From contig OX638335.1 of NCBI GenBank assembly GCA_951812785.1, forward strand, positions 1,291,902 to 1,355,901: DNA of 64,000 bases, given 5' to 3'. Below are positions 1-64,000 of this stretch, piece by piece. The notes beneath the pieces were generated by a model. That model was not told the origin of the DNA and did not search any database. It saw nothing but the letters and a program-made list of their open reading frames with translations. Numbering within the stretch: position 1 is the first letter of the stretch; the number at the start of each line of letters is the position of its first letter. This stretch comes from an uncultured Gammaproteobacteria bacterium. GTDB taxonomy: Bacteria > Pseudomonadota > Gammaproteobacteria > UBA4575. The position numbers were made by a program, and so were the translations under genes.

Positions 1-2089
1 GCAGCAAATAGATTGGCCATAGAATTGGCTGATTCCACTTCTCTCGTGACTGCGCACGCAATAAAGGATCGACACGCTTATATTTCATAGTGTTGTTGGC
101 CATCAGATTAGGTTTAACGTTTTTATACCAATCATGATAAAGAGAATATGATTTTGGGTTAAATGCAAAAATCCATGGCGCATCTGCACGAACAATTTCA
201 TTCATTTGGCGGATTAACTTCAATCGTTCGAGACCGTTTTCCATATTCTTCATCACATCAAATAACCGATCAAACTCGGAATTCTGATAATTACTATAGT
301 TCTGTCCACCTGATATCGCGATAGAGTTCGGACCATAGAGCAAAAAGAAGAAATTCTCAGGATCAGGATAATCTGCGTTCCAGCCCAGCTGATAAATCTG
401 GAACGTACCCTTATCTAATTTATCAAAAAACCGATTACCATCAGAGCCACGAATCACTAATTGAATATCAATTTTGGCAAACTGTTTCACCATCCAATTA
501 AGCAACGCTTTGGTATCCGCACCACGACTCACTGTATCAAAGTAAAGCACCAAAGGTTTACCAGTATCTTGATCAACACCATTTTGGTATCGCGCTTGCT
601 GCATTAATTTTTTTGCTTCCAGTATACTTTTGCGAACGGGCCTACCATTCTCCCAGTGATACACATAAGGATTGATCCCCATCTCACCATTTTCATTCCC
701 AAAAATACCGGGAGGTATTGGCCCTTGCGCTGGCACACCTCGACCGTTTTGGAAAATAGAAATGAACTCATCGTAATCAACTGCAATTGATATTGCGCGT
801 CTTAGCAATCTTGCACGCTGTGAATCACCTCCTATGACTGGGTCACCCATATTGAATCCAAGATAATACAAACTGGTAGCCACTGCCGACGCTAAATCAA
901 TATCTCTTTTCTTCATTCCATCAGTCAAACCAAATTCTCCTTGAAAGTTAAGTTCAACCGATTGATCAAAACTATCTGACGATATTCCTGAAGTGTCGTA
1001 ATACCCTTGCAAAAATTTATTCCAATAGGGAATACTTTCTTTTTCTAAACTAAAGACAATGCGATCGGCAAAGGGTAACTCTTTGCCGGCATCGTCAAGC
1101 AGGCCTAGTGCATAGTCTTCTGGCTCACCGACACTTGGATATTTTTCACCATGGAAATTAGGATTCTTATCTAACACCATACGTAAGTTTGGGTTGTTCT
1201 CTGTCAGCATGTACGGGCCAGTGCCGACAGGATACCAATCAAATGAAATATTTCGCTCCTTCATTCTAGGCTGAGAATAAAATTTATCAGCCTCCCAAGG
1301 AACAGGAGCAAAAAACGGCATGTTTAGCCAGTAAATGAATTGCGGATACACGCCTTTGACTCTAATACTAAAGTGATGCGAATCTATGACCTTAACGCCT
1401 TGCATAGAAACGTCGCGCAGATCTAACCAAGCATCTTGATCTTCAATAGCGTCAAGCACTTTCTCTCGATACTCAGAAAACCCTACGATGTAATTGCCTA
1501 ATAAACCCGCCAACGGAGAATGTAAATTTGGGTGAGCAAGTCTTTTAATTTGATAGACATAATCTTCTGCTGTCAGTTCTCTTGAGGATTGATACTCAAA
1601 ATCAGCCAAAATATTCACATCATCAAGATCATCTTCAGTTAATGAATGATAATAATAGACACCTTGAGAGTCTTTCGCGAAAGAAGGGTGCGGCTGATAC
1701 TTAATCCCCTTTTGAATCTCTATGTCATAGATTGTATACGAGACACTTGAAGGATCTACATCATGAGAAAGCTGATTGCCAGCATCATCATAAAAAGTCC
1801 GAGCAGGCATTTTTGATGCTGCCAAAGGTATTAGTTCGTATGGCCTTTTGAGAAAATGATATTGCAACGGCGGCTCATAAATCTGGGCAATGAACTCATA
1901 TTCTGCCGCATTATAAGATTTAACAGGATCTAACTCTTTGGGGCGTTCTTTAAAAGATGTATAAATAATGTCCTTATGCTGATCTCTATCTCGATAAGGA
2001 TTATTCCATTGACTATTCTCGCAGCCATATAGAATTAAGCCAACCAAGCTTATAAGCAATAAATTTCTAAAAGAATGTCGACCTGCCAT
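1..2089 (-). CDS. ABC-transporter substrate-binding lipoprotein, solute-binding family 5 (oligopeptide/dipeptide/microcin type); the 3' end runs off the window
   Basis: The reverse-strand ORF opens at the ATG at 2089 (MAGRHSFRNLLLISLVGLILYGC, a lipoprotein-type signal with LYGC). It stays open to position 1, which is why the supplied ORF track omits it. Its length of over 690 aa and its composition fit DppA/OppA/YejA-like binding proteins. Confidence 0.7.
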   Translation of the reverse strand, partial: MAGRHSFRNLLLISLVGLILYGCENSQWNNPYRDRDQHKDIIYTSFKERPKELDPVKSYNAAEYEFIAQIYEPPLQYHFLKRPYELIPLAASKMPARTFYDDAGNQLSHDVDPSSVSYTIYDIEIQKGIKYQPHPSFAKDSQGVYYYHSLTEDDLDDVNILADFEYQSSRELTAEDYVYQIKRLAHPNLHSPLAGLLGNYIVGFSEYREKVLDAIEDQDAWLDLRDVSMQGVKVIDSHHFSIRVKGVYPQFIYWLNMPFFAPVPWEADKFYSQPRMKERNISFDWYPVGTGPYMLTENNPNLRMVLDKNPNFHGEKYPSVGEPEDYALGLLDDAGKELPFADRIVFSLEKESIPYWNKFLQGYYDTSGISSDSFDQSVELNFQGEFGLTDGMKKRDIDLASAVATSLYYLGFNMGDPVIGGDSQRARLLRRAISIAVDYDEFISIFQNGRGVPAQGPIPPGIFGNENGEMGINPYVYHWENGRPVRKSILEAKKLMQQARYQNGVDQDTGKPLVLYFDTVSRGADTKALLNWMVKQFAKIDIQLVIRGSDGNRFFDKLDKGTFQIYQLGWNADYPDPENFFFLLYGPNSIAISGGQNYSNYQNSEFDRLFDVMKNMENGLERLKLIRQMNEIVRADAPWIFAFNPKSYSLYHDWYKNVKPNLMANNTMKYKRVDPLLRAQSREKWNQPILWPIYLL

Positions 2090-2180
2090 CAACTTATCGG
2101 ACAATGTATAATTGTGAGTTCAATCGCACCAGTATAGCGATTAGCACGTAATCAGGCGAACTACTTTTACAGGAGAGACC

Positions 2181-2963
2181 ATGGGTTTTCTGGCGAATAA
2201 AAAAGCATTAATCATAGGCGTTGCAAGTAATCGATCGATTGCTTGGGGAGTGGCGAAAGCCATGCATGAACAAGGGGCTGAATTGGCCTTTACCTACCAG
2301 AATGAACGCTTACAATCACGTGTCGAAAAATTAGCCAAAGAATTAGATAGCAACATTGTGCTTCCCTGTGATGTCGCCACGGATGAAAATATTTCTGATT
2401 TGTTCACTCAGCTCGGCACGCATTGGTCAGAATTTGACATCCTAGTTCATTCAGTGGCCTTTGCACCCAAAGAAGAACTGGAAGGAGATTTTGTCGAAAA
2501 TACTACGCGCGAAGGGTCAAAACTTGCTCACGATATCAGCAGTTATAGTTTAACTGCACTTGCCAAAGCCGCACGTCCAATGATGAGCGGGCATCCTAGC
2601 GCCATTATGTCGCTGACTTACCTAGGCGCGATGAAGGCAATGCCTAACTACAATGTTATGGGATTGGCCAAAGCCAGCTTAGAAGCGAATACTCGCTATA
2701 TGGCTTATGCACTTGGTCCTGACAACATTCGTGTCAATTGTATTTCTGCCGGCCCCATTAGAACATTAGCCGCTGCAGGCATTGGTGATTTTCGCAAGAT
2801 GCTTGACCATGTAGAACAAAATGCACCCTTGCGTAAAAATGTGTCGATAGATGAAGTGGGTAATGCCGCCGCATTTTTATGTTCAGATTTAGCCAGCGGC
2901 ATCACTGGTGAAATTACCTACGTGGATGCAGGATTTAATATTGTCGGTATGACTGGCTATTAG
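2181..2963 (+). CDS. fabI: enoyl-[acyl-carrier-protein] reductase (NADH) FabI
   Basis: 260 aa. The N-terminus [34 protein letters not shown] matches the SDR-family FabI signature, and the length and motifs are typical. Confidence 0.93.
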
Positions 2964-4223
2964 TTAACTTACCAACCTAGTTTGCTCACCTTCTGAGCGA
3001 GCTATGATGACCGCACCGCATGAATCACTAAATACATTCACCGCGGTGCGGCACATATCTAATACTCGATCCACCGCTAGAATTAAACCGATTCCTTCTA
3101 ACGGTAGTCCCATTGCCGCTAAAATAATAGTAATCGCAACTAAGCTTGCTGCAGGTATCCCTGCCACTCCAATCGATGTCATTAACGCGAGTATCACTAC
3201 TGTAAATTGTTGAACAAAGCCCAACTCCAATCCATAAGCTTGAGCAATAAACAATGCCGCAACACATTCATATAACGCTGTTCCATCCATATTGATGGTT
3301 GCGCCTAATGGCAATACAAAACTAGATGTTTTATTGGATACTCCAGCACGATCTTGTACACAATCTAATGTGACAGGCAGTGTTGCTGAAGACGAACTGG
3401 TAGAAAATGCAGTGAGCAATGCAGGAGACATTGCTTGGAAGTGTTTTATCGGGCGCACGCGAGCAATGACTTTTAGCAGTATTGGCATCACTATAAACAT
3501 CTGTGCCGCGAGTGCCGCCAACACAACGAAGAAAAATTTTGCTAGCGGAATAAACACATCAATTCCCGATGTCGCCACAATTTTAGCGACTAACGCGAAC
3601 ACACCTATCGGAGCAAAGCGCATGATTAGATCAGTCATTTTCATCATGACTTCAAACATACCTTCAAAAAAGCTTCGCATGGTACTATTATGCTCACCTT
3701 TCAACTGAGCAATAAAATATCCGAACAACAAGCTGAAAAAAATCAATCCTAACATCTGCCCCTGTGCAGCAGCATGAATAATATTAGGTGGAATCATACG
3801 CAGAAATATACCGGCAATATCACCAGTACTCGCATCACCCACTCTTTCAGTCACCGCCGCTGTATCTGCATGCAAGCCAAGTGCTTCTTTGGCTGGCATG
3901 CCATCAATCAAACCAGGCTGGAATATCATCACCATTACCAAGCCAATTGTGATTGCAATTGCACTAGTCGCGACATAGTAAAGTAGCGTTTTACCCCCCA
4001 TGCGTGCAAACGAACCATCTTGCTCTATGCTTGCGATACCAACAATAATGGAAGAAACAATCAGTGGAACAATGATCATCTTCAATGCATTAAGGAATAA
4101 TGCACCAAAGAATTCAAAGATAGGAATAAGATTAAAGCCAAAACCGGCATTAATCGAAGTGGTCAAAGACCCCACGATGACTGCAAGGGCTAACGCAATT
4201 AATATTTGCCAATGCAATTTCAT
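2964..4223 (-). CDS. dicarboxylate/amino acid:cation symporter (DAACS family, GltP/SstT-like)
   Basis: 419 aa polytopic membrane protein carrying the DAACS motifs SSSSATLPV, NMDGTA and DRVLDMCRTAVNVFSD. Confidence 0.85.
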   Translation of the reverse strand: MKLHWQILIALALAVIVGSLTTSINAGFGFNLIPIFEFFGALFLNALKMIIVPLIVSSIIVGIASIEQDGSFARMGGKTLLYYVATSAIAITIGLVMVMIFQPGLIDGMPAKEALGLHADTAAVTERVGDASTGDIAGIFLRMIPPNIIHAAAQGQMLGLIFFSLLFGYFIAQLKGEHNSTMRSFFEGMFEVMMKMTDLIMRFAPIGVFALVAKIVATSGIDVFIPLAKFFFVVLAALAAQMFIVMPILLKVIARVRPIKHFQAMSPALLTAFSTSSSSATLPVTLDCVQDRAGVSNKTSSFVLPLGATINMDGTALYECVAALFIAQAYGLELGFVQQFTVVILALMTSIGVAGIPAASLVAITIILAAMGLPLEGIGLILAVDRVLDMCRTAVNVFSDSCGAVIIARSEGEQTRLVS

Positions 4224-4238
4224 AATTCAAATTAGCCT

Positions 4239-6152
4239 TTAGAGATTTTCAGAAAAGACGTTAACATCCCCTGTTTCACGTAACGCCTTCAGCATGGCTT
4301 GCATTTCCCTGCGACCATACTCACCTTGCAATGAAACCCACTCTGCCATTTTAACTTTTGTTCCTGCTTCGTCAACAGTAACAACATCGTTTAGTCTAAT
4401 TACAGCAAATTGACCATCATCTAATTCAACGCCGTCAAACACGGGATAATTATCTACCGCAGAAAGAGAAAATACATGATCAACAATTTCACTAGATACC
4501 GACTCATCATCACGCAATAGAGTACCTGCAGATTCAAGTGGTATATTTAATTGCTTTAATATTGTATCCAATTCAGAGGCATCATTATTCAGCTTGTCGA
4601 TCGTTTCAGTTGCTTGCGCAACCAATTGATCACGCGCTTTTATTGTTTTCACAGTCGCCTTGATCTTATCTGCCACATCTTCTAGTGGTTGAACCTCAGA
4701 AGGCTCATGCTCAAGAACTCTCACTACAATAGAATGACCATCTGCAACCTCAAGCAACGAACTATTGGCAGCTTTGTTTAACACATCATCTGAAAACGTG
4801 GCACTGACCACACTTGGATACGAAGCAATACCTTCTAGTTCAGCACCAACAATCCAATCTGACGTTTGCACTTGCATATTTAATTCTTCTGCTGCAGCCT
4901 CTAAATTATCTTCATTGACGTAACTTAAGTTAGATAATTTTTCTGATAATTCTATATATTCTTTCTCAGAAGCATCTGCACGCAATTCATTTTCAATTTG
5001 TGCACGTACCTGATCAAATGGTTTAGTTTTTGATGAAGTGATATCTTCCAGCTTAACCAATTGGACACCCAAGCTAGTTCTAATAGGCGCACTCATATCC
5101 CCTTTCTGCATAGAAAATAATTTCTTCACAAATACAGGGTTATCGATATCAGTGCGCGTGATAAAGCCGAGGTTACCGCCTTTCTTCGCTGAGAAAGAAT
5201 CTTCAGAAATTTCTTCTGCGACAGCAGCAAAACTCTCACCATTTTTAATTCGATCAGCGGCTGATTGAAGCTTACTCAGTGCAGATGTCACTTCTTCTTC
5301 AGAAGCGTTGTCCAACAACTTCAATAAAATATGACTCACCTTCCTCAATTCAGGTGTTTGGTACCGACTAGGATCATCGTCGTAAGAAGACTGAATTTCA
5401 TCCTCAGAAAATAACAGCGCATCACCAATATCTTTTTGCTTCACTTCTAAATATTCCAACTTAACTCGCTGCAGTGTTTTGAAAGATTGCTCATTCGCTT
5501 GATAGTATTCATTCACGTCACTATCAGTCACTTCCACTGAATTAGTATCTGCAACCATTAAGAAGTAATCAAAATCACGCTTTTGTTGTTTTAGCGCAGC
5601 ATATTTTTGTTTATCTTTCCCCGGAAGGAAACTTGAGTAAACTGCACTACCTTGATACTGATTAATCCTTTCTTCTTGGCGTAATTGATTTTCAAACTCG
5701 ACAGGACTTCTTCGTTGCGAAGCTAATAACTGCTCGTACTTAGCAGGATCAAAACGGCCTGAACTTTGAAACTGCGGTACCGATTGGATGCGTTCAGTTA
5801 ATTTATTATCACTAATTCGATAGCCTGCATTTTTTGTTTCACCGCTAAGCAAAGTATTTTGTATCAAGGTATCCAACACACTTTGTTTCAACTTAGTTTC
5901 ATCGCTGTAAAGTGAGTCAAATGAACTACCTAGAATTGATTTCAAATAACGTCGCTGATCTTGTACTTGTGCATCAAATACGCGTTTTACGATTTCTTCG
6001 TCATTAATCTTGGCCACTTTCTGATCGGCTGGACCCCCAAAATATTCTTGGACCCCCCAAAATGCGAATGGAATCGCAATCAAAATGACAATGATGTAAG
6101 CGAAGATTCCGCTTGCTCGCTCACGAATTTGCATCAACATAGGATTACTCAA
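4239..6152 (-). CDS. ppiD: periplasmic folding chaperone / peptidyl-prolyl isomerase PpiD
   Basis: 637 aa with an N-terminal membrane anchor and SurA-like and parvulin regions. It sits in the conserved lon-hupB-ppiD position. Confidence 0.85.
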   Translation of the reverse strand: MSNPMLMQIRERASGIFAYIIVILIAIPFAFWGVQEYFGGPADQKVAKINDEEIVKRVFDAQVQDQRRYLKSILGSSFDSLYSDETKLKQSVLDTLIQNTLLSGETKNAGYRISDNKLTERIQSVPQFQSSGRFDPAKYEQLLASQRRSPVEFENQLRQEERINQYQGSAVYSSFLPGKDKQKYAALKQQKRDFDYFLMVADTNSVEVTDSDVNEYYQANEQSFKTLQRVKLEYLEVKQKDIGDALLFSEDEIQSSYDDDPSRYQTPELRKVSHILLKLLDNASEEEVTSALSKLQSAADRIKNGESFAAVAEEISEDSFSAKKGGNLGFITRTDIDNPVFVKKLFSMQKGDMSAPIRTSLGVQLVKLEDITSSKTKPFDQVRAQIENELRADASEKEYIELSEKLSNLSYVNEDNLEAAAEELNMQVQTSDWIVGAELEGIASYPSVVSATFSDDVLNKAANSSLLEVADGHSIVVRVLEHEPSEVQPLEDVADKIKATVKTIKARDQLVAQATETIDKLNNDASELDTILKQLNIPLESAGTLLRDDESVSSEIVDHVFSLSAVDNYPVFDGVELDDGQFAVIRLNDVVTVDEAGTKVKMAEWVSLQGEYGRREMQAMLKALRETGDVNVFSENL

Positions 6153-6228
6153 TTAGATTTATATTTGAAAACGAGAGGTATTATACAAGATAGGGAAAGA
6201 TGAAATCTTCCCCTATTTGTACAAATGA

Positions 6229-6305
6229 TGGCGGAGTGGACGGGATTCGAACCCGCGACCCCCGGCGTGACAGGCCGATATTCTAACCAGCTGAACTACC
6301 ACTCC
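6229..6305 (-). tRNA. tRNA-Asp (anticodon GTC)
   Basis: The reverse complement reads GGAGTGGTAGTTCAGCTGGTTAGAATATCGGCCTGTCACGCCGGGGGTCGCGGGTTCGAATCCCGTCCACTCCGCCA. It has a cloverleaf, a CTGTCAC anticodon loop and a 3' CCA, and it closely resembles E. coli tRNA-Asp. Confidence 0.9.
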
Positions 6306-6331
6306 ATGTTTGGCTATTTTCCTATTGCTAT

Positions 6332-6407
6332 TGGTGGGTGCTGAGGGGATCGAACCCCCGACCCTCGCCTTGTAAGGGCGATGCTCTACCAGCTGAGCTA
6401 AGCACCC
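6332..6407 (-). tRNA. tRNA-Val (anticodon TAC)
   Basis: The reverse complement reads GGGTGCTTAGCTCAGCTGGTAGAGCATCGCCCTTACAAGGCGAGGGTCGGGGGTTCGATCCCCTCAGCACCCACCA. The anticodon loop is CTTACAA, and the sequence is close to E. coli tRNA-Val(UAC). Confidence 0.9.
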
Positions 6408-6423
6408 ATGCACAAAAGGCGCG

Positions 6424-6696
6424 CTAGTTTACTGCATCCTTTAACGCTTTCCCAGCTTTAAAAGCAGGAACCTTAGATGCTTTAATTTCCATAGGCTCAC
6501 CAGTCCTAGGATTCCTTCCCGTACGAGCACCTCGCTCACGAACTAAAAATGTTCCAAATCCTGCAATTGCTACTTGATCACCATTCTTAAGGGATCCAGT
6601 GATTGCTTCGATGACTGCATCCACTGTTCTACCTGCTGATGCCTTAGAGAGATCAGCGGCAGTTGCCACCGCTTCAGTTAACTCAGTTTTATTCAT
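6424..6696 (-). CDS. hupB: DNA-binding protein HU-beta
   Basis: 90 aa. It reads [11 protein letters not shown]...[45 protein letters not shown], which is the canonical HU fold sequence. Confidence 0.95.
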
Positions 6697-6803
6697 TGAA
6701 TGACTTACCCCTGAATTGATTATTATAGATGTCTAGTACAGTACTGATAGCACAAAGATATACCAATACTGTATGGTTGATATTAGCTAGAAAGCATTGT
6801 GCA

Positions 6804-6835
6804 AAGGTAAAAGAATTCAAAAATTCTTTTACCTT
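6804..6835. terminator. perfect AT-rich hairpin (14-bp stem, 4-nt loop) in the lon/hupB intergenic region; a possible lon terminator or regulatory stem
   Basis: aaggtaaaagaatt-caaa-aattcttttacctt is a perfect inverted repeat. It lies about 75 nt downstream of the lon stop codon on the minus strand. It has no clean U-tract, so its function is uncertain. Confidence 0.3.
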
Positions 6836-6910
6836 AAAGTGCTTATCATGAACAATCTTTAGTGCGAAACGAAGTTATACCAGCAACGGATTCACACTGT
6901 CAATAAATGA

Positions 6911-9355
6911 CTAGTGATGTCTCACTTCTTCTTTCTTATTGCTGACCTCTAATATTCTTTTTTTAAGTTCGCTCAAATTCTCACTACCCTCCAATGGGGT
7001 AGGCATTTTAGTTAATGCAATTTCGAGCACCTCATCAATCCATCGTACCGGTCGAATATCCAATTGCTGCTTAATATTATCTGGAATTTCGACAAGATCT
7101 TTTTCGTTTTCTTCTGGAATCACTACTATTTTAATACCACCACGATGCGCTGCAAGTAACTTCTCCTTCAAACCACCTATAGGGAGTACTTCTCCACGCA
7201 AAGTGATTTCGCCTGTCATCGCAACGTCCGCACGAACAGAGATATCTGTCAGCGCAGACACTAGCGCAGTTGTCATTCCCACTCCTGCACTTGGTCCATC
7301 CTTCTTCACTGCACCTTCAGGCACGTGAATATGAATATCTACTTTATCGTAAAATTCCGGACTGACACCTAACTTGGCAGCACGACTACGCACAACAGTT
7401 TGAGCAACTTGAATAGATTCTTTCATGACATCCTCAAGGTTACCCGTTGGCGCAAGCATCTTGCCTTTACCTAAAACAATTTCTGCTTCGATAGTAAGCA
7501 ATTCACCACCAACTTCCGTCCACGCCAAACCAGTCACCTGACCAATTTGATCTTTCTCATCAGCTAACCCGTAACGGAATTTACGCACACCTAAATAGTC
7601 ATCTATATTCTCTGGTGTAACAACAACTTTCTGATCACCTTTACCCAACACGATAGACTTCACTACTTTGCGACAAATTTTAGAAATTTCTCTTTCCAAG
7701 TTACGCACACCCGCTTCACGCGAGTAGTAACGAATAATATCTTGTACAGCATCTTGAGTAATTTCAATTTCATTTTCTTTTAAACCATTTGTTTTAATTT
7801 GCTTAGGAAGCAAATAACGCATGGCAATATTCAACTTTTCATCTTCCGTATAGCCAGCAATACGAATCACTTCCATTCGGTCTAGTAACGGACCAGGAAT
7901 ATTCATACTGTTTGAAGTTGCAACAAACATCACGTCAGACAAATCGAAATCTACTTCTAGATAATGATCACTAAAAGTGTTGTTCTGTTCTGGATCAAGA
8001 ACTTCCAACATAGCTGAAGATGGGTCCCCTCGGAAGTCAGCTGTCATTTTATCGATTTCGTCGAGCAAGAACATTGGATTTCTCACACCAATCTTAGAAA
8101 GATTTTGAATAATTTTACCAGGCAATGATCCGATGTAGGTACGGCGATGCCCACGGATTTCAGCTTCATCACGCACACCACCTAAAGACATACGCGTGTA
8201 CTTTCTTCCAGTCGCACGTGCAATAGATTTTCCTAGAGACGTTTTACCTACACCAGGAGGACCCACCAAACATAGAATTGGACCCTTCAATTTTTTAACG
8301 CGTTGCTGCACTGCTAAATATTCAAGAATACGTTCCTTGACTTTTTCTAAACCAAAGTGGTCTTCTTCAAGAATATTTTCTGCATTAGCAAGATTGCGAT
8401 TAATCCTACTTTTCTTCTTCCATGGTGTGCCCACCATCCAATCAAGATAATTTCTCACCACTGTTGCTTCCGCAGACATTGGAGACATCATCTTTAATTT
8501 ATTCAATTCAGATGTGGCTTTCTCTTTTGCTTCTTCTGGCATTCCAGCATCTTCAATTTTTTGTGCCAGTTCTTCAACTTCATTTGGAGCATCTTCCATT
8601 TCACCTAGTTCTTTCTGAATCGCTTTCATTTGCTCATTCAGATAATACTCGCGTTGGCTCTTCTCCATCTGCTGCTTAACGCGGCCACGTATACGTTTTT
8701 CAATTTGCAACACGTCTAGCTCAGCCTCAATTAAATTCATCAAGTGCTCAAGGCGATCATAAGTCGAAACAATTTCTAGCACACGTTGTTTTTCACCAAG
8801 CTTCAGAGACATGTGTGCCGCAATGGTATCTGACAATCGACTAGGGTCATCAATACCCGCTAGCGAAGTTAATACTTCAGGTGGGACTTTCTTATTTAGT
8901 TTTACATACTGCTCAAACAAGCTAACGATTGAACGAGAAAGAACTTCTAACTTTTTCTCATCTTCTGGTTCTTCATTATTTAGCACTGATATTTCAGCAG
9001 TAAAATATTCTGACTCTTCAGCAAAGCGAATTACTTTTGCACGCTCTGCACCTTCGACTAACACTTTAATCGTGCCATCAGGAAGTTTTAAAAGTTGCAG
9101 GATAGATGACAGAGTCCCAATAGTGTGGAAGTCATCAAATGATGGTTCATCAAGTTCTGCACTTTTCTGCGCTACCAATAGAATTTTTTTGTTGTTTGCC
9201 ATTGCCGCATCCAGAGCCTGGATGGATTTATCTCGGCCGACAAATAATGGGATCACCATATTTGGATACACGACAACATCGCGTAACGGCAACACAGGAA
9301 CGTTGGTAACGTCTGTAAGATCAATAGGGCTATTTTCTTGCTGGTCGTCAGCCAT
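6911..9355 (-). CDS. lon: ATP-dependent Lon protease
   Basis: 814 aa with the Lon N-domain ([21 protein letters not shown]), an AAA+ Walker A (GPPGVGKTS) and a C-terminal protease domain with PKDGPSAG. Confidence 0.97.
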
Positions 9356-9404
9356 GAGGAGACTCCTTTGAGTCTTAATGAGTAGAAATTAAAGGTGAAT
9401 TAGT

Positions 9405-9433
9405 ATTCACACTATATATGGACACCCAACACT
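9405..9433 (-). promoter_or_regulatory. sigma-32 (RpoH) heat-shock promoter upstream of lon
   Basis: On the minus strand the sequence reads CTTGAAA-14 nt-CCATATAT, against the consensus CTTGAAA-N13-15-CCCCATNT. It ends about 50 nt upstream of the lon ATG at 9355. An exact -35 element is seen directly in the sequence. Confidence 0.55.
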
Positions 9434-9475
9434 GATTTCAAGTACCTGCGGGTTAAAGCGCGTACTAAGGAAAAG

Positions 9476-10759
9476 CTATTCCTCTGCAGCAGCTTTTTCG
9501 CAGTCTGTGCCCTCGTAAATGAGATATGGCTTAGCATCCCCTTTAATCACTGCCTCATCGACAACTACTTTGCTCACGCCTTCAATGGAAGGCAAATCAT
9601 ACATCGTATCTAAAAGCACATTTTCTAGGATAGTACGTAGCCCACGCGCGCCAGTTTTACGTTCCATGGCTTTCTTAGCGACAGCAGTTAATGCATTTAG
9701 ACGAAATTCAATTTCTGCACCTTCCATCTCAAACAATCTAGTATATTGCTTAGTCAATGCATTTTTAGGCTCAGTAAGAATACGAACCAATGCATCTGCG
9801 TCTAACTCTTCTAAGGTCGCAACCACTGGCAAACGGCCTACAAATTCTGGAATCAAGCCGTAGCGAACAAGATCTTCAGGTTCAACACCATGCAAGATTT
9901 CTCCAACAGAGGCTTCGTTCTCTCTGCCGCGCACTTCCGCCGAAAAACCGATACCAGTCTTCTCTGTGCGATCAAGAATGACTTTATCCAGTCCCGCAAA
10001 CGCACCACCACAAACGAACAAAATATTACTTGTGTCGACTTGCAAAAACTCTTGTTGTGGATGCTTGCGCCCGCCTTGAGGAGGGACAGAAGCCACTGTA
10101 CCTTCAATCAGTTTTAGCAATGCTTGTTGAACACCTTCACCTGAAACATCACGGGTAATTGAAGGGTTATCTGATTTGCGAGAAATTTTATCAATTTCAT
10201 CGATATAAACTATGCTAGTCTGTGCTTTCTCTACATCGTAGTCGCACTTCTGTAAAAGTTTTTGAATAATATTTTCTACATCTTCACCCACGTAACCTGC
10301 TTCAGTTAGTGTGGTTGCATCCGCAATAGTAAACGGCACGTTAAGTAATCGCGCTAACGTTTCTGCTAATAAAGTTTTTCCTGATCCGGTTGGACCGACT
10401 AACAAAATATTACTTTTCGCTAGCTCAACACCGTCTTTAGCACTGTTACTAGCTTCAAGACGTTTATAGTGATTGTAGACCGCTACTGCCAACACTTTTT
10501 TCGCGCTAACTTGACCGATCACATACTCGTCTAGAATAGCATTAATTTCTTTAGGCTTAGGAAGTTTATTTCCGCTTGCAGGAGACTGCTCCTGCATTTC
10601 TTCACGAATGATGTCGTTACAAAGCTCAACGCATTCATCACAAATAAATACCGATGGCCCAGCAATTAATTTTCTTACTTCGTGCTGACTTTTACCGCAG
10701 AATGAACAATAAAGTAGTTTTCCGCTATCGGTTTCTTTCTTCGAATCATCACCACTCAT
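9476..10759 (-). CDS. clpX: ATP-dependent Clp protease ATP-binding subunit ClpX
   Basis: 427 aa with an N-terminal C4 zinc finger ([11 protein letters not shown]...CDEC), Walker A GPTGSGKT and a ClpX-type IGF loop region. Confidence 0.97.
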
Positions 10760-10935
10760 ATTGATATCCTATCAGTTCTACGGGTAGTTTTTATCGTTGC
10801 TATTTTATGACGAAACACCAATGGGAAAAAGCGAATCCATTCCCAGAGTACTACTTTACATTAACATCTTCGCATCTATTAATTATATTGTTTAATATCA
10901 GTACTTTATATCACTAATTTAAATAATGCTCAACG

Positions 10936-11568
10936 CTATTCAGCGCCACGAGTGGTCAAAACTTTATCAACCAAACCATAATCACGCGCTTCTTCGCTAT
11001 CCATGAAGTTATCACGCTCTGTATCTTTACCAATTGTCTCCATGGATTGACCCGTATGGCCCGATAACACACGATTCAATTGCTCACGAATCTTAAGTAT
11101 CTCTTTAGCATGAATATCAAAATCTGATGCTTGACCCTGGAAACCACCGAGTGGTTGATGAATCATCACACGCGAATGGGGTAGCGCATAACGCTTACCC
11201 TTGGTGCCGCCCGCTAACAATACCGCACCCATACTCGCCGCTTGACCAATGCATAATGTGCTGATATCCGGTTTAGTAAATTGCATAGTATCGTAAATCG
11301 CCATACCTGCAGTCACAGAACCTCCAGGTGAATTGATATAGATAGAAATATCTTTATCAGGATTTTCAGACTCTAAGAATAGAATCTGAGCAACAATCAA
11401 ATTAGCCATATGATCTTCAATGGGCCCAACAATAAAAATGACACGCTCTTTAAGTAGGCGAGAATAAATATCGTAAGCTCGTTCTCCGCGCGCTGATTGT
11501 TCAACGACCATAGGAACTAGATTCATCATCAGCTCTTGAGAATTTCCATTGTTCATAGCACTTTTCAC
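10936..11568 (-). CDS. clpP: ATP-dependent Clp protease proteolytic subunit ClpP
   Basis: 210 aa reading [40 protein letters not shown]..., with the catalytic Ser in GQAASMGA. Confidence 0.97.
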
Positions 11569-11577
11569 CTTATTGAT

Positions 11578-12867
11578 TTATTGGCGTTGTTTCACAATGT
11601 TATCAAATGGTTCTTTGTTTTCCGTCTTAATGACTTTCGCTAAGATCATACCCACCACTTGATCTTCCATCACTAATGATTCAACGCTAGCACGCGCTTG
11701 GTTATTAGTACTGTAATACTGAATGACCTGCTCACTGTCTGCATACTGACTAGCCAACTGTTCTATACGCTGATTGACCAATTGCGCATCTACTTGCATG
11801 TTTTCCTTGCTAACAATTTCACCAATAATGAGTCCCAATTTTACTCGACGCTTAGCTTCATCTTCAAACAAGTTATCTGGCAATTCAGAGTCTGTTTCCA
11901 TTTTGAAATTTTCCAACGCTTGTTTGCGAAGCGCTTCTACTTCTTGCCTGATCATAGAATCAGGCAGTGGTAGTTCATTATTTTCCAGCAAAACTTCCAT
12001 CACCGCTTCTTTAGATTTCACTTTCAACTGTTTTTGTAGTTCTGTGTTTAACGATGATTTAATCTTTGTTTTTAGCGCATCTACCGTTCCATCGACACCA
12101 AATGCACTTATAAATTCATCATTAATTTCTGGCAACACACCCTCTTCTACTTTCTTAACTGCAACATCAAAGGTCGCCTCTTTTCCCGCAAGCTCACTAT
12201 TTCCATACTCTTCAGGGAAAGTAACAGCAAAATTCTTATTTTCGCCAGCTTTTAGCCCCAACAAGTTATCTTCAAATCCAGCAATCATGCCACCATCACC
12301 TAATACCAATGGAAAATCTTCTGCTTTACCGCCTTCAAACTCTACGTCATCTACTTTTCCAATAAAATCTAGCGTAATACGTTGTTCATTCTTACAAGCA
12401 CCTTCTACTTCATACCACTCCATACGTTGTTTGCGCATTTGCTCTAGAGTGAGATCCACATCTGCATCTCTCACTTCCGAGACAGGCACAGTCACCTCAA
12501 GCTCATTGAAATCACATATAGTAAATTCTGGAAAAACATCAAATGTTGCGACAAAGATCGGATCTTGGCCATTCTCTACTTTTTGAGGTTCGATATTTGG
12601 CGCTGTTGCAGGACGTAACTTTTCTTGAAGAACGGCATCGCGATAACTTGCTTGCATTTCATCGGCCATCACTTCTTGATTAACCTGCGCACCATAACGC
12701 TGGCGCACAACATTCATCGGAACCTTACCCGGTCGAAAACCATCTATCTTCACTCGACCCTTCAAACTATTAAGACGCTGGCTTACTTCTTTCTCAACTT
12801 TATCTGTTGGAATGGTAATGGTAATTTTTCTTCCGAGCTCGCTCGTTTCTTCAACCGATACTTGCAC
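11578..12867 (-). CDS. tig: trigger factor
   Basis: 429 aa beginning MQVSVEETSELGRKITITIP, with an FKBP-type PPIase middle domain. It lies in the conserved position upstream of clpP. Confidence 0.95.
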   Translation of the reverse strand: MQVSVEETSELGRKITITIPTDKVEKEVSQRLNSLKGRVKIDGFRPGKVPMNVVRQRYGAQVNQEVMADEMQASYRDAVLQEKLRPATAPNIEPQKVENGQDPIFVATFDVFPEFTICDFNELEVTVPVSEVRDADVDLTLEQMRKQRMEWYEVEGACKNEQRITLDFIGKVDDVEFEGGKAEDFPLVLGDGGMIAGFEDNLLGLKAGENKNFAVTFPEEYGNSELAGKEATFDVAVKKVEEGVLPEINDEFISAFGVDGTVDALKTKIKSSLNTELQKQLKVKSKEAVMEVLLENNELPLPDSMIRQEVEALRKQALENFKMETDSELPDNLFEDEAKRRVKLGLIIGEIVSKENMQVDAQLVNQRIEQLASQYADSEQVIQYYSTNNQARASVESLVMEDQVVGMILAKVIKTENKEPFDNIVKQRQ

Positions 12868-12946
12868 TAATCACTAATCCTCAAAGGAAATATATAAATG
12901 GAGTTTGCCTTAGCCTAAACAGGCTTGATTTGATATTGATGATTAA

Positions 12947-13031
<85 letters not shown>

Positions 13032-13166
13032 ATAATCATCTACCGACTACAGCGTGCTAGTATAACTTGAAATACGTCCGATAGTTAGATGCTATCCCAC
13101 TAGCAATATAAGACTGGCTACTCAGTAGCCATACCGATATTTAACAACAAGTAACAAATAAATCAT

Positions 13167-14033
13167 ATGGCCCGAGTCTGTATTATTGTTATCTATTTTT
13201 TTATTATCTGCACATTTGGTTGCTTGCTCGCCTATCCTATCCACCTCATCAGCGGCGCAAATTTCGAGCGCATCTTATCCCGAACAATATTAATTTTAGC
13301 GGCTTTACTATTTTACCCAACGTGTCGATTATTAAACATAAACAACTTCATCTCATTAGGTTTTAGTCGGGAAAATATCACTTCAACCGCAGTTCGCGCA
13401 TGGTTAATTGGTGTAGTCATGCTGACGCCCATTTCTATATTTTTTCTGTCTTGCGAATTCAGATTATGGGAACCGGCCCCACAAAATTTACTAGAACCCT
13501 TAACAGTCATTGCTAGCGCAATTATATCCGGATGCATTATTGGCTTAATTGAAGAAACTTTATTTCGCGGTTTACTTCAATCACAACTAAGTACAACAAT
13601 GAATTCATTGTGGGCAATCATTATTGTTAGCACTATCTATAGTAGCGTTCATTTTCTGCAAGCGCCTGAATTTGATTCAACACTCACTATTCATTGGTAT
13701 AGCGGATTCACATTGCTATCTTCAGCATTGGCAAACATTAGCAACTCAAGTGCATTTTTATTAGATGCTTGGGTTGCACTGTTCTTAGCAGGTCTATTTT
13801 TATCACTAGTACGCTTACACACTAATAATATTTTATGGTGTATTGGTATACATGCCGGATGGGTCGCACACATTAAAGTGTTAAAAAAATTTACTGACCG
13901 AGATAGTTCTGCTCAATGTGGAAACCTTGCCAGCAGCTACGATAGTTTTATTGGCGAGCTAAGCGCTGCCTGGATTTTGCTAATACTGGCTAGTTGGGCA
14001 TTACTACATTACCGCAAATCACTTACTGGCTAA
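13167..14033 (+). CDS. CPBP (CAAX protease / bacteriocin-processing, Abi) family intramembrane metalloprotease
   Basis: 288 aa polytopic membrane protein. It carries the three CPBP motifs: IEETLFRG (EExxxR), YSSVHF (FxxxH) and GIHAGWV (HxxxN/W-type). Confidence 0.7.
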   Translation: MARVCIIVIYFFIICTFGCLLAYPIHLISGANFERILSRTILILAALLFYPTCRLLNINNFISLGFSRENITSTAVRAWLIGVVMLTPISIFFLSCEFRLWEPAPQNLLEPLTVIASAIISGCIIGLIEETLFRGLLQSQLSTTMNSLWAIIIVSTIYSSVHFLQAPEFDSTLTIHWYSGFTLLSSALANISNSSAFLLDAWVALFLAGLFLSLVRLHTNNILWCIGIHAGWVAHIKVLKKFTDRDSSAQCGNLASSYDSFIGELSAAWILLILASWALLHYRKSLTG

Positions 14034-14662
14034 TCACTCGCTTCCAACCAATCAAATAAGGGTCTAATACCCAGATTTCATTTTCACGCCTGATATATGG
14101 AATATCGCGCGCATAGTCTCCTTGCCATATATTATTATCAAAATTCTGCTCGCCTAAATACAGGCGCTGTTTCTCTTCATCCACTTTCAACACTACCGCA
14201 ACGTGGCCTGTGCTATAAAACGCACGCGAATAAATCAATAGATCTCCGCGTTGTAAGCCATGTTGCTTATCACCATTCAAAAATATTAATAAACGGTTTT
14301 TGAGTCTGCTTATCAGGCGTAACCACATAATCTAATTGCCAAATATCAGCAGCCACATCCACATCACCATAGACAACTTTTTTATTAATTAACAACCACC
14401 TGCGCGCATACTCTACACACTGCCATTTAATTCCGGTAAATGTTTCATCAATTAAAAATGGTACGGGATTAACACATGTATTATTACAATTTGAGAATGC
14501 TTTAACGCCGAATGTAGATTCACCTAAAACCTCGCCGTAACCAACAGCGCAGTCTTGAGAACAGTACTGCGGTAATTCATCTGCATAACTGACAACAACT
14601 GGCACAAGCAGGCAATAAGTAAAAAATATTCGCATGAATCTCTTCATATAACCTTTACTCAA
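14023..14662 (-). pseudogene. secreted CHAP-domain amidase (glutathionylspermidine-amidase-like), split by a frameshift in an A5/T5 homopolymer
   Basis: Two overlapping ORFs, 14270..14662 and 14023..14328, together make one CHAP domain. A signal peptide (MKRFMRIFFTYCLLVPVVVSYA) is followed by the catalytic Cys in WQCVEYARRWL in the upstream ORF. The catalytic His (STGHVAVV) lies in the downstream ORF. Deleting one A from the run at 14279-14283 fuses ...KPFINI to LNGDKQHGLQRGDLLIYS... in frame. Confidence 0.7.
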
Positions 14663-14770
14663 GTTTATTTATTTCAGACACAATTTTCTTTTTGACCGCA
14701 TCTATAGCTTGATCTATCTGCTGGTAACTTTCATCTTGATCCAATGTGATGCCTTGCGCATATTGTTGCA

Positions 14771-14806
14771 CACTACAAACAAGGCAAACGAGTCTGTTAC
14801 ACAGAC
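14771..14806 (-). terminator. rho-independent terminator candidate downstream of the His/Arg/Pro tRNA cluster
   Basis: The minus-strand RNA would read GUCUGU-GUA-ACAGAC followed by UCGUUUGCCUUGUUUGU. It lies inside the Cys-rich 63-aa ORF at 14655..14846 in the ORF track, which argues that ORF is spurious. Confidence 0.4.
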
Positions 14807-15067
14807 ACTGGCATAGCGTAGCTAATATCCTTAACTGCCAGCACATGAGACTAACCAGATTTTATATCGCCTTAATCATCATTACTATCAAAGCGAGCAT
14901 ATAAAACCACTTCTTGTAGTTCAGTTAGCTCCTGCATCATAAAGAAACCAGCTTAGCGAATATTTTTATTCGACTCTGTGGATTCATTTCGCCTATGTTG
15001 ATTAGCGAACTAATAAGATCATGGAATGGGAATGCAGGAAAAAGTTGTTGTTATCGCATACGCAAGG

Positions 15068-15144
15068 TGGGGTGAACGATGGGACTCGAACCCACGACGA
15101 CTGGAATCACAATCCAGGGCTCTACCAACTGAGCTACGCTCACC
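15068..15144 (-). tRNA. tRNA-His (anticodon GTG)
   Basis: The reverse complement reads GGTGAGCGTAGCTCAGTTGGTAGAGCCCTGGATTGTGATTCCAGTCGTCGTGGGTTCGAGTCCCATCGTTCACCCCA. It has the extra 5' G characteristic of tRNA-His and is close to E. coli hisR. Confidence 0.9.
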
Positions 15145-15235
15145 ATAACAACCTGGTTAACTATTATGTGGCTATCAGCAATTTGGAATTGCTTATTGTC
15201 TATTTTTTGCAAGTTCTACTACCTACACGCAAATA

Positions 15236-15312
15236 TGGTGCGCCCGGCAGGACTCGAACCTGCAACCCCCGCCTTAGAAGGGCGATGCTCTATCCAGTTG
15301 AGCTACAGGCGC
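15236..15312 (-). tRNA. tRNA-Arg (anticodon TCT)
   Basis: The reverse complement reads GCGCCTGTAGCTCAACTGGATAGAGCATCGCCCTTCTAAGGCGGGGGTTGCAGGTTCGAGTCCTGCCGGGCGCACCA, with a CTTCTAA anticodon loop. Confidence 0.88.
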
Positions 15313-15431
15313 AGAAAACATCCACGTACCATTGTTTTACAGCAGTCAATGGTAGACATTATGACGTACAAGTCAACTTAAGAAAGCCTATTCTAAACAA
15401 TACAATAGTAAGTGAAACAATTTGTAAGTAT

Positions 15432-15508
15432 TGGTCGGGGCAGAGGGATTTGAACCCCCGACCCTCTGCTCCCAAAGCAGATGCGCTACCAGGCTGCGCT
15501 ATGCCCCG
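15432..15508 (-). tRNA. tRNA-Pro (anticodon TGG)
   Basis: The reverse complement reads CGGGGCATAGCGCAGCCTGGTAGCGCATCTGCTTTGGGAGCAGAGGGTCGGGGGTTCAAATCCCTCTGCCCCGACCA. The anticodon loop is TTTGGGA, and it is close to E. coli proM. Confidence 0.9.
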
Positions 15509-15682
15509 AACTGACTTGATTAACCATTCATCGAGAATAGTCGAGTGCGCGGAAGGATACGCGTAATAGATAGCAATCGTCAACCAATTCTAAAATAGAT
15601 TATCGAATAGCCAAATGTCTTTTCCAGCTGGCCTGTATTCATTATGATACACCGCTTAAATCAACCACCAAATAGGCACCCA

Positions 15683-16264
15683 ATGAAATCTATTTACATC
15701 TCTAGTGTTTTTATGTGCTTGTTACTAGCTATATTAGGAAACACAACCATGAGTGAAACAAATCCCAAAGTGCAACTTGAAACCAGCAAAGGCAATATTG
15801 TTATCGAGTTAAATGCTGAAAAAGCACCCAAGTCAGTAGACAACTTCCTAACGTACGTAAAATCAGGCCACTATGATGGCACCATCTTTCATCGTGTGAT
15901 CCCTGCTTTCATGATTCAGGGCGGCGGCTTTGATGGTGACATGAAACAGAAAACTACCAATGCAACTATTCAGAACGAAGCTAATAATGGGCTTAAAAAT
16001 GTTAAAGGCTCTATTGCTATGGCACGCACATCAGCGCCTCATTCCGCAACAGCGCAGTTCTTCATCAACGTCGCTGACAATGCTTTTCTAGATTTCACTA
16101 GCGAGTCTCCACAAGGTTGGGGTTATGCAGTATTCGGCCAAGTCACTGAAGGATTAGATATCGTATCGACCATTGAAGAAGTCACCACAGGCAATCAGGG
16201 CGGCCATCAAGACGTACCTATAGAACCTGTTGTTATCCAAAAAGCTACTTTACTGGAGCAATAA
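15683..16264 (+). CDS. ppiA: periplasmic cyclophilin-type peptidyl-prolyl cis-trans isomerase (PpiA-like)
   Basis: The signal peptide [19 protein letters not shown] is followed by the cyclophilin core [14 protein letters not shown]...[21 protein letters not shown]. The start is placed at the Met at 15683 rather than the ORF-track start at 15644. Confidence 0.85.
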
Positions 16265-16266
16265 AA

Positions 16267-16995
16267 ATGTCTGAGACTTTATTTGTCTCAGATGTTCACT
16301 TAGATGTGAAGAGATCGACTGTTATCGATCTCTTCAATCAATTCTTACTTCAACGCGCCCTCTATGCTGACGCAGTCTATATTCTCGGCGACTTGTTTGA
16401 ATATTGGATCGGTGACGATGCACCGTACCAAGAATATCAATCAACGTTTAGTGCATTAAAAAAAGTCAACGAATCGAATACACCTGTCTATTTTCTACAT
16501 GGCAATAGGGATTTTTTAATTGCTAAAAAATTTGCCGAACAAACCGGCGTATCCCTATTAGCAGAAGAACATGTAGCCAACATTTACGGTCAAAATATTT
16601 TGTTAATGCACGGAGATACACTTTGCATTGATGATGTTGCTTATCAGCGTTTCAGAAAAAAAACCCATAACAAATGGCTACAGTGGATAGCTTTACATCT
16701 TCCCCTGTCTACCCGCCAATCGCTCGCCCAACGCTTGAGAGACACCTCAACACAAGCAACTGCAGAAAAACATGCGGACATCATGGATGTAAATCAATCA
16801 GCCGTTGTAGCTGCAATGCAAAGAAATAACACAAAGACTTTAATACACGGTCACACACACCGGCCTGGCATTCATAATTTTGAAATTGGTTCAGCAACTT
16901 ATAAGCGTGCTGTGCTTGGAGACTGGTACACACAAGGCAGTGTGATCTCTGCAAATCCCGGTGGAATTAACCTAGAAATCTTTTCTTCAATCTAA
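16267..16995 (+). CDS. lpxH: UDP-2,3-diacylglucosamine diphosphatase LpxH
   Basis: 242 aa reading MSETLFVSDVHLD...YILGDLFEYWIGDD...GNRDF, which are the calcineurin-like LpxH motifs. The ppi-lpxH adjacency matches E. coli. Confidence 0.9.
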   Translation: MSETLFVSDVHLDVKRSTVIDLFNQFLLQRALYADAVYILGDLFEYWIGDDAPYQEYQSTFSALKKVNESNTPVYFLHGNRDFLIAKKFAEQTGVSLLAEEHVANIYGQNILLMHGDTLCIDDVAYQRFRKKTHNKWLQWIALHLPLSTRQSLAQRLRDTSTQATAEKHADIMDVNQSAVVAAMQRNNTKTLIHGHTHRPGIHNFEIGSATYKRAVLGDWYTQGSVISANPGGINLEIFSSI

Positions 16996-16997
16996 AA

Positions 16998-17780
16998 TTA
17001 AGATAACGAGTTTAATTCCACCTGACTAAAACCCGCTTGCTCACGCGCATCTATATATAACGGCCCGTTACCTGTAGTCACATTATATTGTTTCAACAAA
17101 GAGATAAACGTTGATTCAGAATCAATATTTTGCCGCTCGCATGCATAACGAAACCACCGAGTACCAATTTCGACATGGCCAATTTCATCATGCAAAATAA
17201 TTTTTAAAATTCTAACTGTTTCAATATCACCCACTGTCTCTAATCGATCAATCATACCCGGCGTAACATCTAACCCTCTCGCTTCTAACACTCTAGGTAC
17301 CAATGCCATGCGTTCTACAATGCTATGTTGGGTTTTTATCGCCATTTCCCATAGACCATTATGCGCAAGATGTTGCCCATAACTAGATTTTAATTGTTGC
17401 AACCGATCACTTAGTAATAAAAAATGCTTGGATTCTTCTGTGGCTACCTTCATCCAGTCGATATAGTAGTCACGCGGCATATCTTGGAAACGATATACCG
17501 CATCTAAAGCTAAATTAATCGCATTGAATTCTATGTGACAAATCGCATGTACTAAGGCAACACGACCTTGCTCGGTGGTTAATTTACGTTGCGCCACCTT
17601 ACTCGGATGTACTAGTTCAGGTTGGGCAGGACGCCCAGGAATTTCTATTCTATCAATCAATTCATGCTTCGACAGATCAACTGTCGAAGAGGTTAAATCA
17701 CTATAAAGCTGATCAACTAATTTGATTTTTGTTAGCGGATCATCTTCCAATAATGCATTTTTGGCTTGAGCAAAAAACAT
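16998..17780 (-). CDS. DUF455-type ferritin-like domain protein (uncharacterised)
   Basis: 260 aa with the paired helix motifs EESKHF and HDEIGHVEIG expected of a ferritin-like di-iron fold. The family assignment is made from memory. Confidence 0.5.
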   Translation of the reverse strand: MFFAQAKNALLEDDPLTKIKLVDQLYSDLTSSTVDLSKHELIDRIEIPGRPAQPELVHPSKVAQRKLTTEQGRVALVHAICHIEFNAINLALDAVYRFQDMPRDYYIDWMKVATEESKHFLLLSDRLQQLKSSYGQHLAHNGLWEMAIKTQHSIVERMALVPRVLEARGLDVTPGMIDRLETVGDIETVRILKIILHDEIGHVEIGTRWFRYACERQNIDSESTFISLLKQYNVTTGNGPLYIDAREQAGFSQVELNSLS

Positions 17781-17795
17781 TATTGGAAATCTTTC

Positions 17796-19037
17796 TTATA
17801 ATTTTAAAGCAACAACTAAATCCATCACATTCGTGCCAGTTGGGCCTGTCGTTACCAAGTCACCGGTCTTAATGAGATAGTTACCAACATCTGCTGCAGC
17901 CAAATAGTTATTGATATTTAACTCATGACTATTACCGCGTGATACTGTTTGACCATCAACCAAACCACCCGCATCAGGTGTAGGGCCATCAGTGCCATCA
18001 GTGCCTGCTGCTAGAAACACAATATCATCCTCCCCAGACAGTTCTCGCGCCGCAACTGCTGCTAAGTGTTGATTGCGCCCGCCACGACCAGGATGAGACG
18101 GAAGAATTAATGATGTTTCTCCACCCCATATATGAATTCCTGGATTAGCAGAAGATAGTGCCTTGCAAATCTCAATTGCTTTTTGTTCTGCGTCACCTTC
18201 CATAAACTCGTCGTAAACCGTGACATCCAACCCTAATGATTGCGCACATTTTTCTGCCGCTACTTTTGCATCATCCAATGTGGCAATAACATGCGTAGTG
18301 ATATTTGAAAATAATACTTGTTTTGGCGCAGGCGTAAACGTGACACCATCAAGAATAGAAGTAATTGAGTCTGGCAAATCAACTTGGTTAATATCTTCTT
18401 GTACTGGCGTTAATGGCCCAGAACCAATCACCGCTGGATCATCACCTGGCACATCAGAAATTAGTAACGCCAGCGTTTCACGTCCATTAATAAAGTTGGC
18501 TAGTCTACCTCCTTTAATATGAGAAATTGCTCTTCTTGCTTGGTTCATTTGAGTAATATCATAACCAATAGACAGCAATACTTTGTTCAATTGCGCCAAC
18601 TTTTCCAGCGACATACCATCGGCTAATACTTCCATCAAACTTGAAGCACCACCAGAAAATAGCACGAGAAATTTAGCATCTTGAGGTGAATTCTCGACAA
18701 AATCGACCAATGCTTTTCCTGCTGCCAAACTTGGTTCGCCAGGCACTGGATGGTCTGATTCCATCGTAACAATGTTTTTATAAGCACGCAGTTCATCTTC
18801 AGTGTGATTATGTTTAGTAATCACTAAACCGGCAACAACCTGATTTTTTAACACAGACAACGCTCCAAGCGACATTGAAGATGCTGCTTTACCTACCGCT
18901 ATCAAGTAGTACTCACCAAGCAATGGGTTATTACCCAAGAATTCTACGACCGCATTATTTCCTTTAACACGCGCAACGCCGGCTTCAAATATTTTAAGCA
19001 CTTGACCACGTGCTTGTTTAAGTTGTTGTGCATCCAT
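17796..19037 (-). CDS. glycerate 2-kinase, MOFRL family (GckA/TtuD-like)
   Basis: 413 aa with the MOFRL N- and C-terminal signatures, including LIAVGKAASSM, LFSGGASSLME and GGETSLILPSHPGRGGRNQHLA. Confidence 0.75.
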   Translation of the reverse strand: MDAQQLKQARGQVLKIFEAGVARVKGNNAVVEFLGNNPLLGEYYLIAVGKAASSMSLGALSVLKNQVVAGLVITKHNHTEDELRAYKNIVTMESDHPVPGEPSLAAGKALVDFVENSPQDAKFLVLFSGGASSLMEVLADGMSLEKLAQLNKVLLSIGYDITQMNQARRAISHIKGGRLANFINGRETLALLISDVPGDDPAVIGSGPLTPVQEDINQVDLPDSITSILDGVTFTPAPKQVLFSNITTHVIATLDDAKVAAEKCAQSLGLDVTVYDEFMEGDAEQKAIEICKALSSANPGIHIWGGETSLILPSHPGRGGRNQHLAAVAARELSGEDDIVFLAAGTDGTDGPTPDAGGLVDGQTVSRGNSHELNINNYLAAADVGNYLIKTGDLVTTGPTGTNVMDLVVALKL

Positions 19038-19098
19038 AAGATTACTTTTAGCTAATTTAACGAAATGCGCGAGAATACAATAGAAAATAGCCGCTTGC

Positions 19099-19128
19099 GA
19101 ATAGTTTTAAACTCTGTCGGAACTATTC
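19099..19128 (-). terminator. weak hairpin/U-run just after the L,D-transpeptidase stop (end of the dedD-cvpA-purF-ldt transcription unit?)
   Basis: The minus-strand RNA would read GAAUAGUU-14 nt-AACUAUUC, followed by ...GGCUAUUUUCUAUUG. It has an AU-rich stem and is a low-confidence call. Confidence 0.25.
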
Positions 19129-19676
19129 TAAACGATATAGACAAAAGTTCCGACTGATACTTGCTGACAGAGATCAATGATATCCATGTTGGACATTCTT
19201 ATGCATCCATGCGATGCCGGAGAACCTAGCAGCCCTTCTTCATGAGTGCCATGGATATATATGTAACGCTGAAAAGAGTCAACACCTTCGCCGCAGTTTT
19301 TGTTTTCTTCTAGTCCTTGCAGCCAGAGTATTCTAGTAAGAATTAGATCCAAGTCTGAAGACTTTGCTTCACTTACAATGTCAGCCTTTTCCCCTGTTGC
19401 AACACGTCCCACGAAGATTTCGTTAGCTTTATTTTCACTACCAATTTTTTGTGCGATCTGATGGGCGCCTGTTGGTGTCATCAAACTATCTCGCTGACAA
19501 CCCATACCATATTTCGATGTAGAGATTGGAAATTTATGAGACTGCAATTTGCTATCAATCATGTATAGCTGCTGCGCGCTAGAATCCACTATCAACCAGG
19601 GATTAGTTATATGATTGGAAAATTTTTCAACGACCTCTAAACAAGCATTCTCCAAATTAATTGGCAGTAAAGACAA
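19128..19676 (-). CDS. L,D-transpeptidase (YkuD/ErfK) domain protein
   Basis: 182 aa with the catalytic signature YIHGT...GSPASHGCIRM. Confidence 0.8.
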   Translation of the reverse strand: MSLLPINLENACLEVVEKFSNHITNPWLIVDSSAQQLYMIDSKLQSHKFPISTSKYGMGCQRDSLMTPTGAHQIAQKIGSENKANEIFVGRVATGEKADIVSEAKSSDLDLILTRILWLQGLEENKNCGEGVDSFQRYIYIHGTHEEGLLGSPASHGCIRMSNMDIIDLCQQVSVGTFVYIV

Positions 19677-19689
19677 AGTACTAACCGAC

Positions 19690-21207
19690 TTACAAATTAC
19701 TAATCAAGTCTACACCTGTAAGATCTTGCTCTTTTTCTTGTTTCTGTTTAGCTTTGCTTTCATCACTACGAACCACTTCTAACGAACGAAGATATTCATC
19801 GCCTATACCAGTAATATAGTCACCAGTGAACACTGATGTTTCAAATTGTTTTAATTTTTTATTGCCCTTGCGCACCGACCAAATCAAGTCATCAATATCT
19901 TGGTAAAACAGCTTGTCCGCACCAATCTCTTCACATATCTCATTAACGTTTTTACCATGCGCTATCAGCTCAGCCGCTGCCGGCATATCAATACCATAAA
20001 TATTCTGATAGCGGACTGGTGGAGAAGCTGACGCAAAGTAGACGTTCTTAGCACCTGCGTCTCTTGCCATTTGAACAATTTCTTTTGAAGTCGTACCACG
20101 TACAATAGAATCATCAACTAACAAAACGTTTTTGTTTTTATACTCTAGAATAATCGGATTAAGCTTTTGACGTACTGATTTCTTGCGCTGAATTTGACCT
20201 GGCATAATAAACGTTCGGCCTATGTAACGATTTTTGATAAACCCTTCTCTGTATTTACAGCCGAGAATATGCGCCGTTTCCAATGCGGCAGTTCGACTAG
20301 TATCTGGAATAGGAATAACCACATCAATATCTTGATTAGACCACACTTTAAGAATTTTTTCGGCTAGCTTTTGCCCCATACGCATGCGCGCTTTTTGCAC
20401 ATATACATTTTCAATGATCGAATCAGGACGAGCAAAATACACATGCTCAAAAATACACGGCGCATGCACACCTTCATCCACACAGATCTGAGAATGAAAC
20501 TGACCTTGCTCATCAATCAGTATTGCTTCGCCTGGTTTCACATCGCGAACTAGCTCGTAACCTAAAACATCTAAGGCAACACTCTCAGAAGCCACCATGT
20601 ATTGCATGCCGTTACCGGTTTCCTTAACACCGTAAACTAGCGGACGAATACCATACGGATCACGAAATGTCAGAATTCCCATCCCACAAATCATAGATAC
20701 AACCGCGTATGCACCCTCACAACGGCGATGTACCCCGCGCACCGCATCAAAAATTGTTCTCGGCGATAATTGTCTTTGCCCCGAATGGAGTAATTCATGC
20801 GCAAGCACATTTAATAATATTTCCGAATCGGAATTGGTATTGATATGACGACGATCATCAATATACAATTCTTGCTTCAGTGCTTCTGCATTAGTCAAAT
20901 TACCGTTATGGGCCAACGTTAAACCATAAGGAGAATTCACATAAAATGGCTGAGCTTCAGCCGAAGAAGAACTTCCAGCCGTGGGATATCTCACATGCGC
21001 AATTCCCATATTTCCTTGCATTTGTTGCATATGACGATCTTGGAATACATCTCGCACCAACCCATTACCTTTGCGCTGGAAAATGCGATTTCCATCAGAA
21101 GTAGCAATGCCCGCGGCATCTTGGCCACGATGTTGTAATACCGTGAGTCCGTCGTACAACTCTTGGTTGAGTTGCTGACTACCAATAATTCCTACGATTC
21201 CACACAT
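19690..21207 (-). CDS. purF: amidophosphoribosyltransferase
   Basis: 505 aa with the MCGIVGI N-terminal nucleophile and a PRTase domain. Confidence 0.96.
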
Positions 21208-21216
21208 AATAATCCT

Positions 21217-21783
21217 CTAAAACTGGATTTCAGCATTGGGTATTTTAGCAGACAGCCTAAACTGCTGCGCATATCGTTCAGGCAATTGAGCAACCACCCA
21301 CACTGCCGCCTGTTCAAACGGTTTAATTAATCGTGATGATTGCCAAGTTGCGGCATGTGGCAATGTAGTGAATGCAGATGCCGTCATGATCAAAATAGTT
21401 GTAATAACAGAGGCACGCATCACACCAAACACTATACCCAACATTCGATCCATGCCTCTAAGAATTTGCGCTTTCATTATTTTACCTAGCACAAGATTAA
21501 TTAATGCACCGAATATTAATACGCCTACCATAATTAGCACAAAAGCTATGCCCACTCGAATATTGGTCCCGTATTCTTTTTCACCAAACGAAAAGCTTGC
21601 GCTACTAATTGCTTCAGGCAGCAAAAAAGAGACCTGCTCTGAATGACTTAACGCTAACCAAATAGCTGCCACCCAAGTGGCAATTGACACCGCTTCGCGT
21701 ACGAACCCTCGCAACAAAGCGATAGCGGTCGAGATCAAAAAAATAATGATAATTATTATATCAATCCAAGTAACATCAGCCAT
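21217..21783 (-). CDS. cvpA: colicin V production membrane protein CvpA
   Basis: 188 aa membrane protein beginning IDIIIIIIFLISTAIALLRGFVREA. It sits in the conserved cvpA-purF position. Confidence 0.85.
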   Translation of the reverse strand: MADVTWIDIIIIIIFLISTAIALLRGFVREAVSIATWVAAIWLALSHSEQVSFLLPEAISSASFSFGEKEYGTNIRVGIAFVLIMVGVLIFGALINLVLGKIMKAQILRGMDRMLGIVFGVMRASVITTILIMTASAFTTLPHAATWQSSRLIKPFEQAAVWVVAQLPERYAQQFRLSAKIPNAEIQF

Positions 21784-21802
21784 ACGTGTTTATTATTTTT
21801 TA

Positions 21803-22348
21803 TTATCCAGCAGCACGAGGATGTCTTGTAACAAATGCTGCTTCTAGTTTCATCTTCTTGCGCAAACTATCTCTAATTTTAGTTGCCTCATCTTGCGAGA
21901 TAACAGGACCTACTTTGACACGAAAATAGTCTTTACCTTTAGTTGAACCAATCTCAACTATCGCATCAAAACCAGCATCAACAAGTTGCTTCTGCATAGT
22001 CAACGCTTTTTGTTTTTCACTAAACGCGCCCACTTGGACTACCCAGCTAAGTAGCTCAGATTTAGTATCAGCGCTTACAATCACTTCCGGCACAATATTA
22101 TTAGCAGGATCATTATCTGGATAACCAACTTCAGCGTCTTTCCCAGAGTCCGTATGTTCTGGTGCTGGCATTTGCACCTGACTATCTAGCTCATCTGAAA
22201 ACACCAAGATCGGCTCTGGTGGTATTTCCATATCTATCTTGGTCACAGATTCTTGCCCTGAGCCGTCAAGTATCATAGGGATAAAGATCACAGCCAGGGA
22301 CAACAACACGGTAGCGCCTACTATTCTATATTTAAGCGTCGAATCCAC
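21803..22348 (-). CDS. dedD: SPOR-domain cell-division protein DedD
   Basis: The C-terminal SPOR domain reads WVVQVGAFSEKQKALTMQKQLVDAGFDA...YFRVKVGP. The N-terminus LKYRIVGATVLLSLAVIFIPMILDG matches the E. coli DedD start, so the likely start is the GTG at 22348 rather than the upstream ATG at 22411. Confidence 0.7.
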   Translation of the reverse strand: MDSTLKYRIVGATVLLSLAVIFIPMILDGSGQESVTKIDMEIPPEPILVFSDELDSQVQMPAPEHTDSGKDAEVGYPDNDPANNIVPEVIVSADTKSELLSWVVQVGAFSEKQKALTMQKQLVDAGFDAIVEIGSTKGKDYFRVKVGPVISQDEATKIRDSLRKKMKLEAAFVTRHPRAAG

Positions 22349-22451
22349 TATTTTTGTAAGTTTGATGTATATAAAGTCATAGCAGTATTCTACATAAACC
22401 GTATGGTACATGCGAAGCTTGTATTACTAAACCTTAGCATCCAGCAAGATT

Positions 22452-23714
22452 TTATGATTCGCTGGCAAGCACCTCAGAAACGGTAAAGATAGAACCAAAG
22501 ACTATAATTCTATCACCTTCGCTAGTATCCATTTGTGCTTGCGAATATGCTTTTTCTACTGACTCAAACACCTTCACACTTATATCTGAGCTTTGTTGCA
22601 TAAGTGACTGTTCCACTTGCTCTACCTCCATGCGTCGAGGTGAATTTACTTGTGAGACATACCAATCATCAATATGTGAATGCAATAAAGACACAATACC
22701 GTCAACATCTTTATCGCTCAGAATTGCAAATACAGCGATGGTTTTTTGTGATTTAGGCAATGCCATTAAATTCTCAGCCAATATTTTTGCACTGTCAAAA
22801 TTATGTGCAACATCTAGAATAATCTCACAATCCTTGACTATACGTTGAAACCTTCCCTCCAGAGTGACTTCACGCAATCCAGTTTCTATTGCATCAGTAC
22901 TAAGGGGTAGTTTTTCATTCAAACAATGTAGCCCCATGACTACACTCGCAGCATTACGAATTTGTACTGCACCAGAAAGATTAGGTAGAGGCAAACCATG
23001 CAATTCATATCCATCAGTTAAAAAAGACCAGGACGTTTTTGCTACTTTGTAACTGAAGTCAGAGTTCAACTGAAATAGATTCGCATTCACTTTTTCAGCC
23101 GTTTCTGCTATCGAGCTTGGTGCATCAATATCGCCACAGATAGCTGGTGTATTAGCACGAAAAATACCTGATTTCTCATAACCAATTGATTCTTGATTAT
23201 CACCCAACCACTCCGTATGATCCAAGCCAATGCTCGTGACAAATGCTAAGTCATTATCGACAACATTAGTCGCATCTAGTCGACCTCCTAGACCCACTTC
23301 CAGAATTGCCACGTCCACTTCATTTTCATGGAATATATCTAACGCGGTTAAAGTGGCAAACTCAAAAAAGCTAAGACTAATGCCATCACGTGCTGTATTA
23401 ATTTTTTCAAACGATTGGCATAACTGTTGATCGTGCACGCAACGCAAACCAATTCTAATACGTTCATTGTAATGAACAATATGAGGTGACGTATAAGTAC
23501 CTACCTTATACCCAGCATGGTGCAAAATGGCGCTTAACATAGCTACCGTAGAACCCTTGCCATTAGTGCCAGCAACCGTGATCACGGTGAAAGGACAATC
23601 AAGAAGATTTAAGCTTTTTGCAACAGTTTCAATTCTGTCTAGCCCAAGCTCAATTTCACGTGCATGCAACGTGGTTTGCCACGCTAGCCACTCATCTAAA
23701 GTGTTGTACTTCAT
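22452..23714 (-). CDS. folC: bifunctional dihydrofolate synthase / folylpolyglutamate synthase
   Basis: 420 aa with the P-loop TVAGTNGKGST in a Mur-ligase fold. Confidence 0.93.
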   Translation of the reverse strand: MKYNTLDEWLAWQTTLHAREIELGLDRIETVAKSLNLLDCPFTVITVAGTNGKGSTVAMLSAILHHAGYKVGTYTSPHIVHYNERIRIGLRCVHDQQLCQSFEKINTARDGISLSFFEFATLTALDIFHENEVDVAILEVGLGGRLDATNVVDNDLAFVTSIGLDHTEWLGDNQESIGYEKSGIFRANTPAICGDIDAPSSIAETAEKVNANLFQLNSDFSYKVAKTSWSFLTDGYELHGLPLPNLSGAVQIRNAASVVMGLHCLNEKLPLSTDAIETGLREVTLEGRFQRIVKDCEIILDVAHNFDSAKILAENLMALPKSQKTIAVFAILSDKDVDGIVSLLHSHIDDWYVSQVNSPRRMEVEQVEQSLMQQSSDISVKVFESVEKAYSQAQMDTSEGDRIIVFGSIFTVSEVLASES

Positions 23715-23775
23715 TGCTCTAACTAAACGCTGAAAGAAACTAAATGCGCCATGCTAATAATTCTATAACGTCAAC

Positions 23776-24633
23776 TTATACAACACGATCAGTTAATATA
23801 TGTAGCAAGTTATGGATACGGTCACGCAATTCTTTTCTTTCAACAATCATATCTATTGCTCCATGCTCTAATAGAAATTCACTGCGTTGAAATCCTTCTG
23901 GCAACGTTTCTCGCACGGTTTGTTGAATAACTCTAGGACCAGCGAATCCTATTAACGCATTAGGTTCTGCAATATGCACATCTCCTAACATTGCAAAACT
24001 CGCAGACACACCACCCATTGTTGGATCTGTTAACACCGATATAAATGGTAGACGTTGTTCTGATAAACGTGTTAACGCGGCACTCGTTTTAGCCATTTGC
24101 ATTAAAGACATTAATGCTTCCTGCATACGCGCGCCTCCACTGGTAGAAAAACAGACGAAAGGAACACTTTCAGCAATGCTCTTTTTAACACCCATCAAAA
24201 AACGCTCACCGACAACAGAACCCATCGACCCGCCCATAAAACTAAATTCAAATGCAGCCACCACCACAGGCATACCTTTTAATTTTCCATGTGACACTAT
24301 CAAAGCATCTTTTTCACCAGTACTTTTAACTGCTGCTGAAAGGCGGTCTTTATATTTTTTAGAATCTTTAAATTTCAAGAAATCTTTTGGTTCTAATTCT
24401 TCACCAATTTCTACTTGCTCATCCTCATCAAGAAAGTACCTCACACGGCTACGCGCACTAATCCGCAAATGATGGTCACACTTAGGACAGACCTGGAGAT
24501 TACGTTCAAGCTCAGCGCCATATAATACTGCGCTACAACTCGGGCATTTATCCCACAATCCTTCTGGTACTTTTCGCTTAGACGTACTGTCGGTACGAAT
24601 TTGCGAAGGCATAAGTTTCTCTAGCCAGCTCAT
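23776..24633 (-). CDS. accD: acetyl-CoA carboxylase carboxyltransferase beta subunit
   Basis: 285 aa with an N-terminal C4 zinc ribbon (CPSCSAVLY...CPKCDHH) followed by a carboxyltransferase domain. Confidence 0.95.
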
Positions 24634-24674
24634 GTCATTTTATTTTAATTGAGAAATTTAATTACTGAATTTAA

Positions 24675-25499
24675 TCAGGCGATATTTTGGATAGATTCAC
24701 TATTATCCAATGCATCCCTGATCTCACGCAACAAAGATTTCACTTTACTGGTGGCTACCGGCACATCTTCCCCGTATTCAGCAATAATAGAAACGATCGC
24801 GCTACCAACAACGACCGCATTTGCGCAGCCTGCCACCATTCTCGCTGTAGTAGCATCTTTAATGCCGAAACCGACAGCAATAGGTGTTTTTGTATGTTTT
24901 CTAATCTGATCAACCTTGGCTTCGACGCTTTTTACATCAATTTGACTCGCCCCTGTAATCCCTTTGAACGAAACATAATATAAAAATCCAGAAGCCAAGC
25001 CGGTAATCATTTGAATACGCTGATCTTTTGTAGTCGGCGCTAACAGATAAATCGTATCAATATCATTCTGTTTATATAAAGATCCAACTTGTCGACTCTC
25101 TTCTGGCGGCAAATCAACCGTAATCACGCCATCGATGAGCCCAGAGACTGTGCTTGCAAATTTTTCTACTCCGTAAATTTCGATAGGATTTTGATAACCC
25201 ATCAACACCACCGGCGTGGTTGAGTTTGCTTCACGAAATTGCTTCACAATTTCGATAATATCTTTCACAGACGTATCGTGTTTGAGTGCACGTTCACAGG
25301 CCAACTGGATAACTGGGCCATCTGCCATTGGATCAGAAAATGGGATGCCTAATTCAATAATATCAGTGCCAGCTTCTGTCAATGCATGCATTATTTCTAA
25401 CGTGCTCGATGGATGTGGATCTCCTGCAGTAATATAGCTAATGAGTGCTTTTTTATTGTTTTGCGCGAGTTGCTCAAAACACTTTTGTAGTCGACTCAC
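24675..25499 (-). CDS. trpA: tryptophan synthase alpha chain
   Basis: 274 aa reading ISYITAGDP...[14 protein letters not shown]. Confidence 0.95.
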
Positions 25500-26728
25500 A
25501 ATTCTATTCCTTCAATGCGTGCCACTGTATTAATGTCTTTATCCCCTCGACCCGACAAATTAACAATAATGCTTTGCTCTTTACCCATGGTCTTCGCTAA
25601 TTTTTTTGCATATGCCACCGCATGACTACTTTCCAATGCCGGTATAATTCCTTCAATGCGCGTTAATTGATGAAATGCTGCTAGCGCTTCATCATCAGTA
25701 ACAGCCACGTATTCGACACTGCCTTCATCTTTCAACCAGGAATGTTCTGGTCCCACGCCTGGGTAATCTAGTCCCGCTGAAATAGAATGAGTTTCTATTA
25801 TTTGGCCGTTATTATCTTCCATTAGATAGGTACGGTTACCATGCAATACTCCCGGACTTCCAGCATTTAAAGGCGCCGAATGACGACCCGTTTCAATGCC
25901 ATCACCACCTGCTTCAACGCCATATTTTTTAACGTTAGCATCTAACAAGAAAGGATAAAACAAACCTATTGCATTAGAACCACCGCCAACACAGGCGACT
26001 AAAGCATCAGGTAACTTACCGGTCTGATTCAGGCTCTGCTCACGCGCTTCACGTCCGATCACTGTTTGAAAATCTCTTACCAACAAAGGATAAGGATGCG
26101 GACCCGCAACAGTGCCAATAATATAAAAAGTATTATCAACATTTGTCACCCAATCCCGTAATGCTTCATTTAATGCATCTTTAAGTGTGCGCGAACCTGA
26201 AGTGACAGGAACAACAGTGGCACCCAGCAATCGCATACGATAAACATTAGGCGCTTGGCGTTGAATGTCTTCTGCGCCCATATACACCACACATTCTAAA
26301 CCTAAACGTGCAGCAATAGTCGCACTGGCAACACCATGTTGGCCGGCACCAGTTTCAGCGATAATACGTGTTTTACCCATGCGCTTTGCAAGTAATGCTT
26401 GACCAATGGTGTTATTAATCTTATGCGCACCCGTGTGATTAAGATCTTCGCGCTTAAGATAAATCTGAGCGCCACACCACTCCTTAGTTAATCTTGCTGC
26501 AAAATACAGCGGGCTTGGGCGGCCAACATAATAGGCAAGATCATCATCAAATTCTTTTTGAAATGTTGGGTCGTTTTTACTTTTTGTATAGGCAACTTCC
26601 AACTCTTCTAGGGGCGTCATTAGCGTCTCAGCAACAAATCGCCCTCCATAGATACCAAAGTGGCCATCTTCATCTGGCACTGTATTTGTACTTATTTTAT
26701 TTTCTTCTACGTTAGCACTCATCTGCAT
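25496..26728 (-). CDS. trpB: tryptophan synthase beta chain
   Basis: 410 aa PLP enzyme (HTGAHKINN) that overlaps trpA by 4 nt. Confidence 0.96.
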
Positions 26729-27335
26729 CTCGCACTGAACTTACAAAATCTTTCATCTTATTAAACTCTTTTATTCCTTTGGCTGACTCTATTCCACTAC
26801 TGACATCAACAGCATAGGGGCGCACTTGTCTAATAGCATCACTGACATTATCTACATCTAAACCACCGGCCAATATAATTGGTTTTGCTAACGCAGGAAT
26901 TTTCTCCCAGTTAAATGACTTACCAGAACCACCTGGTTGACCCAACTCATTGCTGTCCAACAATAAAGCCGAAGCCGAGACATAGTCAGCGTCAGATACT
27001 GCCCGCCCCTTTCCGCCCATGGCGATACTTTTTAAGTAGGGAAGCTCAAAAGACGAACAAAACTGCTCTGACTCATTCCCATGGAATTGCAGCATATCAA
27101 CGGGCACTTTCTCTATCAGAGAGCTGATTGTACTCGCATCTTGATTCATGAATAACCCTACGCTGGTGATAAATGGCCCACAGCGATCAATTAACGTGCA
27201 TGCTTGCTGTACATCAATAACACGCGGACTGGCAGGACAAAACACAAGCCCGATGGCATCCACACCAAGATCTATCGCTATGTCTAGATCCTCAATCCGA
27301 GTGATGCCACAAAATTTAATACGCGTACGTGCCAT
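26712..27335 (-). CDS. trpF: phosphoribosylanthranilate isomerase, monofunctional
   Basis: 207 aa beginning [32 protein letters not shown]. Confidence 0.92.
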
Positions 27336-27371
27336 GATTAACTTCTTATTCTCAAATAAATATAAGTTATT

Positions 27372-28121
27372 TTACAACTGATATTTTGGATCGTATTCCA
27401 CAGACATAAAATATAACCCCTGCGCCTGCGCAGTGACACCACCACATGAACGATCTTTTCGCATTAGCACTTCCTGAACCCATTCTGGAGGATATTCATT
27501 CTTACCAATACTCATCAGTACACCCGCTAAGTTACGCACCATATGGTGTAAAAAACCATTAGCAGTGACATCTATAACCACCAACGCCCCTTCTCTTTGT
27601 ACGCTTAAGTGAGAAATATTACGCACGGGGCTTTTTGCCTGGCACGCTAACGCACGAAAACTCGTGTAATCGTGCTCACCAACAAGATAGTTTGCACCCG
27701 CTTGCATTAGCTCTGCATTAAGTGGCGTATATTCCCACGCAGCCCTGTTAGCCAGTAATGCCGGACATACTTTTTCGTTAGCGATAATATAACGATATGA
27801 ACGTGAAAGCGCAGAAAAACGCGCATGAAAATCTTCTGACATTAGCTTAATCGACCTCAACACCACGCTACGTGGCAGATTAGAATTGATTCCCAACAAC
27901 CAAGAACGCAATTCACGCTGAGCATTGGTTTCAAAATGCATTACCTGCCCTAAGGCATGTACACCAGTATCTGTACGTCCTGCACACGCAATGCCAACTT
28001 CATGGTTGGCAACTAAGCTAATCGCACGCTCAACTGCTTCTTGCACAGATGGCACATGCGACTGTCGCTGCCACCCACAAAAATCACTTCCATCATATTC
28101 AACGATACCTGCAAATTTCAT
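27372..28121 (-). CDS. truA: tRNA pseudouridine(38-40) synthase TruA
   Basis: 249 aa reading MKFAGIVEYDGSDFCGWQRQ...AGRTDTGVHAL. Confidence 0.95.
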   Translation of the reverse strand: MKFAGIVEYDGSDFCGWQRQSHVPSVQEAVERAISLVANHEVGIACAGRTDTGVHALGQVMHFETNAQRELRSWLLGINSNLPRSVVLRSIKLMSEDFHARFSALSRSYRYIIANEKVCPALLANRAAWEYTPLNAELMQAGANYLVGEHDYTSFRALACQAKSPVRNISHLSVQREGALVVIDVTANGFLHHMVRNLAGVLMSIGKNEYPPEWVQEVLMRKDRSCGGVTAQAQGLYFMSVEYDPKYQL

Positions 28122-28129
28122 ATATTTTC

Positions 28130-28174
28130 TGTCGCTAAAAACAACAAAGCCCCAGTGTACACACTGAGGCTTTG
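28130..28174 (-). terminator. rho-independent terminator/attenuator between fimV and truA
   Basis: The minus-strand RNA would form the hairpin CAAAGCC-UCAGUG-UGUA-CACUGGGGCUUUG, followed by UUGUUUUUAG. The U-tract ends only about 10 nt before the truA start codon. Confidence 0.5.
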
Positions 28175-28202
28175 TGCATAAATTATAACTAGAACTTACA
28201 TG

Positions 28203-30899
28203 TTAGTTTAACTTATCTAGCAAGTCCTTTGCTTGTTGAATTTGAGTTTGATCGCCCTGCTCTATGACTTCCACCAAGGTTTCTTTGGCAGCATCTACAT
28301 CACCCATGTCTACAAATGCTCTAGCTAAATCTAGCTTTGTTCCAACCTCTTCAATCACAGACGGATCTTCAAAATCAGCTGTAAACTCATCTGGACTCGT
28401 CACAGTTGAATCAATGCTTCCAACATCAGATTGCTCAGTCACATTATCTACAAGCATGTCTTTTTTAAATGCGCCTGTTTCGCTGGCTAAATCTTCATTT
28501 GAACCCTCAAAATCCAGATCAGGCTCACTAGCTCCAGAGGTTTTCAGTGTTGGCAAAGAATCTTCTTCCATACCGTCGAGATCAATATCATCCGGATCGA
28601 AGATTAAAGTTTCATCATCAGATTCTGAGTTAAAATCCAAACCTGATTCTAAAGTTGCTATAGACGGCTCACCAAGACTGTCTTCATCAGTATCCGCTGC
28701 AAATGCTTCTGTCTTTTCAGCAATGGTATCTTCAAGCTTCTCAGATACCTCATCACTTAATTCACCATCATCATAAAAGATAAACTCTAGTGAATTATCA
28801 TCTAGATCGAAATCTTTCATATTCTCGGAAGTCATATTAAAGTTATTAATGTCATCACTCTTGATAGATTCTACCGCCTCTGGTTCATCATTGGCTCCAG
28901 CAAACAACTCATGCGCTGGGGCTAGAGCAGCACCCATTGAAGCAATTTTATTCCATTCTGGAGATTGCTTATCCATAATTGGTTGCATCGCTTCTGCATA
29001 TTGTACAAACTCGCTAGGCTTCTTATCTTTGTAATAAATCTCGGCTAATTTAACTTGGTATTTTGCATTGTCGGGTTCTTTAGCAAGACCATCTCTTAGC
29101 AGATCCTCTGCTTGCTGATAAAGTTCATAGGAAATGTATACGTCGGCCTCTGCTAGCACATCATCAACACCTAACGAAGCCTCACTTTGAGCGTTGACTG
29201 TTCCAAGAACATCCAATGATTCATCAATACTATCAGGAGTGGCAATCACTGTTTCGTCAAATGATAGTTCTTCTTCAAACGCTGGTAGATCATTTGCTTC
29301 AAGATCGATATTTTCTAATTTTGCATTGCGTCGCTTGATGCCTAACCAACCAAGGAGAAGCGCCACTAAGGCAATCCCCGCATAAATTACAGTCTTACTC
29401 TGATCTTTAAGTACTGCTACGATTTTTTCAACAAAAGAGACTTCAACTACCGACTCAACTGGAACAACTTCGGCTAACACCTTCGGCGCTACTTCAGCCA
29501 CTAAACTTTCAGGTTGCGCAACGTCTGCTTGCTGTTCTGCAACCAAGAATTCTTCTGGAATTGGGCCCGAGAAATCAGGTAATGGTTCAACTGTAGCTGC
29601 TTTAATACTGTGCTTAAATTTAACTTCCATTTCTGCTGCAAGTACTTCCGCCGAAGATTGCCCTGCTAAATCAGGGCTTTTCGTAGCTAGTGTATTTTGC
29701 AACTGAGCCAATTGCTCATTTTGCAGACTAATAATATCTTCCTGCTTTTTAAGCATTGACTCAAGTGATTCTATACGACCTTTCAATTCAGCATTTTCTT
29801 GGCCTTTAGACTTCGAATTCTCCGTAAGCAGATTAACCTGCTTATGTAATTTTTTTAACTTTGCATTAGCATCACCGCCTGTTTTGCCATCTACGACATC
29901 ACCACCTAAAATAGACAAAGACGAATCAATAGTTTTTGATTGCTCTTGCTTTAATAGTTCAGGCGTTCCCATTGTTTCGTCGTCAGCTATATCGACAGCA
30001 TCAACATTAACTTCACTTGAATCAAACGGTGTACTTTGCTTCCATACTTGCCTTTGACGTCGAACTTCTGCAAGTGCTTCGCGCACAGAATATCTTGGCT
30101 CCACATCCGCAGGAATGCGTAGAACCACACCCGACTTTAAATTATTAATGTTGTTTTTCACAAAACCCTGTGGGTTGGCGGCGTGAATAGCCAACATCAT
30201 TTGATTGACGCTTACACCATTCTCATGTGCATAAAGCTCGGCAATACTCCATAGAGTATCCCCACGACCAACTGGTCTGGATTGAATCTTTTTTAGAGCT
30301 ACTGTACTGGGTACAGCAGCTTGCGTTGGGCGCAGACTAGGAGTTGGCACTCTTAGCGCAGGTGTTTTAGTTGCTGTACGAAGTTTAGGCACTGGCTTCT
30401 TTGCAACTGCCGCAGGTTGTGCTGCCACTTTTGGTGCTTGAATTGTGACTCTAGTATTCCCACCAAAAACAGGGGGATCTAATAGCACCGTATATTCTCT
30501 AAGTAGCTTACCTTTTGCCCAATGCACATCAATTAAGAAAGCGAGGAATGGCTCACGTATAGCATCTGTTGAAGTCACTTTAATAACTGGTTTGCCATTG
30601 GAAATCATCGGTGTAAATTTTAAGCGAGTCAGAATGTAAGGTCGCGGAACACCCACTCTCTCAAACATCTGTTGACTAGCTAGTTCAACTTGAACTTCAT
30701 CAATAGTGGCTGCACTGAAACCTACCAGATCGATCTCTGCATCCATTGCCTGATTAAGTGCAGAGTTAATTTCTATTTCACCTAATCTAAAGGCGAAGAC
30801 AAACCCGGGGCTTCCAACAAGCAAAGTGGCCAATAAAGTAAGCGCCACAATCTCCTTATGCACTCTTGCTCCCCCCATAATTACTTTCTGTATGTTCAC
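28203..30899 (-). CDS. fimV: FimV/HubP-type peptidoglycan-binding (LysM) scaffold protein
   Basis: 898 aa with the FimV N-terminal motif LGEIEINSALNQAMDAEIDL and a LysM domain (RGDTLWSIAELYAHENGVSVNQMMLAIHAANPQGF). It has a TM segment, an acidic coiled-coil region and the FimV C-terminal motif LDLARAFVDMGDVDAAKETLVEVI. Confidence 0.88.
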   Translation of the reverse strand: MNIQKVIMGGARVHKEIVALTLLATLLVGSPGFVFAFRLGEIEINSALNQAMDAEIDLVGFSAATIDEVQVELASQQMFERVGVPRPYILTRLKFTPMISNGKPVIKVTSTDAIREPFLAFLIDVHWAKGKLLREYTVLLDPPVFGGNTRVTIQAPKVAAQPAAVAKKPVPKLRTATKTPALRVPTPSLRPTQAAVPSTVALKKIQSRPVGRGDTLWSIAELYAHENGVSVNQMMLAIHAANPQGFVKNNINNLKSGVVLRIPADVEPRYSVREALAEVRRQRQVWKQSTPFDSSEVNVDAVDIADDETMGTPELLKQEQSKTIDSSLSILGGDVVDGKTGGDANAKLKKLHKQVNLLTENSKSKGQENAELKGRIESLESMLKKQEDIISLQNEQLAQLQNTLATKSPDLAGQSSAEVLAAEMEVKFKHSIKAATVEPLPDFSGPIPEEFLVAEQQADVAQPESLVAEVAPKVLAEVVPVESVVEVSFVEKIVAVLKDQSKTVIYAGIALVALLLGWLGIKRRNAKLENIDLEANDLPAFEEELSFDETVIATPDSIDESLDVLGTVNAQSEASLGVDDVLAEADVYISYELYQQAEDLLRDGLAKEPDNAKYQVKLAEIYYKDKKPSEFVQYAEAMQPIMDKQSPEWNKIASMGAALAPAHELFAGANDEPEAVESIKSDDINNFNMTSENMKDFDLDDNSLEFIFYDDGELSDEVSEKLEDTIAEKTEAFAADTDEDSLGEPSIATLESGLDFNSESDDETLIFDPDDIDLDGMEEDSLPTLKTSGASEPDLDFEGSNEDLASETGAFKKDMLVDNVTEQSDVGSIDSTVTSPDEFTADFEDPSVIEEVGTKLDLARAFVDMGDVDAAKETLVEVIEQGDQTQIQQAKDLLDKLN

Positions 30900-30969
30900 T
30901 AGCCAATTATCAAGTTGTGTTAAAGATTCTACTTTAAGTTAAATGAGTAACTCACGATATCAATATAGG

Positions 30970-31992
30970 TTATATATGCTTTTCGATCAAAAATTCTGCG
31001 ATCTGAACACTATTTAAAGCCGCACCTTTTCTTACATTGTCACTCACTATCCACATATTGAGGCCTTTAGGGTGGGAGATATCCTCTCGAATGCGACCAA
31101 CAAATACTGGATCTGTTCCATCTGCATCAGTTGCCGCAGTGGGATAGCCTCCGTCTCGTCGCTCATCCATAACCACGATACCTGGTGCTTTTGCCAACAC
31201 CTCTCTGGCCTGTGCTGCAGTCATCGGCTTTTTAAGCTCTAAATGAACAGCTTCTGAATGGCCAAATTTCACCGAAATTCTGACGGCAGTTGGGTTCACA
31301 CGGATGCTGTCATCACCCATAATCTTATGTGTCTCCCAAACCATTTTCATCTCTTCTTTGGTGTATCCGTTATCTTGGAATATGTCTATATGTGGCAGCG
31401 CGTTAAAAGCAATTTGTTTCGGATAAACGCTACAATTCAGCGGCGCACCCACCATAATAGCCCGGGTTTGAGCATCTAATTCATCGATCGCTTCTTTGCC
31501 CGTTCCGGACACTGCTTGGTAAGTTGCAACGTTAATTCTTTCGATTCCGACGGCATCATGAATAGGCTTTAATGCCACTAGCATTTGGATTGTCGAACAG
31601 TTTGGATTGGCGATTATTCCTTGATTTTTATAATCAGCAATGGCGTGAGGATTTACTTCTGGCACCACTAAGGGAATATCGTCTTCATAGCGGAATCTGG
31701 AAGTGTTATCAATCACTACACAGCTTTTCTCGGCAGCTAACGGCGCATAAATATCAGATACCGATGCACCGGGAGAAAACAATCCTATTTGCACTTGCGA
31801 AAAATCAAATGTGGCTAAATCTTGAACCTCTAAGCAACGGTTACCAAAAGCAACCGGCTTACCAACTGAACGCTCACTAGCTAAAGCATAGATATTTCCT
31901 ATTGGGAATTTACGTTGAGCAAGAATTGACAATATCACCTCGCCCACGGCACCTGTCGCACCTACTACAGCAACATCATATTTTTTAGCCAT
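30970..31992 (-). CDS. asd: aspartate-semialdehyde dehydrogenase
   Basis: 340 aa reading VAVVGATGAVG... with the active-site Cys in NPNCSTIQM. Confidence 0.9.
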   Translation of the reverse strand: MAKKYDVAVVGATGAVGEVILSILAQRKFPIGNIYALASERSVGKPVAFGNRCLEVQDLATFDFSQVQIGLFSPGASVSDIYAPLAAEKSCVVIDNTSRFRYEDDIPLVVPEVNPHAIADYKNQGIIANPNCSTIQMLVALKPIHDAVGIERINVATYQAVSGTGKEAIDELDAQTRAIMVGAPLNCSVYPKQIAFNALPHIDIFQDNGYTKEEMKMVWETHKIMGDDSIRVNPTAVRISVKFGHSEAVHLELKKPMTAAQAREVLAKAPGIVVMDERRDGGYPTAATDADGTDPVFVGRIREDISHPKGLNMWIVSDNVRKGAALNSVQIAEFLIEKHI

Positions 31993-32023
31993 TGCGCTTC
32001 CTTAACCTTCCTAAATTTAAAAC

Positions 32024-33121
32024 TTAAACTAATAGTATTTTCTGTAAATTTTTAATCACTGCATTGCCCATTTCACCGGTAGATACCGCCTTGGTGTTGG
32101 CATCTGCAATATCTTGAGTACGCACGCCCTGCTGAAGAGTTGCAATCACAGCTTGTTCTATATTTTGAGCTGCTTGTTGTTGATTCAATGAGTAACGCAA
32201 TAGCATGGCAACAGACAAAATCGTCGCCAATGGGTTAGCGATACCCTTACCGGCGATATCAGTTGCTGAACCATGAATCGGCTCATACATGCCTTTATTA
32301 TCTTGATTAAGAGATGCTGAAGGCAGCATGCCAATTGAGCCCGTTAACATCGCCGCCGCATCTGAAAGAATGTCGCCAAATAAGTTTGAAGTCACCATGA
32401 CATCAAATTGTTTAGGCGCCCTTACTAGTTGCATTGCAGCGTTATCTACATACATATGACTGAGTTCAACATCAGCATATTCCTGATGCACTTCCTCCAT
32501 GACTTCACGCCATAGCAGAGACACTTCTAGTACGTTAGCTTTATCTACTGAACATAATCGCCTATCGCGTTTCTGCGCAGCAAGAAAGGCCACATGAGCA
32601 ATACGACGAATTTCATTTTCGTCATACACCATAGTGTTGTAAGCCCGACGTACATTATCCTCAACTTCTTGTGCGCGCGGCTGACCAAAATAGATACCAC
32701 CAGTAAGCTCTCTGACTATAAGCAGATCTAGTTCCGCGACTAATTCTGGCTTCAAAGAAGAAGCTGAAGCTAGTTCTGCATACAATAATGCAGGACGTAA
32801 ATTAGCAAATAAATTCAGATGCGCACGTATGTCTAATAGCCCTTGCTCTGGACGCAAATGTCTTTCCACTTGATCGTACTGAGGACCACCTACTGCGCCT
32901 AATAAAATAGCACCACATTCTTCTGCTTGCGCAATCGTTTTAGCTGGGAATGGAGAGTTAGTTTTATCATAAGCCGCACCACCAATCAGACCGTGTTCGA
33001 CTTCTATTGACAAACCATTTTCACGCAAGCATTCAAGCACTTTAACTGCTTCATCAACAATTTCCGGGCCGATCCCATCGCCCGGCAATACTAGTATTTT
33101 AGATTTTTTCAAATTAGCCAT
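32024..33121 (-). CDS. leuB: 3-isopropylmalate dehydrogenase
   Basis: 365 aa reading [13 protein letters not shown]...NLFGDILSD. Confidence 0.95.
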
Positions 33122-33758
33122 TAATAAATAACCATGGTGATGACACTTTTAATTTATCTTCATAAGCATGAATTTTATCTTCATACGTCAAGGTAATTCC
33201 AATCTCATCCAAACCGTTTAGCATGCAATGCTTACGGAACTCATCGATATCAAAACTGCATGTGCCGATCGCATCTGAAGTGACCTGTTGCCTATCCAGA
33301 TCAATCGATACTGAGTAATCGGGCTTATTCAAACTTTCATCAAACAATTTATCAACTGCATCCTTTTCTAAAACGATAGGAAGCAATCCATTCTTATAGC
33401 AGTTACTAAAAAATATATCGGCAAAACTTGTTGAAATCACTGCACGAAAACCATAATCCAACATTGCCCACACAGCATGTTCACGCGATGAGCCGCATCC
33501 ATAGTTGTCCCGTGCTAGTAATATTTGTGCATTTTTATATTGCGCATTATTCAGAATAAAATCTGTATCTATACGACGATGACTGTTGTCTTGATCCGGA
33601 TCACCGGGATCTAGGTAACGCCAATCATCAAACAAATTAATTCCAAAACCACTCTTTTTTACAGATTTCAAATATTGCTTAGGAATGATCGCATCGGTAT
33701 CGACATTAGGCCGATCCAATGGCAATAAACTTGATGTCAATGTAGTGAACGATTGCAT
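33114..33758 (-). CDS. leuD: 3-isopropylmalate dehydratase small subunit
   Basis: 214 aa with the LeuD fold. It overlaps leuB by 8 nt. Confidence 0.93.
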
Positions 33759-33769
33759 AATTAAACTCT

Positions 33770-35179
33770 TTAGTTAAAGTATTTGCGCGCATCATCAAAA
33801 TGACCCGCAATGCCTGCTGCTGTTGCCATCGCTGGACTGACTAAATGGGTGCGACCACCTTGTCCTTGCCGACCTTCGAAATTTCGGTTCGATGTAGAAG
33901 CACAACGTTCGCCAGATTCTAGTTGATCGGCATTCATACCTAAGCACATAGAGCATCCCGGATCACGCCATTCAAAGCCTGCTGCTTTGAATATTTGATC
34001 TAGCCCTTCTTGCTCTGCTTGACGCTTAACTAATCCTGAGCCTGGCACGATCATTCCCAACTTAACGTTGCTGGCAAGTTGCTTGCCTTGAACAACTTTG
34101 GCGGCTTCACGCAAATCTTCAATTCTAGAATTAGTACATGAGCCTATAAATACTTTATCAACTTTAATTTGATTTATTGCTTGCCCAGGCGTCAAGCCCA
34201 TATAAGCAAGCGCATTACGCATGCCCTCTGCCTTTGTTGCATTTGATTCTGTATCTGGGTCTGGCACCATACCATCAACAGGCACCACCATTTCAGGCGA
34301 GGTCCCCCAGCTCACTTGAGGACTTAATTGACTAGCATCCAGATCAACCGTGCTATCGAAGCTTGCATCATCATCTGATACCAGCTGACGCCAAGACTTT
34401 ACTGCAGCATCCCACATTGCATTTTTAGGCGCAAAAGGACGGCCAGCAATGTACTCAATGGTTTTATCATCAACACCAATCACTCCTGCTCGTGCGCCCG
34501 CTTCGATCGACATATTGCAAATTGTCATACGCGCTTCAATCGACAAGCTTTCAATTGCTTCACCACAAAATTCTATAGTGTGTCCATTGCCACCAGCAGT
34601 ACCAATGTTTGCAATTAACGCCAATACAATATCTTTAGAGTAAACACCTTTGGCTAGTACTCCATGAATATTCACACGCATAGATTTTGTTTTTCTTAAT
34701 AACAAACATTGCGTCGCTAGCACATGTTCTACTTCCGAAGTGCCAATACCAAATGCCAGTGCTGCCAACGCACCATGAGTTGATGTATGCGAATCGCCAC
34801 AGACAATCGTCATGCCCGGCAAACTCGCACCTTGCTCTGGCCCAATCACATGCACGATACCTTGACGCGGATCATTCATTTCGAATTTCTGTAGCGCAAA
34901 AAAATTGCAGTTTTCATCTAACGCTTGCAATTGTTTACGTGAGATTGGGTCGGCAATTTCTTTATCTCGATCTTTAGTCGGCACATTGTGATCGGGCACC
35001 GCAAGGACAGATGCTTTGCGCCATGGCGCACGACCAGCTAAACGTAAGCTTTCAAACGCTTGCGGCGAGGTCACTTCATGCACTAGATGTCGATCAATAT
35101 AGATCAGGCTAGTGTCATCATCCTGTGTATGCACTACATGAGAATTCCACAGCTTGTCGTATAAAGATAATCCGGTCAT
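33770..35179 (-). CDS. leuC: 3-isopropylmalate dehydratase large subunit
   Basis: 469 aa aconitase-family protein with cluster-ligand Cys residues in GSCTNSR and CSMCLGMN. Confidence 0.95.
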
Positions 35180-35277
35180 GGGCGTTAATTTTTAATATTG
35201 TTTACTACTTGTTATTGTTAATTAAATTAATATTGATCGAATTTAGTAATTCGACTTAAATTTCACTCATTGCTTAT

Positions 35278-36375
35278 TTATTTAGACGCAGGTATATCAG
35301 GGAAATCAGTACTGACATTGGCATTTTGGCCGCGATGACGTAACGCATGATCCGCCAACACTAAAGCCATCATTGCTTCCGCAATGGGCACTGCTCGTAT
35401 ACCCACGCATGGATCATGGCGCCCAGTGGTCACCACTTCTGTTTGTTTGCCTTGCTGATCAACAGACTCACCAGATACGCGAATACTTGAAGTGGGCTTT
35501 AATGCAATTGACGCAATCACATCTTGGCCTGAACTAATCCCACCTAATGTTCCACCGGAATTATTTGATAGAAATCCACCTGGTTGAATATTATCGCGGT
35601 GCTCACTCCCGCGCTGTGTAACACAGTCAAATCCAGAACCAATCTCTACTGCTTTCACTGCATTAATAGACATCATTGCTTTACCGATATCAGCATCTAA
35701 GCGATCAAATATAGGTTCTCCCCAACCGACCGGCACACCACTCGCCTGCACCATCAAACGTGCACCAATCGAATCACCCTCGCGACGCAATTGATCTAGC
35801 AATGCTTCTAGTTTAGGCGCTTGGGTTTCATCGCCAAAGAAGAATGGATTATTTTCAACCACATTCCAGCTCATGTTTTGCACACGAATATCACCGATCT
35901 GTGTAACACATGCATGAATCTCAGTTTGGTAATCACGCAATAAAAACTGTTTTGCTATCGCACCAGCAGCAACACGCATGGCTGTTTCTCTCGCCGAAGA
36001 TCGACCGCCACCACGGTAATCACGAATACCGTATTTTTTAAAATAAGTGTAGTCCGCATGACCCGGTCTAAAACTCTGCGCAATATTAGAATAATCTTTG
36101 GAACGCTGATCCTCATTACGAACTATTAATCCAATCGGCGTTCCTGTGGTCATACCTTCAAACACGCCGGACAAAATTTCAACGCGATCTGATTCGCGCC
36201 GTTGCGTAGTAAATTTAGATTGTCCCGGTTTGCGACGATCCAAATCTGGCTGCAAGTGCTCTACCGTTAACGGAATACCAGGAGGACACCCATCAACAAT
36301 TGCGCCAATAGCAGGTCCATGACTTTCCCCGAAGGAGGTCACACAAAATGAAGTTCCAAAAGTATTACCGGACAT
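35278..36375 (-). CDS. aroC: chorismate synthase
   Basis: 365 aa beginning [34 protein letters not shown]. Confidence 0.96.
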
Positions 36376-36380
36376 TTAAT

Positions 36381-37301
36381 TTACTCAACAGAATTTGTTT
36401 CAAAAATTTGCTTACATTCATCGTAAGTCAATACACATATCCCCTCTCCACCATGTTCTAACTCATGCCACATGAAATCATAGAGTGGAAACTGTGCTTG
36501 CAACGCAAGCGCTGACTGACCCACTTCTAACACCAAGATACCCTTTTGTTCGAGAAACTGACTCGCACCGAAAATAATCCGCTTGGCGATATCAAGGCCG
36601 TCCTCTCCAGCAAATAAGGCATGCGCTGGCTCATGGGAAAACTCACTAGGCAAATCTGACTGCTCCGACACGGGAACATACGGCGGATTGGCGACGATAA
36701 TATCATATTGATCGCCAGGAAGTTGCTCGTAGACATCTGAAAGTACAGCATTTATACGAGATTCCAGACCGTGAAAGGCAATATTCTTACTCGCAACTTG
36801 TAGTGCTTGGGGATCAACATCACTGACATCGACTTGAGAATCTTTGAATTCTAATGCTGCCAGTATCCCCAAACAGCCGCTACCTGTGCACAGATCCAGA
36901 ATTCTTCTTACCGACAGCTTATCTGGCCACCAAGGGAAAAATCGATCGTCTATCATTTCCGCAATCGGCGAGCACGGAATTAACACATGTTCATTAACGT
37001 AGAACTTCATCCCTAAAAATAAGGTTTCACCCAACAAATAAGCCAGAGAAGTGCGAGAAAATATGCGTTTGTGCAAAAAAACTTGTAGTCGATCAATTTC
37101 AGCCTGATCAAGCAATTGCGCTGCCGATTGTCCATCAAAATCGGGTGGCAATCCAACTACAAAACTGACAAGATACGCGGCCTCATCTATTGAGGTTTGT
37201 ATACCGTGACCGTAATTTAACGGGTACTTTTGCAAAAGATCAGTAATTTCGTACACTGCTTCTGCAATGGTATTGCAAGACAGTACTGTAGGATTTTTCA
37301 T
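36381..37301 (-). CDS. prmB: ribosomal protein L3 glutamine N5-methyltransferase (HemK family)
   Basis: 306 aa with a SAM-binding motif (LDLCTGSGC) and an NPPY motif (IVANPPYVP). The conserved prmB-aroC adjacency matches E. coli. Confidence 0.85.
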   Translation of the reverse strand: MKNPTVLSCNTIAEAVYEITDLLQKYPLNYGHGIQTSIDEAAYLVSFVVGLPPDFDGQSAAQLLDQAEIDRLQVFLHKRIFSRTSLAYLLGETLFLGMKFYVNEHVLIPCSPIAEMIDDRFFPWWPDKLSVRRILDLCTGSGCLGILAALEFKDSQVDVSDVDPQALQVASKNIAFHGLESRINAVLSDVYEQLPGDQYDIIVANPPYVPVSEQSDLPSEFSHEPAHALFAGEDGLDIAKRIIFGASQFLEQKGILVLEVGQSALALQAQFPLYDFMWHELEHGGEGICVLTYDECKQIFETNSVE

Positions 37302-37363
37302 CCTTGACTGATTAATTAAATTTATTCAAGTCGATAACCTTTAGCCTTATAACGATAACAATC

Positions 37364-38008
37364 ATGAACGCGATAAACAAAGCAATCTTAGTTATCCTAG
37401 CGATTGCTGTTTCTATTGGCTTAGGCATTTACGCATCCGGCAAGCAATTTGCGTTAGGCGATATTCATCAACAGCTAAAACAGGCAACCTATTTATACGA
37501 CCAACAGAAGTCTATCGCGAACTTCACGCTGATCGATTACGACAACAATATACTTACCCCTGACAGTATCAAGGGGGCATGGACATTTTGGTTCTTTGGC
37601 TTCACTCATTGTCCCGACATTTGCCCAATCACATTAGGCATCTTAAGCGCCACTGTGAATAAATTAAAGTCGAAACACAATATAGAAGACGATATAAAAA
37701 TTATTTTTGTGTCAGTCGACCCGGAACGAGACCAGCCAGCAAAGTTAAAGTCTTATACCAACGCTTTTAGTGCACATGCGCTAGGCGTCACTGCTCCATC
37801 AAAACAACTCGCACCATTTTTAAAGAATATGGGCATTATTGCTATCAAGCAATTACCCAAACAAGAATCATCAGACTACTCAGTCGATCACAGTAGTTCA
37901 ATTTTCTTAATTGCTCCAGACACAGGAATTAGTGCTGTTTTTGGCGCACCGCATAATGCTGAGGATATCGTTCAAGACTTTTTAACTATTCGTAAATTTT
38001 ATCAATAA
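37364..38008 (+). CDS. SCO1/SenC-family copper chaperone / thiol-disulfide protein
   Basis: 214 aa with an N-terminal TM anchor and a thioredoxin-like fold carrying HCPDICP (CxxxC). Confidence 0.8.
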   Translation: MNAINKAILVILAIAVSIGLGIYASGKQFALGDIHQQLKQATYLYDQQKSIANFTLIDYDNNILTPDSIKGAWTFWFFGFTHCPDICPITLGILSATVNKLKSKHNIEDDIKIIFVSVDPERDQPAKLKSYTNAFSAHALGVTAPSKQLAPFLKNMGIIAIKQLPKQESSDYSVDHSSSIFLIAPDTGISAVFGAPHNAEDIVQDFLTIRKFYQ

Positions 38009-38883
38009 TGGAATCAACGCTTGCTACACCCTGGGAAAAGCTAAAAAGCTTAATCTTTCACTGCTTTCCACATCATTTATTGTCACGCACAACATTTTGG
38101 CTCACGCGCCAACGCCTACCTTTTGTAGGGGCATTAATTAAAGCCTTTATCAGCACTTTCAAAGTTGATATGAAGGATGCTGTCGTTGATGACATTTCCC
38201 AATATCCAACATTCAATGAATTTTTCACGCGCGAGTTAAAACCTGGCACACGTCCGATCAACAAAAGCACAGAATGCATTGCCTCTCCTTGCGATGGCAA
38301 AATCAGCATGTTTGGCGATATTGATCAACACACGCTTTTACAAGCAAAAGGCAAAACATTCACTCTCAATGAGTTCTTAACGCCTAACTGCAAATATCTA
38401 GAACAATTTATTGGCGGTAGCTTTTATACAATTTATTTGTCCCCACGCGATTACCATCGCGTGCATAGCGCCTATGCAGGTCAGCTATTAGAAATGATTT
38501 ATGTTCCAGGCAGATTATTTAGCGTTGCCCCATATGCACCAAAAGCAATTGAGAAATTATATGCGCGCAACGAAAGAGTGGTCTCCATCTTCAAAGTAGA
38601 CAGCGGCTATATGGCTATTACCATGGTAGGCGCCGTTAACGTGGCTGCAATTGAAATGACTTGGGAAGGGTTAGTGACCCCCCCACACTTAAACACCTCT
38701 GTTCACTATGATTATGGTGATCGATCCATATCGTTACAGAAAGGAGAGCAGATAGGCACATTCAATATGGGCTCAACCGTGGTGATGATGTTTTCAAAAA
38801 ATTATGCGCAGGCATTAAAACAATTGCATATTGACCAGCCTATTAAAATGGGAGAAACCATCGCCAAACGCACAAAGGCTTAA
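38008..38883 (+). CDS. psd: phosphatidylserine decarboxylase proenzyme
   Basis: 291 aa with the GST self-cleavage motif (MGSTVVMM). It overlaps the SCO1 stop codon by 1 nt (TAATG). Confidence 0.9.
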   Translation: MESTLATPWEKLKSLIFHCFPHHLLSRTTFWLTRQRLPFVGALIKAFISTFKVDMKDAVVDDISQYPTFNEFFTRELKPGTRPINKSTECIASPCDGKISMFGDIDQHTLLQAKGKTFTLNEFLTPNCKYLEQFIGGSFYTIYLSPRDYHRVHSAYAGQLLEMIYVPGRLFSVAPYAPKAIEKLYARNERVVSIFKVDSGYMAITMVGAVNVAAIEMTWEGLVTPPHLNTSVHYDYGDRSISLQKGEQIGTFNMGSTVVMMFSKNYAQALKQLHIDQPIKMGETIAKRTKA

Positions 38884-39836
38884 GCCCTAGACCAATCAAA
38901 GCTAATAACCTCTGCTAATGAAGATGCACCTAGTGCTAACATCAAGACGCGATCAAAACCAACAGCAACACCCGCACATTCTGGCAGACCCTGTCGTAGT
39001 GCAGCTATTAGACGCTGATCAATTTCAATCTCTGTTAATCCTCTATCCTTGCGATTTTTTTGATCATTAGCAAACCGATCTAGTTGTTGTTCAGGATCTA
39101 ATAACTCCACGTAGCCATTAGCCAGTTCCACCCCCTTGTAAAACACTTCAAACCTTTCAGCGACAGAATCATCATCGTCATTTATCTTAGATAAAGCAGC
39201 TTGTGCAGCAGGATAGTGGAACACCACAGTAATAGATTGTTCACACATTGCAAATTCAACTTTATGTGAGAATAAAAAATCTATGCATTGCTGCGATGAC
39301 AAATCCGCTCGTAACACCAAACCATTTTCCACGGCTAGCTGTTTAATCTCATTACCAGTCAAAGACTGCAGAGACACTCCTAGAGATTTTTCAGCTAAAT
39401 CGTAGTAACTAATATATTCAATATTAATAAATGCATCACTTGCCGTTAACAGACACGAAATAAGATCAACCGTTTCCTCCATAATTTGTTGTAATGAATA
39501 CTCGCGCCGATACCATTCAATTATGGTGAATTCAGGATTATGCAAATCGCCCAGCTCACCTACACGAAAAGATTTACATATTTGAAAAATATCTGGTGCG
39601 CCATCAGCTAGCAGTCGCTTCATGGCATATTCAGGAGAGGTTTGTAGATATCGTTGAGCGCCATCAGCAAAAAAACCAAACGACTCAATATTTGCTTCAG
39701 TTACTGTATATGCGCATGCTAGAGGTGTCTCTACCTCCAGCACATTACGTTCAGAGAAAAAGCTGCGCGACTGATTCAGTAGCTGTGCGCGTTGCTCCAG
39801 ATTATACAAACTAGCTGTCGAGCGCCAATCAGACAT
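38880..39836 (-). CDS. epmA: elongation factor P--(R)-beta-lysine ligase
   Basis: 318 aa truncated class-II LysRS catalytic paralog with no anticodon-binding domain, reading ...LEVETPLAC... and ending ...AGVAVGFDRVLML. Confidence 0.85.
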   Translation of the reverse strand: MSDWRSTASLYNLEQRAQLLNQSRSFFSERNVLEVETPLACAYTVTEANIESFGFFADGAQRYLQTSPEYAMKRLLADGAPDIFQICKSFRVGELGDLHNPEFTIIEWYRREYSLQQIMEETVDLISCLLTASDAFINIEYISYYDLAEKSLGVSLQSLTGNEIKQLAVENGLVLRADLSSQQCIDFLFSHKVEFAMCEQSITVVFHYPAAQAALSKINDDDDSVAERFEVFYKGVELANGYVELLDPEQQLDRFANDQKNRKDRGLTEIEIDQRLIAALRQGLPECAGVAVGFDRVLMLALGASSLAEVISFDWSRA

Positions 39837-39853
39837 GGAACTAAATTAACAGA

Positions 39854-40426
39854 CTAATTATCTTTTACCCGAGACACATATTCGCCTGTACGCGTATCAA
39901 TCTTGATCACTTCGCCCTCTTCAACAAAAAGAGGTACCTTCACTGTTGCCCCAGTTTCAAGCGTGGCTGGCTTAGTGGCACCTTGTGCTGTATCACCTTT
40001 CACACCAGGATCAGATTGAGTGATTTTTAATTCCACAAAATTTGGCGCAGTCACCAACAAAGGCGCTCTATTATACAATGTGACTTGGCAGACATCCTGA
40101 TCTTTCAACCACTTAGAAGTTTCCCCTACGGCAGTTTTATCAGCAGCATGCTGCTCAAATGTGCTTTGATCCATAAAATGCCAATATTCACCATCCGTAT
40201 ATAAATATTGCATATCTACATCCATAACATCAGCTCCCTCTACACTATCTCCAGACTTGAAGGTACGATCCACCACTCGCCCTGTCTTAAGGTTGCGAAT
40301 CCTGACTCGGTTAAATGCTTGACCTTTACCAGGTTTTACAAATTCATTTTCCACGATGGAATGAGGATCTCCATCAAGCATAATTTTAAGACCTGATTTG
40401 AATTCGCTAGTACTGTAATTTGACAT
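39854..40426 (-). CDS. efp: elongation factor P
   Basis: 190 aa. The loop [11 protein letters not shown] carries the conserved Lys that is beta-lysylated (not Arg), which is consistent with the flanking epmA and epmB. Confidence 0.95.
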
Positions 40427-40458
40427 AAAGATAACTTTGATAATTTAGAGGATTCAAC

Positions 40459-41451
40459 ATGATACCGCGTAAGCAAACAGCAGAACATCCCCTACACTGG
40501 AAAAAGTTATTTGCAAAAATATATGTGGGCATTAAAGAAATGTCTAATAATGCGGCAGATTACTCAATTAGCTTAGACGAACTGACTAAAGTTAATTCGT
40601 TATTCCCAATTCAAGTATCCCAGCAATTTCTCGAAAGCCACAGCCTTGATGGGCCAGTATTAAGACAGTACCTAGCAAGTACACAAGAGCTAATAGACCC
40701 ACCAGGTTACACACATGACCCAGTTGGTGACATTTCGGCAACCTTACAGCCCGGTGTGATCAAGAAATATAATCACCGTGTATTGCTAATCACCAACAAC
40801 ACCTGTCCAATACATTGCCGTTATTGCTTTAGAAAAGATTTCCCTTATCCTCAATCCAATCCCAATACGCATCACTTCAAACAAGCACTAACTTTTTGCC
40901 AACAAGACAAATCTGTGAATGAAGTCATCCTCAGCGGTGGGGACCCACTTAGCTTAGAAGATGAAATTCTCAATTATCTTTTTAAATCGCTAGAAAAAAT
41001 TTCTCATATCAAAACGATTCGCTTACACACAAAATTTCCCTCTGTATTTCCTGAGCGCATCACACATGAATTACTCGCCACACTCAACAGCTCTACACTC
41101 AACAAAGTATGTGTATTTCACATCAATCACCCCGATGAAATTAATCAGAAATTTTGTGATGTAGTGCAAAAAATCAAACAAACAAATACAACTACACTCA
41201 ATCAATCTGTGCTGCTAAATAATGTCAACAACAATGCTGATGTGCTGATTGATTTATCTAATAAATTATTTGCAGCTGGCATCCTTCCTTATTACCTGCA
41301 CATGCTTGACCACGCCAAAGGAACACACCACTTCAAGGTCCCAAATAAAGAGGCCAAACAAATCATCCAACAAATGAAAGACAATCTCCCCGGCTACTTG
41401 GTGCCTAAACTTGCTCAGGAAATTTCTGGCCAAAACAGCAAATCTTACTAA
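40459..41451 (+). CDS. epmB: EF-P beta-lysylation protein EpmB (lysine 2,3-aminomutase family, radical SAM)
   Basis: 330 aa with the radical-SAM motif CPIHCRYCFRK in a KamA-like fold. Confidence 0.88.
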   Translation: MIPRKQTAEHPLHWKKLFAKIYVGIKEMSNNAADYSISLDELTKVNSLFPIQVSQQFLESHSLDGPVLRQYLASTQELIDPPGYTHDPVGDISATLQPGVIKKYNHRVLLITNNTCPIHCRYCFRKDFPYPQSNPNTHHFKQALTFCQQDKSVNEVILSGGDPLSLEDEILNYLFKSLEKISHIKTIRLHTKFPSVFPERITHELLATLNSSTLNKVCVFHINHPDEINQKFCDVVQKIKQTNTTTLNQSVLLNNVNNNADVLIDLSNKLFAAGILPYYLHMLDHAKGTHHFKVPNKEAKQIIQQMKDNLPGYLVPKLAQEISGQNSKSY

Positions 41452-41588
41452 GACCTCTAACCTATTAATTGTTAATCATTTTATTGAAATTTTCTAGTTG
41501 ATAAGACAGCCACAAACTTCAAACTGGATAACAGTCATACTTATTCATACCTATTAGGATAAACGGAGCACTACTGCCGACCAATAGG

Positions 41589-41611
41589 CGGCTAGCTAGC
41601 CGATTTTTATT
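41589..41611 (+). terminator. palindrome plus T-run downstream of epmB
   Basis: The perfect palindrome cggctagctagccg is followed by atttttatt. It lies about 140 nt after the epmB stop codon. The stem is short, so confidence is modest. Confidence 0.35.
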
Positions 41612-41827
41612 AGCACAAGTTTTAAAATCTAAAGTTGGAAATTTAAACCTGATAGGAAGTTATTAGACATGTGAATCTATACGTCTACACAGAATCCATT
41701 GACACAACCAGATATTGCATCCACTCCGCGTCAAGAAATGGAGCAACGTCAACCCCAAAAACCAAGAAAAATATTCAGCAACTAATAATGATAATCGCTT
41801 TACCGAAAGGGCACGACTTATAAACAC

Positions 41828-43880
41828 ATGAATCAAACATTAAAAATATTGGTGATTGACCAAGATGCAAACAATGCTGACAATATTGTGCGAACAATAA
41901 AATCAGCAGGTTTTGCGGTGCAAAAGACCATTGTTTCATCCAAAGAGCAACTCGAAGAAGTAAAAAATTTAGAGATAAATCCTCACATTACCATTCAAAC
42001 TAACAATATTAGTGAGCTAGGCATCCGAGATACTCGCTCTTGCTTTACGACAGATTCTCACGAAGCACCGATAGTTGCACTTTGTGAAGACGCATCTACC
42101 CAGCAATCAAAATTATTCATGGATGGTGCCCATACTGTACTACCTTACAATGACAGCGAACAGTTAAAACACGTGACGTCACGTCTTGCGCAGACAGAAT
42201 TTTACATTCAGGCCTTAAAAGCACAAGCAGATAACTATATAGAACTAAGTCAACGTTACAATAAAATTCTTGATAACTCACGCGACGCCATCTGTTATAT
42301 CCACGAGGGATTACATACTTACGCTAATGCATCATATTTAAAATTATTCGAAATTGAAGACTTCAAAGACGCAAGCGTATTATCAATATTAGAATTAGTG
42401 TCACCTGATGACAAAGCATCATTAAAATCGATACTAAAAGACGTTAGCAAGAATCACACTTCCGGAACTACTAGCCTAAGTTTTAAATCAGGCGATGAAT
42501 TTTTCTATCCCGATATCGAATACAGTCCGATATTAATTGATGGCGAGACCTGCGTACAATTTATATTGCACATGCAAACAAGTGAACCCAAAGACCTGCA
42601 AGAGCAGTTTAGTTATATTAATGAGCATGAAGCTGGTTTCTCCCACAAAAAAATCGTTTACTGACAAAATCCAAGAAGCAATTAAATTTGCCCAAGCTGG
42701 AAAAATTCCGTCGACTTATATTCAGATTGACATTGCCAATATCGATGCCATCAGAGATCAATTTGGTATCAGTGCAATTGACAAGCTGAACTCACATATA
42801 GCTGAAGCGCTTAAACAAGTATGTAACGACGAGGAAGTACTTGGAAAAATCAATGACAAATCATTCGCCATACTGACTTCCGAGAATAACGAAAATAAAC
42901 TAGTTGCATTAGGCGCATGCCTTAGAGATGCAATCGACAAAAATCCAGCCACAACCAAAAACCAAAAGATTTCTCCGGAGTTATATATAGGCGCCACATC
43001 ATTAGGTCTAGACCTGAGAAAAGTCACAGATGTTTTATCTACAGCTAAATCAGCATGTGACCATGCCTGGGAAAATAAAATGCAGGAACTTTATATTTTC
43101 GCTGAAGAATCACGTAGCCTGACTGGCACATTCCTGGATCAAAAATGGAAGCAAGAGTTACAAGATGCTACTCGCGAAAATAGATTTCTACTATTAGTCC
43201 AGCCGATTGTTAGCATTAATGGAAAAACTGAGAATCGTTACCAAATATATACTCAGCTAGTCAGCAAAGAAGGTGCAAAAATTTCTTTGGCCGAGTTGCT
43301 ACCAAGTATAGAGAGAGCAAACGTGTCAATAATGCTTGACCGCTGGGTAGCAACCACAGCAATTAAAAAACTTGCTGAACATACTGATAAAAGTCCTAAA
43401 TCTCAGTTTTTCATTAAATGAACTACAGGTGCTTTAAACGATCAACAATTCGCAGTATGGTTAGAAAAACAATGTAAAAGCAATAATGTCGATCCATCTA
43501 GGCTAGTCTTTAATATGCGTGAAGAAAGCATCATTAGCCACTTAAAAGATTCGCGCGAATTCGCAGCTCAGTTACAACAGCTTGGTTGTCAAATTGCTAT
43601 TGATGCATTCGGAATCAGCCGAGAGCCAGAAAAGATTCTATCGATGATTCCTGCCAGTTACTTAAAGCTAAGTTTTCAGCTAATGGCCAGCCTTAAGAAT
43701 GGTGATAAAGAGCGCATTGAAGAGATTAGACATATATGCAAACAGGCAAAACAGAAAAATACTATGATAATCGCACCATTCGTAGAATCTGCAGAAGCTT
43801 TACCTCAGATTTGGTCAGTCAATGTTGATTTTGTTAGCGAAGACTTCTTCTGCGAGCCTGACGAGAACTTAAGTTACAAC
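41828..43880 (+). pseudogene. FimX-like c-di-GMP protein (REC-PAS-degenerate GGDEF-degenerate EAL), disrupted by a frameshift and an in-frame TGA
   Basis: Three track ORFs concatenate into one protein of about 690 aa. They are 41828..42664 (REC-like KILVIDQD... plus PAS), 42537..43421 and 43515..44168. The middle ORF carries a GGDEF-like domain with NDKSF in place of GGDEF, and the EAL start with QIY in place of EAL. The last ORF carries the rest of the EAL domain, IDAFGIS...IAPFVES...VDFVSEDFF. ORF A joins ORF B through a -1 shift in the A7 run at 42647-42653. ORFs B and C are in the same frame and are separated only by the TGA at 43419-43421. The 3' limit is uncertain. The open frame runs antisense through htpX to 44168, but the EAL homology ends near 43880. 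Confidence 0.65.
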
Positions 43881-44758
43881 TTCTCTAGCGCTGCAATCCG
43901 TTGTGCTAGCGGCGGATGCGACATTAGTAACTTCTGCAAACCTCCTTTAACTCCACCTGATATTCCAAATGCCGCCAATTCGCCAGGTAAACTTTCAGGC
44001 TCATGCGCAGATTGTAATCGTCGCAATGCTGCAATCATATTTTGTTTACCAGCAAGTTCAGCGCCACTTATGTCAGCACGATATTCTCTTCGGCGCGAAA
44101 ACCATTTAGCAATAATGGCCGCCAAAATACCTAGCACCACTTCAGCAACAATACTTCCTATCCAATAGCCTGGACCTATGCCGCGTTCAATTTTAAATAC
44201 AGCACGGTCTATTAACATACCGATAATACGAGAAAACAAAATTACAAAGGTATTCAGCACTCCTTGTAACAGACCCATGGTAACCATGTCACCATTTGCC
44301 ACATGACTCACTTCGTGACCTAATACAGCTTCTACTTCGTTTTTAGACATGGATTGCAGTAGACCTGTGCTGACAGCTACTAAGGCAGCGTTTTTATTCA
44401 TGCCTGTGGCAAATGCGTTCGGTTGTGGTGATTGAAATACCCCGACTTCCGGCATTCCGATACCCGCCTGCTCAGCTTGTTTGCGAACCGTTTCTACTAA
44501 CCATCGCTCGCTATCGTTTTGCGGTGATTCAATTACTTGCACTTTCATGCTTCGCTTAGCCATCCATTTAGATATCGCTAAGGAAATAAACGAGCCACCG
44601 AAGCCCATCACTAAGGCCATAATCAGTAAGCCGTTGACTTGGCCTGCCATACCCTGTTGCGCTAACCATGCATCAAGCCCAAGCACGCGAGAAGAAATAC
44701 TCAGGACGGCTAATACACCAAAGTTCGCTGCTAAAAATAATCCGATACGTGAAAACAT
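43874..44758 (-). CDS. htpX: heat-shock zinc metalloprotease HtpX
   Basis: 294 aa with two N-terminal TM segments and the motif HEVSHVANGD (HExxH). The C-terminus reads ...MSHPPLAQRIAALEKL. Confidence 0.93.
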   Translation of the reverse strand: MFSRIGLFLAANFGVLAVLSISSRVLGLDAWLAQQGMAGQVNGLLIMALVMGFGGSFISLAISKWMAKRSMKVQVIESPQNDSERWLVETVRKQAEQAGIGMPEVGVFQSPQPNAFATGMNKNAALVAVSTGLLQSMSKNEVEAVLGHEVSHVANGDMVTMGLLQGVLNTFVILFSRIIGMLIDRAVFKIERGIGPGYWIGSIVAEVVLGILAAIIAKWFSRRREYRADISGAELAGKQNMIAALRRLQSAHEPESLPGELAAFGISGGVKGGLQKLLMSHPPLAQRIAALEKL

Positions 44759-44855
44759 GACTACCTCTTACTGAATAACCGGTTCAAGTTCTAATACTAG
44801 CAAATATAAGCATAGTGGCAATTTATGACAAATCAATCTTAAATAGTTCACTCAA

Positions 44856-47117
44856 TCAGTCAGAGGCAAAATCAACAACCAAGCGATCGACGACTCGATA
44901 ACCTCGAGGCAACTTAAGCCCACGTCTACCACGTTCTCCCGCATACCCGTCAACTTCACCACCTTTCATGGTTTTATGCTTCTTGCCGCAATATAGTGTG
45001 AGTGCTTCACCATCCTGTATAAGACAGACATGATGCACTTTTTCTTCGCCCGCCTTAAGTTTTGCACTTGGTATATTGATGAATTTAATGCCTTTGCCTT
45101 TGGACATTAATGGAAATTCAGAAAGCTCGGTTACTAACATATAACCTTCCAAACCCACAGCAACAATCCAATCTTCTTCATGAGAACGCACCAATACTGG
45201 AGGTAACACTTTTGCACCCAGCGGCACATTCAAAATGCGTTTACCCGCCTTATTACGCGAATATAGATCTTCTAACTTACACACAAACCCATAGCCAAAG
45301 TCTGTTGCAAGAAAATATAGACTATCAGGGTCTCCAGTCATGACACCAACAAAACTCGCACCATCAGCAGGATTGAAACGCGCCGCTAACGATTCACCTT
45401 GTCCGCGCGCCGAGGGCAAACTATGTGCAGGGAGAGTATAGGCCTTACCTTGCGAATCTAAAAATACAGCCATTTGATTACTCTTACCAAAGGCATGTGA
45501 TTGATATTGGTCACCTGCTTTGTAATTCATTTCAACGGGGTCAACCTCATGCCCTTTGGCAGCTCTTACCCATCCTCGCTGCGACAAGATTACTGTCGTT
45601 AATTCAGCAGGCATTAATTGCGTTTCATCTAACTGATGAGCAGCGGCTCGACTTACCATGGCAGATCTTCTTTCGTCACCATAAGTTTCTGCATCTTCAA
45701 GTAACTCAGTACGAATTAGCTTTTTGAGTCGTGCTTTTGAACCAAGCGTTTTTTCTAACGTCTCTCTCTCTTCATTTAATTCTTTTGTTTCTGCTTTAAT
45801 TTTGATTTCTTCAAGTTTAGCTAGGCGTCTTAACTTGATTTCTAAAATAGATTCAGCCTGAATATCACTTAGCTTAAAGCGCTTCATCATCACTAGCTTG
45901 GGCTCATCTTCCTCACGTATAATGGCAATAATTTCATCAATATTGAGATAGGCAATCAGTAAACCTTCTAAGATATGCAAACGCTCATTAACCCGATCTA
46001 AGCACCACTGCAATCGACGCGTAACGGTGTGCGTTCTGAACTTCAACCACTCTTGCAACAACGTACGCAAATCTTTAACTTGTGGACGACCATTTATACC
46101 AATGACATTCATGTTCACTCGATAAGTGCGCTCCAGGTCTGTAGTAGTAAATAAATGCAACATCAATGCTTCCACGTTGATGCGATTACTCCTGGGCACA
46201 ATCACTAACCGTACTGGATTTTCATGATCAGACTCATCACGCAAATCATCTACCATTGGCAGCTTCTTGGCGTTCATTTGCTGTGCAATTTGCTCCAACA
46301 CACGTGCACCTGATACCTGATAAGGCAAGGCGGTAATAATTATTCCGTCAATTTCCTGATCGTACACAGCACGCATACGCACTTGACCATTACCCGTTTG
46401 GTAAATGTTTTGAATTTCATCTGGGTTAGAAATTATTTCTGCATCAGTGGGATAGTCTGGACCAAGCACATGCTCACACAATTCACTGGTCGTCGCTTTT
46501 GGCTCATCCAATAAGCGAATGCAAGCAGACACTACTTCCCGAATATTATGCGGAGGAATATCCGTAGACATACCCACGGCAATCCCCATCCCACCATTAA
46601 GCAATATATTTGGCAAGCGCGCAGGCAATACCACTGGCTCTTGTAAGGTACCGTCAAAATTTGGCGTCCAGCCAACCGTACCTTGACCTAATTCTTGCAA
46701 CAAAGATTTTGCGTAAGGCGTTAATCGAGATTCAGTGTATCTCATTGCCGCAAAAGATTTAGGGTCGTCAGTTGAGCCCCAGTTACCTTGACCCTGCACC
46801 AATGGATAACGATAAGAGAATGGCTGAGCCATTAATACCATAGCCTCGTAGCAGGCCGAATCACCATGAGGATGGAATTTACCAATCACGTCACCCACTG
46901 TACGTGCTGACTTCTTAGGTTTTGAAGCAGCCGACAAACCTAACTCAGACATGGCGTAAACAATTCTGCGCTGTACAGGTTTCAAGCCATCACCAATTTG
47001 CGGCAAAGCACGATCAAGAATCACATACATCGAATAATCGAGGTAGGCTTTCTCTGAGAAAGTATGTAGCGGTACACGTTCTACATCGCCGTAATCAAAT
47101 TCAAAGTTATCACTCAT
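44856..47117 (-). CDS. parC: DNA topoisomerase IV subunit A
   Basis: 753 aa GyrA/ParC-family protein reading ...[12 protein letters not shown]...GLKPVQRRI.... Its size and its pairing with the 628-aa ParE-length B subunit point to ParC rather than GyrA. Confidence 0.88.
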
Positions 47118-47141
47118 GACTAATCCAAGATTACCTAAATA

Positions 47142-49031
<1,890 letters not shown>

Positions 49032-49128
49032 TTAAAATCAAAAGGAAATATTCGTTAGAGCAATAGCACTTAAAGAAAATGCATTCTATATGAAACAGGC
49101 ACGCAGTAAAAAAAATTCTTATTAAATT

Positions 49129-52100
49129 ATGGCTAGTTTAGATACTTCGACTCATCCTCAGCACAATGCCAATGTATTTGCTTCGGCTGGCTCCGGGAAA
49201 ACATGGCTACTTATCACACGAATCTGTCGGTTATTACTCGCAGGGGCAGAACCTCAGCACATCTTGGCCATTACATTCACCCGTAAAAGTGCTGCAGAAA
49301 TGCGTGCTCGTTTGTTTGACAAGCTCGAAGCTTGGTCAATTATCAGCGATTCAGAACTGGGTGATGAATTATCAGCAATCAAAGAGCCTACAGATGAAGT
49401 CACCATTAAAAAAGCTAGAGGCTTATATGAAAAACTTCTATTTTCCGATCAAGCCATTCGCATTAGTACTTTCCATGCATTTTGTGAAGAAATTATTCGC
49501 GCATTTCCTCTAGAGAGTGAACTGCCCACTACTTTTGAACTAACAGAACATTCCCACATTTATACCAACCAAGCGTGGCAACGTTTACTAACTACTAGCG
49601 AACAGTCTAGCAAAACTAAGTTGCGTGAAGCTTTGCATACCTTATTCAATTTTTGCTTTGGATTAAACGGCACCAAAACAGCTTTACTAAGCTTCTTAAA
49701 TGCACGTAGTGAATGGCGCGCATTTACCAAACAAGCAAAAGACGCAGCCTCCTTTGCTTACAGCGAGCTTATAACCCAAGTAGGTGATGCAGAAGATGAT
49801 GGTTATAAGGCATGGTTTGAAAGTGATGATTTTCTCACAACACTAAAACAATATTACCAACTGCTACGCATAAGCCCGGCCAAAACCTACCAAAACTGGG
49901 CTGATACGATTGAACCGGTACTATCTATTCAAGCCCATTACACCGATTCACATTTATTAGCTTTACAGTCAGTTTTTTTAACTAGTGACAATAAACTGCG
50001 CAAATTAACTATAAGCAAAGCTTGGCAAAAATTAATTAATCAGCAGCAATCTGAATTTCTACTTCAAACTCATCAACAGTTTGGATCAAAAATTTTAAAC
50101 TTAATTGACATGCGAATTCATGCGCATCTACTCAATGCTAATCAAGCCTGGTTTTATGCCGGAAGAGAATTGCTACAGCAATATCAGCATGTAAAGTTTG
50201 AACATGGTGTGATTGATTTTAACGATCTCGAATGGGAAACCTATCGATTATTACAGCAAGAAGATCACGCATTATGGGTGCAATACAAATTAGGTCAGCG
50301 AATTCGCCACTTCCTAATTGATGAGTTTCAGGATACCAACCACATTCAGTGGCATTTGTTAAAACCGTTAATCGAATCCTCACAAGATCAACACCAATCA
50401 TATAGTAGTAGTTTGTTTTTAGTCGGCGACATTAAGCAATCAATCTATCGATTCCGCGGGGCGAACCCAGAAATACAAACATTGGCATCCGATTGGTCTC
50501 AACAACACTTGAATAGCAAGCTACTCAACAATAATCATTCTTGGCGTTCATCTCCTGCGATAATAGATTGTGTTAACCAGTTATTTTCACACCCATCTAT
50601 TGGCGAACAATTTTGTTCATTCCAAGCCCACACTTATCAACATAATAACCACTGGGGATTTGTCAAAATTCACCCGCTAATTGAGATTAAAGGCAAACAA
50701 GATCAACAACAGTTCCGTCACCCACTAAACGCTGCTCGTGAAAATAGCGAGGAAACTGCGCATTACCGAGAAGGGGTTTTAATTGCACAAGAAATCATTC
50801 AATTAATAGAAGGCAATACTCCTATATATGATGGAGAACAAATACGACCTGCAAGATTTAGCGATGTTTTAATATTAACGCGCACCCGATCTCACCTAGA
50901 TGAACTTAAAGCAGGTTTAGTAAACACATCAATTCCGATACACGCTAGCGATGCAACCCGTCTATTAGACTATCTCGAAATAAAAGATATGCTTGCACTG
51001 CTTAGCATATTAATTGACTCTTATGATGATTTGGCTTTCACACACATGCTATCCAGCCCTATTTTTAATATCAATGAACATCATCTTATTGAGCTAAAAA
51101 ACATCAACACGAACACATGGAAGCAGAAATTAGACATCGTCACCTCCGAAGCAGACTCAACTCATCCGTTATATATAGTTAAAACCAAACTACACGAGTG
51201 GAGCAGGCTTACTGACCGCATCCCGGTCCATGATTTACTTAATTACATTTTCTCCAGTTGGGATATCCTTAATCGATATCGCGCTGCGACAAGCAACTCA
51301 GAGTCTCAACATATTTGCGCACGACTCAATCAGTTTTTACAACAAAGTTTAGAAATAGAGAGTGGCCGATATTCGAGCACCTCTAGATTTTTACGAAAAA
51401 TTAAAGAAACCAATCCTGAAGCTCTATTTGTGAGTGACAACAAAAAAACTACCGCAGTTGAAATCATGACTGTACATGGGTCTAAAGGATTAGAATCTCC
51501 AATAGTCTTTATTGCGGATAGTGGCCCAAGTACAGAACCACCTGAACAGTTCAGCGCTATCACTCAATGGCCTGCCGCCTCAGAATCTCCTACTGTTTTC
51601 ATGCTTGGTTGCAAAAAGAGTTCTATGAGTAACTCTGTTCAGCTAGTCAAAGATAAAACCAATCACTCTAGCAATGAAAACCTGAATTTGCTCTATGTAG
51701 CATTAACTCGCGCTAAACAGATACTCATCATGACTGGCGTACAAGCAAAAAGAAGCACGCAAGATGGATGGCATGTTCAATGTAGCACCGCTTTAAACAT
51801 TGAAAATGAAGGCGATGAAATTTGGTTACATGAACATCTGTCAAAACCATCACTAAAGGAAATCAAATCAACCGCCTCTTCAAAAGCTGAGATAGCAGAT
51901 GATTATTCTAGCCTATTCGAACCCATTAGCACTTCGGCCACAAGCGCTAGTCTCACTGAGCAAACAAGCACTGAAGCATTAGAAGGAACACTTATTCATA
52001 AGTTACTTGAGGTATTATCTCAGTCACCAAATATTAACGACCATGCACTATTAAACAGAGTCAATTTAGAAACCAATACCAGCATCACCGTTGAGCAACT

Positions 52101-52452
52101 TAAACCTCTCAAGAAAGAAGCGGTCAATTGCTTAAACAACACAGCTCTTGAAAATATTTTCAAACCAACCGAGAACAGACAGATATATCACGAAGTAACA
52201 GTAGCCAGTACTTCAGGCAAGCATCAGATCAATATTATCGACCAAATGATAGTGAGTGAGGATTGCGTTTGGATTATAGACTTTAAAACCCAAGCGGATA
52301 TTTCAGGGAATACTGCAGAAAATGAGGCGATTAAATTTAAATCACAACTAAAACGATACGCTGATGCAGTACGGCCACTTTATCCAACACTGCTAATAAG
52401 ATGCTCAGTAGTGTTCACAAAAATTGGATTGCTTATTGATGTGCCCATATAA
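49129..52452 (+). CDS. AddA-type helicase-nuclease: UvrD/Rep superfamily-1 helicase with a C-terminal RecB-like PD-(D/E)xK nuclease
   Basis: 1107 aa with Walker A ASAGSGKTW, motif II LIDEFQDTN and motif V/VI MTVHGSKGLE. The C-terminal nuclease motifs are GTLIHKLLE and VWIIDFKT. No addB-like gene is adjacent. Confidence 0.75.
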   Translation: MASLDTSTHPQHNANVFASAGSGKTWLLITRICRLLLAGAEPQHILAITFTRKSAAEMRARLFDKLEAWSIISDSELGDELSAIKEPTDEVTIKKARGLYEKLLFSDQAIRISTFHAFCEEIIRAFPLESELPTTFELTEHSHIYTNQAWQRLLTTSEQSSKTKLREALHTLFNFCFGLNGTKTALLSFLNARSEWRAFTKQAKDAASFAYSELITQVGDAEDDGYKAWFESDDFLTTLKQYYQLLRISPAKTYQNWADTIEPVLSIQAHYTDSHLLALQSVFLTSDNKLRKLTISKAWQKLINQQQSEFLLQTHQQFGSKILNLIDMRIHAHLLNANQAWFYAGRELLQQYQHVKFEHGVIDFNDLEWETYRLLQQEDHALWVQYKLGQRIRHFLIDEFQDTNHIQWHLLKPLIESSQDQHQSYSSSLFLVGDIKQSIYRFRGANPEIQTLASDWSQQHLNSKLLNNNHSWRSSPAIIDCVNQLFSHPSIGEQFCSFQAHTYQHNNHWGFVKIHPLIEIKGKQDQQQFRHPLNAARENSEETAHYREGVLIAQEIIQLIEGNTPIYDGEQIRPARFSDVLILTRTRSHLDELKAGLVNTSIPIHASDATRLLDYLEIKDMLALLSILIDSYDDLAFTHMLSSPIFNINEHHLIELKNINTNTWKQKLDIVTSEADSTHPLYIVKTKLHEWSRLTDRIPVHDLLNYIFSSWDILNRYRAATSNSESQHICARLNQFLQQSLEIESGRYSSTSRFLRKIKETNPEALFVSDNKKTTAVEIMTVHGSKGLESPIVFIADSGPSTEPPEQFSAITQWPAASESPTVFMLGCKKSSMSNSVQLVKDKTNHSSNENLNLLYVALTRAKQILIMTGVQAKRSTQDGWHVQCSTALNIENEGDEIWLHEHLSKPSLKEIKSTASSKAEIADDYSSLFEPISTSATSASLTEQTSTEALEGTLIHKLLEVLSQSPNINDHALLNRVNLETNTSITVEQLKPLKKEAVNCLNNTALENIFKPTENRQIYHEVTVASTSGKHQINIIDQMIVSEDCVWIIDFKTQADISGNTAENEAIKFKSQLKRYADAVRPLYPTLLIRCSVVFTKIGLLIDVPI

Positions 52453-52477
52453 AGACACATCAATAAGTTAAAACCAA

Positions 52478-53206
52478 TTACTTGTTAGACATATTATCTA
52501 AACGTCGAGCTAATTGCTTAACTGGCGAATAACCCGGCATTAACACACCATCTGCGGTTAAAATTGCCGGCGTACCGGTCACACCGATTTTCTGCCCAAG
52601 CTCAAAATGATCAGCCACTGGGTTTTCACAGCTCTCTGCTAGCAGCTCCTCACCATTTTTAGCTTTAGTTAAAGCTTCTGCACGATCCTTACTACACCAA
52701 ACAGATACCGCTTTAGAATAACTAGGTGATGTAACTCCATTACGTGGAAACAATAGATAGTTAACTTTAATACCATAGCTTGCATACTGATCCATCTCAC
52801 TATGCAATTTTCGGCAGTAACCACAGTCAATATCAGTGAACACAGTAATCGTGTGACGAGGCTTTTCCGCGCCAAAAGAAATAGATTTCTGCTCATTCAC
52901 TTGTGTCATATATTTTTTCCGCGCGCGGCTTGAAGCAACTTCAGTGATATCACGTTTGCCATCCTCCAAATCCATCACTATACCTTGGATAAGGTATCTT
53001 GCATCCTCAGTGACATAAATAACTTGTGTGCCATAAACAGCTTCATAAAGACCCTCTACAGGTGATTTAGAAATACTATCTGGAGTATGACCAGGGAAAG
53101 AATCGACCAGCTTTGCCTTTATCGCTTCTTCCTGTTTAGTAGAATCAGCATGAGAAGAAAATGAAATAACAACCAATATGATGAGTACAGATAACCATCT
53201 GAACAT
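52478..53206 (-). CDS. dsbC: thiol:disulfide interchange protein DsbC
   Basis: 242 aa with a signal peptide, a dimerisation domain and a thioredoxin fold with CGYC. Confidence 0.85.
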   Translation of the reverse strand: MFRWLSVLIILVVISFSSHADSTKQEEAIKAKLVDSFPGHTPDSISKSPVEGLYEAVYGTQVIYVTEDARYLIQGIVMDLEDGKRDITEVASSRARKKYMTQVNEQKSISFGAEKPRHTITVFTDIDCGYCRKLHSEMDQYASYGIKVNYLLFPRNGVTSPSYSKAVSVWCSKDRAEALTKAKNGEELLAESCENPVADHFELGQKIGVTGTPAILTADGVLMPGYSPVKQLARRLDNMSNK

Positions 53207-53298
53207 GATGTTTCCTTGTATAAAATAGGTGAATTTAGCAATGAAATGTGGTGGATTAAATCGTTAGACCGGGAAAATCCTAAAGTTATCCCAAAAGA

Positions 53299-54222
53299 TC
53301 AACCGCGAGGGTGATGCTCCCGGTGTAACTCCTGTAATCGCGCCTGAGCAATATGTGTGTAGACCTGTGTTGTGGATAAATCACTATGCCCTAATAACAT
53401 CTGTACTACTCTCAAATCAGCCCCATGATTTAATAAATGAGTTGCAAAAGCATGTCTAAGCGTATGAGGGCTCAAGTGTTTCTCGATTCCAACTGCGCGC
53501 GCATGTCTTTTAATCACATGCCAAAATGCTTGCCGCGTCATCCCTAAGCCGCGATTTGAGATAAATAATACACTGCAGTCATGGCATTTTTTTAACAAAC
53601 TTGGCCTAGCATCAGAAAAATACTTATCCAACCATTCTTCTGCCTGCTCACCAAAAGGGACTAAACGCTCTTTGTTCCCTTTACCAACCACTCTTAATAC
53701 GCCTGTTCGCATATTAACTTGATGCAGTTGCAAATTAATCAACTCAGAAACACGCAAGCCACATGCATATAACACTTCCAACATAGTGCGATCACGGACA
53801 CCTTGAGGCTTAGTAATATCTGGCGCAGCTAGTAGCATTTCCACATCATCTTCCGTTAGCACTGCAGGCAGATATCGACCTAATTTAGGAAATTCAATTT
53901 TCTCAGTAGGGTCTGTAGCAACATTACCTTGACTTAGCTGGTAGCGATAGAAGCGACGAATACTCGACAGTAAACGCGCACCCGATCTAGGCTGCATGCC
54001 TTCAGCTCCACGATAAACCAGATGATCCAGCAAGTGCTCATGTTTAACGTCAGATATCGACACTTGGAAACTCGACAACCAGCGCAACAAATTAAAAAGG
54101 TCGTTTCTATATGCACTCAATGTATTTTCACTGAGACCATATTCCATCCAGATGTTGTCTAAGAACATTTCAACAACATTACTGTCTTGATCCATTAACT
54201 TATTTGCCTCATTAGTCGCCAT
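53299..54222 (-). CDS. xerD: site-specific tyrosine recombinase XerD
   Basis: 307 aa with the catalytic RHAFATHLL...LLGHSDLSTTQVYTHI motifs. The xerD-dsbC adjacency matches E. coli. Confidence 0.88.
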   Translation of the reverse strand: MATNEANKLMDQDSNVVEMFLDNIWMEYGLSENTLSAYRNDLFNLLRWLSSFQVSISDVKHEHLLDHLVYRGAEGMQPRSGARLLSSIRRFYRYQLSQGNVATDPTEKIEFPKLGRYLPAVLTEDDVEMLLAAPDITKPQGVRDRTMLEVLYACGLRVSELINLQLHQVNMRTGVLRVVGKGNKERLVPFGEQAEEWLDKYFSDARPSLLKKCHDCSVLFISNRGLGMTRQAFWHVIKRHARAVGIEKHLSPHTLRHAFATHLLNHGADLRVVQMLLGHSDLSTTQVYTHIAQARLQELHREHHPRG

Positions 54223-54474
54223 AAGGATTATTCAACTATTTTTTATACTTGATAGACAACTGCTCGATACAACAGGAAGAGGAAATAGACAAAATACTTG
54301 ACTTATTTTAACAAAATTAAAAACGCTGTTATGGATCATATACACTTTTAATTGGTAAACCTGTTGTATAGTGTAAATGCTTTTCAGGCAATTATCATCT
54401 TTTTGTTGACTCACATTCGTTTTACTAAGTTTGCACAAGATAAACAAACATTAATCGTAACCACCTCATCTAAA

Positions 54475-54903
54475 ATGGAAAACAATAATTTTATACGTCC
54501 AGTAAGTTTACTGCGCAGAATTACCATCATGTTTTATGATTCAATTTTACTAGTCGCTTTATTATTTTTTGCATCATTGCCTGTTGCTGTTCCTTTAGAA
54601 ATGACAATGGAGCACCCTTACTACCCTCTATATATTCTTTACATACATTTAGTCGCGTTTTTGTTTTTTAGTTGGTGCTGGACGCGAGGCGGGCAGACTT
54701 TAGGCTCAAAAACATGGAAGATAAAAGTAGTAACAGACTCAGGGAATAACGTTACCTGGAAACATGCTTTTTTGCGCTATATAGGCTCACTTCTTTGTTG
54801 GCTTAGTTTAGGCATAGGCTTTTTATGGTGCTACACCAATAAGGAAAGGCGCGCATGGAATGACATTATTTCCAAGACACGGTTAAGTATGGTCAGCGAG
54901 TAA
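54475..54903 (+). CDS. RDD-family membrane protein
   Basis: About 142 aa from the Met at 54475 (MENNNFIRPVSLLRRI...), which is downstream of the ORF-track start. It has three TM segments and RDD-like residues. Confidence 0.6.
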   Translation: MENNNFIRPVSLLRRITIMFYDSILLVALLFFASLPVAVPLEMTMEHPYYPLYILYIHLVAFLFFSWCWTRGGQTLGSKTWKIKVVTDSGNNVTWKHAFLRYIGSLLCWLSLGIGFLWCYTNKERRAWNDIISKTRLSMVSE

Positions 54904-55951
54904 ATCTAAAAGTAAATATCGAACATACTAAAATAATGGTGACTGGCAAAAATGCTACCAATAGTGGAGAAAGTTGATAAACCACTGCACCATTCGCAAT
55001 CGACTCAACCACCAGGTGCACAAGCAACGCAATCACAATTCCTATCAATAAACGCTGACCAGCGCCGCCTAGTTGACGTGGTCGAAATACTAACGGCAAC
55101 GCCAGTAACAACATCGCTAAGCCCACAAAAGGCACTGCAATTCTTTTAAATAGGGCCACTTGATACTCGCGCGCATCCAAATGATTATCTTCTAGGTAGA
55201 AAATATACTCATATAAACGTTGCACCGACATCTTGAAAGGGTCTGAAGACACAGATTGTAAAAAACTACTTAAAAATAGCTTTGGCGCAGGATAGATTTC
55301 AGCATTTTCGGTAGCGACTTTATTTTCGCTAAATTGCGAACTTCGATAATCATTCAAACGCCATGACCCTTGCTTACGTATAGCTGACCCTGCTTCACTA
55401 ATAGATGCAATTTCGCCATTTTGGTCAAAACTATAGATTGCTACATCATTCAACAAATCTTGTGATATCGCACGCCCGACTCTTATGAATTGATCATGGT
55501 CTCGTACCCAATAACTTTCATCTGATGCCAACAAGATATTCTCTTGTTCATCTTGCTGTATAGCCAAAGAAATCTTGTCACTGATAGGCACATATAATTC
55601 CACAACAACACTCAGAACAATGGTAATTAACAATCCTGAGATACAAGAAATTATTGCCACTCTAAATCGACTATAACCACTAGCACACACTGCAACCAGT
55701 TCAGAGCTGGAGGCAAATTGCCCTAAACTAAACAAAGTGCCAATTAGCATGCTACTTGGTAGAAACTCAAATAACTTATGAGGAATATCTAATAGCGTCA
55801 GTAACAATACATCAGAGAATTTATCCCCGCTTTTCATTCTTCCTGCTTGATAAAACAGGTCGCCCAACCAATCAATTACACATATTATTAGCAAAGCAAC
55901 AATAACACCGGCCAACACAGAACGAGCCAAATAAAAATCTAATATTTTCAT
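54893..55951 (-). CDS. lptG: LPS export ABC transporter permease LptG
   Basis: 352 aa YjgP/YjgQ-family permease. It is the second of two tandem paralogs lying divergent from pepA, as in E. coli. Confidence 0.85.
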   Translation of the reverse strand: MKILDFYLARSVLAGVIVALLIICVIDWLGDLFYQAGRMKSGDKFSDVLLLTLLDIPHKLFEFLPSSMLIGTLFSLGQFASSSELVAVCASGYSRFRVAIISCISGLLITIVLSVVVELYVPISDKISLAIQQDEQENILLASDESYWVRDHDQFIRVGRAISQDLLNDVAIYSFDQNGEIASISEAGSAIRKQGSWRLNDYRSSQFSENKVATENAEIYPAPKLFLSSFLQSVSSDPFKMSVQRLYEYIFYLEDNHLDAREYQVALFKRIAVPFVGLAMLLLALPLVFRPRQLGGAGQRLLIGIVIALLVHLVVESIANGAVVYQLSPLLVAFLPVTIILVCSIFTFRFTR

Positions 55952-55952
55952 G

Positions 55953-57038
55953 CTAATCCAAAGCTACCGCACGCCTTATCCACGGCAATAAAGAGCGGTG
56001 ATATGCCAGATAGGTAATAATTACAACGGTAAGATGAACGCATATTAAAGAAATAATGCCGTAGCTTTCACCGCGCTTAATCCAGCTACACGTCACTATC
56101 ACTAGGTTTAGATACAATACATAGATCAACACTGCAAAGGCTAAGCGTGAAAATCGGCTTGAGTTAGGCGCAATTTTACTCAGAGGAACCGCCAACAACA
56201 TTAATACTAGCGTTGAAAAAACAATTGAGCTTCGCTGAAAAATTTCAGCAAGATAGCTTGCATCGCGCAAACTAAATAAAGCCATTATATTTTGATATTT
56301 AGCTTTACCCGCTTCATGTGAAAAATCAGTGCGTGGAGGATAAACTCGATGTTCTTGGTATGTAGAGATAGCAAACTCTGACCGCCCAGGAATGCCTTCT
56401 ACTGTTTTACCGTCATACAAAACAAATACTTGATCTAAACCCTGACCTTTTTGCATTTGCGCACGTTCTGCTACTTCTACAATTAATTTACCTTGTTCTT
56501 TTCGTTGTAAAAAAACATTTTGTAAAGTGCCATCTCGTGCATCCTCAGACTCCGCATACACCACCCAGCCAGAACCTTCTAACTCAAAAAACTTTCCAGG
56601 CGACAACTGTCCAAGCACCATGCTTTGCTCGGTAACACTTTCGATCACCTCTGCCAATCGATGCGCCCAAGGTGAAACATAAGAAACCAACAAATATAAG
56701 ATCACCAACACAGGAATACCAATAGACATGACTGCCTTAATAAAATCTCCATTACTGGCGCCACCAGCCATTGCCGCATTAATCTCACTATCTTTATGCA
56801 TACGGCTTATCACTAAAATAATGCCAATAAATAAAGAAAACGGCAGCAGGATAACCAAATATCTAATCACGCCTAATAACATCACCACACCGAGCATATT
56901 CGCACTCAGGTCTCCATCCAATACATCATCTAACAGCTGAATAAATAGTTTTCCTAAAATAATCAGTAGTAATATTAAAGCAACGGATGCAATAGCCGCT
57001 ACAATATCACGAGCAATATATCGAGAAATTATTCGCAT
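55953..57038 (-). CDS. lptF: LPS export ABC transporter permease LptF
   Basis: 361 aa YjgP/YjgQ-family permease. It is the first of the pair, and its stop codon is 1 nt from the lptG start. Confidence 0.85.
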   Translation of the reverse strand: MRIISRYIARDIVAAIASVALILLLIILGKLFIQLLDDVLDGDLSANMLGVVMLLGVIRYLVILLPFSLFIGIILVISRMHKDSEINAAMAGGASNGDFIKAVMSIGIPVLVILYLLVSYVSPWAHRLAEVIESVTEQSMVLGQLSPGKFFELEGSGWVVYAESEDARDGTLQNVFLQRKEQGKLIVEVAERAQMQKGQGLDQVFVLYDGKTVEGIPGRSEFAISTYQEHRVYPPRTDFSHEAGKAKYQNIMALFSLRDASYLAEIFQRSSIVFSTLVLMLLAVPLSKIAPNSSRFSRLAFAVLIYVLYLNLVIVTCSWIKRGESYGIISLICVHLTVVIITYLAYHRSLLPWIRRAVALD

Positions 57039-57138
57039 TATTTAATAGTATTTAGTACGACTTGTGAAAAAGTTGATTCAATTTTTTTGATCCATGTAGA
57101 ATTCACTAAATCCACCTATAACCTTTCAGGAGAAAAAA

Positions 57139-58632
57139 ATGGAGTATCTCGTAAAACGTAGTGCAATTACTAGCGAGAAAAGTGCATGTGCAATTGTGGC
57201 AATATTTGCAAACAAGCGTTTAAGCGATGAAGCTCAACAACTAGACAAGCTGTATCGCGGAATTTTATCCTCAGCGTCTAAAAATGGTGATATTAGTGGA
57301 AATCTTGGTGAAACCTTGCTTTTACACACTCCTAAAACTGCAAATCACAAACGCATATTACTAGTTGGCTGCGGCAAACCCAATGGGTTAGACATCCTTA
57401 AATATAGAAAGATCCTCAATTCATGCATAAACACGCTAAAGAGCACTGGTTCTGCGGATGCAATTAGTACACTCACCACATTAACTGTAAAAGATCAAAG
57501 CGTTCAGTCGCTCACGCGCATGCATATCTTGCTAACCGAAAATATCTTCTATAAGTACGACCAGACACTTTCTAAAAAGAAAACACCAAATAAATTAAAG
57601 CGAATTAAATTCTCTTGCAGCCAAGCATCACAGCTAAAACACATAAAACTAGGCATCGTTCAGGGCAAAGCCATTGCTGATGGCATGATGGTGACCAAAG
57701 AACTTGGTAACTTACCTGCAAACGTATGCACTCCTAACTATCTTGCTAAAACAGCTCAAGGAATCAAGAAAGGCCAAGGCAAATTATCACTGACCGTACT
57801 TGGTGAGCGCGAAATGAAAAAACTCGGTATGGGTTCATTATTGTCAGTATCTGCCGGTAGCGTTGAACCAGCCAAGTTAATTTCACTGCAATATAGAGGC
57901 ACTGCTCGCAACAGTAAACCCGTTGTTCTTGTAGGCAAGGGCATCACGTTTGATACTGGGGGTATTTCACTTAAGCCCGGCGCAGGCATGGATGAAATGA
58001 AATTCGATATGTGTGGTGCCGCGACAGTTCTCGGCACTATGCAAGCAATTTGCGATATGGGTTTACCACTTAACGTTGTCGGCTTAGTAGCCGCTGCAGA
58101 AAATATGCCAGGTGGGAAAGCGACCAAACCAGGTGATGTTGTTACTTCTATGTCAGGCCAAACTATCGAAGTATTAAATACTGATGCAGAAGGTCGCCTA
58201 GTACTATGTGACGCCCTTACCTATGCTAAACGCTATGATCCAGACGTCGTCATTGACATGGCAACTCTGACAGGTGCCTGTATTGTCGCACTCGGCCACG
58301 AAGCAAGTGGTTTAATGAGCAATTCAGACAAGCTAAGTAATGACTTATTAGAGGCAGGCCAATCAACTGGAGATCGTGCTTGGCGATTACCAATATGGGA
58401 CGAATACCAATCGCAACTCGATAGTAACTTCGCAGATATTGCTAACATTGGTGGGCGCTGGGCTGGAACAATTACCGCAGCATGCTTCCTTGCTCGTTTC
58501 ACCAAAGAATACAAGTGGGCTCACTTAGATATTGCCGGCACCGCCTGGTATCAAGGCAAAAACAAAGGCGCTACAGGGCGACCTGTGCCTATGCTCACTG
58601 AATACTTAATGCGACGCGCACGTACTGCATAA
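57139..58632 (+). CDS. pepA: leucyl aminopeptidase (cytosol aminopeptidase)
   Basis: 497 aa M17-family peptidase reading NTDAEGRL...GKGITFDTGG. Confidence 0.93.
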   Translation: MEYLVKRSAITSEKSACAIVAIFANKRLSDEAQQLDKLYRGILSSASKNGDISGNLGETLLLHTPKTANHKRILLVGCGKPNGLDILKYRKILNSCINTLKSTGSADAISTLTTLTVKDQSVQSLTRMHILLTENIFYKYDQTLSKKKTPNKLKRIKFSCSQASQLKHIKLGIVQGKAIADGMMVTKELGNLPANVCTPNYLAKTAQGIKKGQGKLSLTVLGEREMKKLGMGSLLSVSAGSVEPAKLISLQYRGTARNSKPVVLVGKGITFDTGGISLKPGAGMDEMKFDMCGAATVLGTMQAICDMGLPLNVVGLVAAAENMPGGKATKPGDVVTSMSGQTIEVLNTDAEGRLVLCDALTYAKRYDPDVVIDMATLTGACIVALGHEASGLMSNSDKLSNDLLEAGQSTGDRAWRLPIWDEYQSQLDSNFADIANIGGRWAGTITAACFLARFTKEYKWAHLDIAGTAWYQGKNKGATGRPVPMLTEYLMRRARTA

Positions 58633-58633
58633 T

Positions 58634-59056
58634 ATGCCACAGGTCGATTTTTATATTGTCGACGATACCGCAGCCGATGCCTGGCTGCGGTATGCATGCA
58701 GATTAGTCGAAAAAGCCTATACCTTAGGCATGCACGTTCATATCCACACATCTAATGAAAACTTAACCAGGCAAATGGATGAGTTACTTTGGGTATTTCG
58801 TGATCGCAGTTTCATACCTCACCAACAAACTTGTGCAGAAAACGAACTGTGTGCCGTCACTCTAAATCATCAACAGCTACCCACTCAACGTGAATTACTA
58901 GTTAATCTGGCTCCAGATGCGCCTGCTTTTTACAATCAATTCGAACGCGTGATAGAAGTTGTTGGCCATAATGACAAAATGAAACAACATGCACGTGATC
59001 GTTTCCGCTTCTACAAAGAAAAAGGTGAAAATCCTATCCACCATCAAGTTAGCTAA
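58634..59056 (+). CDS. holC: DNA polymerase III chi subunit
   Basis: 140 aa beginning MPQVDFYIV. The conserved pepA-holC-valS order matches E. coli. Confidence 0.85.
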   Translation: MPQVDFYIVDDTAADAWLRYACRLVEKAYTLGMHVHIHTSNENLTRQMDELLWVFRDRSFIPHQQTCAENELCAVTLNHQQLPTQRELLVNLAPDAPAFYNQFERVIEVVGHNDKMKQHARDRFRFYKEKGENPIHHQVS

Positions 59057-59183
59057 AGGTTGCTCACACACTTTTTGTACAATTGAAGCAACAAATAATG
59101 GTGAGTACACTCGTTTACAAATAGAATAGCAGCCATAATTTCTCCCGCGACTATAATAACCATCTTCAGGAAACCTACCCACC

Positions 59184-61943
59184 GTGGAAAAAGTCTACCA
59201 GCCTCACGATATTGAAAAACATTGGTATCAAGAATGGAAATCTCAAGGATATTTTCAACCCACTGAATCAGGTGGTCAGCCGTTCTGCATTATGATCCCA
59301 CCACCCAATATCACTGGTACTTTACACATGGGTCACGCTTTCAATAACACCGTAATGGATAGTCTGACACGTTATCATCGCATGTGTGGTGATAACACTT
59401 TATGGCAACCGGGTACCGACCATGCAGGCATCGCCACACAAATGGTAGTGGAAAGACAACTCAATGCGGCTGGCACATCTCGCACAGAGTTAGGTCGTGA
59501 AGCGTTTTTAGATAAAGTCTGGGAGTGGAAAGAGCAATCTGGTAACACCATTTCCCAGCAATTAGAAAGATTAGGTTCTTCAGTTGATTGGTCACGTGAA
59601 AGATTCACAATGGATGAAGGCTTATCAAAAGCTGTTCGTGAGGTATTTGTCCGCTTGCATGACGAAGGATTAATTTACCGCGGTAAACGCTTGGTCAACT
59701 GGGATCCTGTTTTACATACCGCTGTATCGGACTTAGAAGTTATCTCAGAAGAAGAAAATGGCCATCTTTGGCATATGCGCTATCCACTCACTGATGGTAG
59801 CGGACACTTAGTGGTTGCAACTACTCGACCCGAAACCATGCTAGGCGATAGTGCAGTCGCAGTTCATCCTGAAGATGAACGCTATAAGCACTTAGTTGGA
59901 AAATCTGTCAATTTGCCTTTGTGTAATAGACAAATACCGATTATTGCTGACGATTACGTTGACCCTGAATTTGGCTCAGGTTGCGTGAAGATCACCCCTG
60001 CTCATGACTTTAACGACTATGAAGTGGGCAAGCGTCATGACCTGCCTATGATCAACATTTTCACCACTGATGCAAAAATCAATCAACACGCACCAAGCGT
60101 ATACCAAGATATGGATCGCTATGATGCGCGCAAAAAAATTATTAATGATCTTAATGAATTAGATTTACTAGAAAAAATTGCAGAACATAAACTCATGATG
60201 CCTCGAGGCGACCGCTCTGGCGCTGTTATCGAGCCACTATTAACTGATCAGTGGTATGTGAAAATTGAACCACTTGCTGAACCCGCTATTAAGGCAGTTG
60301 AAGATGGAACGATTCGCTTTATCCCAGAAAACTGGAATAACACTTACTTCGAATGGATGCGCAACATTCAAGACTGGTGTATCAGCCGTCAACTATGGTG
60401 GGGGCATCGTATCCCCGCATGGTATGACGATCAAGGAAACATATATGTCGCGCACAATGAATCAGAAGCACGCAGCAAACATAACTTAGACGACAGCATT
60501 TCTCTTCGACAAGATGAAGATGTGCTCGACACCTGGTTTTCATCTGCGCTATGGCCATTTTCCACATTAGGTTGGCCAGAAAAAATGCCTGAGCTGAAAG
60601 AGTTTTATCCTACGTCAGTACTTGTCACTGGATTTGACATTATTTTCTTCTGGGTTGCACGCATGATAATGATGGGGATGAAGTTTATGGACGACATCCC
60701 TTTCAAGGACATCTATATCCATGGCTTAGTACGCGATTCCGACGGACAGAAAATGTCGAAATCCAAAGGCAATGTATTAGATCCAATTGACTTAATTGAT
60801 GGCATTACTTTAGAGGGGTTAGTTGATAAACGTACCAAAGGACTCATGCAGCCGAAGATGGCGGCAAAAATTGAGGTATCTACTCGCAAACAATATCCGG
60901 AAGGTATCCCTGCTTTTGGCACTGACGCACTACGATTTACCTTTGCTGCACTAGCATCAACAGGGCGCGATATTAAGTTCGATTTAAACCGCATTGAAGG
61001 TTATCGAAATTTCTGCAACAAATTATGGAATGCATCGCGTTTTGTTTTAATCAACTGCGAAGATCAACCTGTAGCAGGTCAAATTGATTTTTCATCATTA
61101 CCAACTACAGACCGTTGGATACTCAGTCGCCAACAAGAATTAACTGACATGGTACATCATGACATCCAAAACTACCGGTTTGATTTAGCCGCCAAAGCTT
61201 TGTATGAATTCACCTGGAATGAGTTTTGTGATTGGTATCTAGAACTAATCAAGCCAGTTATGTTTTCTAATGACGAACAAGCTAAGCAACATACTCGACA
61301 TGTTTTACTTGAAGTATTAGAAAATTTATTGAAGTTGCTGCACCCTATTATTCCTTTTATAACAGAAGAGATTTGGCAATCGATCGCTCCGAAGCTTGGG
61401 ATTAATGACAAAACTATTATGCTTCAAGCTTACCCAATAAGTAATAACGACTTAGTTGATGTTGCAAGCGCTGCAGAGATAGATTGGCTAAAAGAATTCA
61501 TTGCTGGTGTTCGCAAAATCCGCTCAGAGATGAACATTCCTCCAAGCAAAGCAGTTCCGGCATTATTGCAGCAATGCTCAGAGACAGATATCAAGCGATT
61601 AAAAACACATCGAAACGCGTTAGATAAGCTTGCCAAGCTTGAGAGTATTACCATCCTAACCACGGAAGATGCACCTGAAGCCGCATTAGCATTAGTCGGC
61701 GAAATGAAGGTGCTTATACCACTAGCAGGATTAATTAACAAAGAAGAAGAATTACAGCGATTAAGTAAAGATATTGCGAAGCTAGAAGCCAACATTGAAA
61801 AAACTCAAAACAAACTAAACAATCCCAACTTCAAGGATAAAGCTCCCGCAGCAGTAGTAGAAAAAGAGCAAGACAGAATAAGAGAACAAGAAAAAACATT
61901 GGCCGAATTACTTCAACAGAAAAAGAAAATGGAAAAACTATAG
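59184..61943 (+). CDS. valS: valine--tRNA ligase
   Basis: 919 aa with a GTG start. It carries the HIGH motif (TGTLHMGHA), KMSKS and a C-terminal coiled coil. Confidence 0.96.
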
Positions 61944-62012
61944 CCACTCACTTAATAGTCTAATAGTTCAGACCCGATCTGACAATTAGCAATCCACAAG
62001 GGTTGCAAAAGC

Positions 62013-63093
62013 GAGAGTTACCCGTTTTGATAAAGGTGTTGAAATCTTTAAATCAAACCAAAAAGGCAGGTAACTCTCATGCTTGATACTAACAATCCAA
62101 TCCTTAAACACAAGGCGGGCTTGCTCAACTTAGCAGAAGAACTGGGCAACGTATCTAGCGCCTGTCAAGTCATGGGGGTGTCGCGAGACACATTCTATCG
62201 TTATCAACAGCGGGTTGAAGAAGGTGGCATTGACTCACGGATTGACAAGAGTCGTAGAACAGCCGATGTTAAAAACCGTGTGGATGAACCCACAGCACAT
62301 GCAGGGGTTACGTCAGCGATTGAACAGCCCGCGGTTGGGCAACATCGAAGCAGCAATGAACTGGTGTGTTTATCGCTGGTAGCGGTGTGCGTTGCGTTTG
62401 GCTGCGCCATACTCTAGAGCACTTCAAGAAACGACTCAAAGCACTCGAAGAAGAAATTGCCAAGGAGGGCATTATCTTAAGCGATGCACAGATCGCCGCC
62501 CTTGAGAAACAGGATGACGAGGCCTGTGGTGAGATTGACACGGCACATCCTGGTGACTTAGGCAGCCAGGATACGTTTTACCTAGGCCACCTCAAAGGTG
62601 TTGGTCGGCTATACCAGCAAACGTTCGTAGACACCTACAGCAAGATCGCCTTTGCGGCACTCTACACGACTAAGACGCCGATTACCGCCGCAGACCTACT
62701 CTTTGATGAGGTGCTACCGTTTTTTGAAAAGCATGCCTTGCCGATGCTACGTAGTTTAACCGACAGAGGCACAGAATATTGTGGGCGCGTGGAGCATCAT
62801 GACGATCCGTGATACCTGGCCATTAACGACATTGATCACCGCAAACCCATGGCATCTCTGAATGAGTTTTATCAAATTACCTTCAGGAAAAAACGGTACT
62901 CAACCAGGGAGGATTGACCAAAAGATCAAGACAACTGGATAGAAACTGATCACAATGAACGCACTCATCAAGGCAACATGGGCGGTGGTAGAATACCCAT
63001 GGACAGGTTAATGGATGGTAAATTGATTTGGGCTGAAAAGAATTTAGCTCACATCTAAACTGACAGACTCCTATCAATAACCGGTAACGGTAC
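62013..63093 (+). mobile_element. IS481-family insertion sequence (about 1.08 kb) with a decayed transposase
   Basis: The imperfect terminal inverted repeats are the left IR TTACCCGTTTTGATAAAGGTGTTG (62018-62041) and the reverse complement of 63064-63090, TTACCGGTTATTGATAGGAGTCTG. Between them lies a transposase split over at least two frames plus in-frame stops. It has an HTH domain (MLDTNNPILKHKAGLLNLAEELGNVSSACQVMGVSRDTFYRYQQ) and a DDE core (...TDRGTEYCGRVEHHDDP*YLAINDIDHRK...RED*PKDQDNWIETDHNERTHQGNMGGGRIPMD). The family assignment is from memory of IS481 and ISL3-like transposases. Confidence 0.7.
62079..63058 (+). pseudogene. IS481-family transposase pseudogene (frameshift near 62366-62417; in-frame TGA at 62810-62812 and 62915-62917)
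   Basis: Track ORFs 62079..62417 (frame 0) and 62366..62812 (frame 2) overlap. Frame 2 continues through two TGA codons to the TAA at 63056-63058. The transposase-like sequence persists across both stops. Confidence 0.7.
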
Positions 63094-63140
63094 GATCAGG
63101 TCTGAGCTACTACAGATTAGCGAGAAAATCACAACCCAAT

Positions 63141-64000
63141 CTATGAACCACCCGCAATCGTCATATTTTCAATCAAGATAGAACCACATTGAATATTGCC
63201 ACGTCTGTCAACATCATTACCGACAGCACTGATATTCACAAACATATCAGCAAGATTACCCGCAACAGTGATTTCTTCTACGGGATATTGAATCTCGCCA
63301 TTCTCCACCCAGAAGCCTGATGCGCCACGCGAATAGTCACCAGTCACGGTGTTTACACCATGCCCGATTAATTCTGTTGCCAACAAACCTTTACCCATAT
63401 CTTTAAGCAGATCTTGTTGTGACTTATTGCTATCGCTAATTTTCACGTTATGCACACCACCTGCATTCGCTGTAGTTTGCATACCCAACTTACGCGCAGA
63501 ATAACTACTTAGCACATAACCTTGTAACACACCGTCTTCAACCACTTTTCTCGATTGCGTGCGCACACCTTCATGATCAAATGGCGCACTACCTAGTGCG
63601 CCAAGCATATGAGGGTCTTCGGTGATGGTTATCCAATCTGGTAAAACTTGCTTATTGATCGAGTCTAATAAGAAAGATGCTTCTCGATACAATGCCCCAC
63701 CACTGATAGCAGAGAATAAATGTCCCAGCAATGAACGCGCTAAGGTAGGTTCAAACAAGATAGGCACTGAACAAGTTTTCAACCCGCGCGCACCTAAGCG
63801 CCGTACTGTTCTCTCACACGCCATTGCACCGATCGCTTCTACATCCTCTAAATTATTTGCATCGCGCTCTACGGAATACCAGTAATCACGTTGCATGCCC
63901 TTGTCATCACCGGCAACGACTGAACAACTAATACTGTGTCTTGTGCCATGATACTCGCCGACAAACCCGTGTGAATTTGCATAGGTGAGCTGAGTGCCGA
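63141..64000 (-). CDS. pmbA: PmbA/TldE (TldD/PmbA family) metalloprotease; the N-terminus lies beyond the window end
   Basis: The C-terminal portion reads ...GSAPFDHEGVRTQSRKVVEDGVLQGYVLSSYSARKLGMQTTANAGGVHN.... The frame stays open upstream of the track's Met to position 64000 (..SHGFVGEYHGTRHSISCSVVAGDDKG MQRDY..). Confidence 0.8.
   Translation of the reverse strand, partial: GTQLTYANSHGFVGEYHGTRHSISCSVVAGDDKGMQRDYWYSVERDANNLEDVEAIGAMACERTVRRLGARGLKTCSVPILFEPTLARSLLGHLFSAISGGALYREASFLLDSINKQVLPDWITITEDPHMLGALGSAPFDHEGVRTQSRKVVEDGVLQGYVLSSYSARKLGMQTTANAGGVHNVKISDSNKSQQDLLKDMGKGLLATELIGHGVNTVTGDYSRGASGFWVENGEIQYPVEEITVAGNLADMFVNISAVGNDVDRRGNIQCGSILIENMTIAGGS

Follow-up and report, generated by a model that had tools for sequence, protein, structure and literature searches.

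The spacer between tRNA-Leu and tRNA-His in a marine gammaproteobacterial genome is likely to be an old insert, passed down by vertical descent and more eroded here than in any other known case, in a formerly contiguous Pro(UGG)-Arg(UCU)-His(GUG)-Leu(UAG) tRNA operon, with its CPBP and CHAP amidase genes being neighbors by descent. The window, as used here, is the whole 64,000-nt stretch of DNA that was analyzed. The initial annotation had described a tRNA-bracketed interval, and positions 13032–15067 are indeed exactly the Leu–His spacer, with all four tRNAs on the minus strand (Table 1). Taken as a whole that annotation was partly confirmed: its coordinates and domain calls stood, but its treatment of CHAP as a single open reading frame (ORF) did not. 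tRNA-Leu(TAG), which closed the former operon, lies 79 nt upstream of tig (11578–12867), and ppiB (15644–16264, plus strand) is divergent from tRNA-Pro(TGG). In the window and its relatives the neighbors of the locus are tRNAs, tig, clpP, clpX, lon, ppiB, and lpxH; ppiB and lpxH were identified in the relatives through their Pfam families. An Rfam scan of the whole 64-kb window found six tRNAs only and no match inside the Leu–His spacer.

Table 1. Positions of features at the tRNA-Leu to tRNA-Pro locus (window coordinates)
Feature	Position	Strand	Basis
tRNA-Leu(TAG)	12947–13031	−	ARAGORN; Rfam 55.9 bits
Conserved intergenic block, tRNA-Leu to CPBP	13053–13112	.	Nearly invariant across relatives with CPBP only 55% identical
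Terminator-like element (GC-containing short hairpin and T-rich tail), CPBP start to tRNA-Leu	13115–13131	−	Consensus scan, inverted repeat I3
CPBP (Rce1-like) gene, intact, 288 aa	13167–14033	+	Pfam PF02517
CHAP amidase gene, frameshifted; glutathionylspermidine/trypanothione-amidase type; 207 aa once repaired	14023–14647	−	
Frameshift site in CHAP, homopolymer of 5 (plus-strand A5, coding-strand T5; minus-strand ATATTTTTGAATGG)	14279–14283	−	
Pseudogene of small single-pass membrane protein	14658–14991	−	tblastn, nucleotide alignment, translation
Residual spacer at deletion scar	14992–15067	.	His–Leu distance compared with relatives
tRNA-His(GTG)	15068–15143	−	ARAGORN, Rfam
tRNA-Arg(TCT)	15236–15312	−	ARAGORN, Rfam
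tRNA-Pro(TGG), first tRNA of operon	15432–15508	−	ARAGORN, Rfam
Candidate sigma-70-like hexamer pair TTGACG-18-TATCCT, upstream of tRNA-Pro	15554–15583	−	Consensus scan

Comparison with other tRNA clusters suggests that the flanking tRNAs probably formed a single operon in the past. In Gynuella (L019) the order is Pro(tgg)-Arg(tct)-His(gtg)-Leu(tag), the spacers measure 36, 23, and 58 nt, and the cluster lies 129 nt upstream of tig with ppiB nearby; Thioalkalivibrio (L016) has a contiguous Pro-Arg-His-Lys-Leu cluster upstream of tig. Both share their anticodons with the window, and tRNA identities to the window are 66–83 of 85 positions for Leu and 68–72 of 76–77 for the others; it is the Thioalkalivibrio copy of tRNA-Leu that matches at 83 of 85. 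The contiguous cluster was present in only three of seven outgroup gammaproteobacterial loci. The cluster of L021 reads Pro-Arg-His-Pro, and in Methylobacter and L022 only tRNA-Leu stands upstream of tig; the polarity, with the contiguous arrangement ancestral, rests on parsimony. The contiguous clusters of Gynuella and Thioalkalivibrio thus support the initial proposal of a single ancestral tRNA operon split by insertion. By its own terms that proposal would fail if the two genes occupied this place in relatives and nothing pointed to an unbroken tRNA operon; the relatives do carry the two genes, but contiguous operons were found.

The distribution of the insert genes among relatives shows that they have long occupied this site. 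CPBP was present in all 10 core-clade relatives covering the site (Tig 71–87% identical), and CHAP in eight of the nine whose contig also reaches the CHAP position; L091 (Tig 51%) is an exception, with CHAP and no CPBP at the site. The order tig-Leu-CPBP-CHAP-...-His-Arg-Pro-ppiB-lpxH was found in L001–L004, L008–L011, L013, L015, and L093. By relationship, the source genome stands close to MAGs labeled Gammaproteobacteria or Thiotrichales. Many lineages whose Tig is only 42–47% identical to that of the window, class C and L087 among them, also have the pair; in its convergent form it was seen at the same site in L087 and in 10 metagenome loci of that Tig range. L005 and L007, from the same Tig 42–47% group, have CPBP without CHAP there. 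In the fullest relatives the insert consists of four genes, encoding an HDOD protein, a small membrane protein, CHAP, and CPBP. The first three are co-oriented with the tRNAs and tig, and CPBP converges on CHAP from the opposite strand.

The GC and codon-usage check proposed by the initial annotation was also run. GC and GC3 were unremarkable, the insert genes falling within approximately 1.5 SD of the 46 other window genes (insert GC 0.39 vs. 0.42 ± 0.02; GC3 z of −0.4 and +0.1). The synonymous-codon usage of CPBP was the least typical of the 47 genes compared (z = −2.5). Because CPBP had the lowest synonymous-codon score of the set and CHAP the highest, these scores give no coherent foreign signal. 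There was no integrase among the window ORFs, there were no att-like copies of the tRNA ends and no direct or inverted repeats beyond generic tRNA–tRNA similarity, and tRNA-Leu has its 5' end toward the island side. With no integrase or att repeats, a native composition, and presence in every covering core-clade relative, a tRNA-targeted genomic island was rejected as an explanation, and on the same evidence the insert is neither a discrete nor a recent islet. We conclude that the insert is an ancient, vertically inherited, decaying native locus rather than a recently acquired weapon-and-immunity island.

The decay suspected in the initial annotation was borne out and went beyond that first reading, since the small gene is dead, the HDOD gene is deleted, and CHAP is frameshifted. 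Positions 14658–14991 are not empty spacer but a dead gene: its reading frame is broken by four stops and by two deletions of 1 nt each, and some 30–40 codons at its start, which encode the membrane segment, are gone. The remnant was recovered by tblastn with the proteins of L002, L010, L004, and L011 (E = 1e-24 to 1e-39). In relatives the intact protein is 123–152 aa long (with different gene calls) and is encoded upstream of CHAP, which its gene overlaps by 1 or 4 nt in some of them (L002, L004, L010); a Pfam search with it returned nothing significant. The window has only residual spacer at 14992–15067; the corresponding stretch in relatives comprises the start of the small gene, a gene for a 311-aa HDOD protein (approximately 0.94 kb), and the HDOD upstream region, so that about 1.18 kb is missing. 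The His–Leu distance is correspondingly 2036 nt in the window and 2.9–3.3 kb in L001–L004, L008–L011, L013, and L015. A search of the window for HDOD similarity found none left; the HDOD gene has been deleted in this genome. Erosion at this site is found in other genomes as well: stops or frameshifts in HDOD, the small gene, or both were seen in L011, L097, L098, L099, and L102, and L001, L008, and L015 lack the small gene altogether. Also in favor of erosion, a second signaling gene in the window, a PAS-GGDEF-EAL gene (41828–44168), is likewise a pseudogene with a true in-frame stop.

The CHAP region 14023–14662 is 640 nt long and contains two ORFs in different frames, 14270–14662 and 14023–14328; its length is not a multiple of three. 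At the homopolymer 14279–14283, all six aligned relatives (L001, L002, L004, L010, L011, and L015) have one base fewer, and tblastn HSPs change frame there. The public gene call in the source genome is a 125-aa fragment (P0157). Without repair, the C-terminal fragment scored 21.2 bits against Pfam PF05257 (cut-off 26) and the N-terminal fragment gave no match; removal of one T produced a 207-aa protein that passed with 33.9 bits (E = 4.4e-8). Intact homologues carry PF05257. Thus the HMM check suggested at the outset recovered CHAP after a one-base repair, and CPBP passed PF02517 as is. The claim of a secreted CHAP protein likewise held for the domain and the signal-like N-terminus and not for a single intact ORF. 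Translation probably begins, as in the homologues, at the ATG at 14647 (MKRF...) rather than the TTG at 14662.

The frameshift would represent a very recent inactivation or else an assembly error. The 75 codons past it are 93% identical in amino acid sequence to L093, with dN/dS of 0.06 at dS 0.5, and because strong purifying selection is still visible downstream, any inactivation would be recent. Because the frameshift lies in a homopolymer of an apparent long-read assembly, the CHAP decay may be an artefact. A serious though less likely alternative is that CHAP is intact in the living organism, that the extra base is a long-read homopolymer error, and that only HDOD and the small gene have been lost. 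The lesion consists of one extra nucleotide in a homopolymer of five, followed by the well-conserved sequence just described; the other frameshift in the window is likewise in a homopolymer, A7; the source genome was assembled into one contig of 2.16 Mb, as long-read assemblies typically are; and CHAP, like CPBP, is intact in every relative. Both window frameshifts, however, sit in accessory genes alongside substitution-type lesions that cannot be homopolymer errors, namely the four stops in the small gene adjoining CHAP and one stop in the EAL domain, and no split was evident in the long housekeeping ORFs of the window. The HDOD deletion and the dead small gene also mean that the transcription unit was already being lost.

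It is scarcely credible that the T-run serves as a programmed site at which +1 ribosomal frameshifting, or slippage during transcription, yields full-length CHAP. A +1 shift at AUU-U-UUG would restore the homologue sequence ...NILNGD..., and there is a zero-frame stop within three codons; but the extra base is found in none of the six aligned relatives, the T-run is only 5 nt, the shift site is without a slow or stop codon, and the upstream partner genes of CHAP are dead or deleted.

Repaired CHAP has the features of an exported cysteine amidase. It matches positions 47–179 of the 619-position model NF007801/PRK10507 in NCBIfam (E = 1.1e-23), trypanothione synthetase-amidase (TryS) structures 2vob/2vpm (E = 1.3e-13), and the E. 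coli glutathionylspermidine amidase (Gss) structure 3a2z (E = 2.9e-13); for the predicted amidase-domain fold, these matches to solved structures are decisive. The bifunctional glutathionylspermidine amidase/synthase (NF007801/PRK10507) was rejected as an identity for CHAP, which scored 83.3 bits against an equivalog cut-off of 882. A signal-like hydrophobic segment (residues 7–19) is followed by SYA|DE and, further on, by the motif WQCVEYARRW. Residues C77, H148, and E166, together with C29, C33, C54, and C58, are invariant in 27 homologues, and Cys77 aligns with the TryS/Gss nucleophile. Where intact, CHAP would be exported by Sec, as its signal-like N-terminus suggests, and may be stabilized by two disulfides formed by the four invariant N-terminal cysteines. 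It would then use Cys77-His148-Glu166 to hydrolyze a periplasmic amide bond, which could be a glutathionylspermidine-type peptide–amine bond or a peptidoglycan stem-peptide bond.

CPBP is under purifying selection, with dN/dS of 0.19 relative to its closest relative, L093, and it aligns over its full length with 287-aa homologues. Residues 114–233 match PF02517 with 54.2 bits (E = 1.8e-14, cut-off 22.4), and a simple hydropathy scan gave approximately six hydrophobic segments, as for a multi-pass membrane protein. The EExxxR motif (E129, E130, R134), the (F/Y)xxxH motif (Y158, H162), and the third His motif (H229) are all present; among 29 homologues, down to 26% identity, Y158 is nearly invariant and the other five residues are invariant. 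CPBP fell far below every NCBIfam equivalog cut-off, including those of the CTERM-sorting models (score/cut-off in bits): MrtS, the best, 44/130; MrtJ, 27.7/75; MrtC, 21/195; and Mrt_core, 18.9/100. Its subfamily, with 142 relatives, is gammaproteobacterial and uncharacterized, and is annotated only generically in the sources (YdiL-type or CPBP family). By its motifs CPBP is a predicted membrane-embedded glutamate-dependent endopeptidase, which would act on an envelope or membrane substrate.

The 11-nt tail-to-tail overlap of CPBP and CHAP noted initially was confirmed in the window, where CHAP ends at 14023, and is the same in L001, L004, L010, and L093. The two genes are nevertheless separable. 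L091, L105–L107, L109, and L110 have CHAP without CPBP at the same His–Leu site, and in 36 metagenome loci, counted only where at least 900 nt of downstream sequence was available, CHAP is found elsewhere without a CPBP neighbor, a tRNA, or tig. Clustering of the flanking ORFs revealed no recurrent CHAP partner outside the tRNA locus, the neighbors being heterogeneous (porin-like, permease, hydrolase, and others), and in many loci CHAP is kept with neither CPBP nor the small protein. A PADLOC-DB search (E ≤ 0.01) with CPBP, repaired CHAP, and the small protein gave no match, and, short bacteriocin-like peptides aside, there were no bacteriocin, transporter, secretion-system, or defense genes near the locus in the window or relatives.

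These results weigh heavily against the initial suggestion of an immunity-plus-hydrolase or antagonism module. That the locus is a horizontally acquired antagonism or self-protection module lodged between tRNAs, with CPBP providing immunity to, or processing of, a secreted CHAP, would account for the adjacency and tail-to-tail overlap of the genes, for the bracketing tRNAs, and for the decay of the CHAP-side genes, as expected of a module no longer needed. It is very unlikely given that the pair occupies the same site in all covering core-clade relatives and in many, though not all, deeply diverged lineages, that its composition and surroundings are native as described above, and that the searches for defense matches and for bacteriocin, transporter, and secretion-system neighbors were negative. 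Because CHAP is kept intact without CPBP, by a whole clade at the same site and in the 36 unrelated loci, CPBP is not needed for self-protection; and because CHAP has its own predicted Sec signal, it would act in the producer's periplasm. Two specific forms of such a module were rejected as well: a bacteriocin-immunity "Abi" CPBP, there being no structural-peptide, ABC exporter, or modification genes among the identified neighbors, and a type VI amidase effector/immunity (Tae/Tai) or other toxin–immunity pair, since CHAP has a signal-like N-terminus and persists in many loci that lack CPBP, and there are no secretion-system genes in the flanks.

On balance unlikely, too, is a functional partnership in envelope maintenance in which CPBP positions, activates, or processes the hydrolase and the overlap is kept by selection. 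The convergent arrangement spans the core clade (Tig 71–87%) and lineages with Tig 42–47%, the 11-nt overlap is conserved within the core clade, and in Staphylococcus aureus the CPBP-like membrane protein SpdC is described as forming a complex with the glucosaminidase SagB (bioRxiv 10.1101/2020.05.21.109470). Convergence kept over deep divergence, together with the conserved overlap, may be the outcome of selection to hold the genes together and not of inertia. Because the CPBP–CHAP association is known from one genomic site only, however, such linkage is indistinguishable from synteny passed on by descent. Either gene can persist there without the other (CPBP in L005 and L007; CHAP in the six loci named above), and most CHAP family members, as judged from the 36 loci with enough flank, have no CPBP neighbor. 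Lying on opposite strands, CPBP and CHAP are not co-transcribed. We infer that the two are neighbors by descent, and neither an obligate functional pair nor a toxin/immunity pair.

A conserved noncoding block suggests how the insert genes may be expressed. Within the block between tRNA-Leu and CPBP, the 16-mer TAGTATAACTTGAAAT (13058–13073) occurs once in the window and is exact in 14 core-clade loci, that is, in all except two that are too short to reach 13058–13073, and in none of the other loci compared. The promoters or regulatory sites that serve tRNA-Leu/tig in one direction and CPBP in the other probably lie in this block, and CPBP would be expressed from its own promoter inside it. In the fullest relatives HDOD, the small gene, and CHAP probably share the transcript of the tRNA operon or are reached by read-through from it; for the operon TTGACG-18-TATCCT is a weak candidate promoter. 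Because the site counts of the promoter and terminator scans were not above those of shuffles, this hexamer pair and the terminator-like hairpin are weak pointers.

CPBP and CHAP are two ordinary envelope-enzyme genes at an ordinary locus. Little rides on the locus itself, but it is a clean case of protein genes lodged in a tRNA operon over deep divergence, and it documents how a marine gammaproteobacterium with a small genome (~2.2 Mb) loses genes step by step. In the annotation of that genome, CHAP should be flagged as frameshifted and 14658–14991 marked as a pseudogene. The wider point is how many exported relatives the glutathionylspermidine-amidase domain has: at least 850 database proteins match the CHAP family, most of them from uncultured Gammaproteobacteria of the sea, of sediments, and of other environments. 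For these exported relatives the label "glutathionylspermidine amidase/synthetase" used in some JGI records is probably wrong on both location and substrate. A bolder and quite unlikely proposal is that the secreted four-Cys stand-alone amidases form an uncharacterized periplasmic family acting on envelope peptide–amine conjugates (e.g., polyamine-modified peptidoglycan, exported glutathione amide, or glutathionyl-polyamine), and that one deep lineage kept the amidase with a competent CPBP as a pair of envelope enzymes forming one module, set inside the tRNA operon with transcription running through it.

Among known systems, CPBP resembles the PF02517 (formerly "Abi") proteases, including the Mrt ("myxosortase") families MrtS, MrtJ, and MrtC of NCBIfam, in its motifs and multi-pass topology; no bacteriocin, CTERM-sorting-signal, or CAAX substrate was evident near it. 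The SpdC–SagB complex is the best precedent for the pairing of a CPBP-family membrane protein with an exported cell-wall-type hydrolase. It differs in that SagB is a glucosaminidase and not a CHAP amidase, and in that the CPBP and CHAP genes studied here are separate in many genomes. CHAP belongs to the same fold family as Gss (PDB 2io7, 3a2z) and the Leishmania trypanothione synthetase-amidase (2vob, 2vpm). The nucleophile motif QCVE[FY]ARRWL is nearly identical, with Cys77 corresponding to Gss Cys59 (offset 18), and the motifs that supply the histidine and the acid (GHV...EQN) are conserved as well. Unlike these enzymes, CHAP is a stand-alone protein of 207 aa without the C-terminal ATP-grasp synthetase, and it has the signal-like segment and four invariant cysteines; the cysteines are absent from the aligned TryS, and the Gss match begins downstream of the region. 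Because of the segment and the cysteines, CHAP is predicted to be periplasmic rather than cytoplasmic, and because of that predicted location cytoplasmic glutathionylspermidine is an unlikely substrate. A literature search found no characterized periplasmic glutathionylspermidine-amidase-like protein. SpdC is catalytically inactive, lacking catalytic residues, and the window CPBP keeps its own.

For the tRNAs, the argX-hisR-leuT-proM operon invoked by the initial annotation proved a loose analogue only, differing in order, in two isoacceptors, and in location. The E. coli operon is Arg(ccg)-His(gtg)-Leu(cag)-Pro(tgg) and lies between thrP and aslB, whereas the order upstream of tig in the window is Pro(tgg)-Arg(tct)-His(gtg)-[genes]-Leu(tag); common to both are the four amino acid specificities and the Arg-His-Leu core order. 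A literature search did not find the Pro-Arg-His-Leu-tig cluster described. The thrU-tyrU-glyT-thrT-tufB operon is a mixed tRNA–mRNA operon, and its tufB is a precedent for a co-oriented protein gene inside a tRNA operon. What truly corresponds to the window cluster is the uninterrupted Pro-Arg-His-Leu-tig arrangement seen in Gynuella and Thioalkalivibrio.

By the borders on which ARAGORN and Rfam agree, the interval under study is exactly the spacer between tRNA-Leu and tRNA-His, as the initial annotation had placed it. The order of transcription on the minus strand is Pro, Arg, His, the 2036-nt spacer, Leu, tig (encoding trigger factor, Tig), clpP, clpX, and lon; ppiB and lpxH lie on the other side of the tRNA cluster and are divergent.

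Features of the tRNA locus and of other elements in the window
Feature	Position	Strand	Basis or content
tig	11578-12867	-	
tRNA-Leu(tag)	12947-13031	-	ARAGORN and Rfam agree
Leu-His spacer	13032-15067		
Conserved block, tRNA-Leu/CPBP intergenic	13053-13112		~60 nt
CPBP gene, 288 aa	13167-14033	+	Pfam PF02517 (Rce1-like/CPBP), 54.2 bits, E=1.8e-14
CHAP gene, interrupted	14023-14662		640 nt, two reading frames
CHAP frameshift run	14279-14283		A5 on the plus strand
Small-gene pseudogene	14658-14991	-	tblastn with relatives' small gene, E down to 1e-39
tRNA-His(gtg)	15068-15143	-	ARAGORN and Rfam agree
tRNA-Arg(tct)	15236-15312	-	ARAGORN and Rfam agree
tRNA-Pro(tgg)	15432-15508	-	ARAGORN and Rfam agree
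PAS-GGDEF-EAL gene, broken	41828-44168	+	Three ORFs
First ORF	41828-42664	+	PAS
Second ORF	42537-43421	+	GGDEF and N-terminal part of EAL
In-frame stop	43419-43421	+	Genuine
Third ORF	43515-44168	+	C-terminal part of EAL
M48 peptidase gene	43874-44758	-	Overlaps 3' end of PAS-GGDEF-EAL gene
Two overlapping ORFs	62079-62812	+	HTH_29; rve integrase core match under threshold (26.2 bits vs 32.6)

Relatives and outgroups were found by scanning species-representative genomes with the Tig of the window. In Gynuella (L019), Pro(tgg)-Arg(tct)-His(gtg)-Leu(tag), with spacers of 36, 23, and 58 nt, lies 129 nt upstream of tig with ppiB nearby. Upstream of tig, Thioalkalivibrio (L016) has Pro-Arg-His-Lys-Leu and Catenovulum (L021) has Pro-Arg-His-Pro; two Methylobacter loci (L018, L020) and one MAG (L022) have Leu only. 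The contiguous outgroup clusters match the window in anticodons and order, which supports the earlier proposal that an insertion split a tRNA operon; by parsimony, the contiguous state would be ancestral. The analogue offered for it, E. coli argX-hisR-leuT-proM, proved on direct check to be a different operon, Arg(ccg)-His-Leu(cag)-Pro(tgg), located between thrP and aslB. Genes also occupy the Pro-Arg spacer of relatives: a duplicated tRNA-Pro and a 245-aa protein whose N-terminus is hydrophobic in L004/L013, and an AMP-binding/PP-binding enzyme with lipid-A-type acyltransferases in L005 and L087/L088. Genes have thus landed in this operon repeatedly.

The core clade, with Tig 71-87% identical to that of the window, comprises L001-L004, L008-L013, L015, and L093-L095; L014 is a further member, with a contig that stops a little upstream of tig. 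CPBP was present at the site in every core-clade locus with a contig covering it, and CHAP in every one whose contig also extends to the CHAP position. In addition, 80 metagenome loci with CHAP relatives were collected and typed by tblastn and ARAGORN. Ten of these, with Tig only 42-47% identical and thus as distant as the outgroups, carry the convergent CHAP and CPBP genes at the same site between tRNA-His and tRNA-Leu, as do L087/L088 (CP046178.1). The composition of the insert is native (GC 0.39; GC3 z-scores -0.4 and +0.1). In synonymous-codon score CPBP was the lowest of the set (z=-2.5) and CHAP the highest (z=+2.0), opposite deviations that give no coherent foreign signal. Repeat and ORF scans found no att-like repeats or integrase at the locus. 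The same genes at the site across the core clade and distant lineages, together with native composition, argue against a discrete islet; the insert is old and has been inherited vertically.

Compared with L093, the closest relative, positions 10930-14260 showed mosaic similarity: clpP and tig are ~82% identical in nucleotides (tig dS 1.07), and tRNA-Leu, CPBP, and the 3' end of CHAP ~90% (CPBP dS 0.29), with the switch near 12730-12880. This pattern suggests homologous recombination between lineages at the locus. The only mobile-element signature seen in the window was the pair of overlapping ORFs far downstream, which looks like an IS3-family-type transposase (orfA/orfB).

Between CHAP and tRNA-His, relatives carry two further minus-strand genes, a small gene encoding a single-pass membrane protein (123-152 aa, with differing gene calls) and a gene for a 311-aa HDOD-domain protein. 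In some of them (L002, L004, L010) the small gene and the CHAP start share 1 or 4 nt. Eight metagenome loci (L097-L104) fell in the core-clade class, and HDOD, small gene, CHAP, and CPBP were all present in the six long enough for all four; the other two, L101 and L104, are short pieces, and no small gene was seen in L104. In the window, the small-gene remnant is interrupted by four in-frame stops, shows two 1-nt deletions, and has lost its first 30-40 codons; tblastn with the relatives' genes found no trace of HDOD. Because tRNA-His and tRNA-Leu are 2.9-3.3 kb apart in relatives versus 2036 nt here, ~1.18 kb has been deleted. Stops or frameshifts in HDOD and/or the small gene were also found in five core-clade loci (L011, L097, L098, L099, L102), and the small gene is absent in L001, L008, and L015; every core-clade relative retains CHAP and CPBP in intact form. 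The lesions in those five loci are independent; some may be metagenome assembly errors, the in-frame stops not. The window is the most eroded state seen: it has lost HDOD, its small gene is a pseudogene, and its CHAP gene is interrupted. The initial annotation was largely accurate in what it observed and right about the ancestral operon and decay; however, it overlooked both the frameshift and the pseudogene.

CHAP cannot be read as the single gene first described. Before repair, the N-terminal fragment had no match to Pfam CHAP, and the C-terminal fragment scored 21.2 bits against a cut-off of 26. In each of the six relatives aligned here the homopolymer is one base shorter, ATA-TTTTGAATGG versus ATATTTTTGAATGG in the window; their proteins read ...PF(I/L/K)xILNG... 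there, and the tblastn frame changes at exactly that point. The public gene call (P0157) is a 125-aa fragment; therefore, the extra base is present in the deposited sequence. That the base is an assembly artefact is less likely than not, although several points favor it: the lesion is one homopolymer indel only, the 75 codons 3' of it are 93% identical to L093 (dN/dS 0.06 at dS 0.5), the genome is one 2.16-Mb contig, and the truncated public call was counted on the same side. On the side of a real mutation, there is no doubt that the neighboring small gene and HDOD gene are dead or deleted, none of the long housekeeping ORFs is evidently split, and the sole other broken gene in the window, PAS-GGDEF-EAL, has a genuine in-frame stop in addition to one frameshift, which probably lies at an A7 run near 42640. 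Whether artefact or true frameshift, any inactivation of CHAP is very recent. The broken PAS-GGDEF-EAL gene and the lost HDOD gene suggest that signaling genes are being shed.

CPBP aligns end to end with 287-aa homologues and has about six hydrophobic segments by a simple hydropathy scan. Across 29 aligned homologues, with identities as low as 26%, residues E129, E130, and R134 (EExxxR), H162 (with Y158), and H229 were invariant, and dN/dS against L093 (89% amino acid identity) was 0.19. Scores were far under every NCBIfam equivalog cut-off (top, MrtS, 44 bits vs 130). The gene is intact and encodes a probably active member of an uncharacterized CPBP subfamily.

The two genes are separable. 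Five metagenome loci (L105-L107, L109, L110), plus L091/L092, have CHAP alone in the operon (Tig 51-61%, no CPBP). In this clade (the five and L091) the CHAP ORF starts ~30 nt after tRNA-His and ends ~150-190 nt before tRNA-Leu, and so lies wholly within the tRNA operon, which leaves it no space for a separate promoter. Conversely, CPBP adjoins tRNA-Leu without CHAP in L005 and L007. The 36 loci with CHAP elsewhere and at least 900 nt downstream had heterogeneous flanking genes and no CPBP relative, tRNA, or tig. Adjacency is therefore limited to one inherited site, where each gene also persists alone. These distributions speak against obligate pairing and weigh heavily against an immunity/toxin pair; no PADLOC match was obtained, and the antagonism module suggested initially is not sustained. 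Relatives tolerate CHAP in the absence of the small protein, so the latter, too, is no essential inhibitor. A looser link, like that between SpdC and SagB (bioRxiv 10.1101/2020.05.21.109470), seems unlikely.

The conserved block is near-invariant even where the relatives' CPBP protein is only 55% identical; its exact 16-mer TAGTATAACTTGAAAT occurs in 14 core-clade loci and is absent from the deeper relatives compared. It had no Rfam match and probably functions as promoter or operator DNA. In the arrangement we propose, a promoter 5' of tRNA-Pro would drive Pro-Arg-His, and in relatives this transcription probably continues into HDOD-small-CHAP; the block probably serves tRNA-Leu/tig and the divergent CPBP. 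CPBP would cleave a membrane-proximal substrate, and intact CHAP would hydrolyze an amide bond in the periplasm.

CPBP and CHAP belong to already known kinds. The repaired CHAP, a 207-aa protein, exceeds the Pfam cut-off (33.9 bits) and matches the glutathionylspermidine (GSP) amidase/synthase model over positions 47-179 (E=1.1e-23). C77, H148, and E166, with N-terminal C29, C33, C54, and C58, were invariant in 27 homologues, and a basic N-terminus is followed by hydrophobic residues 7-19 and an SYA|DE site. Because of these profile matches, invariant residues, and signal-like N-terminus, and the structure matches below, we infer a Sec-exported, disulfide-stabilized periplasmic amidase. Several JGI records give the name 'glutathionylspermidine amidase/synthetase' to such ~200-aa exported CHAP proteins (P0122, P0129, P0174, P0196, P0218); the name is likely misleading, because they have no synthetase domain and are probably periplasmic. 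The structure matches were to the amidase domains of Leishmania trypanothione synthetase (TryS; 2vob/2vpm, E=1.3e-13) and E. coli Gss (3a2z, E=2.9e-13; 2io7), whose nucleophile aligns with Cys77; the aligned TryS sequence, however, lacks the four N-terminal cysteines. CHAP is thus a relative of the GSP-amidase domain that stands alone, not a GSP amidase proper.

What the first reader, a model, noticed from the sequence alone, without database searches (positions are those of the whole stretch)
41828..44168. FimX-like REC-PAS-GGDEF-EAL gene with both catalytic motifs degenerate (NDKSF for GGDEF, QIY for EAL)
The reconstructed domain order and length, about 690 aa, match the Pseudomonas/Xanthomonas FimX architecture. 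FimX is a c-di-GMP receptor for type IV pilus control and has a degenerate GGDEF and an EVL motif. Here both motifs have diverged further, while FimV, another type IV pilus regulator, is intact 11 kb away. The gene is also doubly disrupted, as described in the next two findings. A long 375-nt upstream leader (41452-41827) precedes it. Its apparent 3' end runs antisense through about 290 nt of htpX, which more likely reflects a chance open antisense frame than real coding.
Basis: partly seen in the sequence, partly recalled or inferred. Interest (0 to 1): 0.6.

Follow-up and report, generated by a model that had tools for sequence, protein, structure and literature searches.

The report
Decayed fimW-fimX pilus-regulator locus
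This is the dead remnant of a FimX-type type IV pilus regulator gene whose partner gene fimW has been deleted next to it, so it is an ordinary case of gene loss rather than a new kind of receptor.

Summary
Window 41828-44168 carries a REC-PAS-GGDEF-EAL gene with NDKSF and QIY at the catalytic motifs, broken into three ORF pieces.

It is a true FimX relative. The family profile hits P. aeruginosa FimX best in the PDB (E 1e-98). More than 40 intact 690-693 aa homologues exist in uncultured marine Gammaproteobacteria. In them the gene sits directly downstream of a fimW homologue (Pfam FimW_N), as fimX does in Pseudomonas.

The window copy is a pseudogene with three disabling lesions:
- a +1 frameshift in an A7 run (42647-42653);
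- a Leu-to-stop change, most simply TTA>TGA (43419-43421);
- a 29-bp deletion between short direct repeats that removed its stop codon, which explains the tail antisense to htpX.

The "375-nt leader" is a scar. A deletion of about 1.62 kb removed fimW, leaving only stubs.

The window copy has changed 8.7% of otherwise invariant residues, against 1.4% in five flanking genes (p = 2e-9). The changes are spread over all three pieces.

The odd motifs are not decay products. Every intact homologue has N/TDESF and Q-V/I-Y/F.

Three related lineages carry independent fimX lesions.

FimV is intact. Whether pili persist cannot be told from this window.

The parts
41452..41658 (+). Native epmB-fimW intergenic region. 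It holds a conserved terminator-like hairpin at 41589-41602.
   Evidence: About 78% identical to the same spacer in L001 and L003. Hairpin found.
41659..41746 (+). Dead 5' stub of fimW. A 10-nt deletion removed the A and T of its ATG. A TGA at 41672-41674 replaces Gln. About 29 codons remain.
   Evidence: tblastn of the L001 FimW homologue and DNA alignment A4.
41747..41764 (.). Junction of the deletion of about 1.62 kb that removed the body of fimW (L001 positions about 8323-9942 are missing).
   Evidence: blastn finds left and right homology blocks with about 20 unaligned bases between them.
41765..41827 (+). Last 6 codons and TAA stop (41783-41785) of fimW, followed by the native fimW-fimX spacer.
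   Evidence: Alignment A4 against L001 and L003.
41828..43895 (+). fimX pseudogene: all sequence homologous to the 691-aa intact proteins. Pfam domains: REC-like 41846-42094, PAS 42254-42547, GGDEF 42648-43079, EAL 43152-43859.
42647..42653 (+). A7 run with one extra A, giving a +1 frameshift. Relatives read CAC AGA AAA TCA (H R K S) here. Removing one A restores ...GFSHKKSFTDKIQ.
42852..42866 (+). NDKSF at the GGDEF motif position. Intact homologues have N/TDESF and P. aeruginosa FimX has GDSIF.
   Evidence: PMC11656802.
43242..43250 (+). QIY at the EAL motif position. Intact homologues have QVY, QIY or QVF and P. aeruginosa FimX has EVL. The equivalent of Arg479 is Gln.
43419..43421 (+). In-frame TGA where all 15 aligned homologues have Leu (FFIKLTTGAL). 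The simplest change is TTA>TGA.
43884..43894 (.). Surviving copy of the direct repeat TCTAGCGC(T)GC, marking a 29-bp deletion. The deletion removed the last codon and stop of fimX, the spacer, and the last codons and stop of htpX.
   Evidence: DNA alignment A3 against L001-L004 and L006.
43896..44168 (+). Read-through tail antisense to htpX. It is not homologous to any FimX and exists only because the stop codon was deleted.
43874..44758 (-). htpX (Peptidase_M48), intact at 294 aa. The deletion rebuilt its C-terminus as ...AALEKL*, against ...AALENS* in L001.

Best explanation
The region is the non-functional remnant of a two-gene module, fimW-fimX. In P. aeruginosa this module couples c-di-GMP to type IV pilus extension.

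In this genome's ancestors the order was epmB, fimW, fimX, then htpX on the opposite strand. Shown from sequence: fimW lost its start codon, gained a stop, and then lost about 1.62 kb. fimX gained a +1 frameshift in an A-run that an AGA>AAA change had created. It also gained a Leu-to-stop change in the EAL domain, a 6-nt in-frame deletion in the PAS-GGDEF linker, and a 29-bp deletion between short direct repeats that took out its stop codon. That last deletion left htpX with a new stop two codons further on.

Inferred: no full-length FimX can be made, and no fragment is being preserved. The organism no longer uses this regulatory input.

The unusual motifs (N/TDESF; Q-V/I-Y/F with Arg479 replaced) are the normal state of the intact protein in this clade. 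They are not decay.
For: Family and orthology:
- More than 40 intact homologues of 690-693 aa, at 47-81% identity.
- The family profile hits P. aeruginosa FimX GGDEF-EAL (4j40) at E 9.8e-99 and 334 bits. The next hit, PA0861, scores 275 bits. The EAL-only FimX chains score about 240 bits, against 162 bits for the best EAL-only chain that is not a FimX.
- The REC-like domain lacks the phospho-acceptor Asp, as reported for FimX (PMC12139848).
- FimW is PA4958 and FimX is PA4959, and the two are encoded together (PMC10335732, PMC11656802).

Lesions.

Assembly quality: epmB, efp, epmA, htpX, parC, parE and FimV are all full length.

Relaxed constraint:
- 25 of 287 otherwise invariant columns have changed in fimX, against 22 of 1529 in five flanking genes (Fisher p = 2e-9). 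The same ratio is 0.6-0.7 in the closest relatives L001-L003.
- dN between the window and L001 is 0.106, against 0.041-0.058 among L001-L003.
- The changes are spread evenly: 6.8%, 11.1% and 7.9% of invariant columns in the three pieces.
- The window alone has G672E, at a Gly kept in 148 of 150 FimX-like representatives.
Against: - dS between the window and its nearest relatives is saturated (above 1), so no clean branch omega could be obtained.
- efp and parE also show a somewhat longer window branch, so part of the excess distance is lineage-wide.
- Many window-specific replacements are conservative.
- There is no shift in GC content or mutation direction.
- The window's own genome is in none of the collections, so the lesions could not be confirmed in an independent assembly.
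- Expression was not tested.
Confidence: 0.9

Rival explanations
1. The gene is intact in the organism, and the disruptions are sequencing or assembly errors.
For: The frameshift lies in a homopolymer (A7), a classic error site. One related long-read contig, L032, shows many split genes of that kind.
Against: - There are several independent lesions of different types: an indel, a substitution to TGA, a 29-bp deletion, a 1.62-kb deletion, and a 10-nt deletion plus a stop in the fimW stub.
- All flanking genes match the lengths of their orthologues exactly.
- Amino-acid replacement is elevated at invariant sites.
Confidence: 0.03
2. The locus still works. Either it is recoded (slippage at the A-run plus TGA read-through), or it works as separate fragments, for example a free REC-PAS protein from 41828-42664.
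For: - The first ORF keeps its ATG and the native upstream spacer.
- A-runs allow transcriptional or translational slippage (general knowledge).
- In FimX the N-terminal REC domain is reported to mediate dimerisation (PMC3527489).
Against: - A full-length product would need three events: a frameshift, read-through of TGA at a Leu position, and a C-terminus 91 aa too long.
- TGA behaves as a normal stop in the rest of the gene-dense window.
- Window-specific changes at invariant sites are as frequent in the first piece as in the others: 6.8% vs 11.1% vs 7.9%, or 12.8%, 12.4% and 11.1% with the five-sequence set.
- Its partner fimW is deleted.
Confidence: 0.05
3. It is not a FimX orthologue but an ordinary GGDEF-EAL signalling paralogue, so the link to pili is spurious.
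For: - NCBIfam has no FimX model, and the best NCBIfam hits are generic DGC/PDE equivalogs far below their cutoffs.
- No pilus machinery genes lie in the window apart from FimV.
- Several c-di-GMP contact residues of P. aeruginosa FimX are changed.
Against: - FimX is the top PDB hit by a margin of about 60 bits.
- A representative 66% identical to P. aeruginosa FimX is among the best 40 of 1.8 billion proteins for this profile, and the hits are uniformly about 690 aa.
- The YDFSS C-terminus is shared.
- The REC domain is degenerate.
- A FimW_N gene lies immediately upstream in relatives.
Confidence: 0.05

Closest known systems
P. aeruginosa FimX (PA4959)
   Same: - REC(degenerate)-PAS-GGDEF(degenerate)-EAL(degenerate) architecture of about 690 aa.
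- Best PDB sequence match.
- Q461, D507, K616, F652 and E654 are retained, as is the YDFSS C-terminus.
- In relatives it is encoded directly downstream of fimW.
   Different: - The window copy is a pseudogene.
- Clade-wide changes: EVL becomes Q-V/I-Y/F, Arg479 becomes Gln or Ala, His533 becomes Lys, Tyr673 becomes Asp or Asn, and GDSIF becomes N/TDESF. [quoted passage not shown]
Acinetobacter baylyi FimX (PMC12139848)
   Same: A FimX homologue whose motifs have drifted further (EVT, ENGSY), with Leu477 and Arg479 replaced. It was shown experimentally not to bind c-di-GMP or GTP. It is a precedent for FimX proteins that have left c-di-GMP signalling.
   Different: - A. baylyi also lost the F652 and E654 equivalents, which this clade keeps.
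- The A. baylyi gene is intact and functional (it controls pilus localisation through Pil-Chp). The window gene is dead.
Xanthomonas FimX (XAC2398; PDB 4f3h, 4foj, 7lkq)
   Same: Same family. PDB hits at 184-271 bits.
   Different: - It keeps a canonical EAL triad and acts through PilZ-PilB (PMC11656802, PMC12139848).
- It is less similar than the Pseudomonas protein.
P. aeruginosa FimW (PA4958), for the deleted neighbour
   Same: Relatives' upstream gene matches Pfam FimW_N. Its model has PilZ-like C-terminal barrels. It lies adjacent to fimX.
   Different: - In the window only about 29 codons at the 5' end and 7 codons at the 3' end (the stop included) survive.

Membership tests
FimX | REC-PAS-GGDEF-EAL order, about 690 aa | tested here: met
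   Pfam on the window pieces and on 16 family members. Homologues are 690-693 aa. The reconstruction is 689 aa.
FimX | Closest characterised relative is FimX rather than an active DGC or PDE | tested here: met
   PDB profile search: FimX 4j40 at 334 bits, PA0861 at 275 bits. EAL-only FimX chains score about 240 bits, against 162 bits for the best EAL-only chain that is not a FimX. A Pseudomonas-type representative is among the top 40 library hits.
FimX | REC domain lacks the phospho-acceptor Asp | tested here: met
   Alignment with CheY: the Asp57 position is Thr, Ala, Ser or Asn in all 16 members. This depends on the alignment.
FimX | Degenerate GGDEF motif (GDSIF type), no cyclase signature | tested here: met
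   NDKSF in the window and N/TDESF in homologues at the GDSIF position.
FimX | EAL domain keeps the c-di-GMP-binding residues (E475, L477, R479, D507, F652, E654, Y673) | tested here: inconclusive
   D507, F652 and E654 are kept, as are Q461 and K616. E475Q, L477Y, R479Q and Y673D are changed across the clade. R479 is kept in 132 of 150 FimX-like representatives. Binding itself cannot be tested here.
FimX | Encoded next to fimW | tested here: met
   Relatives have a FimW_N gene directly upstream. In the window only its stubs remain.
FimX | Intact gene able to give a full-length protein | tested here: not met
   Frameshift, nonsense codon and loss of the stop codon. The window copy is a pseudogene of the family, not a working member.
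FimX | Promotes PilB-dependent type IV pilus assembly | not testable with these tools
   The only pilus-related gene in the window is FimV. The rest of the genome is unavailable.
FimW (deleted neighbour) | FimW_N domain plus a C-terminal PilZ-type fold | tested here: met

The most novel reading that the evidence does not exclude
In this whole clade of uncultured marine Gammaproteobacteria, the intact FimX has Gln at the EAL glutamate and has lost Arg479. It may therefore no longer bind c-di-GMP, like A. baylyi FimX, while still being paired with a PilZ-type FimW. The module would then be only weakly needed. That would explain why it has been knocked out independently at least four times: in the window, L010, L033/L034 and L035.
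Probability: 0.3. Interest if true: 0.4.

Novelty: new member of a known kind. Interest (0 to 1): 0.25.

Why it matters
For annotation: 41828-44168 should be called a fimX pseudogene ending at 43895. 41659-41785 should be called a fimW remnant. The region should not be annotated as three hypothetical proteins and a leader.

For biology, it records the loss of the FimW/FimX input to type IV pilus control in one lineage. Independent lesions in three related lineages hint that this module is dispensable in the clade. That makes the clade a natural comparison set for asking what FimW and FimX contribute when c-di-GMP-binding residues drift.

It does not reveal a new mechanism.

Tried and rejected
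- Local Pfam and NCBIfam scans of the relatives' 597-aa upstream protein gave nothing. Its identity came from a newer precomputed Pfam label and from fold comparison.
- A PDB sequence search with the FimW-like profile found nothing.
- The afdb50 fold library was unavailable.
- Pairwise dN/dS was uninformative because dS is saturated.
- Simple distance ratios were ambiguous, because efp and parE also show a long window branch. I replaced them with the invariant-column test.
- GC content and mutation direction showed no sign of decay.
- The promoter scan was at chance level: 9 found against 10.5 expected.
- Rfam found only six tRNAs and nothing in the "leader".
- The window's ParC is not in the contig index, so the source genome could not be identified.
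- L032 (noisy long-read assembly) and L036 (a gap of Ns in a scaffold) were rejected as evidence of further pseudogenes.
- TGA recoding was rejected, because table 11 gives a dense set of long ORFs across the window.

Full report
**What is there.** Three ORF pieces lie on the + strand at 41828-42664, 42537-43421 and 43515-44168. The last two are in the same frame, separated by a TGA. Pfam finds, in order, a marginal REC (E 0.12), PAS (6.5e-7), GGDEF (3.9e-13) and an EAL domain split across the last two pieces (2.9e-10 and 2.7e-21). The described architecture, length and motifs are therefore real. NDKSF is at 42852-42866 and QIY at 43242-43250.

**Relatives.** A reconstructed protein finds 178 homologues. 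More than 40 are intact proteins of 690-693 aa at 47-81% identity. A second group of about 690 aa lies at 35-37%, and more distant ones at about 27%. Nearly all come from uncultured marine Gammaproteobacteria MAGs. Thirty genomic loci were recovered, and NCBI titles call them Gammaproteobacteria or Thiotrichales. The best is 78% identical, so the window's own genome is not in the collection. Its ParC is not in the contig index either.

**Is it FimX?**
- A profile of the family hits P. aeruginosa FimX (4j40, GGDEF-EAL) at E 9.8e-99 and 334 bits. PA0861 scores 275 bits and Xanthomonas FimX 271 bits. The EAL-only FimX chains score about 240 bits, against 162 bits for the best EAL-only chain that is not a FimX. 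The C-terminal YDFSS is shared.
- In an exhaustive search of 1.8 billion representatives, the top 150 hits are almost all about 690 aa. They include, within the top 40, a protein 66% identical to P. aeruginosa FimX.
- REC is recognised in 6 of 16 members. The Asp57 equivalent is never Asp, which matches the degenerate REC described for FimX (PMC12139848).
- FimW (PA4958) is a PilZ-type c-di-GMP effector encoded with FimX (PA4959) in P. aeruginosa (PMC10335732, PMC11656802, PMC12564702).
- From my own memory of the PAO1 map, psd (PA4957) and parC/parE (PA4964/PA4967) also flank the pair there, as they do here. I did not verify that with a tool.

**Lesions in fimX.**
1. Relatives read CAC AGA AAA TCA (H R K S). 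The window reads CAC AAA AAA A TCG, an A7 run at 42647-42653. Removing one A restores ...GFSHKKSFTDKIQEAI.
2. A TGA at 43419-43421 replaces a Leu that is invariant in all 15 aligned homologues (FFIKLTTGAL). The simplest change is TTA>TGA.
3. DNA alignment with five relatives shows a 29-bp deletion at 43892-43895, between direct repeats TCTAGCGC(N)GC. One repeat encodes SSAA at the end of fimX. The other is the reverse complement of AALE at the end of htpX. The deletion removed the last codon and stop of fimX, the 4-nt spacer, and the last codons and stop of htpX. htpX picks up a new stop two codons on (...AALEKL* against ...AALENS*) and stays at 294 aa. fimX reads on for 91 codons antisense to htpX.
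4. A 6-nt in-frame deletion shortens the PAS-GGDEF linker (ERDHETG becomes EHEAG).

**The "leader".** In relatives, a gene of 578-619 aa lies between epmB and fimX. Window 41400-41746 aligns with the end of epmB, the spacer and the first codons of that gene. Window 41767-41898 aligns with its last 20 nt, the spacer and the start of fimX. About 1.62 kb is missing between them. Within the 5' stub, a 10-nt deletion removed the A and T of the ATG, and a TGA (41672-41674) replaces Gln. So 41452-41827 is a deletion scar, not a regulatory leader. A conserved hairpin at 41589-41602 belongs to the native epmB-fimW spacer.

**Artefact or real?** Flanking genes are full length and match their orthologues exactly: epmB 330 aa, efp 190, epmA 318, htpX 294, parC 753 and parE 628. 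The window is gene-dense under table 11.

I counted the columns that are invariant in seven other lineages but changed in the window:

| Genes | Changed / invariant columns | Share |
|---|---|---|
| fimX | 25 / 287 | 8.7% |
| Five flanking genes | 22 / 1529 | 1.4% |

Fisher's test gives p = 2e-9. The same fimX-to-flank ratio is 0.6-0.7 for L001-L003 and 1.3 for L005. The changes are spread evenly over the three pieces, so no fragment looks preserved.

The window alone has G672E, at a Gly kept in 148 of 150 FimX-like representatives, and E348K in the GGDEF motif.

There are caveats. dS is saturated, so branch omega is not measurable. efp and parE show some lineage-wide lengthening. There is no GC drift.

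**Motifs.** I mapped the family onto P. aeruginosa FimX numbering and checked the mapping against published residues (Q461, E475, L477, R479, D507, H533, K616, F652, E654 and Y673; PMC3527489, PMC12139848).
- Every intact homologue has E475Q, L477Y/F, R479Q/A, H533K and Y673D/N.
- Every intact homologue in the Q-V/I-Y/F clade (81% down to 35% identity) keeps Q461, D507, K616, F652 and E654.

The divergence is thus a trait of the clade, not of this pseudogene.

Across the 150 best representatives the triad is very variable: EVL 34, EVF 16, EAL 8. Arg479 is kept in 132 of 150. This clade therefore belongs to a minority that lost a phosphate-contacting residue. A. baylyi FimX, with L477T, R479G and further changes, does not bind c-di-GMP (PMC12139848). 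Whether the intact proteins of this clade bind it remains open.

**Recurrent loss.**
- L010 has a frameshift in fimX (at DAICYIHE) and another near the 3' end of fimW, with intact flanks.
- L033 and L034 share a frameshifting deletion near codon 400. Five contigs carry the same truncated product, and the two shown come from two sequencing runs.
- L035 has a nonsense codon (YLELF*).
- L032 and L036 were discarded as assembly noise.

**Context.** FimV (28203-30899, minus strand) is complete, with FimV_N, FimV_core, TPR and FimV_Cterm domains. If it had decayed at the rate of fimX (three disabling lesions in 2.07 kb), an intact 2.7-kb ORF would be expected only about 2% of the time. That is my own estimate. 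FimV therefore seems to be still under selection. But FimV/HubP proteins have roles beyond pili, and no pilus machinery genes lie in the window. Whether pili persist cannot be told.

**Verdict.** This is a correctly spotted FimX-type gene, but it is a pseudogene inside a decayed fimW-fimX module.

Noticed in passing
window 62079-63100: Decayed transposase. An HTH_29 ORF (62079-62417) is followed by an rve-type integrase core broken by a frame change and at least two stops. Local GC is 0.49, against 0.41 for the window. By eye it looks like an IS481-family remnant.
   Followed up: partly
L010 8190-12075; L033 5001-7062 and L034 4794-6855; L035 3434-5509: Independent disabling lesions of fimX in three related lineages, all with intact flanking genes. 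L010 has frameshifts in fimX and near the 3' end of fimW. L033 and L034 share a frameshifting deletion. L035 has a nonsense codon.
   Followed up: partly
window 41589-41602: GC-rich hairpin followed by a T-run (CGGCTAGCTAGCCG ATTTTTATT) in the epmB-fimW spacer. It is conserved in L001 and L003, with changes on both arms. It is probably the epmB terminator.
   Followed up: no
window 43884-43894 and L001 12060-12100: The C-termini of fimX (SSAA) and of the convergent htpX (AALE) happen to give the same 8-11 bp on the + strand. This created the direct repeat that mediated the 29-bp deletion. htpX was repaired in passing, with a new stop two codons on.
   Followed up: yes
window 38008-49028 and L031: The gene order SCO1, psd, epmA, efp, epmB, fimW, fimX, htpX, parC, parE, uvrD-like is kept across the clade. 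It recalls psd-fimW-fimX...parC...parE in P. aeruginosa PAO1. The PAO1 order is from memory and was not checked with a tool.
   Followed up: partly
window 6232-6407, 12950-13031, 15071-15508: Six tRNA genes on the minus strand. The 181-aa ORF listed at 15021-15566 overlaps three of them and is almost certainly spurious.
   Followed up: no
L001 8171-9964 (family alignment A2): The FimW-like proteins of this clade have a helical N-terminal half, a disordered linker of about 65 residues (pLDDT below 50, residues 350-415) and C-terminal PilZ-like barrels. I did not check whether they keep the RxxxR and D/NxSxxG c-di-GMP motifs.
   Followed up: no
L032 (ERZ28496111 contig_22): A 335-kb contig of a related MAG in which efp, epmA, epmB and fimX are all split. 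This is the typical indel noise of a long-read assembly, not biology.
   Followed up: partly
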